In this document: positions 1-64,000 of the stretch, piece after piece
Layout: the number at the start of each line of letters is the position of its first letter
Numbering within the stretch: position 1 is the first letter of the stretch
Assembly (NCBI GenBank): GCA_021613535.1
Contig: CP075492.1
Span: forward strand, 9,734,001-9,798,000
Direction of reading: 5' to 3'
DNA: 64,000 nt
From: Adineta vaga
Lineage: Eukaryota > Animalia > Rotifera
Program-made: the position numbers and the translations under genes
The notes under the pieces: model-generated
The model's input: the letters and a program-made list of their open reading frames with translations, nothing else
The model's database searches: none
What the model was told of the DNA's origin: nothing

Positions 1-3
1 TAG

Positions 4-1252
4 ACCGGTTTCTCCATATGCACTTTTCTTTCGTGATACACAGAATGATATCAAAAAGAAATTGGCTAATCCATCTTTTGGGTAAATATACAGATTAGTT
101 TTGTGAATATTAAAAAATCTATATTTCTAGAGAAATTTCAAAAGTTGTCGCTCATATGTGGGAAAATATTGAACCTGAAACAAAAGAAGTAAGAAATTGT
201 CTAGAAAATATGGATCTTCAGTATGATTTGTTTTTCAATTAGCAATACAAACGTAAAGCAGCTGCAGCTAAGAAAGAATATCTAAAACAATTGGCTGCAT
301 ATCGAGCTGTACAAGTTTCACACCAAGTATGATTATTGTGTTTTGATTAGAATCTTTTGTCTGTCTATACTCATTTTAGACTCCAAATATGCATCATATT
401 CTTGGACAAAATACTTTACTATTTGATCCAAATTCAATGCAAATTCAATCATCACTTCAACATCAACAAAAACAATATAATACTGCTGGAGTTGGTGGTC
501 CAATGATGAGTGATAATAATAATTTCTTATCATCACCACATCATCATCATCACCACCTTGGATCTTACAATCATCATCATCATCATCACCATCATTCTCT
601 TCAACAATACTGTCCTCCTCCTCCTCCTCCTCCACCTCCGGCTCCTCCTACAATTCAGCAACAATTTAATAATTATCATTATATGAACACTTACTCTCAA
701 GAAACATCAAATGTTTATAATTCCGATTCACAAATACATTTTTCTAATCATCAACATCATTTTGATCCTCAACAAACCTATTCGTCTTATGATTCAAATA
801 ATAATTATGGCGATCAACAACAATATGGTCTACTTCGACCAGCTATTGAATCTGAACTTTATTCATCATATTACACTCAATCATCAAATGATGTTGAACA
901 TTCAACTATTGATCAATCATCCATGTCATCAATAGCAAATGAAAATTTATTACATAATTTGAATAATAATAATAACAATAATAATGCAACTACGAGTAGT
1001 AGTAATATTACTAATACTAATACACCACATTATACTGATTTAACTGCTATGCCATCATCAACACCGACAAATAATGGAATTGTTGAAAAACATTATGATT
1101 TTGTTAGTAGTATTCAACATGGTACAACAACAACAGCAACATTGAATGAAATTGATCATCATCATAAAGATGAAGATCAATCAACATTACCTCTTAGTAA
1201 TGAACATAACTTTCATTGGAATCAAACAACATGTCTAGCCACGCAGTGGTAA
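4..1252 (+). CDS. TOX: TOX-family HMG-box transcription factor, 3' part (begins before the window; 4 exons here)
   Basis: Splicing three GT-AG introns gives [67 protein letters not shown], a TOX-type HMG box. It continues into the His/Pro/Gln/Asn-rich ORF 389..1252. Confidence 0.88.
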
Positions 1253-1634
1253 TTCGTACACTTTTCTTTCTTCTCCTCTCTTTTTTTTTCGTCTCTTCTC
1301 TTTTTTTGTTGATTCAAACCAAAGCAAAAGAATTTAATAAATTATGCACTTTAGACGTCAAAAGAATACGACATTTCTCATCTGTTTATTTCTAATCATA
1401 TGATAGAATATCATCTTAGACTGAGAATTGATAATATTCATGAAAAATGAGTATATGCACGATTAAATCCGTCAATGTTAATGATCAAATTGTATAGTGA
1501 AATTTCACATTCATCGTTCAATAAAATGATAATTATCAAAATAGATCAGATTTATCAAGTTTTTAAACTATTCATGTATAGATATGATGTCTATAAAAAC
1601 AATGTCGATTCTTCTATTGTTTATTATACTATGA

Positions 1635-3041
<1,407 letters not shown>

Positions 3042-3056
3042 TATTTTTCTATTTTA

Positions 3057-6000
3057 TTAACTGAAAAAATATGTCGAATCAAGAACACTATCTAACTTGA
3101 AAGTACCACGGTGCGGTACACGTCGAAGTGTATCATTTAGTAGTTTCATTGTTTTTTTCTGATTTTCATCACCACGAGAATATTCACTACAAGAAATAAA
3201 TTACTTTTGTTTTATTTTTCGATTTTAATTTTAATTTTTACCTGGATTTAAATTCATATTTCGAAAGAAAATCTCGGGAAAGTATTTCAAGTAATGGTTC
3301 GTTATGTAAGGAAACAAATTGTTCACGACAATATCGACTGAGACGATCAACATCACATGATGAGTCCAAAACGAATCATGAACAGAAACAAATGTAATAC
3401 CATTTCGTGCACATTGTAATGCTGTCATCATCATATGTGTTGAATCAAGAGAATGAACATAATTCGGTGGAAAAGCATTCTTTTGTTTGATATGATTTGG
3501 ACGACTAGAAGAATGAGAAAGATATATTTTCATCTCTATCGAACATTATACAATTCAATTTGAAATACGTACGCAAAACTGCTGAAATTATCATAGATAT
3601 CTTTGCCTTTTTGCTAAAGTAAAACAAAGATTAGAAATAAAAAATGAATGACATATGACAAGAAAGCACATACTCGTATTCTCATTTCTCTATAGTATGG
3701 CTGAACAACTGGTAGGTTTAATGGAGTATTCCATTCCACTGCTGAACCACGTATACGTGAAATTAATCCTGCACACTCATTAAACCAATCCTAAGAAAAA
3801 ACACAATACGTCGTTCTTTTTTATCAAAATATTGAATCTGTAAAATCTATTCACCTGAATTTTTCTTGTTTCTCGAAATAATTCTCGTAAACTATATAAT
3901 GTCTTTTGTGCTAAATAACTACTTGCTTCAGAAACAGATTCTTTAGGAAAGCCGTCAATATCTCGTAATTGTCGACCGATTTGTTGTCGAGCACCATATA
4001 ACGTAACACCATAATTTGTTGTCATAATTGTTTGTTTAATTACTTTACGTTTAACAAAACCTTCAAGAATTTTTGCTATTTGAACATTATTTTCTGCATC
4101 TTGTTGACGTTCTTTTTCAACTTGATCAACGACAACACTATAAACATCTTGTGGTAAAGCACTTGGTTTCAAATTAACCGATGCTGCACCCGCATCATCA
4201 AGACCCATTGCTGCATAATGTTGTAAAACATTACATGATCCATCCTAAATTCATCACAAAAGATAATAAATCAACAAAATTCATTTCTTTTCTTTTCCCA
4301 AATCATACTTGATGAACAGGAAAATGCGAAATATATTTTGTATGATCTGGTGATCGTATTGCACGTGCGATTTCCATACAACAAGCTAGTGTTTGCCATG
4401 GTTCTTCAGATTTAGACCACCATTGACGACCCTAAATGGAATATGAATTCAATTTCAAAGAAACTTTCTTTTTACATACAGTCAATGGTTGATCAGCTGA
4501 ATCGAGAATTTCATCCAAAATCTCATCAGCATATGCAGCACGTTCATCAATTGATGCTTTTTTCTTTAGATCAGTTAAATTAACTAGATGAATCTTCAAT
4601 CGACGAAGTCCATCCGGACCTAATGGTTTGCCTTCAGCAAAGAGAATAATACTACGTGCAATATCACTGCCTAAATGATTGAAATGTGGAGGTACAGGAT
4701 AGACTCGACCACGAAAATCCATATTATGTGGAAACCAAAAGATTTCATTTCGAAACTAAAATACAATGCATCATTCATTGATTTTATCATTGAAATTTAT
4801 TACATACACGATTAGCAATCGATAATCGATAAAGTTCATAGCACCATAAAGAAAATAATTCTGACTTGTGTTTTTTCATTTGACTTATAGCAATTTCGCG
4901 TCGTTTACGTTCATCAATTGATAAACCCTTACATTTAGAAATATAAAATAAAGTTATCGAAATTTTATACAACATACTTTCTCTAATGGAAGTTGTTCAG
5001 CAAACTGAGTATTTTCAATCGATACAGGAACAGAGAGTTGACGGTTACCACCACGTTGGAAAATATCCATTAATAAATCAAGTACACCGGTATTAATTTT
5101 CCACGGACAACTATTTAGAACATTGATTGAATCAAGTAGACCACCGATTTTTTCAATTGGTAAAGATCGAAGACGAGCATCTTGTTGACCAGCAGATATA
5201 GGTAATCGAACAAAATCCGTTTGATTTAATAGATAACCACCTGTTGTTGAAGATAACCAAGGAAGTGGTGGAACAAAACTCGGTAATTCCGTACAATCGA
5301 ATTCCAGTTCAGTTTGAGGAATATGTGAAAAGAAATGAATGACTGTTGGATGAATCTAGAAACAAAATCTATCAATGTGTTGACGAACAAAAGTTTCAAT
5401 GAACATACTTTGATCTGTTTTTCAGTGAAACTACCCGGAGTACGATAGACAACATACAAAACTGAATTAGCATTTCTAAAGAGAGAAAAAACGTTCATGT
5501 CTAATAGAACATAGTAAACTTGATGAAACAAATTAAGCACGACATCCAAAATTTAATTTATCATCAAATTCTCTTACAGAAATATAGAATAATTTAGGAT
5601 TTCCTCTTTTCATAGTCTTTATATATATATATTACTTTTTATTTTCTTTCGGTCGTTGCGTAGTAAGTAATGGTACATTAAGTTTCATATGTTTTAACAT
5701 AACATCATAAAGAAATTCTCCAACTTGTATTACTTGAACATATGCCCATGGTCGATCACCTCGATCCTAAACAATTCTTACTATAATTATTTCATAAATA
5801 TTCATTCATACCATATATGCAAAATTCTTTTTTACAATTTCATTCCATTTTTGTCTTTCATTGACACGAAATCGCTCATCTGTTACCACATATTTCGCAT
5901 ATTCATCATAACACAAACGTAATTTATCGATAAATCCATTCTTTTGTCTAATGGTACATAGATACTTTTGATATAAACGTCTTCCAAGTCCAATACAAAG

Positions 6001-7685
6001 AGTTGTAAATGGTGATGAATAAAAATCTGATGAATAAAAATGTTGATTTAATTCCTAAAAGAACTAAATAAGAGAAATAAATAAGAATAGAAAGAAGTGT
6101 TTACTTTTAACATAAGATCAACATATTCTTTGACATCAAAGATTTCAAGAAATGGAATAATATTTAATTCTAAACCTTTCTGTGTAGTTCGTTTCAATAC
6201 TTCCAATTCAGTAAGAAATCCAACTGTTAATTGACGTTCAAGATTAGCTAAAAAATCTTTACGTCTTGTTACCTATACAAAATGAAAAGAATACTTTTAT
6301 TTGCAATTGAGAAACAGAAAGAACGAACGAACCAATTTTTCGTCGACGGGTGTTTTTGCATTGATATTTTGAATTTCTGCCTTCTGAGCGATTTCCATGT
6401 TTATCTGATCATTTAATTTCTTGGTAAAATCGATATTTTCCCACCAAGGATCTATCTTTATCGATAAATCTTCATTCTAAATAACGACAAAGAATACACA
6501 TGATTATATATTCAAATTTATGATTCATAACTTACGATTTTTGGAGGTTGTTGTTGATAGATATCATTCAATAATTTACTATTAACGTGTGATGAACGTA
6601 ATGGAATATCAAAATCGGGTCGAAATGTTTTTAAGACTTTTAAAATTCGTTGCATATGTTCATGATTGAGACAATCAAGATTGAATATATCAACAACTCG
6701 AAAGCCCTAGATAGACGAAAAGAAATGTAACATAAGTATTCTCTGATATTTTCGTTCCTACTTGTTTTTCTAAATCGAGTATTATTCGTCGAGCCATACT
6801 TGAATCGAATAAATCCATATTACCAAGACAACTTAAAACAGCAGCATAAGATTCTAAAGTTGGTTTGACTTGATATTTACGCATTTTTTCAAATAATTTT
6901 TGTAACGCTGGAAGATTACTCTGACAATCAAAAAGGATTTAAATGGATGAAAAACAATGTGAAGGAAAAAAAACGAACTTTTTCGGCATAAGCAAGAAAA
7001 ATGTATTATACACATGAATATTTGATACATAACGCCATGTTAAACGTTTCATTGATTGTCTTCGTTCTTGATCATTTAATAATTCATCAAGAAATCGACG
7101 AACTTTACTTAGCTAAATTGAAATGTAAGACTGATCGATGAAATAAAATAAATAATAGATTGAACATACTTTTCCATTATGTATAGAAACATCGACATAA
7201 GATTGTAACATTCGATTAAATACATTATGCTTGTGCATAAAAGATAATTGTTCATCGGTATATTTATGCATTCGACGAACTTTCGTTGAATGTAGACTCG
7301 TTAATAGATCAGTTAATGTTTTATCATCATCATTAAATGTCAATTCTTCAACGGAAGGTAGAAGTAATGTCTCATTTGATTGAAAATCTTCAAGTTCTTC
7401 TTCAGCAGCTATAGTTTCATCGTATAGAGTTGGAGTTATTATTGATGATGGCTGATCAGCAAGCGACGAAGTAAGATGAAGTTGTTGACTGATTTCTGTG
7501 ACACGATCTGATAGAATTGGGATAGATTGAGGTTTAGCTGAAATAATCATAAGTTTAAGAAGAATAAATGTAACAGAATTTTCAGTTCGATTAGAAAGAT
7601 ATGACTACATACTTTGTTTTTCTTTCTTCTTTTTTTCTTTATATTTGCTAGGCGTAGGTCGTGCCAATTCGAGTGGCTGTAAAAA

Positions 7686-7717
<32 letters not shown>

Positions 7718-8171
7718 GATCATTCATATTAAGATACCTGTTCGTCTTTGGATATGTTTGATTCAATATTAACATTTTTTTGAGTTTTACGATAATTACT
7801 CGTTCTTAATCGAGCGGATCGGTCTAATGATGACGAAGGTGATCTCGATGGACGCGTCGATCGTAATTGGGACGAACGATGGCCCAACACTATACTCAAA
7901 TATTTTATTCTGAATCAAAGAATTAACTGCAAACCTTCAAGAAGTTCATAATGTGGTGAAGCTATTATACATCGATGATGATTATCCTCATCAATATCAT
8001 GTTGAATCGGTAATGTTTCTGCAGATAATGGACGATATGATACTAAATAAAAAAGATAGATACATAGAATTTGTTCTATTGTTAATGTGATTCTTTTATA
8101 CCAGCTAATTGACGTGTGTTTTTAATCAATGAATTGAGAAGAAATGGACGAGAATAGAGAATTCTTAACAT
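3057..8171 (-). CDS. POLRMT: Mitochondrial T7-like DNA-directed RNA polymerase, multi-exon, with an apparent 1-nt frameshift near 3360
   Basis: Transit-peptide-like start [15 protein letters not shown]. Motifs [55 protein letters not shown], and the C-terminal STYFFS* typical of phage-type RNA polymerases. Confidence 0.96.
7689..7714. repeat. (TA)n microsatellite in a POLRMT intron
   Basis: Run of atatat... visible directly. Confidence 0.85.
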
Positions 8172-8759
8172 GAACTAACAATTTTCCAAAATATTATACA
8201 GACAATATGAATTTTTAGAGTATAAAGGAGTTAAGTCATCGAACCTCAATTCGAATACATTGATTGGTTCTCTTCGATGATTGTAGGATCCAATAAAACT
8301 TCGTCCGTACTTTATCCTCTTTCTTCCAAGAGAGAAAAGATACTGAACACTGTGCTGTGTGTATGTAATGTAGATACAGAAATAGAACGGTCTCTGTTAG
8401 CTATTTTAAAATGATATTGATTCTTGAATGAAACAAAATGTCATTATTCAAGTTTAAAGTCGTACGATAGAAGATAATGTTATCTTCTCGTGTCTATCGA
8501 TCATTTCATTACTGTTTCTAATTTGTGTTATTATTTATTTGCACAATGTTATAATACTCGTAAATATACATAGCAACAAGAATAAGATTGATGAGAAATA
8601 CTTGTATGACTTCAGAGTACAATAGAAATAAATGAGATTCTGATGGTGCACATCAATATAAAAACGAAATGAACGCAATGTTAAACTTTTCTCATCGTAT
8701 TACTGTCCAATGTGAAAATTCTCATTTATTGAGACATACAATAGACCGATATCCAACTC

Positions 8760-10861
<2,102 letters not shown>

Positions 10862-11264
10862 TGTAAAGTATCTGATACTTGAATGCTATCGTATGTAGTA
10901 GTAGTCGATTGAATATTTTCAGTCCTTTTTCTTGTTGCTTAGTTTGAACCTTTATTAAGATCTGTTGAGTTAGCAACGTAGGAATGAAATTAAAACAAAT
11001 TCTTTTCTTATTTTCTAAAGAATTTTGATAAGAAAATTGAAGTTCTTTTGTTAAAACTTTTTTAAACTTATGAATTCTTTGAGAAAAATTCGACGCTTTC
11101 AACCGACATCTGTAGTGTGTTTATAATTGGTCGAATGAATCACAGGACTCGACTTTGCTTTATAAGATAAAAAAATGCGATTCTGTATTTTGTTAAAGTA
11201 TACCTTTTGCACGTGTTAGGATGATAATTTGTTTGTTTTTAGATTTATTATCTATTATTTAATA
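10862..11264. promoter_or_regulatory. Candidate bidirectional promoter between ANKRD42-like and atlastin
   Basis: Head-to-head start codons about 400 bp apart; no core element identified. Confidence 0.4.
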
Positions 11265-13444
11265 ATGGAGCAGACATCGTCAGCAGGTCCGGTACAAATC
11301 GTATCCATCACAGAAGATCATAAATTCGTACTCGATGAAAAGAAATTAAAACAAATATTATATAATAAACGAGCAATTGGCAAAAAGGTTCGAGTCTTTT
11401 CATAGAAAAATTAGATTATTTGATTAGTTTCACTTGTATCTTAGATTGGACTCGTTTCAATTGCTGGCGATTTTCGTAAAGGAAAATCGTTTATGTTGGA
11501 TTTTTTTCTTCGTTATTTACGTGCGAAGGTAAAACATTATTTCTCAACCTTGTGAAATCGAACATCTGCTTGTCTAATTTCAGGACAATAAGGAATGGAT
11601 CGGTAAAGAAACTGAACCTTTGGGAGGTTTTGATTGGCGTGGTGGAGCAACACGACATACAACAGGAATGATAATGTGGAGTGAACCATTCACTTTAGTA
11701 TTACCAAATGGAGAAGAAGTATAAAATCTACTTTTGACACTTTTATTTTCGAACAAAATCTTTCTTTGTTTTCTCATTTAGATTGCTGTTTTCCTAATGG
11801 ATACTCAAGGAACATTTGATTCCAATTCAACTGTTTTTGAAAATGCATTTATATTTGCATTAACATTACTTGTTAGTAGTGTAACTGTATATAATATAAT
11901 GCATAATTTACAAGAAGACAATTTACAACATTTATCATTTTTTGCTGAATATGGTGTCTTAGCAATTGACGCTTATCATACATCACCCTTCCAAGTTTGT
12001 TATAAGAAGGAAAAGCAAAGAATTTGATATGACATATCGTAAATTTTTCTTAATAGCAATTAACATTTCTTGTACGTGATTGGCAATTTGAATATGAAAC
12101 AGCGTATGGTTTTGAAGGAGGAGAAGAAGTTCTTTCCGATCGATTGAAAGTATGAAGAAAAATTCTAAAAATCTTTCATTCAATTTCGTCATGATTTCTA
12201 TTAGATCCGTGAAAATCAACATCATGATTTAGAATTAGTTCGTTCACGTTTACGTCAATGTTTTCGTAAAGTAAATTGTTTTCTTATGCCACATCCTGGT
12301 CTTAAAGTAACGAATCGAAAAGATTTTGATGGACGATTATCAGGTTCGATAAAAACATTTGATGGTTTTTTGTCAATTTGATTCCATTGTTTAGATATCG
12401 AAGACGATTTCAAAAAACAATTACAAGTCTTAATACCAGAACTATTCCGATTGGATAATCAATATTTTGTAAAAGAAATCAATGGAGAACAGATCACGTC
12501 TACAGATTTATTCGAATATTTTCGAGTATGTTCAATATCATTCATTCATTATATCTATTCACTTTTCTTTTCAGAGTTATTGTGCTGTATTCGCTTCCGG
12601 AGTGTTACCATCACCAAAAGCTATGTTAGAAGTATGCATCTTTTTTTCTGGATGATATCATTTGCCGTGTTCGATATATGAATGATTTTTCGCGATATTT
12701 CTAGGCCACAGCTGAAGCGAATAACTTAGCAGCTAAATCAACGTCTAAAGAATTTTATATTCGTGCAATGGAACAGGTAAATAGTTTAAGGTATTGAAAA
12801 CTATCTATGTTTTTTTCTGTAAAGCATTGTGGTGGTGATCGACCATATATTCATCCAAATCAATTAGATGTTCTTCATCAAGAGGTTCGTCGACAATCGA
12901 TCGAGAAATTTCGTTGTGCACGTAAGATGGGTGGTGAACAAATGTCTCAAAGTTTTCTTCTAGAACTTGAAAATGAATTAGCTGAACTCTATGGTAATTG
13001 ATAAAACATCCATCGATTTGAGTTTATCAAACATTTCTTTCTTTTAGCAAATTATAAAAAACATAATGATTCCAAAAATGTCTTTGCATTCAGTCGTACA
13101 CCAACAACTTTCATATCTACAATGGTTATATGTTATTTAGTTGCTGGTTTACTCGATACTTTCTGGCTTGGAGGAGTAAATTTTATATTTATGTTTGCAT
13201 TTTGGGTTTGTTTCGCTCTATTATTTGTTTGGTTGTACACAAAATATTCGGGAGAATATGCTGAAATGGGTGAATATATTGATCATTTTGCCGATGTGAT
13301 TTGGAACAATGTAAGTTATAGGAAAAGTTCGAAAACATTTTTAAAAAATTTGATAATTTGTATTTTCAGGGATTTCAACCAGTCTATTCGAAATGTTTAC
13401 AATCTGCTATGCGTTCTGTGCTTGGACATGCGAAAGCCGATTAG
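11265..13444 (+). CDS. ATL: Atlastin (ER-fusion dynamin-like GTPase), multi-exon
   Basis: P-loop [49 protein letters not shown], then two hydrophobic segments followed by KYSGEY. Confidence 0.96.
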
Positions 13445-16400
13445 AATTTTCTTTCTTTTCTTCATTTCAATGTTGCGTTAATAATTGACCCTGTCTTATT
13501 TCTTTTTCTTTTTGACATTAACATTTCTTGGTTTGTTTATTTTCTTCCGTTTATTCTTGCGCGATTTTCATTTTCATTTTCTCTCGTTCAAAACTAGTCG
13601 AGGACTAGGATGACAGAAGTAAGAACTGTTCATTTACACTTTCTATGCTGACTGAACAGTCGAGCACAAGATCTCTCTTCGCTTTCGCAGACAAGTGATT
13701 TATTCCCATAGTTTTTTTTCTTCTTTTGTGTGTGTGTGTGCGTGCGTGTTTTATTTCTTCCTTTTTTTTATACATATGATGAATATATATGATGACGAAA
13801 TGGTTCATTCGATTTGATTTACAAGAAGTATTATTTGCTTGAATGAAGATCAATGGCAACTTGATATTGTTGAAATTTTCGAAAATTTGTATAATAATCA
13901 ACTCATTTATAACCATGAATGACCGTTACTAATAGTCATTCACAGTTATGAGGTTGTTCGATAAATTGATTGTGAACGTTAGTCATGGTGAAGATGTCTA
14001 GTTCTCATGATGACATAAGTTTTTATTTTATAATAGAAAACAAAGCAATGACATTTAAAATATTGAGAATATGTTGATTGAATATAACATTTATAATCAA
14101 TAGTTTTATTAATTGATCTGATATTTAATAATAATAATAATAAGAAGAAGAAGAAGAATAACGTATAAATGAAAACATTTTCTGATAAATCTGTTAGTAA
14201 TTTTAACATAAATTTAATGGTTTGATTATGTAAATAATCATGAGCTAAACTTATCTCTTCTTCGAACCATTAGAATTGATTGATAAGAAACAACAATTGA
14301 TTCCATCATTGTCGATTATATTATAATCGTTTCCATTATCATTACCTTCATTCGAAGGTAAAGATCATTTCGAGGTAAGAATGATATGATTAGATCATTT
14401 TATGAATAGCAATGAAACGATAAACAAGTATACCGATATGTTCCTAGTCGGTTCAATCGAGTCTTTTCAGAAATACATTTTTTTAATTTTTACTTTAAAA
14501 AGAAATTTTCCGCATAAATGATATTAATAGAAAAGTCGTATTTAAAACATATTAATCTACAATCAAAAATAACGCTTCTATAATTTACAATTTCTAATTA
14601 AAAGTAGCAGAATCTACATTCCATGAAGGCATCTTTTCTTTTATGAATAGAAAGAAGGTCTAAGCGAACATATTTTAAAACAAGAATAGCTTTTCTTCCT
14701 ATAATCTTTTCCTATAGAGAAAAAAAGTGAAACATTTTTCGAATTTGTACAGCAAGACGATAACATATTTTCGTATCTCGAACTGAATAGATAAGTGTAT
14801 CTGTTTTTCTTCTGTTTCATTTATTCAAAAAGAATATATATAATAACAAACGTACGATAGAATAAAACAATTCGAATATGTCATCTGGTTATAATCATAT
14901 CCAGGTAAAATCTATAAATAATTCATTTTTTCTTTAATTAAACGAAATCATTAGTCGAATATGTTTCGTCCATATTTTTGAGAAATTTATTATTTATTAT
15001 TTGTGATCGAGATGTTTTTTTCTTGAAAACAAAGAAGATAGACAATATGTTTTATTCAACATATAATAATAGTAGTTAGTTTATTTCTCGTATTTATATA
15101 TATATTTATTTATTGGAGCAGAAAATTACTCTTTTCTTAAAAAGAATCGGTTTTCTTCTCTCTCGCTTTTGCTTGAAAATATCAATGTGATAGGTTTATA
15201 CATTCCAAATGAGTTCATTAGGATATATATCGAAAGGATTTACCGCACCTAGATAATTAACTATTTTATCACTTAAGGTTAAAAAACAAATCTGCTTTCT
15301 ATACATCGTATAGAAATGACTATTTAAATAAAATATATCCCTTTATGATGTACTTCACTTAATCAACATGTTTATATACAAATATTAGAACACGTGGAAT
15401 CATTTAGATTCATGACTTGAGAGACTAACATCGTACTCTTCTTGTGTTCTTTGTTTACTAGACTTGTGAATATTCTTTGTTATTTTCCTGTCACTCGCTG
15501 GAGTGTTTAGCGTTGAATTGCGAATGCAAGAAGAAAAAGAAGAAGGAGAAGAAAAAAAAGACACCGAGAAAGAAAGAATCGACCAGGCTAACGATGAGAC
15601 AAACTTAACGTAGGAAAACGAGTACTAGAATCATTGTTGACAAGAAGTAAGTTTTTGTTTTCCTCTTATGTTCATTAAAATATAAAATGTTTTTCTATAA
15701 ATAAAAATGACAATGATATCTTGCTCGTTAGTAATATTCAATTCAAATATTATCTTCCAGGTTTGTCGTGATAATAAACGAGTAATCTGAATCTTTCTCT
15801 CTCTTTCTCTGTACCTGGATATGAGTAAAGACATAGATATTTGTTCATTCATCAAAAGCATTTCATCTGATAAGATCTAAATAAAGTATCTTTAGTGAGA
15901 ACAGCAGTGTATATATTTATTCATATATATATATATATAGCGTCCATATTTTTGTTTTCGAATAGGAAATTCAAATTATTATATGTAACATATGGTTGAA
16001 TGTTTTTATTCTTTTGGCTTTTGTAAAAACGAGGTTATCCATTTACTTTTCTTTAGCGACATCTAGATTTTAGAAGTAAATCGAAAATATCTTTCTTAAA
16101 TTATGATTTTCATTAATAAGAATAGTTTCTAATGAGTTAATTTAAAGAAATTTTTTGTATTTAAAGAAGCGACATCTATAATAAGTGTACAGTTGTATAC
16201 ATGTCTTCAATATTGAAAAGTAACAGACAGTCAGAAAAAACTGATGTGATGTTTTTTATTGGAAATTTCGTCATTAATTCGTCATATATACATATATATC
16301 ATGTTTTTCGTAGTCAAAAACATTCGCTCGAAAGATTGACTAATACAACTAATCGATCAAATCTGTCAGATATTTATTTATTGATTTATAATTTCGAAAT

Positions 16401-16865
16401 ATTTGATTTAATTAAAATCTAGGAGGTTTCCTTTATTATTCTTCTAACTTTACTTTATTTATTGTTCAGGCCTTGCAGTTGTTCGGTTTTTTTTTCTCCA
16501 TCATAATCGATAACATATGTTAGGTTAATGTTTACAAGAGGTTTTTGATCTTTTCGCCTTTTCGACACCTATATTTTTGTCTTTCCTTTTTTTTAATGTC
16601 CTCCATCTATATATTCGTCATTTTCTTTTTTTTTCTACCTAACTTGCGTAGGTATTTTTTTTCTCTTATTATTCATTTCTTTTACAGATACGAAGACAAG
16701 TTCGAAAGAAAAAAATGACGGAAACAAATATTTGAAAAACAAAACATTGAATTTTGATCAATATCTTGGATTTTAGATTCTTTCTTTTTTATTTTCTTAT
16801 ATTATCCTGTGTTCTATGCATTGTCGAACAGTGATTTTCTAGTCTTATTATAGCCGTTTATTTTT

Positions 16866-19800
16866 ATGCATTCAATAACAATGTCAACATCATCACCATC
16901 ATCAGCAGGAGCGACATCGAGTGCAGCAATAACATCTTCGTCGTCTACAACAAAAAATCTTCAACAGTATCATTATCCACCTATCTCAACACTTCGTCGA
17001 GCTAGTCGACCTGGCAATATTGATTTATCCATCTTTGATCATAATCATAGTGAACAATCGAATGATCCGGGTATCTATTCAGCACCGATATGCTATTTAA
17101 AACAAACGAATCACCCTCATCAACATATTCAACAATCATCTCATCCATATACAGCATCATTTCAATATCAACCTCATCAGCAACAACAATTACAATTACT
17201 TTCACATCATCCACCTCCTCAACAGACGAATATTCAATTGTATCAACAACAACAACAGCAACAACATCAGCATCAACAACAGCAGCAGCAGCAGCAGCAA
17301 ATACATGATCCATTTTCCCAACATCAACATACACCTCATACATTTCCATTACAAGCATCACCAAGTCATTATCATCAATGTTTTTATTTCCCACCATCCA
17401 CATTACAAGTAAAAGAAAAATCGAACTTACAATTTTGAAAAAATAAATCTTTTCTTTCTTTTTCTAATCATTTTTAAGGGCAATGTAACAACTAATGGTC
17501 ATCCAACTCCTAACTCAAATCAACCTTCAACACCAACACCTAATAACCGTCTACGTGCTGTACAGATTCAAGAACAACAACAACAATGGTCGAATCCTGT
17601 TCTTAGTCCATTAATGGTCAAACGTATGAACGAAAACGCAGCTTCAATGGTAATCGATGATGATGAAGATCCATCTGCATCAATTGATGCTCTTGTTGGT
17701 AAGAATGATCTAATGTTCTCTTTTTTTTTGAAAAAAAGAAGAACAAATATTTGATTGAGTATTGAAACTCAGTGATCCATGAATAAGAGACCCCGTCGTT
17801 GTCGTTTGTTTTCTATCCGATAAGATCGCATGTCTTTTTTTTTTCTTGAAAGTATTCTTTTGTCGTGTAAGATAACATTAAACTGAACTAAATAATTCAC
17901 ATTTATTTTTTAGCTGATGTCGATTCCAATTCTCAAGATTTATTGAATGATCCGGAAAATAAATCTCTTAATGAACCAAAAACTACATCAATAACTCCAG
18001 CTGGTCCACGTACACCATCACCACATATATACCTTCGTGGTACATCACATATATTAACAACACCACCAAATCCACTTGCATCTGATGATCATCCTGATAA
18101 TCAATTGAAGAGTTTTCAAAAAACATTTAGTCCTATATCGAGTGCTGGTTTTGAATTAGCAACATCAAAAAATAATATGAACAATTCATCAGCAAATTTG
18201 CCCAATGATCGATCATATTTTAGTTTTGATTCTAATCTTCTTGAACAAGCACATTTGAAATCTGTTTCACATCATGATATTGAAGATAATAATCAAGATA
18301 AATTAATTCAACCATTACTGAGAAATCCCGATGTTCGAACAACAAAAGTATCATCGAACAATTTAATTCAAGATGATAGTAGTAATCATAGTTCGACTAA
18401 TAGTAGTTCTCAAAATGCCTCATCAAGAATTCTCAATCAGATGTTACAAGCTTCTGGTAAGAAAACAAATTTTAAACTAATGAACATCTTCATTTTATAT
18501 TTTATTTTATTTTATAGAACAGCGAAGATCTACTTCATCCTCACCATTATCAACCGATGTTAAATTATCTTCCTTAGATCCCGGTAATAATTCAACCAAT
18601 ATAAATGCACTAACAGGACAACAAACCAATCGATATCTTTGTACACATCCAGATTGTAACAAAGTAATGAATATACTGATCTATTCGATATAAAAACTTA
18701 AAGTTGTATTCTTCTCTTCTAGGCATTTGCTAATAAAAGTGCATTGGCAAAACATAAATTAACACATAGTCAAGATCGTAAACATAAATGTTCAAAATGT
18801 AGTAAAGGTTTTAAACGACTTGATCATCTGTAAGTAAATTTATATTAGTAAAAGTTCAGTTCTAATATCTTTACTTTCTATAGTCATGGTCATATGTTAA
18901 CACATGAAGAAGAAAAACCACATAAATGTCGTGTACCAAATTGTAATCGAACATATTGTGATGCTCGATCATTGAAACGACATATTGAAAATAGTCATCA
19001 AGATATATTAGCTGCTATACATGAAGGTGTACATGATGAATATAGATCTTATTTACCGGAAACTGCATTTGTCAAAGCAAAAGATTTAACGATAAATAAT
19101 GAAATTTCCATGGATTCCGTGGATAGTAATTCTCCTCAATCATTAATTGATAATGAACAATCATTCAATATTCGTTCAGCAACTGGTGGTAAAATATTGA
19201 CGACTTATACGTAAGTTTTGAACTAGTAGAATATTTCAAATGCGATTGAATATTGTTTCACAATAGATTTGATGAAGAAAAATATGTTGAATGTCACATT
19301 TGTAAGAAAAATTTTAAATCTTCAGCTGCACTCAATGGTCATATGCGTTTGCATGGTGGATTCAATGAAGTATGCAAAAATAGATATTTTTCAATGAAAA
19401 ATCTATAAAATCGATTTGATCTAGAAACAGGCAACACCAAGTGTACCTGATAATAGACAGAAAAAGAAGCGAACACAAACACCACCCAAAAGAAAACGTA
19501 TCGATTCACCATTAGCTGCAATATCGATTAAAAAAGAAGAACAAGATATACCGATGTTTTCATCGACGGATAATCCTTATCACAATCATCATCACCATCA
19601 TCATCATCATCACCATCATCAACATCAGCAACCATTGTTTTCGGATGTTCCTCAACAACAAACGTATGATAGATCATTACCATCACGTTCTCGTTCCGCA
19701 TCATCATCGGTTGTTACAACTACATCGCCATCATTTCCAACATATATAACAAAAAATCCATTGAGTGTTCAACCACCAACAAAACAAGCTCGTAAACAAA

Positions 19801-22402
19801 ATCCATTATCAACACATGGATTTGAACCATCGCGAATCAATATTTCCAATGGAATGATTGGAGGTGATCAGATGAGTCATCGACAAATCTTTTCAAATAT
19901 TTCACCTCCATCACAACAATATGATGAAAAGATTAGAAAATCTGCATTATCATCGGAAAATTTTGTTGAAAATCCACAGGTATAAGAATATGAATGAAAT
20001 GAATCAGTGAATTTCTTAATTAATTATCATATGAGTTTAAGGTGAAACATGTTTTCGTGTTTATGAGGAAATTCGAGTGAACGTAGGTTTATCTTTATGT
20101 TAGTTCTATTTATATGTAGTTATCAATGAAAACTCCAAAGGCATGATTATCGATTACTACGCACAAATAGGAAATAGTTTTCTTTAATAAAAATATTCAA
20201 TCTAGAGTATCTTGTTCTCACTTGCAGTGTTAGCTAATAATACATTATAGCAAACATATTCAGAATATTAATCAGCTTAAAATTTTCATTTAGTTGAATG
20301 GTGTATCCTCACCATATGCATATGTTCATTTATCATCCCAACAACATCCATCGAATCATATACAATTTAATACAACTTCATCACCTTCAAATTCAATGTC
20401 AACTAATCTACTTCAACATCTTTTCCGACAAAAAGCTGATTTATTAAATCAAGATTCCTATTCTATACCATCAACACTACCAGATAATTCGGTTCGTTAT
20501 ATACCACCATCTCATATCATTCAACCATCCAGTAAGAAAATCTGTGAAAAAAATTTCCATCAATATCATTTACATGCCGTTTTTTTCTAGTATCAAATTC
20601 AACTTCTTTACTTATTAATACCCCGGTAACATCTCCATATTCAAATTTCAATACTAGTCATGCATCACCATCATCTTCAGCACAAATCTACAATAATAGT
20701 AATAATAATACCAGTGCAGTGAATCATAACAGTATGCAACCTTCACCTACCACTCAATTAATATCATCATCATCATGTTCCGCAACATCGTCACCAGCAT
20801 CATCCGTAAATGCACCGAAAAAACGTTTTCTCAATTCGATAAAACAAGAAAAACAAGATGATAAAGAACAAATAGTTGCCGAAGAAGAACCAGCTGTACT
20901 TACAATTGTTCCTGATATTGATAGTCCATTGAAAAAGATGCCATCTGGTTTTCTTATTGGTACACCTTCATCCACTGGTGCAAGTTCATCATCATCATCT
21001 TCATCAAGTCATACACATTTTAACTATGACAATATTCTTCCATCATCAGCTTCAACAGCAGCAGCAGCATCGAAACGTGAAAGTACACCCAGTTCATTTC
21101 AATGGCCATCACAATTTCGACGTCAACTAAGTCTTAATACAGGAAAACCGCTATTAAATGCTATTCCATCAACTCCATATACACCACCTCCAATGTTAAG
21201 TCCATTTCGTAAAGGTCCAGGTCTTTATTATCGAGTATTCTCTCAACCAGGTACATCTGGAGAAGCAGCATCAATACCAACAACACCCATTCTTCCATTT
21301 ACACCTGGCGCAGAAGAATCAACTGGTCCGAAAATTAATATTGGTAGAGAATATCAAGCAGCTATACCAAAACTTCGGACAACGTCCGAAGACGAAAATG
21401 CAGGTTTGTATTTTACATTCGATTGATACGCATATGTGTTCAATGAATTCCACTTTCTATCCAGAAAATTCTTTGAATATATCTGGATATTTCTTCTCTA
21501 TTTTAGCTACTGTTGATGAATTGTTATTTTCACCATTTGAATTAACCTATTATGATGAAAAATCACTAGAAAAATTTGAACAATTAAATCGAATGAACCC
21601 ATTTTTATTTTCATCCCGTCATGCACCAGCATCATATCCACTGGAATTAGTATATATGTTATTACATGAATATAATGGTGACTTACAACGTACTTTAACT
21701 AGTTTACTCGAAGGAACTGCTAAAGATATAAAACAATGTCGGCCATTACATCATTATCGTTTTCTTGAATGTGATAATTGGACAAAAGAAGAAATCGATG
21801 CTTTTACAAAAGCAATTCAAACATCTGAGAAAAATTTTGGACTTGTTAGTCGCGAAGTATGTAATAATTACTGATTGCAATAGAATTCATTGCTTCTTCT
21901 TTAAAGGTTGGAACGAAAACTGTAAAACAATGCATTGAATTTTATTATATGCCAAAAGTTGGTGTTGGAGCTCGAAAATTATTAGGAACAGGAACAAGTT
22001 CAGTAATAACTCGACGAAAACGATGTCAAATGTTAAAATCTAAACAACAATTGGAGGATGAAACATCTTCATCACCATTCAATGATTTTCGTCAAGTATG
22101 TGAAAAATTTTATTCTATAATCAATATCTGATCTAATTTATTGTCGTTAGGATGATGATATTTCATTAATGAACAGTGATAGTCCAATAACAACTCAATA
22201 TATCTGTGATATCAGTGAATGCTTACAGGTACGAAACCTTCTTAATACAACTATATGTTCATATTTTTCTGTAATTGTTTTTTAGACATTTACATCTGAA
22301 CGAGCATATCGTGCTCATCGTAAAGATCATCGTCGCACAAACAATACATTGACATCATTGACAAGTATAAAACGTAGTCGAAATATTGATTCAACCAAAT
22401 GA
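16866..22402 (+). CDS. ZNF541: C2H2 zinc-finger plus ELM2-SANT transcriptional co-repressor (ZNF541/TRERF1/MIDEAS family)
   Basis: Fingers CSKCSKGFKRLDHL..HMLTH, CRVPNCNRTYCDARSLKRH and CHICKKNFKSSAALNGHMRLHGG. Family motif PYTPPPMLSPFRKGPGLY, ELM2 start PKINIGREYQA, SANT WTKEEIDAF..VGTKTVKQCIEFYY. Confidence 0.85.
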
Positions 22403-23026
22403 TGGGAAGGTTTTTTTTATCTCTTGAAACGCTTTCTTCTGTACATACACATATATTTTCATTTTTTTCCTTGTTCTGTTATTCTTTGAAAACATCGACA
22501 GTGATTTAGTTTTGATAAAAAAAAACAAACAGACTCGAACAAACTAACATATTTTCGTGCGTATTCTAGGTTTTCTTTTCTTCTATATATATATAAATAT
22601 CCGTGTGTTTGGTTTTTGAAAAAAAAAAGATGTTCTTTCCTTTTGCCTTACGTATTTCTAAAAACAGAAAAGTAGAAGAAAAAGACGGTGAATTGGATCT
22701 CGGTGTGAGTGTGTATTCTTTTAGTCAGATGATTTCGTTGTATGCGTGTGTGTGTGTGTGGCTAGTTTTTCTCTACGTTCTCTTTTTTTCTTTTTTTCTC
22801 TCTCTCTCTCTCAACTACATCTAGATTGATGGATGTAGTATAACTATAACACATTTGTTTTTGTTTCTTTTTTTCTTTGTTTGTTTGGCTATAAGTGAAA
22901 GAAGAACAGCGTATTAGGTGTGCTTTTTTTCTTTCTCTTTTTTTTCTATTTTATTTGTGTGTGAGTGAAAGCTTTTATGTATAAAAAAGAACAGAAACAA
23001 CAACAACAACCCAGAAACAAGTGATT

Positions 23027-24880
23027 TTAAATCCCATTGCTATCTGGAGAATGATCGGATTCATCATCCATTGGTTTGTCTTTTGTTTCAGGAAGAAATA
23101 AGGAAAATAAAAGAGCAATAATACCCAAAACTGATGATACATAATATGTATAGGATAAATATTCCTTGCCAATTAATGTACCTATTACTGGTGCTAAAAT
23201 AGCACCGATACGACCAAATGCAATACAACATCCATTGGAAGTACTTCGTATCGATGTTGGAAATAATTCAGGAATAAATATCCATGTTATAGTGATGGTA
23301 ACTGATATAAGATATTTGCCTAGTTGAGCCATAGATACCATTGCAATTGAACTATATTTCTCAATGATTGGTATTAGAAAAACAGAGAGTATAGTTAAAC
23401 TCATCAGTATAATAAATGAACCTTTACGACCAAGTTTAGTTGATAAAAGTAAAGAACTTGTAATATAACTAATTGCTTCAACTACGGCGCCAATTAAAAT
23501 TGCTAAATACGGTGAAACATCCATCGTAGCTAGACCATAACTAATTTGAAAATAAATCATTACTGTTGTTAAACTTATTAAACATGTTATGAATAGTTTT
23601 AATATTATTGCTCGATATGTAACTAATCGACAAGTATGTCGAAAAAATGATACATTATGTTTATGTGTCGATATAACTGGTTGATTACGTAGTAAATCTT
23701 GATAATGTGAATACCATTCATTTTCTTTTCGTCCATTTTGATTTGCTATTTGTCGAAGAAGACTTTCTAAGTTACTATATTTTCCTTTTGCATAGAGATA
23801 TAAAGGAGATTCGGGTATGAAATAAAGATAAGGTATTCCCACTCCTAAAAAGAGAAGATTGGCCCATTTTAAATGTTGCCAATGTCGTGTTAAATAAGCA
23901 AATAACGTTACGATAACTTCACCGATAGTAAATGATATAAAAGCAAGATTTCCTGCAAGACTTGTATGTGCTGATGATGTTAATTCAAACATTAAAATAA
24001 AAACTAAACTGAAATTTGATATGCTTAGACCGGATGCAAATTGATTGAATAATAAAATCATAAATCTAATCGAAAGGTGAAAACTATTTCTATTCTTTTT
24101 CTTTTTAATCAAATAAATTTACTTCGTTTTGATTGTCATCGGTATCCATTGCATAATTATTTGAGTAGTTAAACAAGATATAAAAAGAAGAATACTAATG
24201 ATAACTGTAAGTTTCTTTCGGCCATATTTATCTGCTAAAGAACCAATAACTAACACTAAAAAGCCACTAAATTGTATAACAACTGCTAACCAACTTTTTC
24301 GAGCTTGATTTTCACAAACAAAATTTGCTTCTTCAGTAAAAGTATATCCAAATATTGATCGATCATAGACCCAACCATTTGAACATCTTTCAAGTGTATG
24401 ATTAATCATATCTGTTGAATATTGTACACATTTTTCCCATTTTTGACCGGAACTACTTTTTGGAATATACATATTGATATACATTTCATGCATTGAATTC
24501 ATTGGATTATATTGTGTATCATTTGGCCAGATATGTTCTGGTAATCGACATCGATGATCAGGTTCTGCAGCACCAAAAATATAATAGAATGAAACAATAC
24601 CAAAACTCATCGCTATCCAATTCATAAAAAAGTAATGTATCCATTGAAATCGACCAAAATCACCACATTTTCGCAAAATATCATCGAGCGAATTCACCGT
24701 TATTGCTAATGAAGATAAACTTCGAGTAATCTCGGTTTTCTCCACCTATTTAAACATATGATGTATAAGTCAATGATAGTGACAAAAAAAAACAATAGCA
24801 AATAGATATTGACTTACATATAGGTTATTCTTGTTAACATCTACATGTATCAAATCGCCTTCACTTTCGTACTGAGTCAT
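23027..24880 (-). CDS. SLC22-family organic cation/anion MFS transporter (3 exons)
   Basis: DDILRKCGDFGRFQ, Cys-rich loop with CSNGWVYD, LADKYGRK, PESP and ELFPTSIRS motifs, and many TM segments. First exon MTQYESEG (ATG 24880) ends at gtaagt. Confidence 0.92.
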
Positions 24881-26140
24881 TTATTTGTGCCGTGAAAAAT
24901 ATTGTTAGAGGTAAATGTATATCTTCATAAGTTTCTTTTTTTGATTTTTCATTGATTTACCTGACCATCAAAAGAAAAATAATTGTATTTTGTTGTTTTC
25001 ACCCATGACATACACAGAATCAAACTGCGGCCTTCACATGATATTTTTTTTTCTTTACCGAAAAAAAAACATCCTATTTTTTCTTTCTGTTCTTTCCTGC
25101 TTATTTATCGTCTGGTAATAAATGACGATCCACGCGAGAGATTTTTGCGTACCTAGACTGCTTTTGAAAAAAAAATGAAGTAGAATAAGTTTCTTTCTTT
25201 TGTGAAGCATTTCTTAGTATACAAGAACATTAGATTGATTTGATTTGCATAATCAGATTGATTTTCAAAGTATTGCAGATTTGATTCTTCTTTAATGAGA
25301 AACAATTGATGAATTTGAAGGACGAAAAAAGTTATTTTTAGTAAGAATAATTGTGTTTTTTTTATTATCATTCATAGGAGTGTCAATCTATTAATATGAA
25401 ATATAGTTATGCAAAGTACAAACACATCAGAATAGCAAAATTTTTAACTTTCTTTATCAATACTAGAAAGATATTCTGTAGGTTACAATCAAAGACATTA
25501 GCGTATCAAATTTGTGTAATTTATGGACATATTAGTTGATCTGACGACTAGTTAAGACATCTTTGAGGAGAACGAACTTGATTATCCTATTTTGCAAAGT
25601 TAGAGGATAATAGTGACACCTGCTAGATTATCTATGGTTCCTACTTTCGAAAATAATCACAAAGAACAGTTTGTGAACATTTGTATTATTTGAATGACAA
25701 CAAAATTCATCATCTTTCAATAAACTGTAATCAAAATATAATTAATGCTGATCATATCATTCATATTCATTTCCTGGATGTGAAGATAATCTTGTCACAA
25801 CATAGATAGATAAAAAAACTGACGTACCGCCACACGTATCGTGTGATCGATTCATTTTTTATTTACATAATAGAACATGGGAAAAGAGCGATAGGTGAGA
25901 AAACTATCGCTTTTCTTCAATGACATACACATAAAGATTGTTTGAATATCAACGATCCGATTGACTTTATGATTAATCACTGTTAGCATTATCTAAATTA
26001 AAAACAATCAAACAATTTCTATTCAGCTGATTTTTTTCACTTTAACTCTTAATCTCATCTTAGTATTAGACAGATAATTACCTTCCTTTGTTTCGAATAA
26101 ACACCGGGCAAATGTTGTTACTTGTTTTGAATAAAATTAA

Positions 26141-26458
26141 CTAATTAAATTTTTCTAATAAATATAAAACAATATTTCTGTGACCAAGATAGACAGCTAT
26201 ATGAAGAGGAAGCCAACCATCATCATTGATTGTCAAGATATCACATTCACCATATTCAACAAACAATTTCAATAGATCAAGACGATTGTATAAACAACAA
26301 AGATGAACTAATGATTGACCATTGTATTGTAAACGATTGAGATTGATATTATTGATTCGTGAAGATTTGAGAAGAAGAATTTCGATATCGAAAATATCAT
26401 GATTGTGAAGAATGGAGTTGAATAGACGATGAGCGAATTGATGTCGATCGAGAATCAT
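26141..26458 (-). CDS. NRARP: NRARP-like small ankyrin-repeat protein, copy A (105 aa, ends LLEKFN)
   Basis: Size and motifs (GQSLVHLC..LDLLKLFVEYG..DGWLPLHIAVYLGHRNIVLYL) match Notch-regulated ankyrin repeat protein as I recall it. A splice acceptor lies 5 nt before the ATG. Confidence 0.78.
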   Translation of the reverse strand: MILDRHQFAHRLFNSILHNHDIFDIEILLLKSSRINNINLNRLQYNGQSLVHLCCLYNRLDLLKLFVEYGECDILTINDDGWLPLHIAVYLGHRNIVLYLLEKFN

Positions 26459-26466
26459 ATTTTCTA
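26157..26466. repeat. Left arm of a 310-bp perfect inverted repeat (partner 32150..32459)
   Basis: The reverse complement was compared base by base with 32150..32459 and no mismatch was seen. Confidence 0.95.
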
Positions 26467-27349
26467 TACAATGAAAACACGAAAAGAGAAGATAGATATA
26501 TATATATACGTAGGAAAAGAGAAAAGAAATGAAACGAATGAGAAAATTTTTTTTTCAATCATTTCTAATTGTCAGCTAGGTGAGAACGAAAAGAAGAAGA
26601 AGAGATCAAATAACTTTCGCTTCGTTTGATGGAAACATCTGTTTATGTGTATATTGAATTGTAAAGACGAAATGAATACTAATGGGAAAAGATTGTCTAA
26701 TCCAATAAAACTCTAATGACTAGTAGAAGATATTTGAGTAGAACTCTTTATCCGATCATTTTGTGTACATTTCATGTTGACTGTGAGATCCGCCTTGTCA
26801 CTTCTCTGTAATTTAACACCTTTCAATATTATATAGTGAGATATGCTTTTCAATTTCTCATTCTCATGCTCTCACCATTCGCATCATCATCATTATTGCA
26901 ATCAGATCTTATTTCTCATAAACACACATTCCCTTTTTTTTCTACACTTGCTAGCTAAAAGACAATATTTATCCATTTTTTTTCAAGTATGTTTTTCTAT
27001 AATTATACGATTGAAGACAAATGATCCAATCAATCGGTTTTCTTTTTTTCGTTTATGTTCGATTCGATCTTATCGATAAAAGAGAATCCGATGACGTCGA
27101 TTGTGAAGGTTAATTCTTCATTTGTAATTTCCGTTCGGAAACAATATTTGAATGTCACGAACGATACCTTACTTCGAGTCAATTCCGTTCGAACGAGAAA
27201 ATCTGATTGAATGACCCAGCAAGGTAACGACTATACAACATTGTTTAACTATCTTTCAATAAACATGACGGATCTGTACTTTTCGATGTATTTCAATTGA
27301 AAAGAAAAATTAAAATAGAAATATCACAAAACAAACAAAAAACTATGTC

Positions 27350-29638
27350 CTATAATGGATTTGCCTTCTTCAAATTGTCATGTATTGATGTATGTAGACA
27401 TTGTCCAGGTAGAAAATCATTCTCTAAATCATGTTCATCACTATCTGCTTGATCATATCGTAAACGATCGATTTGATTTTCTGATTTTGATGTTGTTACA
27501 TTACCATTGATTGTACGTAAATCTCTTCTTGAACGTCGCAATGAAGTTTGAGAAATTGTTCTTCGTAATGATGTCCATGACATATTTCGTCTCCATGTCC
27601 ATGTTTCATCATATTCTCTCATTTTATATTGAAGACCATTTAATAAAGCCATAACAAGGATTAATAAAATAATAAATATTCCAAGAATAATTCCAATAAC
27701 AAGACCTAAATTATTAAAAACACGTGTACGAACAAAATAAGTCGATGATGGATATGATGAATAATTATATGAACAAGAAAGATAATTTATATCATAAACT
27801 TGTTGTATTAAAGCATTATCAATTTCGTGATAATTTGTTATTGACGATGGATTAGTTGAATTCGTATTCAAATCAGTTAAAGATTGAAGAGTTGAATGAC
27901 ATATATGTTCTTTTTGAGTAAAATGACATTCATCCATTTTTCGTGCTGTTTCATGACCAGATAAACTACGAATACAGGGAATTAATTGTCCATCTAATTG
28001 ACCAAGTTTATAAGCAAATAGTAACGGACATGTACATAATGTTGTATTCGAATTTGGAAATAACCATGGTATTGTACGAGGAGCTTCATAGATAAGACAA
28101 GAACCACTAGATAAGTGTTTAAAATGAAATTGTATTGACGATCGTTGATTACTAAAATAAAGCAAGATTGATCTTTTCCGAGAATGCATAGGGAGTAGAC
28201 TAATCCATTATCGTACATTTACTCCCTTGGAGAAATCATGTGAGTACAGTAACAGATATGAATTTATATCGTTTTCACATGAGTTCTTCATGTGAAACTA
28301 TACTTGAAAAATTCTTATCACTAAACTTGATATTAGTGTGTTTACTTACGCAAGATTATTTTCAATAGATTTAAACCATTTAACATAACGTATATGATTG
28401 AAATGTATGTTCATATCTGTTTTAATTTGATTGGAATTTAATGATGATAAATCTATTAATACAATATCTCTCAAATAAATATTATGAAGCAAAGAATCAA
28501 GTCGTAAGGAATTGTTTTCAAATCGTACGATTGTAGTTGATGATAAATTCAATGTGATTAAACCTGAATTCATCGATGAAAAGGTATCTCTTGCAAAATT
28601 AATAATAGGATTTGGATCATTCGTTGGATTATCTGAATTGATTTTCAATTGATTTTTTGCATTGTTCAAAGATATATTGTAAAATGTATTGGAAAAAAAT
28701 GATAATCCACGAAGTGTATTGAATGTCAATATAATTTTAATATTTTCACTATTCATCATCGAATAAATCCGATCGAATGTATATGATTTTAAACATAAAC
28801 ATGAACCTAATGTTTGAATGGTGAAATTAAATATTGAATTCGTTGCTAAAGACATATTTTGAAATGTATAGGAATCCATAGTTAAACGATTTAAAAATAA
28901 TGAATAGAACCGAAATGAACTCGATGTTTCTAATTGTAAAGATTTAAAAGAATACGGTTTTAAATTAATATGTGAAATGAGTTCAAAATGAAATGAAAGA
29001 ATTTGATTAGAATGTAGATTTAAAGATGAAAATGAATAGGAATAAAATAAGATTGTGTCCGTACGAGAGAAAAGAAACTCGATTGACGAAGTTAAATCAC
29101 TTGGTTCAATGATATTATTATGAAACTGAATTTGAGTAACAGATGAAATATCAATAATTAAACGAGAATGTTTACCCATTCTTATACCAGCCAAAGAATT
29201 TGAATGAAAAGTGCAACCATAGAAGAATTTAATAATTAAACGTAACGTTGAATAAGGTTGAAGTTCAAGACCATGAAACGTATTTTCTGTAATATTTAAC
29301 CAAGAATTAGGTGCTGCAAATGTAATTGTTAATGTATGGTTGGGTTTTTGTACGATAAACGATTGAAATGCATATGGTTGGAAAATTAATTTCAATTGTC
29401 CACTTAAGATCATATTCGTATCACGTGAACCCAAATTAAAATCTGCAAATGCTCGTGCAGGAATTGTTGTTAATTGTGTTAAAATAATATCACGATATGA
29501 TAAACAATCAAAACAATTTGATGGAATATAATCGAATACTCGTGGTTCATAATCATTTTGATATAAGACGGTCGATTGGACGACAAGAATTAGTGAAGAT
29601 AGTAGTAAAAGAATGTTGCTGTCAAGGTTATAAATCAT
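27350..29638 (-). CDS. Type I membrane protein with degenerate leucine-rich-repeat-like ectodomain (2 exons)
   Basis: Signal peptide (ILLLLSSLILVVQS), recurring units such as IPARAFADF, FQPYAFQSF, ITENTFHGL, LKPYSFKSL, an LRRCT-like LCTCPLL, and TM LGLVIGIILGIFIILLILVMALL. A phase-2 intron (gtaagt at ~28349 to ttttag at ~28152) joins the two ORFs in frame. Confidence 0.82.
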
Positions 29639-32149
29639 GTCATCGGTTCATTTAAGAATAATGAGAAATTCTAAACGCAAAAAAAAGAAGAAGAAGAAGC
29701 AATTGTCGAAAATCAATCATCGCCTCAAGCGTATAGGAAAAACAATGCACTAAATCAAGGCTATTTCGTTCATAGCTTTTATCGTGCCGTCAATTGAAAA
29801 AAAACGTTTTTTATTCATGTCATGATTTCTAAAGCATGGGCAGATTGGTCGTTTTGAATGCTGATTTTCTTTTTGCTCTTCTACATTCTGAAAATGTTGC
29901 ATGACACTGTCAAAAAGTTCAGTGGGGAAGCAATAAGCAGTTTTTCTCTCTTCTTACCATCAATACAGAGAATACTTCAAAAAAAAAAGAGAAGACTCTT
30001 TCTCTCTCTCTCGTATCCACTTAGTTGACAGCAAAAGGAAAAATCTCGATAGGTCCTATTTTTTTCTTACTCGCACTCACTCTGTTCTTTACGTTCATTA
30101 TTAATTTCCTTTAGTGTATGAGTTCTAAGCTTTTTTTCTCTTTCTCTCTGTTGGTCTCTTTCATCATTCACCTATTCATTATTGTTGTTTAGTGTCTTAG
30201 CGGCAAAGGAAGAGAGAGAGAGAAGAAAATCTCTACGATGATCACTTCTTGATATAAGAATAACAAAATAAAAAGAAAGAAAAACAAGAATGGACAGCAA
30301 AAGAAGAGTGTCAAATGAAATTAACTGGAATGGCATTGTTTCTCTCTCTCTCTTTCTCATTCTCTGTCTATCTATCAATATAAACATATTCATGTGTTTG
30401 TCGAGTAGTAGTGCTGCTAAACTATCGGATTGAGTTATGGAATTTTTTGTTCTTCTTCTCATTCATTGTAATGCATGAAAAAACAAAACGAACGAGAAAT
30501 AGAGATACTAATTATGAACTTTGAGACTCATTGATCTCCCAAGCGATTATTTGTCCTAGAGATCGTTCAAAATGCCATAGAAATACGCATTAGATTAATG
30601 AAGAAATATCAACCTAGATAAACATCTATTCTATGTATTATTGTTCATATAAACAAGGTGCATAATTAGACTTTTTTCTTCTCAGTCAAACAACGAGATA
30701 AAACAGCTAGGCTGGATACTTTTTAACAATGTTATTTTCATGAGAATACTCATTCTAATTGTACAAATACGGCTTGAATCATGCCAATCGAATCAATACT
30801 TGATTTCCTATCTAGGTAAGATAGTAATTACAAAGATATCGAACTTTTGATTATGATTATAAATCTCTATCATCATGATTTCCTTAATAGTTTTCTTTTT
30901 CATGTAAAAAAACGCAACATACTTACAGAGAATATTTGAACATCGATTAAATCTGACTTATGGTCGAACAATCTGTAAATATTATACTAAACTAAAACGT
31001 ATATATCAAGAAGAAGAAAGAAACCAAATACGTTCTCGCACTTCATCACATCAATATCTCATTTCAAGAAATAAATAAAGGTGATGAGAGAAGGAGATAT
31101 TCATCATTATCATGAAAATCGATTCGCAATAGAGGTAGAAGGGATATTTCGAGTCTAAAGTGTCACATCAATAATTTAAAGTAATTCAGCATGAAAGACA
31201 GAAAAAACGGAAATAAATTTCGCACGATAATGCAAGACATGCGTCAGTCAAAATCATCAATTCTATTTCAAGTAATCATCTTTATGACTATACAAACAAG
31301 AAAAAAGTTTTGTCTCTTTTCTTATTTCTCCAGACATACTTGCTTTTATTCATTAGTACTGACCATTGCTTAAGATAAAGCACATACACTTGCTTCATTC
31401 TCATAATCAATCAGATAAGAGGAATGAACAGTTGGATGGTCATTTCTTTCGTACAGACTATGAATAGAAGGATGTATGAACTTCCCTTAGAGCTAGCCGA
31501 GCGAATGCATCAAGCTAAAACGACACGCATGGAGATGGAAGAAAAGAGAGGGAGAGTGTGTGTGTGTCTATGTATAATACATAGAATAGAAAATGTTGAG
31601 CAATTATCCATGGAATAGAACTCGTCAGTGTTACTAACATTTCTAGTACAATTTGACTGCAAGGCATTAAATGATGATGTGTTGAATACATGAGAATGAT
31701 ATATGAAAACAGCTCGAAGTCGTTTGGATTTGTATGTTATGATTCGAACAACACTAGTGAATTGTTTATACTGAAATCAACACCTAATGTTATTCGACGG
31801 ATGTTAGACATAAAAAAAAGAATGTTACGGAAATGATTCGTTAAACTATATATTCAGACTTCAAGAATGAAATTTGTAACCTATGCTGTCAATCATCGAA
31901 TTACTGATACGGATCAAGTAGTAATACTTGAACTAGCCATATCATAAGTTTATTTTCTTTTTCATTCTGGGAAAAAGACATCTAGTTCAATGAAGCGATT
32001 AAGTGTTATTTGTATGAGAAAGGATAATATAAGGTGAGAGAGAATGCTCGTTTGTGGTTTCCGGCTTAAAACACCTAAAGCTTATTACATTGAAATTTCT
32101 CACAAGCGATTGATTATAGAAAACAACTGATCATCTTTTTTTTCCTTCT

Positions 32150-32459
32150 TAGAAAATATGATTCTCGATCGACATCAATTCGCTCATCGTCTATTCAACT
32201 CCATTCTTCACAATCATGATATTTTCGATATCGAAATTCTTCTTCTCAAATCTTCACGAATCAATAATATCAATCTCAATCGTTTACAATACAATGGTCA
32301 ATCATTAGTTCATCTTTGTTGTTTATACAATCGTCTTGATCTATTGAAATTGTTTGTTGAATATGGTGAATGTGATATCTTGACAATCAATGATGATGGT
32401 TGGCTTCCTCTTCATATAGCTGTCTATCTTGGTCACAGAAATATTGTTTTATATTTATT
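32150..32459. repeat. Right arm of the 310-bp perfect inverted repeat (partner 26157..26466)
   Basis: Identical to the reverse complement of 26157..26466. Confidence 0.95.
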
Positions 32460-32475
32460 GAAATTTCATTCATGA
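32158..32475 (+). CDS. NRARP: NRARP-like small ankyrin-repeat protein, copy B (105 aa, ends LLKFHS)
   Basis: Identical to copy A except for the last four residues. A pyrimidine tract and AG lie just before AAAAT-ATG. Confidence 0.78.
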   Translation: MILDRHQFAHRLFNSILHNHDIFDIEILLLKSSRINNINLNRLQYNGQSLVHLCCLYNRLDLLKLFVEYGECDILTINDDGWLPLHIAVYLGHRNIVLYLLKFHS

Positions 32476-32645
32476 CTATTTTCTCTCGGTGATATGTGGG
32501 AAGTTCGCACCAATTGAAACGAAAATTCTTCTGATTATATGTGTCATTATCACATGCATTCTCTTGATGTTTAATGTGAATTATTATGGTTATTTGATAG
32601 ACTCGATTGGTATACAGTGATTATTCATTATGCGAGGGGCGGAGA

Positions 32646-32681
32646 TATATATATATATATACGTGTGTGTGTGTGTGTGTG
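32646..32681. repeat. Compound (AT)n(GT)n microsatellite
   Basis: Visible directly downstream of NRARP-like copy B. Confidence 0.8.
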
Positions 32682-32931
32682 AAAATGGTTCTGTGTTTCT
32701 TTTTTTGTAATGCATGTGAATGTGAACGAGTTGTTGTTTACACTTTTTATCCCATCGGCAATAAAATGATTGAGATCAATCGAAATCGATATATTATCAA
32801 GAAAAAATTCTCTAAACAAATGTTTTGATTACTAGAAAACTGTATATATATAATTCACATTATTATGTTTGGTTTTATTGTATATGTGGAAAGAAAGATA
32901 CAAAGTTTGTAAACTAATTAACAGAATTTAT

Positions 32932-35900
32932 TCACACACGCACCGGAAGAATATAAAGTTGGAATTGTGTTAAACTATTTTTCGATACAAATAAATGCCA
33001 ATCAAGAAAATTTTGATGTGAATATGTATGAGCTGTTTTTGTAGATTGTTCATCAGAATTTCGTTCAGTTTTAGGTGTAATCTTTATATGTGGCATGGAT
33101 GGACGAAGAAAATATCGATTAGGTGGTTTTTGCATAACGGTTGATCGACGTGAACGTTGAATAGATGAACATTGATTAATTTGCAAAGAGATTTGCTCAG
33201 AAAGAGAAAGAAACCAAGCTGTTCGTAATCGTTTGATCCATAGAAGATCAAGTTTAATAGCATGTTGTTCAGCTTCTTGTAAATTTAATTCCCAATTAAA
33301 ATCATTCTAAAATAATAGAAAATCATTTTCAGTTAGAAGAATTCGAAAAAAGATTTCCCAATCGTATACAAACAAAGATATTTGTCTCAATGGAATTATC
33401 AACTAATATTATTTGTTTCTTAATCGATTTTTCTCGTTCTATCACATTTAATGAAATCAATTGTTTTTATCTTCAATATTATTCTTAACCTTCATCCAAA
33501 AGAGTCCTCTATGTTCTTATTAAAATACTGTCTAAACTAAATTCTAACATTGACCTTATTATCTGTCTGTCTTAGGAGAATACTCATCTATTTCTATTCG
33601 ATTTTCATCAAAGTAAGAGACAAGCCGACTAAGCCGATGGCAATAGATGACATACTGACGAGACTGTTGTAAATCGATTCAATCAACTTTTTCATAAGCT
33701 TAGACTTTTTTGTCTTCAAATTTAACAAACTGTTTATATTATAATAAGAAAATTCGAAAGATATTTACATCGATTGGATAGTTTTGTGATCGCTTATAAT
33801 CATTTATAAGTCGATCGTAATACGCTTGATAAATCAAATATCGTGTTCGATTCCATGGAATTAATTCTTCATTAACATGAGTATTAATCATAGTTAATAG
33901 AAAACAATCTTTACTAATATTTTCTTCTGATTCTTTGATATAATACCAATATAATAATTGTGTTTCAATTAATTTTAATAGAGCACGTTTAAAACGAAAA
34001 TCAACAGTTGATAAATGCATTTGATCATATTTTATTTGATGTAAAGCTTGTTGAAAATGTATTTTCGAAAGATTTAATTCACCTAATCGGATATAAATCT
34101 GTGCTAATGTACAATCACTATAGAGAATCAATAAACTTCGTTGATTCGATCCAGTCAAAAGTTTTCTTCGATATTTACTAATATTTTCAAGAAAATCGAT
34201 CGTTATTGGTATTAATTCATAGCCAAGTTCAATAGCAACATCAATAACTAAAATATAATACCAAAGTTTTGCATAACAATTCATTGTTTGTTCACTTAAA
34301 TATTCTAAATGTTGTAGAATTAATTCAATATTTGATATACGCATTTCTCCAATCAATGCTAATGTTAAATTAATACATGTTTCCATAAGAAATATATTTT
34401 CATGATAACCAGTTAGAATTCGTTTAGCCAAATAGCCCGATAGAATGGCGGATTCCAATGAGTTTTGTTTTAATTCAATAATTAATGATAAACTTTTTAA
34501 TTTACCTAATTCAAGTTTTTCACGTGCTGTTACATATGACCACCAAAATTGTATTAAATTATTAATTAACATAAAACATTGATTATAATTCATTTCACAA
34601 TAAAAATATTCAATAAGTATAATCGTACATGGAAGTGAAAAAGAAAGAGGATAAATATGATATTGTAAATTAATTAAAATATTTCGTGTTTCATGCGATT
34701 GATGACGAGATAAATGATATTGAAGAAGATAATATTGACAAATTAAATATTCCATACGATATTGATTAATAAAAGGATTTAATGGATCAATATACTAAAT
34801 GAGTAAATCAAATGAATTGTGAACTAAGAAATTTACTACTTACCGATGTTTGAGAAGTATAACTGAATGTTGATAAAATCTCTCGACTTTGTTCGTATTG
34901 TATTCGTCGATCTTTTACTGACGAAGAATCTGATAAATTAATAGTTGATTTCGATTCTTCCCATGGACGATTTTGATTTATTTCATTTAATTCTTTTAAA
35001 CTTTGTTCGCACAATAATTTCGCATCGCAAATTGCTCTTGTACGTTGTAAAACAATTGCTTCAAAAAGATTATAGGTATATTTCGTAAGAATAGATTGAT
35101 ATTTATAAGTAGAATTATCTTGATTGATGATATCTTGTTGGAATTTATTTAAAAATTTTCTTCCATTTTCGATTTCAACGAGTAAACGTTGAAGACAATT
35201 TGAACGTAATAATAGATAACAAATTTCTATTCGATAATACATAATACGATCAAATTGTTCACCACGTAAATCATCGACTAATTTTTCATACATATCATAG
35301 AGATTTGTATGATATTCTACAAGTTTTGTATACACAGCAAAAACATAATCTGCACATTGACATATACGTAAATCATTGTAGGTAATAAATTCATTAACAA
35401 ATTTATTTAAATTAGCTTCTTCTAATTTCTGTTGTTGTTGAATATCATGAACATAATGGATTAAATTTTTGTATTGAACATAGGATTGAAAAGTATGAAA
35501 TAGAAGAGATTGATCGTATAGTATTTGAAATGTTCGTGTTAAATATATTTGTCGATTTAAACAATTAAGATCATCAGCAATATGTTGCATAAATTCAGAT
35601 GAAAACATAGGTTGTTCAAGTAATTCTTGATCACTAGGACAAGCACGAAGGACTTTATTGGGAGATGGAATTAATACTTGACGAACGGTTTGCCAATGAG
35701 AGGAATACTTGCGTAAAAATTTTGATTCCTAAAATTTTCAGAGATGTACTTAGACTTAGAATGAGTTTTTCAAGGTGATCAAGATGCTCTGTCTTTACCT
35801 GTGATATACTATTGGATTTGGAAGTTATGTGAGTGTCTGCTGTTTCTTTATCAGTTGATTTTCTCATTGATTGATTATTTGTATCTTCAGTTGTCAAGAT

Positions 35901-38900
35901 GGGTGAATGTAATGGCACAATTTGACAGAATATATATCGAAAGAATGATCGAAGACGATGCGATCGACTTTCTCTTCGTTGTCTTGTTCGTTTAACAATT
36001 GTTTCTTTTCTCTGTGTTTTATCTGGTATAATAAATCCATCGATAGTTTTTAACAAACGATTATTCGATAGAGATGCATTGCGAAGACTTTTTTTTGGTG
36101 CCTTAATAAGAGTAATAAAAGGATTTGATTTCGATGATGTTAATGGTCGATGAACATCATTTTGAACGGATGTAGGTGTCAGCTGTGATTCATTGTTATT
36201 ATATGAATAAAGATTAACTATAGGTAAATTTTGATCACTGGAATCACGATGTATGAGTTGTTCAGGTTTGGTTTTAGAAGTATCTTCATTAACAAGAGGA
36301 ATATATGGAGAAAGAGAGAGTCTTGTACGATGAGCATTAAAACCACTTGCGTCGATACTATTACGACGTTTTTCTAGTGTTTTAGTCGGACTAGTAGACG
36401 GAAGGAAACGATATTCGTAAAAATATTATGATTTTTTTTAAAAGATTTTTCACTTCTTTTATTACCTGTTATGTTCATCAACTCTCGTGTTTCCAGCTGG
36501 TGCAGTAATCGGTTCTGGTGGAATATTCGATGATGTATTTGATCTTGGTTTTCTTAATACATTCAGTGAACCTAATCGAATAGATTGTTTAATTGCATTA
36601 TCAATTTCTTTCAATGCAGCTATTTTAACAATATCAACAAATGCATGTTGTTGACTTGTTTTAATAATTTTCGTTAAACCATCTTGTTTTTGAACAAAAA
36701 ATGGTATATCATTTCGTGGTCCACATGTTGAACAAATAATGGTACATTGTTTTTCCAGATAATCAATAGCATGACGTGTTAATGTACGTTTTAAACTATC
36801 TGTTAATGAATTATAGATTCCTTCTCGTATTGATACATGTGCAAATGCTATTAAACGACATTGCGATGGAAAACTTGTTGGATTATGTAAACAGAAACAT
36901 TGAATTGTACGTCCTTTTGGATTTTGTTGTTGTTTATATGCACATTCAATAACTGATCGTTGCATCATATCCAATATACAGGAATTAATATTAATTGATT
37001 TCTTTGAATTTGAATCAACTAATTGCCATAGAAATGTTCGAGAAAATGTATTTCCAATAACAGCAGCTGTTTTAATAAGAAACGTTTCACCTTCGGAAAG
37101 ACGATCAATACGGCACATGATGTAATTTTGAAAATTTTGTTGACAATGAGAAATAACATCATTCGAAGTTGGATCACGTAAAAGACAAATACGAGAAAAG
37201 GTCTGTTCTGATTGACGTTGTTCTTCATTAAGAATTTGTTTTCGACGAGAAAATAATGATTTAAATAAACTATTCTTTGAAGGTAAATTAAGAAGAATTT
37301 TATCAGCATCACCTTCAATTAAATTCAAATCTTGATCATGTTCATCTATTGTATTTACAATATAGATTTTATCTTTACGTAAAAGATCAAATAGAATTTG
37401 TTCACAAAAACCAGGAATACCTATATTCGAGAAACAGAATACAGATTTTTTTTGGACAAATGCCAATAGTTCGTTTCGTAGAGAAATATAAAGTATAAAA
37501 TAGTATTTACCGTTACAACTTTCATTGAAAACTTTAACCAATTTTGCTGGAAGTTTATGTACTGATAATATCTGGCATCCTATAAAAGAATGAAGTGAAA
37601 TTATTTTATCGTTACATAATAGATTCTACCAAGTGTTGCAAGATAACGTGGTTCAAGACCAGGTAATCTTCGTAGATAAACACGTGAATCTGTACTAATT
37701 GTTTGTAATATATCAGAAGCACGTCGATCATTGTTATTATTTCTTGGTGGTTTCATGGAGAGAATCAATAAACATTTACTATGACTACCCAATGTGAGTA
37801 AATGTTTCAGTGAACTTTCATCAGCAAAATGAATGTCATCGATAATAATCAAGATTTTTGATGCTACTGCAATAGGAGATGAAGGTATCATTGATATCGC
37901 ATTTGATGAACGTCTTGATTGAGCACATGATGCACTAGAACGAAAGATTATCCATTAAACTCTCGATTCTCATAGATTTTATTCAATCCGATATCTCAAA
38001 ATCGGATGAAGTTGAATGATCTTTCTTTCTTTCTTTCTTTTTTTTATGTACCTTACTGATGTGCATGTATTTCCATACATATCAGCAATATTAATCGGTG
38101 ATTCAACAAGTTGATTTATAATATGTAATAATAATTCATTAATATTCGTTTCATATGTTCGAACAAAGTTCGTTTCATTACTATTGTCAGTTTCAATATG
38201 ACCACGACGAAATCTGACATCGACTAAATCATTTAATAGAAATAAGTTTCGTCGTAAATATAAATCATTCGATTTGTTTATGTCAAATAAACGTAAGAGT
38301 GATTGTTCACGTTCGTATTGACTTTTTTCATCATTATGAAAATTTAATAATTGTCGAAGTAATGAACGAAGTAAACTGAATTCATTAAAACGTCGTTCTA
38401 ACTGACAATTATATTTAATAATACGTATAATTGGTTTTTTAATTGTTGAACAATCACTACCATATACATGTAATGATGATGAACGATTTGGTAGAATATC
38501 ATTTGTTGTTAGAGGTATACTGTTAGGAATTGTTGAATCATAAGGAATGTACGAATTATCATAACAAGAAACACCTGTACTACTAGTTTCATAGTTTGCA
38601 TTTTCGAATGAATCAGCAATAAACTGTAATAAACGACTTCGACCGATTTTATCATCTCCTAGAATGAAATTATTCTCATATACATAGCATAGATTTTGAT
38701 TATAATTTAAAATATTGGTTCATTTTCTGCATACTATCAAATACTTAATTGTAATATAGGAAAAACTATCACAAATAGAATTACTTCTTCTTTTAGAATG
38801 AGATGTTCGTTTTGTAAAAAAAATTACATAGAATCAAAATTTCTTCAAGATCATTAAAAGGAAAATAGATGTAATCAACGATACTGAATTCAATGTATTA

Positions 38901-41371
38901 ATTTCAACAGCTTCTTTTCCTTTTCCCAAAACTGTCAAGATCAATTGCTGTTTCTTCTCCTTTTTCACTTTCTTGGATTCATTAGAATTTGTTTTTCTAC
39001 CCTCAATTGATTCTCATCAAATGATCTGCGTTTGTAAACACTATCATATATCATCCTAATAACTATCATTTACACATCTGCTATTAGAGCACAAAATCAT
39101 TATTCAAAACATGACAAAAGATACTTTGATAAATGCATAGCTTTCATGACGATGTCTTTATGTTAATGATATGGAAAGTATTCTAGAGCTATGTATTAGA
39201 GAAAAAAAACTAAATTGAATTGGTGTACAAACCCTCAAAAATGATAGCAGCAAGATCTCTTCGTTTATTTTCTGGTTCATCCATTAACATTATTTGTGTT
39301 GCAATTATCATTAATTCTAATTTTCGTCCAAGTAATGGATAATTTCCATTTGAAAGATTAATATTTTCCTTTTGATTCGAATTATTTTGTATTTGTACAT
39401 TATCTTGATTTTCTCCATATTGCCAAATAATTCCCACATTATGCATACCCTAGTAAACCATAACAAAGAAAAAGTCGAGTTGTATCAATTGAACATTGTT
39501 CGTTCTTTACTTTTAATATTTTATCTGGTAAAATTTGAAAAAATCGACTATTTAATCGCGAATTATAGTATGTTTCTTGATCACACGAGATTATATTTGG
39601 ATAATTGCACATTAATCGCGCAGCTAAATTTACTTTTCGACCAATAACTGTATATTCACAACGTGCAACATGTCCCACAACACCACAATAAGTCAAACCA
39701 GTTGCCACCTAACCTAACGTAAATAGTTAAATATTATCACTGAAATGTTAAGTTTAGTTTGTCTTTTCTCTCTCTTTCTTCACAATAAACTTACACCAAT
39801 CGAACATTTATTTATAAATTGACACTGTTTATTGATTGTTGAATGTATCATATGTGCACATTTGAGTGCATTCGCTGTATCATCACCTTGTTTATAACCA
39901 GGTAAACCAAAAACACATAGAAATGACCAACCTTTATCGAATAATAACGCTTTTGTTAATACACCACCCATCATTTTATTTAATTCATAGATTTGTATAA
40001 AAACTTTCTGTACATTTTGACAAAGATTAGTCTCAGCATGTTGTTCATCTGAAATATCCAGATTAATAAATGTGATGGTAACACGTCGTAATTCTGATAA
40101 ATAATCTAGTGATTGTTTACGCTCAATACGTTGATAAACACAACCAAGTAAAAATGATTTCATTAAATTATCAATTTTATCATCAAGTTCTTCATCATTA
40201 CTATCGGCAACTAATGAACAAGAATGTGTTTTTGATTCAATTGAACGATGACCATTAGATAATTCTTGAGAAGATTGATACTTGAAAGAAAAAGAAATTG
40301 AAATTTTTATTTTCTTTCTAATCATGCATCCTATTTGTTTTTTTATTTCTCTCATGCTTTTCGTTTGATACAGTCAGTTCATAATCACTCGTGTGGAACA
40401 AATTAATTTTCGAAGAAAATACGTTTACCTACCATATTATCTTCTTCTGATTCTAAACATTTTACAGCAATATATTGATCATTTCTATCTGATTCATCTC
40501 CAATCGATGCATATTCACAATTTAATGAAAATTTCTGAACTTGTTCATAAACTGCCTTTGTTATAATGATATCTCCAGGTTCACATAATTGTTCACAACT
40601 GTTTACATCTTTAATACAATCACCCGTTAATATATAATGTTTAAATTCGTCTGTTCCGATAAACAATACTCGAACAGATCCATAGGCAATGGCTACTTTC
40701 ATACGTAAAATAACATCAACATTTGTTTCATATGCGCCATATCTTTCTTGTAATGATAACGCACATTTTAATGCTTGTTCTGGTCCATTCGATTCATGAG
40801 TCCATAATGCAAGTATGGCATCACCAGCAAATTTATAAATATCACCATTATGAATTAAAATTTCCGAAACTAATTTATCGAAATATGAATTTAATGTATG
40901 CGTTAGTTGATCAATACCTAAATGGGCGTCATTTGAATATTGTTCTGTTAAAGATGTAAATCCAGAGACATCAAGAAATAATAATGTTGCTTGATTATAC
41001 ATGTGTTCATTTGGAATTAGAATGTTTCCTTGATTATCAATTAAATCATCTAAATTATTTAAAACAATATCTGGAATGTGTGCTTGAACTTGTTGACCGA
41101 TATGAAATCCTTCATCATCGTCATCATTATTCTCTATTTCCTTTTCGTCCTCTTCTTCTTCTTCTTCAGTTGTGTTTTCATTTACTATTGAACCAATTTG
41201 TAAAGTTGCAACAACCATTTTGACTGTATTTGTTGCTAATGATGGTAAACCTCGCGACCAAATACGACGTAATGGTTTCTTCCTTCGAATCTTTTTCAAT
41301 GACGTTTTAGTTTTCGCTTGAATGATTTCCGTAGGTTGAGTAGAAAGAATCTGCCTTGAACTATCCATCAT
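32932..41371 (-). CDS. ADCY10: Soluble adenylyl cyclase type 10-like: two cyclase domains, STAND/P-loop region, long helical C-terminus; multi-exon
   Basis: C1 motifs LLFLDVSGFTSLTE and IYKFAGDAILALW; C2 motifs YLSELRRVT, FDKGWSFLCVFG and EYTVIGRKVNLAARLM. Also Walker B IIIDDIHFAD, GIPGFCEQIL and RIDRLS..LIKTAAVIG. The introns checked splice in frame through to stop 32932. Confidence 0.93.
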
Positions 41372-42785
41372 AATTAATTTATTTACAGTCTAAAATAAAT
41401 CGTAACGATAATGAATCATTCATACACAAAAATAATAGGAAATAAGTTCTTTTTTTCTTCTCTTTCTCTCTCGAATCATTTTATATATCTTGCCTTTCTT
41501 CTTTTGTTTTATGTAAACTATTCGTAGTATAAACTATTCTAATCTAATCTGGAGAATATAAAGTATGTATACAAGTGCAATATGCAAAAAAAAAGCAACT
41601 TTTCTTTTTTCGATGATATAATTCTCAGTTAAAATAATCAGTTATCTACTAGGATATCTCTGTCGAAACAGAAGAAATCGCTTGCTGCGCTGTATCGATT
41701 GTTAGCAATTTCTTCTGCCAATAATAACAATGACATTTATCGCATTCGGATATATTTAGACATATGACGATATATCAAGATGATTACAAGTACATAGTTT
41801 TTCGAAAAAGGAAAGTTTATTCAATAAATTCTCAATCATTTGATCTATTTGTTCATTAATAGGATTAGACACAAACGTATGTAAACAAATTCTCAAGATA
41901 TGATAATAAGTAAAAATAAACTGAGATGAAGATAGAAACGAAGGAAGAAAAGACTATAGTGTGTATAATGATGATTTCGAGCGTTGGCGAACACATTCTT
42001 ATCAGATTATGGAATGTAATGAGACACGATGAAGAGCCTTCTAAATACCAATTGGTAGAATCTCTTCGTAAAGACTACCCACTAATGCTCTTTTGTTTTA
42101 TATCGATGATCGCTCTCATCAGTCATTTTCTGGATTAGAAGAGAAAACCTCGATCGATGCAAAGAAGAAGAGCAGAAGAAGAAGAAGAAGAAGACGAGTC
42201 GGTTACATCGAAAACATCATACTCGTTCTCTTACTTTGTTTTTTTGTTAATCAATTCTATTGGAGAAAAAGTACATACAACGAAGACATTGATACGCACA
42301 AAACAAATCAATGATACTTGACAATTTACAAAAGAATCCTATCGAATCGTTTTGTTCTTTCTTGATAGAAGAATGATAAATGAAATTCAATTGCAATTAA
42401 TCATTTTAAGTTATTTGTATTATAAATAGTTTCACTTTCATCATCTGATCATCGAACAAAAATCTAACTCATATTTTAATGTAAAACTTCTGTTATTTCC
42501 TTTCTGCATATTTACCATATGTGAGCACATGTCTATGCATATCTTACTATCTTTTTTTTATAATCGTATTGCAATAATCAACACTGTCATGTTGGATAGC
42601 CTAAAACCAAACAAAAACCTTCCATTGACGAACGTCTTTCTCCGAAAATATCATTGACATATATATATAGACATCCACCTATAAATATTTATTTACATCG
42701 TGTTTATATTTAGTTTACGAGAGAAAATGATTAAAAACAGATTTCATTCAATTAAATAAAAAGAAGAAATGATAGACATCCTTCA

Positions 42786-44392
42786 TTAACTCTGATTTGT
42801 TAGATATCTATCGATTGCGGCCGGAGTACCTCTAGGAAAAAAGCACAGGTGAATTATTGGTTTTCATATGTATAAAAAGATCTTTTACTTTATATTAATG
42901 TCAATACCGGTTGTATCTCTTGGTCTTAAGAGATATTGACCATGGTTACTATTGGTAATAGATAAACCTTTCATTGAATCAATATCTTTCTGTGTTGGAG
43001 TACATTCTGCTTCGTCATTAAGAAATCGGTATAGTAAATTATTGTTGCGTTCACAATTTGATGCACTATCATCATCACTATCATCCGGTGCAACAAAACT
43101 AACTGTCATTGTAATATCACCTTTCTATAAAAACAATAAGAAAAAGTATGTGAATACTTTTGTTATTTGTATTTTGGAATATAAATACCAAAGATGAAAG
43201 AATTTGCACAGCTTCAGCATGTTTTTTATCACGTAAATCATATTTATTCGCACTCAGTATTGAATCTCCAACATAAAGTTGTCCACATGCCCATGCTAAA
43301 CCATTATCTTGTATTTCGGATATAAGAATTGGTAGACCGTGTTCTTTTCCACCAGTTATTGATATACCTAATGCTTGTTTTTCATCTTTATACAACTTCA
43401 CTGTACGTAATTCACCTACACCATGACGTTTTCTTAATGTATTCACATCCTATATGAAAAAAAGAAATTCAGATTGAAAAGAAAATCCGTCAGAGAGTTT
43501 TACATGTCCTGGTGGTGTTGTTAAAATTTTGTTCACTTTTTCACGTCCACGACAAGCACGAATGACAGTTTTATGTCGATGTAAATGAATTTCAGCTTCA
43601 AGTTGATTCCATAATTTTTCATGGTTTGGTCCACGTAAATCACGGCTTAGTAATTGAATTTGTTGAATTCTAATTTAAAGATATGTATTAATCATTTTTT
43701 ATTTTTCTTTTTGAAAATTCATACCTTCCAGCTAATTCTTTGTCTAAATATTTTGTTGCTAAACGTGATCCGTATATTTCAGATTCTAAATTAATAATTT
43801 CTTTTTTCAATTTTTCATTTTCCTTTTCCAGTTCATGTGCTCTAACATTGGATACCAAACTTTGTTTCAATTCATCACGTTGTTTACTAGCTTGTTCTTC
43901 CTAATAAAATCAAATAAACATTTCAAGAAAAAGTAGAAAAACTACGATGAATACATACCAATCGTTTTTGTATCACAGCTGCACCTTCGATTTCACTTTG
44001 ACTCTTTAATATTTCACATTCTAATCGTGATATATGTAAATTAGATAATGTATCTGTCATTTGTTGTTCTAAGGCTTGTCGATCCGCTTTAATATTGATC
44101 AGTTCTGTTTGTGTATCAACTAGTTGTGCCTATATATATTATTTTAATTTTACAAGAAAAAATATATTCAACAAACTTCGAATTTAGCGTTCGCTTGGGC
44201 AATGGTTTGAACTTTATGAACCAATTGAGCGAAACATGAACTGAGTATAGCCATTTTTGCCCGACCATCAGCAATAACTTCTGGTTGTTCTTCATCAATT
44301 TCATTAAATGATAGATCAAGATCAACAAATGCTCTATCAAATTCTTTTTCAAGTATATCTAGCCAATGAAATGCAGATGCAGATACCGACAT
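42786..44392 (-). CDS. GOPC: Golgi-associated PDZ and coiled-coil protein (PIST/CAL)
   Basis: [42 protein letters not shown], and [23 protein letters not shown]. Confidence 0.95.
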
Positions 44393-45020
44393 ATGGACAA
44401 CACTATGATTCTGAAACAAAAACAAGTTAGTTTAGATTATGCAGTAAACGCCAGAACTTTATGTAACAGTCTGTTGGTTGTTTGCTGAGTTATGAAAAAG
44501 ATCATAAAGACCAATAATTATTGGATAATTTACTCGTAATATTAATAGGAAAAAAAGAACAGTAAACTGTTGCTCAGTGACACCTATCATCATTTCAGTA
44601 TCTAATACTCTCTGAATCTGAATCTGAATGAAAGAACAAGCGACAAGCCGTATATGTATGTATGTATGTAGAGTTAATATATTGGAAACGACTGTTATAT
44701 TTTATCCACGATTAACGCTTTATTTCGACAAGTAAAAAACATAAGAACACGAAAAGAGACGATACATATATAATAAATCTATACTCGAAGTTTTTTTTGT
44801 CGCATTCGACTTTGTTCTTCCGATGTTCGATTTCATCCATAAAATATCTCGATAAGCAATACATTCAGATATCAAGTCTGTAATATATCATCACTTTTGA
44901 CTTGTATCGTCAAGAGAATTGAATCACAGATTTCTTTGACAGAAATCGAATCGTTTTAGAATAATCAAAGACGATAGCAAGAAAATAAACATTCAAGTAT
45001 CTACATAAATATGTAACCAA

Positions 45021-45738
45021 TCAACTATTAAGGCGTGTAAAATCATTGCCATCTTTATTGGGATTGAATGTTTGTAACATTTGAATAAATTCATTCGATG
45101 ATGGAATACGACCAGTTTCGATTTTTGACCATAATGGAACATCATCAATAGTAATTTCGAATGCACCAGTAGAAATTAAGTAAGATTCAAGTGAATTCGA
45201 TAGAAAAAAGATCATTAAACATGCATACATTTTATTTTGTAGCGCCCAAGAATAGACTCTCGGTGTTGGAATGTTGAGAAGAGTAAATGGATTTTGACTG
45301 AAAAGAAGACAAATAAGTAAAGCCATTTTAATGATTGATATAACGCGAGCAAGAAAAGATTTTAAAGGTTGTTGTGGATAGTTTTCTCCAACAACTGCCA
45401 TATTTGGATAATGTTGACGAACTAATTCAGAAAACTGTTTGAACAAATTTTGATAGCTACAAAATAAGATAGATAAAAAGCATGGTTAAAATCATGACTA
45501 TCTAGAATACATGCCCACAACTTTGACAATAACGAAATTTAATTATTGGTCCCAGTTGCATTTTCATTTTCGGTGGTGGAATTGATGAAATATCATCGGA
45601 TTGAGTTTCCGAGAAATCATTATTTGATGATGTCGTCGCAGTTTTTGTTTTTGTTTGATTTACATATGAACGACTTAAATCGTAACATGTCAATAGAAGA
45701 ACAGTGCTAACACTGAGTAATAATTTTCGATCAAACAT
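45021..45738 (-). CDS. SELENOT: Selenoprotein T homologue with Cys in place of Sec (CQSC), 2 exons
   Basis: Signal peptide, FRYCQSCG/YQNLF, VGENYP, WALQNKMYAC and STGAFEI..WSKIETGRIP. Joining the exons needs a 58-nt GC-AG intron (45514..45457). Confidence 0.92.
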
Positions 45739-48700
45739 CTAGAAATCAGATACATGTATAGATAATTACAAAGCAAAGAAACGAATAGTATCTGTATAAA
45801 TGTCATCTAGACTATTAGAAATTCATGTATCTTTTATCTCTACATTCTTTTGTGTTGAACAAAAATTAGCATATTTGGAAAAATTAAAAGTAAAGAGATA
45901 TGTTTACATCCGGATATTCTTATCTAAATTGCTAACTATATTATATTTTCTACGCTATACGATCTTTAATACAACAAACGAGAGAGAGAGACAGAGTAGT
46001 TTGTTCTACTCTATCACATGACACTAGACTATTTCGTCGGTAAAATATAACGATAAGAAAATAATACTATAAAATGACAGCAAAGAAATTAGCAAATATA
46101 TTTTAAGTCATATGCTAGAACCTATCAAACCACTAATCTAAGAAAAAGGTACATATACTAATCGTTGACTATGAATATCCACACAACATGTCGCATTTCA
46201 GTTACGAATGTTCATTATGAAGGAGAATATACTATTGAATTAGATGTTTTCATTGACGAAGATCAATTCAATGAATTAAAGGTTATAATAACCTTTGTAA
46301 ATAATGTACCATTGTGATTGATTTCAATCTGCTTATCTACACCTGATTCTATCAATTGATAATAAGTCAAAAATCGTTCAGAGTAACTCATTATCTGAAC
46401 AATGATTTAATAATTTATATACTATAAAACGCCTAAAATTCAAACAAAACGGAATAATAATATTCAATAACCTTCATACCAGAATAATTCATATTCATTG
46501 TCAACAATACATGGATAGATTTTATTCATGTAAAAATGTCACGATACCAAAATTAGTATCACAAATCTATCGACATTGATCGTATAAGAAGTTACCATTA
46601 AAACACGCTTCAGATTACAATAATAGCTCTGTTAATACACTGTCAATGATAAAAAAAAATGATGCGGATCTGGGGTTAACTCATACTTCACTTATCTTAT
46701 GATTTTATGATTATGATCAGTATAAAGTTTAGCCATACACCAATCATCTTTAGCAAAAAATGATGTGAAGTAGTACTGATGACAGAGGACATCTGTAGGA
46801 TGTTTTACGATATTGAATGTGAATATCATTGGTTTTAGTTCAGAGAACTTTTCATATTAGTATAGTTATACTAACTAACAAACATGTTTCAATTCAATAT
46901 GAAATGATTTTAAACTGGATTATCATGTTTGATCTCGTTGTTGGCTAATCTTAATGATAATCCTGAACTTACCGATGAAATCAAGATCGTTTTCCCCTAT
47001 CTTTAGGTGAGTCTATGCTAAGTAAAAAACTAAGATGAAAAACATTTTTTAAAAAAGAAAAGAAGCGATGGCATAAAAAGAGAAAAATAAAACATTTTTT
47101 TAACCAGATTTGTCTATACCATGGCAATTCATCACCACCCACGTCGAAAAATCCGGTACAGAAAACGTTTGCTGTTTCTTGGTGTACTCCAAACAATTCG
47201 GACCGCTTCCGGAGATCGGTATCATCGTCGTGGGCAATTGAAGGATCCCAAGAATAATACCGTTTAGACCAACAAAAATGATCGCTAGAAAGAAAAATTA
47301 TAATGATGATGTGCCGTGTTGTTTCAAATAAAGAACTTTTCTGAAGACTATATATTTTCAAATCTTTAACCTAAAACTACTCAATATTTATAGAGAAAGA
47401 AGCTTTTGAGATCATATATAAAACAGTCAAATAAAGAAAATTGATTCGCATTAAAGCATATTGAACACACTGTAGGTGGACATAAACAATAAAATTTCTG
47501 ATTCAAATAATATTCGGCTGACATTTCTATAGGCTAGAAGCGAAATTGCTGTTCGCTATAGCTTCATACGTACATACAGTCAAGGAGAAAAGTGAAAACA
47601 CGATGGGAAAATACTGCACTATAAATATATAACAAAAGAATGTTCTCATTGAAGTCATACTTATTCATTTTCCTTAAGAAAGACAATCATTATTTCTGTG
47701 GATATCTCATTTTTATCATCGATCGATAGGTTGTTCAATTCTTATTTGATTTCTTTCATAAAATATAACTATAGAAAACAATCAAAGTGTGAAACATACA
47801 GTAATACGTACATGTGATTTAACTTACTTTACCGATGTCTTATTTCTCTCTTATAAAAATGTCGATGGTAATGCTCGTGCTCGCGTAGTGCGACGAACGT
47901 TATTTATTGTAAGATGTTGGTGTTTTTCTCTCTCTTCGATTTTATTATCAAACATAACAGTATATATACGCGCAGAAAACAAAAATTAAGACTGGTGAAG
48001 AAAATTCACTAGGTTTACTAATACGACCTTTCTCGATTTGTTATAAAAAACATTTGTAAGAAAAATAAACCATGCAATCAGTTGAAATAAAATGAGGAGT
48101 ATGGTTTGAACAGAATACCCCTGCTGCCAGTCACATCCACCTCATACTCACCTCACCATTGACACCAGAAGTTTGCTATGCTTCTTCTTGACTTTGAGTT
48201 TTTTTTTTCGTTCAGCCAACATTTCCTTTGTTTTTTGCAGTTTCAGATACAATATGCTTTGCAAATTCCAAGTTCTAAATTTAAGGAGAATATGTTGGCA
48301 AGGTTGATTACTTGCTCCCTATCAAAATCTTTTATAAAATTGCGTACTGAACCACTACAACAAAAAACAAGTATGGAAATTTAATCGATTCAAAAACAAC
48401 TTTAGAACTTATGAATAGTCATGGATGGTTACAGGCTGGAACATAGCTGTTTTTTTATGAATCAGAGCGATACATTATGTATACTAAGTTGGATTTTATC
48501 GTTTATAAATGTAATAAATTTTACTCTTGGGATGTAACCGAGAAACGAGACGGAGGAGAGTTTCCTAGATGTACACATTATTTGAAGGAAGCGACCTAAT
48601 AATGTCTGAACGGATGCCAACCTTTCCTATTAAGCGAGCTTTCGTATAGCAGTAAGACAATGGTTAACAGGATTCCATAAAATCTAGAAATGAACGTACT

Positions 48701-48741
48701 TGATAGATGGTGCACCATAGTAGATAATATTTTGTTGAATT

Positions 48742-48797
48742 AGGGTGTGGGTATTCTTATCTTCTGTCGCCCACATCCACATTCACACCCACACCCT
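48742..48797. repeat. 11-bp inverted repeat (AGGGTGTGGGT ... ACCCACACCCT) with degenerate CCCACA units
   Basis: Arms at 48742-48752 and 48787-48797 are exact reverse complements and are GC-rich against an AT-rich background. Confidence 0.6.
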
Positions 48798-51382
48798 CAA
48801 GATCAACTGTAACATCTTCTCACTTTTTTCGCTAATACTTTGTTTTGGTACATGGTGTCAAAGAGATTCTCTCAGCAGTAGATAGAACATATTTGGTTGT
48901 AGTTGTGGTGAAAAAAATCACTTTTCTATCACGTCTTGCTGCTGAGAATGAAACAAAACATGATCGATGACTCGAATTTTGATCAGAATTACCCAAGACG
49001 TCCCTATAAATATTCAAAATCGATTTAATTTTTCCTTCACAGACGTTACTGGAAATAATATAAATTCGTATTACTTATACGACTGACAGCGTTTTCGATA
49101 TTCAACTATCCCTATTGCTTTCACTTAACCACTCAAAAATAACGCAACTTATCTTTTATACCAATCGGAGATCCGAAGCCGTCGCTTCAAAACTATATAA
49201 AGAAACACTGTCCGAAAAGTACAACGTTCTGTGCAAAAGAATTGAAAATAACTTACTAGTTACAGTTTGTATAAAATCACATATATTTTTTGCTGAACCT
49301 AAAAGTAAAAGATACATTTATATAATCATTAAAAATTCGCAGATGCTATATGAAAGCAATAAACGAATACAGAACACATGAGCCTTTTTGTTAAAAAATT
49401 ATTAATTCAGACACTATTTAATATCTGTTTTGGATTTTCTGTATTTGAATAACTAGTTGAACAACTCAGAAAATCGCATGTCGATTAGTAAAAGATTTTA
49501 TAAAATCACAAATTAATCAGAAGAGGCAGTTTTTGAAGACCAGCGAGTACTATCACAACACGCTACTACAAAATGATCAACTCGATTTTTATTTGTTCAT
49601 TTCCATGTTGTTTTAGTAATCACTTCTCAATTACTTAAATTGGTTTTAACAAACGTCTTTGATATTCAGTATATTTATATAGTTCATCTATGGAACCATT
49701 GTGCTCAGGAGCATAACTAACCTTCAATAAAAGAGAGACTTGATAATGAGTTCATGGTCAAATCTAATCGTGTCAAAGTTTACTAACACTATGACAGTGT
49801 AAAAACCGAATTTTAAAAACAATTTTAAAAAGTAAAAAAGGTCCTCAAAATCAGAACCTTAGAAGATATCCCAGGAGATGTTTAAATCGTAGAAAATCTG
49901 ACCAACATCGCTCCTAATTGCAATCGTCCTCGTAGTGTAAAAATCTTATTTAAGAAAATTCTCTAGTGACATCATAAATAAGTAGATTACTTTTTCTTCG
50001 TGCTTGAATTTGTTTTGTTTCTTCCACTGCTAATAATCGTTTTGTTTTTTCGACTTCTGTCACCATATGTTTCATAAATTCTAATTTCTAAATTAAAGAA
50101 TCTATAGACAAAATTAATTGCCCGTTGAGAAATCCTTTTAAAAATTCATTTTACTCACTTGTTGATTATTCGAGTCTTTGATATAAACATCAAGAGATCT
50201 ATTAAAAAAAAGAACAAAAATAGAAAATTAATCGGTTTTGAAAATTGCTTTATAACTTACGCATAATCGGTGGTGTTTACAGGTTTTGACATTGCTGTTT
50301 GATAAGAATCAGGGCGCTGCGTTATGAATACTAACGGTAAGTTGAATTTTTAAATAAATCTAACAGTATCAATATAAATCATTTGTTTATAAATAAAACA
50401 ATTTTTATAGTTGGATGCAAGCATCACACGATTTTATGAAGAGCTTTCTAGATAAACACATCATTCAAAAAACGACATGAAAACGTCTGGCTTTTGACTT
50501 TTCGTATTAGGTGAATCAGGTAAATCTTTTATCGCCGTTAAACAAAAGCAAATGTATGACAACAATCTATGCTGACAAACATGAATCACTCGGTTGATAG
50601 ATAGTACACTAGTGGACATTATTTTGTTAAATCAGACAAACAATTGATAGATCTCAGTAGCAATCGTTAGCAGCATCAAGCAGAAGTGAAATTTTTGAGA
50701 TTGCTATAGTGATCAACGAGTAATGCAAAATATGATTGGAATATCATAATTATGATAATATAGAATAACGTTTTCACAGGGAATTTTATTTCTTGTAAAA
50801 TGATATAATTCAATTATAAATCATGTATCTATAGAAAACGTACCGAACAAGATGTTTTCAATCATGTGAATCTAATGTTAATATTTAATGAAGCCAGTGA
50901 ACAGACTTGATTTTATCATATATATTCAAGTGAAACGCCAAGAAAAAATATTTTTAGATCGGTGCTTAATAATCTCGCATAAAGCTTTTGTTGTAAATTA
51001 GAAAAACAATATGACATTTAAGAATGGAAAAAATCTATTAAAGAGAATTCAAGCACAAAATTTTTATATAAACAACATGCTATGCACTTATGCAAAGCTA
51101 CTCAATGACAATCACACCAATAACAACAAGAAAAAGAGATTTGGTTCGAATAATCTTAAAACGACTCACATGTGTTTTTTTTCTACTTTTCAAGACGATT
51201 GAGCTGAATAAGAAAATTGCTTTTGTTTTATAAATATATCATTTGCTGCAATGTTCTTTTATTTTATTCTCGTGTATTATAAACACTACCTATATAACGT
51301 ATGAAACGATAAAAATACTTTCTTCAATTGTTCTCAGGTTATAATCGGAATACATTGTTTTTTTCTTATTCATGCACTATTA

Positions 51383-52462
51383 TTGATTATAAAACTTCCA
51401 TGTGATGTGATGACAAATGTAACTTTAGATCTTTCATATCTTATTCATACCGACTCAACATTAGCGAGAAAAACAAAGCAACAATCATCATCATCTAATA
51501 ATTTATTCAATAATCGTGAACGAAGCCATAGAGTATCACTGTCATTGCCGATTACTACTTTCGGATCATTTTCAAACTTCGAAGAGAAACTCATACGAAT
51601 GGCAAACAACAATAAATCAACTATTTCAACGAATGTTCTTGTTGAATCTTTAACAACTCAGATACAATCACGTGGACAATTGTCTAATCGGTCAATTGAT
51701 TCGTCAACAGCATCAAGATCTTCATTAAATTATCCATTGACATTGTTACGTTCTAATACATCTTATCATTCTATCAATCCACAATTAACCGATCGATCTC
51801 TCCATACATTCAAATCACCAATATTATCCCACCGAACATTTTCAGTTCGCACACCTAATTATACGGCTCAACGTTCATCTCGACAACAAAAACAATCACA
51901 ACCGCAGACTATTTTGTCTCGTTCCACTTCTCAATATGATCATTTTCTTGCATATCTTCGACGACAATCGCTGGCACGTATCCGTCGAAAACAAGAAGAA
52001 GATGAAACTGGAGTAGAAGGAAACACAGAAACAACAGTCATGTTGAACTTGAATAAACGTTCACCTTCTCATCAATTTCATTCAACATCAAATGGTTCTC
52101 TGACATCACTAGTAGCAGACACACAGCCAGCACCAGTGATATCTATCGCATCAAAAAGAAATGGACGACCCATGTCAACTTATCCTCCACTTCAACGTTC
52201 AACAACAACACATCATTCGAATCAAGTTCAACAAACATCACGAATTATAAGTTCTGATGCTGATCATTTGTTATCAAGAACATTGAGATCATCATTAGTA
52301 ATTACACCAGCAAATTCTATCGTAGATGATCTCTCGATAACACCAGTAAAAACTCCGTATGAATTACATTTTAATAATGATAAACTTAGTTATAGCTATA
52401 TCAGTGATGATAGTGGAGTCCAATATCATGGACAAATGCTTCCTACTGCTGTTCATTTCTAA
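51383..52462 (+). CDS. Uncharacterised Ser/Thr/Arg-rich, probably disordered protein (start uncertain; first ATG ~51409)
   Basis: Uninterrupted ORF of more than 1 kb in AT-rich DNA, with codon style like the neighbouring genes; no domain recognised. Confidence 0.7.
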   Translation: MIIKLPCDVMTNVTLDLSYLIHTDSTLARKTKQQSSSSNNLFNNRERSHRVSLSLPITTFGSFSNFEEKLIRMANNNKSTISTNVLVESLTTQIQSRGQLSNRSIDSSTASRSSLNYPLTLLRSNTSYHSINPQLTDRSLHTFKSPILSHRTFSVRTPNYTAQRSSRQQKQSQPQTILSRSTSQYDHFLAYLRRQSLARIRRKQEEDETGVEGNTETTVMLNLNKRSPSHQFHSTSNGSLTSLVADTQPAPVISIASKRNGRPMSTYPPLQRSTTTHHSNQVQQTSRIISSDADHLLSRTLRSSLVITPANSIVDDLSITPVKTPYELHFNNDKLSYSYISDDSGVQYHGQMLPTAVHF

Positions 52463-52922
52463 GTTACAAAATAGATAGACTTTATTTCGAAAAATATACT
52501 GAACAAATGATTTTCAAATTATTTACAATATATATATTTTTTTGTTTAATGTAAACATTATATCATTCAATGATCTTTTGTTTACTTCGTGATATCATTG
52601 AAGAATGTTGATTACAACATTTTATTTTGAAACATCAGCTACTCTTAGTTGAGTTTGTATCCGTTGCTTCTATTTTATGCATTTTGCAGGTCAAGTCGTG
52701 AATTATAATTATTCTTATTTATAGATCAAACTGTGTAGTCAATGTAAATTGCACCCTCCTGGTTTTTCTACTTACACTTGGACTTGTATTTCACTTAATT
52801 ATTGATGTAAATATATCTATAAAAAAAACCATATTAGTTAATGTTTGTTTTTCAACAACTCTTCCATATTTATTTTCCACCGATGATAAAAGATACGAAT
52901 AAAAACAATAAACGTATATGAA

Positions 52923-54095
52923 TCAGTTTTTGAAAATCTTTGAAAATACAGATGTTTTCGATGGTGTTCGTTTCGCTGTTGATGGTGGTGGTCCACTAAC
53001 TACCGATGCTAAAGTAGATGTTGAACCAATGGTTGATGATGATCCAGATTTCATTGAAGATGAAAGTGGTACACTAACATTCGATGATGTAACTGATGTT
53101 TGAGATTCTGCTTTTGTAGATTTTACTGCTCGATGTGCAAGAGTTGCTGGCATTGGTGGCGGTAAAGGAATACTCATTGGTGAGTTTTTGTCCATTTCAT
53201 TAAAATTCGACAAATGTATAGATGAGTTTGATGATGATGACGATGATGACGAAGGTACAGTGATATTCGTATTGATATTAATGGCGGGTGTTGTTGGTGG
53301 TTCTTCATCAATAGAACTTGATGCGAGAGCACGTTCACGTTCTTTTCGTACTTCACGAACAGTACGATGAAATAATTGTTGAACATATTCATAATCATCA
53401 GCAGCTGTTGTCTCACAGAAAGCACAACTAAATCTATTTGCTACAGATTCACCATCAGATTTTGGAACAACTCTAAATAAAATAAAAACAAGTATTGTTT
53501 AATATATTCGAAAAGACAGAAATCATTACCTAGTTCGTTCGAGATCTAATTTATTTCCAAGTAGCATAATTACAAGTTCATTCGTAGATACAGTTAAGCT
53601 CTTCGAATATATATTTATTGCATCTAAATACGCTAATGCCATTTCAAAACTATCTAATTGCGTTATACTATATGTTATTAAAACAGCATCAGCCCATTTT
53701 AAATAATAAGGTAATCTTTTATCATCCTAAATTATATCAGTTTGTATATATAAAAAATCTCATTCTTTCTTTCAATTACTTTGCCGTACGTATCCATGAC
53801 CTTGACAAGAACTTCTTGTTGATCAACTACATCGGGCTTCCAATATGTATCTTCTATATATATAGGAAAAAAACAAAACATTTATTTCAAAAAGTTTACT
53901 TTCCAACTGAAAATTTTTCATACCAAGAAATGGATCATATTCACGAATAAAACGTTTCGTTAGATATTTAACAACTAATGCTGATTTACCAACATTTTGT
54001 TTTCCCAATAAAACAATATTGACTTCTTCTTTTGGTAAACTTGCTGTTGATAGATGACTTTTAATTGAACTATTCGTTGATTTATATCGACTCAT
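52923..54095 (-). CDS. Ras-family small GTPase (RERG/RASL11/RASL12-like) with Ser/Pro-rich tail and no CAAX; 4 exons
   Basis: G1 GKQNVGKSAL, TKRFIREYDPFLEDTY, G3 MDTYGK, WADA, G4 GNKLDL and G5 ETTAA. Confidence 0.88.
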
Positions 54096-54421
54096 TTTTA
54101 TATGACGTAGAAATCTTTTTTTTTTATGTATCAGTGACACAGCAAAGGGAATGATAAATATACAAACAAAGATATCGTTTTTTTTCTTTTTCTATTCTTT
54201 ATTTCTCATCCATACACAGCAGACGGAAAAGGGGAAAAAGAAGACAGAAAAAGATGTATTTATACGTTAATACCACCATTGTAAATACTTGGTCTGCAGA
54301 GAAATGTAGATAAACACAGATCGATCATTAAGAACGGAAAAAGAACGTAAAGAACATTCCGAAAGAAATAGTACTGTACAAATTTGTAGGAAAAGAAAGT
54401 TTGTTTTGTTCGAAATTATAT

Positions 54422-55513
54422 CTACATAATCGATTTGACAATTGATGTACAATTAGAAAAATCTATAGCCCAACATCTATATCCATAGACACGATTGTCT
54501 AATTTATCGATATCTCGTAAATAATCATATTGAATCCATGCTGATCGACAATCACATTTAAAGTTCATATTTGTATAATTAATATCAATAATTGATGATG
54601 GATGTGTTTCAAGAAATGGTTGAAAAATTGTTTCTTCTAAATAAGTTAAATTTGTATTATAAAGACGTAAGAAAACTGCTCGACTACGAAATCGACTGAG
54701 TGATGTTAATGGAAAACTCGTTGATTGAAGTTTTTCACCACCGAGATAAATATGTAACATAGTATCTGTTGATGATCGATTACGTTGAGCAAATGAATAT
54801 TTATTGATATGAGTTAAATTTGGTGAAAAAATACGTAATAATCGTAGATTTGGTACATGATAAAAAGCATATTGACCAATAGTTTCAATTGGTTGACTTG
54901 TTCGTTGACTTTCTGTACCAAACCAAATATTTGTTAAATTTGTATGATTAAATGCATAATTTGGAATACTTGTTAATCGATCATTATGCATACTAACACG
55001 ACGTAAATTTGTAAATTGTTTCAATATTGAAAAGATGGTATCACTATCTGATAGATTAGTATTTAATGTTTCAAAAGTTTCAACTGAATCTTTAAAATAT
55101 GTAAATGCATTTACATTAATTGTTGTTAACATACGATTATCTTGAAACATTAAACTTTTAAATGTTATATTACTAAAAACATTTTCCGGTAGATATACAA
55201 CTGATGTATTATATAGAAGAAAACTATCAAAATCTGTTTCATTTTCATTTAAATACGAATTTAAATTGATAAAAATTTGTTGTAAATCAAATGATGTATT
55301 ATCAATATGTTCACAAACAATGGATTTTTCATGAATATAAATTGTTTCAGGATTAAAATCATTGAATAATAAATATGTATGAGATGGAATTGTTAAAATA
55401 CATGAACATGGTTCAAGAATAGTATCCGATGGACATTCACAATGAATTAAATTAACATAGGATTGAAAGAGAATCAACGAAAAGAAGTAAATGATTGTCC
55501 TTGAATATATCAT
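54422..55513 (-). CDS. Secreted leucine-rich-repeat protein (single coding exon)
   Basis: Signal-like start [38 protein letters not shown] units ([27 protein letters not shown]) and [15 protein letters not shown]. No TM segment. Confidence 0.85.
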
Positions 55514-56179
55514 GATCGATTGATAAATGAATGTTAAAAAACTTGAATATAAGAATAAGGAGAGGATTATCAAAAGTAAATATCAAATTAAATCTACACA
55601 AAATATGAATCATCTTTAAAATCAGATGTGTTTTGCGTTTGTTATTGTTCGTTTTATTCTTTAGAATCATATCACAATAAAGTATTAATCTTATGAAACA
55701 AAAAAGTTGATAATAACAAGGTGTTATATCGTATTTAAAACTGTTTTATGAAATTTGTTCTTTCGTATTGAAGGTTTTATTTATGAGTAATTCAATAGAA
55801 TATTTCTTTAAAAGTACCATGAATGATGTATTTATTCCGGCGTATATCCGAGTACAGCAAAATATAAACAACATTCTTTCATGATTGTAGTGCATTCATT
55901 TTCTAAACGAACAGAAAAATCGAATGCCATTTGTACCTTGAAGAAATATTTGAATATAATTTGGCAAGCGGATAATTCAAAGAACATTTTTTTGTTAATT
56001 TCAAAATAGTTAGATGGGAAAATTCTTCCACGTAGATTTGATAAACGAATCGAATGATAACTGTTGCGTAGGAAGCAGTAAAAAATGAATATTTCACATT
56101 TATTCATGTACAATATCGATATAAAAATCTATAGAAAATTGAAATTCATCCTCATTTTATCTTCGAAAACACCGAACAA

Positions 56180-57621
56180 ATGCGCTACCAAGTTTGTTTT
56201 AATTATTCATTTTCTTCTATTTCATTTTCATCTTGAATTATATTATTAGACTTTGTTCCTAGTTGTATTCACGATCGTCTGCGGAATTCAATATTCAACA
56301 TGTAAGAAAAAACTCTTATTATTTTATAAAAGAACAAATCTATTCTTTTGATTTATTTAGCGCGAGAGACGACAACAAAAGCACCAAGTATATTTTCTCG
56401 AAAAATTGTTTCGATCGAAATAATTTTGTATATCAATTTTAGGGGAGGATGATGAATGGAATTCTGAAGAAAATTATGATCTGAAAGATGATGATGGTTA
56501 TTATATTACTGATGGTTCATATGAGAGAGGACCATCATATAAAGATAATGATAACTATGATGACGATGATGAATATAATGGTAAAGATTATAAGAACAAG
56601 GAACGTCGACCATCCTATAAGGGCAATGACAAATATGATGACGATGATGAATATAATGGTAATGATTATAAAAACAAGGGACGTCGACCATCCTATAAGG
56701 GCAATGACAAATATGATGACGATGATGAATATAACGGTAATGATTATAAAAACAAGGGACGTCGACCATCCTATAAGGGCAATGACAAATATGATGACGA
56801 TGATGAATATAATGGTAATGATTATAAGAGCAAGGGACGTCGACCATCAAAATACGTAACTATTTAAAGATGATAAGGTCGAAAGGAAGAATTCTTGTTT
56901 TGATTTATTTTCATAGTCAAGTAAACCAAAAGATATGGGTCATATGAATATTTATTTACGCGAGCCATCCAAAGATGGTAAACGAAAAAACCCCAAACGT
57001 TTTCGTTTCCCTGTTGCCAATTACGAACGTGAACGTTTTCGTATGTATTTTATTATTTATCTCTACAAAATTTATGAAAAACCCTTTTCTCTAGCTCGTA
57101 ACTTTGGTCCATTACTCAGTTTTATGCCATGGTTACCAATCTTTGCTGATCGTTTTACAAAACAAACAATTATCTATTCACCTACTGGCGGTGGTAAAGA
57201 CCGTTTCTTTTCATCGTTTCATTAAATTTTTTGTTGTCTTCTCCTAGTTTATATTCTTCCACCAGTGATTAATTTCTATGGAGATCTTATTTCAGTTGCT
57301 CAATTAATTGCTTCTGGCTATGCTAGTTTAGTTAGTACTGGTGCTCCACCACCACCAGCTGTCGATGTTGCACCACTCGTACAACCTGGTCCAGGTAAAT
57401 CGTTTCTATTGTTTTAAAGTTTCTATAATTATTTTCGTTTTTTTAAAATACGAATAGTTGTTGGTCCTGGTGTACCAACCATCAATCCTTCAACCGGTGG
57501 ATTTAAAGGTGGTGTTCGTACTGATTATCGTTCATTTCCTCGTCCAAGCTATCCTGGCAATTATCAAGAACGATCTTATTCACAAAAAGATGATTATTCT
57601 AAACCAAAGGTCGGTTATTAA
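56180..57621 (+). CDS. Secreted Asp/Tyr/Lys-rich tandem-repeat protein (8 exons including micro-exons); possible peptide precursor or adhesive protein
   Basis: Phase-consistent GT-AG splicing gives MRYQ|TLFLVVFTIVCGIQYST|SRETTTKAP|REDDEWNSEE..(RRPSYKGNDKYDDDDEYNGNDYKNKG)n..|SSKPKDMGHMNIYLREP..|..PKVGY*. Confidence 0.8.
56526..56849 (+). repeat. Coding tandem repeat, 78-bp unit, about 4.2 copies
   Basis: CGTCGACCATC recurs at 56604, 56682, 56760 and 56838; a more diverged first unit starts at 56526. Confidence 0.95.
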
Positions 57622-59119
57622 CGAATAGCATGAAGTTCACTGTTAGAATCAAGCAAACATACTTTCAAGTTCCTATAAAAATTTGATTTATTTGTGCATG
57701 CATATATTTCACTTTTTGTCATTCTCTTTCGTTCGTCAGTTTGTTTTTTTTCTTTCTTCCATTGCAATAATAAAGAATATGCAGAATACTCACAAACGAA
57801 TGTTCTCTCTCTGAAGAAATATATGTGTGAAAAGAGAACGAAAAGTTTGAAAAATTTGCTTAGTTATGTCGCATGATAGTCACGAAAAAAGAAATGCATT
57901 AACATGTACCAGTGCTCTTCTTATTCAATGTGACATTAAGACTGAAAGTTGTGACTATACTTTTATTATAAGGTAAGAGTAACAACGTTGTGAACAAGTT
58001 CGAATGAAAGAAAGAAAAAAAAACGGCAATTGTACAAGAATTCATATCAAAATGAATAAGATGTCTGCGAAGTTTGGTGAAATTGTTCTACTGCTTCGAT
58101 CGATTGTAGTATTTGTTAGATTGAGTAACAAAAAAAGAATATTAGAATTTAACAAGCAGTTAGTATCAAAAACAAGATAGAAAAAGTCAAATAAGGTAAA
58201 CTCTTTTTGAATATTCAATTACGAAGTATTCTGAGAATTTTCAGACAGTTTTCTTCTTCTCTAGATGTCCTTTAAGGTAGTTTTATAATTTCATACAATT
58301 TTATAAAATTAAATAAGATTATCATCTTTCGTATGTATATAGTATATGTTTCTTTTTGGTGAGATTATATCATATATCATGCTATAACAACATGATTACT
58401 GCTCTTGTCAATATTAGTGCCTAATAAGTGTTTACTAAAATTCTTCTGTCGATTAAAGTTCTATTGACAAAATCAATATCAATGCATTTTATTCCTTTGT
58501 ATAAATTCCTTAAAGATCAATTGATTAAATATCGTCCTTACACTTTCAGTAAAATAAATGAATGTAAAAGTTCATATGGAGATAAAACGAATTACGAAAA
58601 ATTTCTATTTATATATTTTATGACATTTGGCCAATCGTTTCTTCAATTACCTATGTTCAACAATATCCCGATGTATAATTGCATCTATATGATTCTACCA
58701 CAAAATATGACAATCTTTCTATTAAACAGGTGATTTTCTAAAACTATGCGAGATGCGTGTATGCGTAGGACAAGAGTTTTTCTTTGTTTTCATAGACCTC
58801 CGATAGAACGGTAAACACACATTCTTTTTTTTGTTCAAACAAAAACTTCCGCAAGCTGCAAACGTGTCGTTTTTATATGAGAAGGAAACTAGATATTTTT
58901 TTCAAATAAACTTACCCTTTGTCATTTATTTATTCGTAGAAAAACTGACAATTAGCATGAAGAGTTCATAATGTTATTCTATTCAGTTTGACCAACTCCA
59001 TCTAACTATATAAAAGCATACCAAAGGAAAAGATCATCTTTTATGATCTTCAGTCTATAAAATATTTCATATTTTTTTAAAATCTATTCCTCTATTTTAG
59101 TAGATAGAAAGAACAAAAT

Positions 59120-59908
59120 ATGCTTCTATCTGTGAATGAAAACTTAATCTATTTCCAGTTAAAATCAATCATTCTTTTTACTCTATCGATTCTTGCTGCT
59201 GGACTAGTTATTTCTATTGGCCTTGTGACATCCACACAAGTTTCGGGTTATCATTTACAGAATATGTACTTTCCAGTACAGAAAAATAGTTGTACATGTG
59301 ATTGTTGGGATGGATTTTTTCGTGGAAGACATTCACGTGGTGGCTATAAAACATTTTATTTCAATTATGAACAACAAACAATAACGATACTATGTATCCT
59401 TCTTTTCTATGCTGAACTTTTACGGCATGTTTTATTAAATATGATCTTACGAAAGCAATTCATCTTAGTATTATTAATTCCTTCTATATATTCGAATTTC
59501 TATGGTGTTTGGTCAATTATTAACTATCTTAATGATCATGATTATGTACGAATGTTGAAATCACAAATTTATTTTTCATCGACCGAATTAATTGCTAGTT
59601 ACATCTTCTATCAATGTTTATTAATACGAAATAAATTACAAATCCCAATATGGTGTATTTATCTTTTATCAACAATCGCTTCATTACATATTATTATAGC
59701 TTTTAGTGAATTAAATGCTGATCAATTAGGAAGAAATATTGGTTTGCTCTTATCGGATATTATTAATTTGACTTGGATAATAGTATTTTTTATAAAAAAT
59801 TCAAAATTACGACCAAATATGCGAACAATATGTATCTGGTTGTTGATTGCTTTAGGTTTATGGTTATTCTATCATATTGTTTGTCCATTTCGTGAGAAAT
59901 CAAACTGA
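59120..59908 (+). CDS. Uncharacterised multi-pass membrane protein (5' end uncertain)
   Basis: 262-aa ORF with several hydrophobic segments and a CTCDCWDGFFRG motif. An acceptor-like tttccag at ~59158 suggests an upstream exon. Confidence 0.72.
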   Translation: MLLSVNENLIYFQLKSIILFTLSILAAGLVISIGLVTSTQVSGYHLQNMYFPVQKNSCTCDCWDGFFRGRHSRGGYKTFYFNYEQQTITILCILLFYAELLRHVLLNMILRKQFILVLLIPSIYSNFYGVWSIINYLNDHDYVRMLKSQIYFSSTELIASYIFYQCLLIRNKLQIPIWCIYLLSTIASLHIIIAFSELNADQLGRNIGLLLSDIINLTWIIVFFIKNSKLRPNMRTICIWLLIALGLWLFYHIVCPFREKSN

Positions 59909-61500
59909 TTCTTTTTGATAAGTATCAGATGTCAATGGAATGAATATATTGACTTCTGTAGATATGTATAAATAGCAGAGTATTTTTGCATATTAATGAC
60001 ATAAACATCTCGAAAACAAAAAATAAAGAGTATATTGAAGAAATTCTGGTTTTTTTCAAGCACAACTGATTTGATGTGTTTATATTTTTCACATGTGTTT
60101 ATACAAACATAATCAGCAAAAATGTGTCCTATTCTCTATTTTGATGAATCCATCTACGACTCATGTCAATCAACAAGCAAGTAAAAAAAACGATATATAG
60201 TTTTAATCTTATCGCACCTCCAAACTGGTGTATTGATTGATATCAAGATTCTACTCTCTTTTATCCAACAATATGCTTTTTTTTCTCTCAATAAAGTTAC
60301 AAATGAATACAATTTGCCTGAAAATATTCACAAAGAAACAGAGAGAGAGAGAAAAAGAAACGAGAATATCATAAATCAATTGGATTCATATATAAATATT
60401 CTTTACATATCATTGTTAGATCCTTAACCTACAGTAAAACCCTTTTGGGTACTGTTATTCATCAGGAGAAAATGACTTCGGTAGTACAAAATAATGATCA
60501 ATTTTATAGTGAAAAAGAAAGACAGAGAAACTACTTTTTGCGTCATTATAAATAAGTAAAATGCGTTTTCTCTCTCTTTCTACTTTTCATCTTTGTAGCA
60601 TATTGAAACGTATTCATGCAATCAAGTGAGTTTTTTCTTGCCAGTCTAAGTTTATTAAATTTTTGAAGTTTGTATGAGTTTTCTTCCATTTTATTCTTCT
60701 ATTATTGCCGCCAGGTATTTTTATTCTAGCATCGGGAAATGAGACACTTGAATTATATTCCCCTAAATGATCTTGACTAGTGAATTCCAATCTTTGTTTA
60801 GCAATAGAAGAAATTAATGGTGTTTCTTTCTTAGTTCGCCTTCGAAATTGACATGTGACAATTGTCTGTCCTTTTTTTGTCATTAGAGTATATCATTGTT
60901 GGTAAAGAGGTTGAGTAAACTAATAGACCTCTTCTTCTTCGTTGTTTTACGAGAAATAGTTTAGCATATTGTTTCATAAGTTTGATTTTCTCTTCGTTGG
61001 TTTCGACTGCTTTTCTTTTAAGTAAGTAACAATCGTTTTTTGATGAAATAAATACATGTATATATATATTGTATTTACATCTAATGATCTACATCAAGGT
61101 TACAAATAGATTTGACTAAATGTAGAAATAACAATGCATAATCGACTGATAAATCAATATTTGAATTATATTGAGATATTTCGAATGATTTACTAGTTTG
61201 AAAGCTTAGTAAATATTTTCTTATGATTTCTTTAAAACTTATCCTCTAATCATAAGTAGAATCAAGGACGTATGCTTCATTATATAGGAAAGAACGGTCA
61301 TTGTTTTATGTTTTCGTCGGGCATTTACGACTTATCATAACACATGTCACACACACACACAAATATACATAAAAATGATTATCTGAAGGTTAGTTAATCG
61401 TCATGAAAATTTGTCATACATCTGCTTAGATTCTCGTGTGTTTCTTTTCTTTTGCTATCCTATCTATCGCTCAGTTTGACATACTTACAATTATTATTCA

Positions 61501-62721
61501 ATGCCTTCGAATTATATCCTTTGTTCCAGATGTTCTAATTTAATTTTAATAGATATGACAACGTCAATTATAGTCAATAGTCCATCGGATGAAGAACTTA
61601 GAGTAACAACTGAACAGCAGCAATTCTTACATCCACCATTATCTGATTTACCGCCAACATTTAAACCTCTCCCACAAAGTATTCGTAGATCCATTGAAAT
61701 AGATCGAAGACAACATTTATCTCATGCTCGCTCAACATCAGATTTTCTTAATATTAATCAATCATCTATTGATACAACTGATGATGATTTATATGATCAT
61801 TACGCAACGATAACAACAACAACAACAAATTTAAATAAACAACGTTCATTGATTGTTTCACAAAAACGACGATCACCGACTGAATTACGTTTAATATTAA
61901 CACCGGATATATCTCGTCGACATTTTACAAATCATACGAATGAATTATCACCTTCAACAGAAGATAATGATTCACATCATTCTGATCCATCATTAGTTTA
62001 TAGTAAATCTTTGAAACAGAGTCGAACAGAACAATTACGTCGTCATATTCTTGAACGTCGTATTGGTCGACGAATACATTCAACATTTTCATCATCATCA
62101 TCCACGTTACGTTCATTAGGTCGACGTCTTCCATTACAAACTCTTTCTCCACGTTCCAATCGTCAACAACCAAATTATCTATCACGAAATTCAAAATGGC
62201 ATTTCGTTCGTACCCATCTCAGTGATATTGCTATGATGAATGAATCTTATGCTCGTATGCAAACACTTGAACGTGATCTACGTTGGATACATTTACGTGA
62301 ATTAATTCGTAAACAAGTATTAGAAATGCGAGAAATGTCCATACTTCGTCAACAATATGATGGTACATTGAAGAAATCACCAAAAAGTGCTTTAGAATTA
62401 AAAGCTATTCCATTGAATGAAGTTGTTCATGTTGAACGTGATGGTCGAGTATATTCAATTAGTACACGTGATCTTGTTCTCGGTCGATCGATCAATGATG
62501 AAGATGTTCAATTAGATACATTTGCTCAATTAGATGCACGACGAAAATTTCAAACGAAACAAAGTCTTTTAAAACAACAAGAAGGACGAACACGTTTGAA
62601 AAAAAATATTGCCTTTTCATTTTGTCTATGTAATTTATCATTTATAGGTCTTATGTTTGCTGCAATGTTCATTTTTGCTATGAAAACAATTATGGATATG
62701 AGAACAAGAGATTTCTTTTAA
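61501..62721 (+). CDS. Uncharacterised Ser/Arg-rich protein with one C-terminal TM helix (tail-anchored); true start probably ATG 61555 or an upstream mini-exon at 60616
   Basis: 406-aa ORF ending in hydrophobic IAFSFCLCNLSFIGLMFAAMFIFAM; acceptor ttaatag at 61552. Confidence 0.78.
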   Translation: MPSNYILCSRCSNLILIDMTTSIIVNSPSDEELRVTTEQQQFLHPPLSDLPPTFKPLPQSIRRSIEIDRRQHLSHARSTSDFLNINQSSIDTTDDDLYDHYATITTTTTNLNKQRSLIVSQKRRSPTELRLILTPDISRRHFTNHTNELSPSTEDNDSHHSDPSLVYSKSLKQSRTEQLRRHILERRIGRRIHSTFSSSSSTLRSLGRRLPLQTLSPRSNRQQPNYLSRNSKWHFVRTHLSDIAMMNESYARMQTLERDLRWIHLRELIRKQVLEMREMSILRQQYDGTLKKSPKSALELKAIPLNEVVHVERDGRVYSISTRDLVLGRSINDEDVQLDTFAQLDARRKFQTKQSLLKQQEGRTRLKKNIAFSFCLCNLSFIGLMFAAMFIFAMKTIMDMRTRDFF

Positions 62722-63662
62722 TATAAACTTATTTTCTTAATTAAAGTATCAAAACGAGAATGCGAACAAAAATCTATCGTTCCTTTCTTTCTTTCTTTTT
62801 TTTTGTATATAATATTGAATTACTTCATGGTAAAATAATGCACATGTATATGAGATTTTAATGATAAGAGAAATCGAATAAGGTTGTGATTTATTAAAAT
62901 ATTCTGTCTATGATTTATATTTGATCAGAGAAAAGAAAATGACGAACTTTGGTCTATAAGCTTATTGACTTTGTATGTACGATACATGAATGAATTTATT
63001 AAAAAATAATCTCTTCAACGTTTTCCCTATATATGAAGTTCATATATGCAATAATAACAAAGAATAGTTTGGATTCAATCAAACATGTCATCTTTATGTT
63101 CTTTTTCGTTTGTCCTTCCGTTTCTCTACATAATCGAAAAGCTGTAAAATGTGTCACACATGCGTTTTTTCTTTTCGTCATTTTCCTTCTTTCTTTTTTG
63201 TGCTGGTCTATTATAAATACAACTGATTCTTTCTGTTGTCTACAAATCGTACAACAAGAACAACCTTTACTTCTTGTTTCTTTTATCATCATCATATCGA
63301 TTTCTTAGTCTGTCGTTCTTGTTGTTTCTTTTTCTCACCAGCATATAAAATAAATCATTCATTTCTTTCCTAGTATCAGCCTACACACCCATCATTTTAC
63401 TTGTTTTATAGCGACAGATTACTTCTATCCCTAATAACATACAGTATGTATCATCAGTTTTGACAAACGATTACCATCTTTATTAGATTGAATCAACGAT
63501 GATGATGATGCGTGTGAATCATTCTGTTTCATGTAAGCAAAAAGAAAAACATGACGAATTGTAATCATAATAGTTACCCTACCTTTCATTCTCTTTTTCT
63601 TTTTCTTCGTTTTTTTTATTTATTTCATATTGATTGAATTCGTGTGCGTGCATACTTGAAAT

Positions 63663-64000
63663 ATGGTAAGTTGTCAAAAGGTGAATTTTACATGTTTAAC
63701 TTTAAAGTTTAATTTTCTACGTAGCGTTTACGTGGTTTCTTTCGTAGTCAACCGAATGATGAACGAAAATTAACTGCATCTATCATACCAGTACTCGATA
63801 CAAATACATTCATTAATGCTGCTTTAGAAAAAGATGTAGGAACATTGCAAAAGTATCTTCTCGCAGGTAATAATTCATGAATTATAATCATATGATATTC
63901 AATCTCATTACAGGTTTTCCACCGGATCAAGCCGATCCGATAACAAAAGTAACTGCATTACATAATGCTGTTGAAACAGCTAATCTTCGTGCTATTCAAT
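63663..64000 (+). CDS. Ankyrin-repeat protein, 5' part (runs off the window)
   Basis: ATG|gtaagt, then exons giving RLRGFFRSQPNDERK..FINAALEKDVGTLQKYLLA|GFPPDQADPITKVTALHNAVETANLRAIQ. Confidence 0.75.

Follow-up and report, generated by a model that had tools for sequence, protein, structure and literature searches.

Gene organization of the locus

The window analysed here is a 64,000-nucleotide stretch of the Adineta vaga genome, and the locus within it consists of five genes in the order transporter, ankyrin (T), membrane protein, ankyrin (G) and guanylate cyclase. The MFS/Sugar_tr transporter gene (23027–24745, minus strand) marks the T side in all species, and the large guanylate-cyclase-domain gene, which has several exons (33739–41371, minus strand; PF00211 at 40406–41371), marks the G side in all species. 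Between them lie two small ankyrin-repeat genes pointing outward. The T-side gene (26141–26458, minus strand; Pfam Ank_2, 9e-13) encodes a 105-amino-acid protein ending in LLEKFN, and the G-side gene (32158–32475, plus strand), which was likewise identified as an ORF with a Pfam match, encodes a 105-amino-acid protein ending in LLKFHS. The T twin stands in tandem with the interior gene, 0.9 kb downstream of it; the G twin and the interior gene are transcribed divergently from either side of a 2.5-kb spacer. When the 13 window ORFs of at least 220 amino acids were all scanned with Pfam, no recombinase or transposase family was found, in agreement with the earlier note on this DNA, which had reported that no recombinase is encoded in the window.

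The interior gene (27350–29638, minus strand) could be assembled from two ORFs, an RNA-supported joint and a structural model. Exon 1 extends from 29638 to 28350, the intron occupies 28152–28349 and exon 2 extends from 28151 to 27350; the splice joint 28151/28350, with GT..AG on the minus strand, was present in RNA runs X15 and X16. The predicted product is a single-pass membrane protein of approximately 696 amino acids that carries a signal peptide and has a beta-solenoid ectodomain. Neither exon, searched singly, matched a Pfam family at E ≤0.01, and the protein gave only weak Atlas feature matches (0.78–0.83). A single-sequence AlphaFold model was poor (pLDDT 52) and was superseded by a model built from a 12-sequence alignment (pLDDT 83.8). 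The best structural matches of the latter were right-handed beta-helix proteins (Z 15–17, mostly with an rmsd of 4–5 Å), compared with Z 13–14.6 and an rmsd above 8 Å for LRR ectodomains; TSHR gave Z 12.9 at 3.8 Å over 226 residues. A Foldseek search with the model returned no significant match. The gene had previously been labelled an LRR receptor, a label that was not confirmed. The orthologues have no Pfam family on record, and the product models as a beta-solenoid membrane protein.

Two non-coding segments within the interior are conserved between species. The T-side upstream spacer (26467–27349, minus strand) shows conservation with its T-side counterparts in other species but none with G-side spacers, the alignment z values of the A. 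vaga chromosome 3 (C3) spacer being 98.9 against A. ricciae T, 49.4 against A. steineri T, 26.8 against the T spacer of locus E18, and below 2 against G-side spacers. Upstream of the G twin, an alignment of four taxa revealed a near-invariant, single-copy block of 148 nt (31963–32110, plus strand), in which 123 of the 151 columns were invariant and pairwise identity was 87–98%. The possibility that the block is an RNA gene was not supported, as no Rfam match and no covariation were found and the fold z values were +0.4 and -0.5. The block may act as a promoter or represent a 5' exon together with its donor; it may also be an element of another kind.

Extent and identity of the inverted repeat

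The two arms of the inverted repeat, at 26157–26466 (minus strand) and 32150–32459 (plus strand), are 310 nt long, 100% complementary and separated by 5683 nt. No other inverted repeat of at least 80 nt occurs in the window. A search of the A. vaga genome (6 contigs, 100.8 Mb) recovered the arm sequence in these two copies, together with an inverted pair of 73% identity on chromosome 6 (C6). Each arm comprises an 8-nt leader and codons 1–101 of the outward-pointing ankyrin gene; the left arm (ORF nt 1–302 plus the leader) and the right arm are read here as the converted tracts of the transporter-side (T) and the cyclase-side (G) twin, respectively. Identity begins after TAG, at AAAAT, 8 nt ahead of the ATG, and ends at ORF nt 302, so that the twin proteins are identical through residue 101.

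Several statements of the earlier note could thus be confirmed by the arm alignment and the ORF comparison, namely that the twin genes are 100% identical over 310 bp and that identity stops a few codons short of the stop, leaving the C-termini EKFN and KFHS. Its statement that the flanks do not align also held, since the T-versus-G flank alignments at the C3 locus gave z values of 0–3. The vestigial homology that it had seen between the tails (approximately 12 nt, with a shared K-F) is plausible from the letters. It had further placed the start of identity exactly at a splice-acceptor TAG (26466/32150). The start at TAG was borne out; the acceptor role has a single support, an RNA-run contig that leaves the genome at that point.

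The twin ankyrin proteins and their transcripts

The Ank_2 domain spans residues 25–103 of the 105-amino-acid protein, and all full-length sequence relatives (63 of 63) were bdelloid or metagenome proteins. The twins had been described as NRARP-like. This description holds for size (105 versus 114 amino acids) and for an architecture of ankyrin repeats only, and the alignment with NRARP (PDB 6py8 chain B) is nearly full-length (residues 10–103 against 15–106, E 8.8e-13). However, NRARP ranked approximately 42nd, behind ankyrins and DARPins that score far higher, and the Atlas neighbours of the twin protein were generic ankyrin clusters. The likeness to NRARP is a generic ankyrin match; orthology with NRARP and a link to Notch are putative. 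The C-terminal tails are specific to the side: in three Adineta species the T-type tails read E/D-K/R-F and the G-type tails KF[HNS]S.

The RNA-run contig (run X15) matches 26310–26465 and continues into 13 letters foreign to the window; as the arms are identical, either twin is a possible source of the matching part. The 13-letter tip was absent from the window at up to one mismatch and occurred there only at chance frequency when three mismatches were allowed. In the genome it had 16 scattered matches compared to 8 for the control, with no shared flanks among them except for one duplicated pair on C6. Candidate sources of the tip are a spliced leader, an exon lying far away and chimerism at the end of the contig.

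Distribution and age of the arrangement

In A. vaga, chromosome 3 has chromosome 6 as its homoeologue (PMC8494291), and the trio of ankyrin gene, membrane-protein gene and ankyrin gene was also present at the homoeologous C6 locus. The C6 arms are 302 nt long and 99% alike, and their identity to the C3 arms is only 73%. The trio could further be found in A. ricciae, A. steineri, four Rotaria species and further bdelloids. Arms of 302–324 nt with 96–99% identity were observed in A. ricciae, A. steineri (both homoeologues), R. magnacalcarata, Rotaria sp. Silwood-1 and Silwood-2, and bdelloid contigs. The arms of one sludge bdelloid lineage were only approximately 83% alike, and one lineage (L023) had lost the G twin, indicating that the pair is not indispensable. 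A tree of the twins contained deep C3-type and C6-type clades, each with Adineta and Rotaria members. The arrangement antedates both the paleotetraploidy of bdelloids and the divergence of Adineta from Rotaria.

Evidence for gene conversion between the twins

The tree was constructed from ORF nt 1–291 of the T and G twins of 10 loci. In nine of these loci the T and G twins of the same locus paired together, with 99–100% support. Synonymous divergence between twins was 0–0.11, compared to 0.74–0.88 between A. vaga and A. ricciae or A. steineri and 0.90 between C3 and C6; dN/dS was approximately 0.1–0.27. The sequences around the tract behaved in the opposite manner. The 5' flanks and the 3' tails and flanks clustered by side across species (z mostly 10–150, and approximately 3 for the remotest 3'-tail pairs), while T-versus-G flanks over all loci mostly gave z below 6, with a maximum of approximately 8.

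Two lineages were informative about the process. The twins of a sludge bdelloid (L024) had reached a dS of 0.83, third codon positions accounting for most of the differences, and this drift indicates that selection at the protein level alone does not keep the nucleotides identical. The arms of R. magnacalcarata form a mosaic, in which every mismatch falls within nt 74–255 and both ends are identical; such a pattern fits short conversion patches.

The conversion reading of the twins is strongly supported by this comparison of sequences. The tree, the dS values and the flanks agree with the earlier interpretation that the twins are old paralogues whose coding tract has been homogenised, and not a fresh duplication; the comparison of paralogues within a genome against orthologues between genomes, which the earlier note had proposed, also favoured conversion (nine of ten twin pairs). 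The history itself we infer from present-day sequences. Taken as a whole, an ancient inverted ankyrin pair around a membrane-protein gene, kept near-identical by recurrent non-allelic conversion without fixed inversions, is assigned a probability of roughly 0.9.

Orientation of the interior

The common orientation, defined as the 3' end of the membrane-protein gene adjoining the T twin, was observed at the C3 and C6 loci of the long-read chromosome assembly of A. vaga, in A. ricciae, at both homoeologues of A. steineri, in Rotaria sp. Silwood-1 (three assemblies), in R. magnacalcarata (eight assemblies) and at four bdelloid metagenome loci. The longest exact run in the R. magnacalcarata arms is 97 nt, and these arms are thus phasable by reads. 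The five assemblies of Rotaria sp. Silwood-2 were divided, two of them (L020, L021) having the common orientation and three (L011, L012, L019) an inverted interior, reversed from arm to arm at 99.5–99.9% identity in linked-read scaffolds. In each discordant assembly an arm was interrupted by a single N or by the end of a contig, and in L011 the left flank was also unrelated. The Silwood-2 arms share an exact run of 201 nt. Usual short reads are shorter than 201 nt, as is assumed here for the Silwood-2 libraries.

It is unlikely, with a modest chance of being correct, that the 5-kb interior of Silwood-2 truly exists in both orientations and that the exchange sometimes resolves as a crossover, as could then also occur after DNA breakage in A. 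vaga, whose arms are perfectly identical. If the Silwood-2 division is real, crossovers sometimes accompany the exchange, and Silwood-2 would carry a natural inversion polymorphism that re-pairs two upstream regions with two C-termini and 3' UTRs.

A proposal had been made for A. vaga in which crossing over between the arms inverts the 5.7-kb interior often enough to serve as a recombinase-free switch that re-pairs upstream regions with C-termini and 3' UTRs. The geometry fits, since both genes point outward and both upstream regions consequently lie inside the interior, and the two-to-three division of the Silwood-2 assemblies points the same way. However, every reliably assembled locus had the one common orientation, and the T-type upstream region was linked to the T-type tail in 10 of the 10 loci compared. 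Contigs assembled from A. vaga sequencing runs break at the arm edges and do not bridge the 310-nt exact repeat. The discordant assemblies are those whose arms are broken by an N or a contig end, in a species whose arms share the 201-nt exact run, and an inversion would alter no more of each protein than its final four residues, together with the 3' UTR. Such a switch is thus very unlikely, and the sequences offer no good evidence of interior flipping.

Proposed route of conversion

The earlier note had also allowed for conversion templated by mRNA. In such an mRNA or cDNA route, one twin would be repaired from the spliced transcript of its partner, and the tract would start at an exon boundary for that reason. 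The tract starts with TAG followed by AAAAT in A. vaga and with TAG followed by AAATT in A. steineri, a probable splice acceptor, and the RNA-run contig leaves the genome exactly at this point. An mRNA template would, however, bring in the tail and the 3' UTR of the donor, and both are side-specific in all lineages, throughout bdelloid history. At other loci identity begins 0–24 nt ahead of the ATG with no common rule, and the R. magnacalcarata mosaic suits short patches copied from DNA to DNA. Because of the side-specific tails and 3' flanks and of this mosaic, the RNA route is considered highly improbable, with a slight residual chance for the 5' part of the tract, whose limit in A. vaga and A. 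steineri it would also fit.

An artefact of assembly or polishing, in which two differing arms were collapsed or a palindrome was mis-scaffolded, has a precedent in the 2013 A. vaga draft, AV13, whose palindromes proved to be artefactual (PMC8494291). However, two independent sets of DNA reads, X1 and X6, which come from different studies, each gave the arm as one 286-nt unitig with no variants. Its depth was approximately double that of the adjoining unitigs (67.4 versus 34–39, and 80.3 versus 32), while the same reads contained many heterozygous sites in the interior. A unitig end at 26181 hints at a variant close to position 26180 in one of the four copies. The same structure also recurs in other bdelloids, in over 20 assemblies made independently, and an artefact is extremely improbable. 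In run X1, a loose end at position 32150 resembled a structural variant, but its sequence belongs to C2:6516104 and it is probably a cross-match. The view that the exon was duplicated in inverted orientation only recently in A. vaga, with the 100% identity over 310 nt as a sign of youth, retains practically no probability, as the pair occupies the same syntenic position at the homoeologous C6 locus as well as in members of two bdelloid families, and the flanks are unalignable between twins yet conserved with the orthologous flanks.

Recurrent conversion between the twins, the favoured reading, would keep approximately 300 nt of the ORF near-identical at each locus, from 0–24 nt ahead of the ATG to about codon 97–101. 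It would proceed from DNA to DNA in short patches and without crossover. The most plausible source is the repair of double-strand breaks with the other arm, 4–6 kb away, as template, and the molecular route would presumably be synthesis-dependent strand annealing. The tract would be unable to spread because both flanks are already unrelated between the twins and each is separately conserved. The missing crossovers may be due to the short homology, to selection, or to both. Given conversion with no fixed inversions, each twin retains its own upstream region, last residues and 3' flank.

Significance and comparison with known systems

Bdelloid rotifers are the textbook ancient asexuals, and the locus can be regarded as a compact natural recorder of homologous repair in this group. 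A tract of 300 nt appears to have been homogenised independently in at least 10 loci or lineages, from a time that precedes the doubling of the bdelloid genome, within the same limits throughout and with no crossover product fixed. The locus is of PCR size and could also be used as a clean assay of how many ectopic repair events end in non-crossovers relative to crossovers. Moreover, it marks a conserved three-gene unit, in which two near-identical small ankyrin proteins surround a predicted beta-solenoid membrane protein.

The closest known systems are the Drosophila gene pairs Amy-p/Amy-d and Hsp70Aa/Hsp70Ab, which are palindromic pairs with ectopic gene conversion (PMC3924832). As in those pairs, the twins lie close together as inverted paralogues and originated before the species in which they occur, paralogues within a genome resemble each other more than orthologues between genomes do, and inversions as products of crossover are not seen; as in Amy, concerted evolution is limited to the coding sequence and the flanks evolve independently. 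The marks by which such pairs are recognised were all found in the twins, namely a duplication that precedes the lineages, a tract that groups by paralogue, flanks that group by orthologue, and lineages in which homogenisation is mosaic or has lapsed. The bdelloid case differs in its tract, which is approximately 300 nt compared to 1.5–2 kb and ends a few codons ahead of the stop, in the third conserved gene that the twins enclose, and in the recurrence of the pattern in both homoeologues and two families, over a far deeper time span.

Other inverted repeats resemble the locus less closely. The arms of the ampliconic palindromes of the primate Y chromosome and of plastid inverted repeats are near-identical through intrachromosomal conversion; they extend over kilobases to megabases and include non-coding DNA, and plastids flip between isomers. 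The rotifer arms, in contrast, correspond to one short ORF, and the orientation is uniform across reliable assemblies. Invertible switches, such as site-specific invertons, FLP of the 2-micron plasmid and plastid flip-flop, share with the locus inverted repeats that bracket a segment carrying regulatory DNA, but no recombinase occurs in the scanned ORFs of the window and the orientation is conserved across lineages. Ectopic conversion between inverted paralogues is a well-known process, and the locus is a clean example of it rather than a new kind of mechanism.

Organization of the inverted ankyrin gene pair

The window was placed on A. vaga chromosome 3 (G000:C3:9,734,001–9,798,000); the genome comprises 6 contigs totalling 100.8 Mb. 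Scanning of the 64-kb window for inverted repeats of at least 80 nt revealed only one, the 310-bp perfect repeat described in the earlier note, which was recovered as two 100% complementary arms at 26157–26466 and 32150–32459 with 5683 nt between them. Each arm consisted of an 8-nt leader (TAG followed by AAAAT) and nt 1–302 of a 105-aa ORF. The left arm belongs to the ORF on the transporter side (T twin; 26141–26458, minus strand) and the right arm to that on the guanylate-cyclase side (G twin; 32158–32475, plus strand). Because the twin genes point outward, both upstream regions are situated in the 5.7-kb interior. The proteins were identical over residues 1–101 and, as had been noted, ended differently, in EKFN or KFHS. 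Both matched ankyrin-repeat families only (Ank_2, E ~1e-12). NRARP (6py8_B) could be aligned to almost the full length of the twin protein (E 8.8e-13); however, dozens of generic ankyrin proteins scored higher and the Atlas neighbours were likewise generic, so that the former description "NRARP-like" holds for size and architecture only.

Arm identity was evaluated in Logan contigs from two DNA runs of separate studies. In both runs the arm was represented by one variant-free 286-nt unitig, with a depth of 67.4 and 80.3 compared to 34–39 and 32 for unique neighbours, and many heterozygous sites could be observed across the interior. The arms are therefore identical in independent data, and this seems to hold for both haplotypes at least from 26181 to 26466. 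The end of the unitig at 26181 points to a possible variant near 26180 in one of the four arm copies.

Distribution and age of the gene trio

The only other match to the arm in the whole A. vaga genome was an inverted pair on chromosome 6 (73% identity; homologue I4U23_029205). Chromosome 6 is the homoeologue of chromosome 3 (PMC8494291); the locus there carried the same three genes, flanked by the same cyclase-like gene, with its own arms of 302 nt being 99% alike. A protein search revealed 63 relatives of approximately 105 aa, all from bdelloids or metagenome contigs; the named sources were A. ricciae, A. steineri, Rotaria socialis, R. sordida, R. magnacalcarata, R. sp. Silwood-1, and Silwood-2. 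The fetched loci shared the order MFS transporter, ankyrin gene, membrane-protein gene, ankyrin gene, and guanylate-cyclase gene, with an extra amidase gene on the transporter side in Rotaria, and their arms were 302–324 nt long and 96–99% identical. Because the C3-type and C6-type clades of the protein tree both hold Adineta and Rotaria sequences, the inverted pair is older than the genome doubling and the Adineta/Rotaria family split.

At one C3-type bdelloid locus (L023:6616–7744; ENA ERZ26165376 ctg355279) the G twin was wholly lost, with the T twin and membrane-protein gene kept. Compared to L010, the A. steineri assembly at L009 (GCA_905250045.1) lacked the G twin and cyclase gene on the left-hand side of the membrane-protein gene. 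Given N runs at 4256–4282 and 7722, a misjoined scaffold is the probable cause. A Tc1/mariner-type transposase gene (HTH_Tnp_Tc3_2, DDE_3) was found just past the amidase gene that adjoins the trio, in R. magnacalcarata only (L046–L053, ~12877–16230).

Concerted evolution of the coding tract

The earlier note regarded the twins as old paralogues under gene conversion and proposed a comparison of paralogues within genomes against orthologues between species. When ORF nt 1–291 were placed in a tree by maximum likelihood, the twins of one locus paired in nine of ten loci with 99–100% support. The dS between twins was 0–0.11, compared to 0.74–0.88 between A. vaga and A. ricciae or A. steineri and 0.90 between the C3 and C6 loci, with dN/dS of ~0.1–0.27. 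The flanks (300 nt upstream, and 250 nt from ORF nt 296 on) clustered by side across species, T with T and G with G (z mostly 10–150, falling to ~3 where the 3'-tail pairs were most distant), while T and G flanks within one locus were unrelated (z mostly <6, maximum ~8). The C-terminal tails of three Adineta species likewise followed E/D-K/R-F-N/K on the T side and K-F-H/N/S-S on the G side. The proposed comparison thus bore out conversion: paralogues are closer over the tract, and flanks follow the orthologous side.

All lineages had the same tract limits, with the start 0–24 nt ahead of the ATG and the end at ORF nt ~291–302. Two lineages exemplify partial and stopped conversion. In R. magnacalcarata, every arm mismatch fell within nt 74–255 and the ends were identical; in a sludge bdelloid (L024), twin dS reached 0.83, mostly through third-codon-position differences. 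Selection on the protein therefore fails to account for the nucleotide identity; recurrent short-patch gene conversion accounts for it, as judged from these sequence comparisons.

The best reading of the mechanism is that a double-strand break would be repaired by copying from the other arm and resolved without crossover, with repair confined to the stretch having homology. The tract limits are frozen because both neighbours were unrelated by the time the homoeologues diverged, and each now evolves under a constraint of its own. An mRNA template, also suggested previously, is unlikely because the tails and 3' flanks never homogenise.

The coincidence of the tract start with a splice acceptor gained support from a contig of an RNA run (X15), which matched 26310–26465 and then continued with 13 letters absent from the window (TCAAATTGAAGAG, gene sense). 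The contig is unassignable to either twin because the arms are identical. For these letters, a spliced leader, a distant first exon, and a chimeric contig are all candidate sources. In all species the T twin lies in tandem 0.2–0.9 kb downstream of the membrane-protein gene, a placement that would suit co-transcription with that gene followed by trans-splicing.

Orientation of the interior

In the assembled sequences, the membrane-protein gene had its 3' end next to the T twin at both A. vaga loci (C3 and C6), in A. ricciae, in both A. steineri homoeologues, in three assemblies of Rotaria sp. Silwood-1, in eight of R. magnacalcarata, and at four bdelloid loci from metagenome assemblies. A T-type upstream region was joined to a T-type tail in all ten loci compared, which argues against frequent neutral flipping, as this would have randomised the linkage.

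Only Rotaria sp. Silwood-2 was discordant: L020 and L021 had the common orientation, while in L011, L012, and L019 the arm-to-arm segment (5-kb interior) was inverted at 99.5–99.9% identity. Either scaffolding was ambiguous across the 300-nt near-identical arms or the inversion polymorphism is real. Each inverted record is weakened by an N or a contig end in or at an arm: in L011, one N lies at the outer edge of an arm and the left flank is unrelated; in L019, one N falls within an arm, with ~45-nt overlap on either side; and L012 begins inside an arm. The Silwood-2 arms share a 201-nt exact run, exceeding the usual short-read length that we assume for the library. A real polymorphism is considered improbable. 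The 13 ORFs of at least 220 aa in the window matched no recombinase or transposase family, in agreement with the earlier note; its recombinase-free switch is not supported by the orientation data.

Features within and beside the interior

The interior gene (minus strand) has two exons, 29638–28350 and 28151–27350; its intron (28152–28349) was confirmed by contigs from two probable RNA runs. The product of ~696 aa, conserved among bdelloids, has a signal peptide and one transmembrane helix. When the exons were searched separately, no Pfam family, including LRR, was matched. In a model built from 12 orthologues (pLDDT 83.8, pTM 0.82) the ectodomain was predicted with confidence as a beta-solenoid; Foldseek returned nothing significant. 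The model's best structural matches were right-handed beta-helix proteins (Z 15–17, mostly rmsd 4–5 Å), ahead of LRR ectodomains (Z 13–14.6, rmsd >8 Å); the previous term "LRR receptor" is not confirmed. The modelled ectodomain most resembles bacterial or phage right-handed beta-helix proteins (PfbA, RbmB, VacA p55, tailspikes).

A near-invariant 148-nt non-coding block (31963–32110), single copy in the genome, lies 48–195 nt upstream of the G twin. Across A. vaga, A. ricciae, A. steineri, and another bdelloid, 123 of 151 columns were invariant (87–98% pairwise), despite near-saturated synonymous sites in the adjacent ORF. The block gave no Rfam match, fold signal, or covariation; it contains ATG...AAG/GTGAGA, a possible short first exon with a candidate donor near 32034/32035. 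Elsewhere in the window, at 56452–56841, a 78-nt unit was repeated in tandem (~5 copies, core 92–94% alike).

Comparison with known palindromic gene pairs

In Drosophila, the palindromic Amy-p/Amy-d and Hsp70 pairs undergo concerted evolution limited to the coding sequence, with no crossover products seen (PMC3924832). The twin ankyrin pair represents the same phenomenon, already known from these pairs, and the locus is a further instance of it that is unusually deep and clean.
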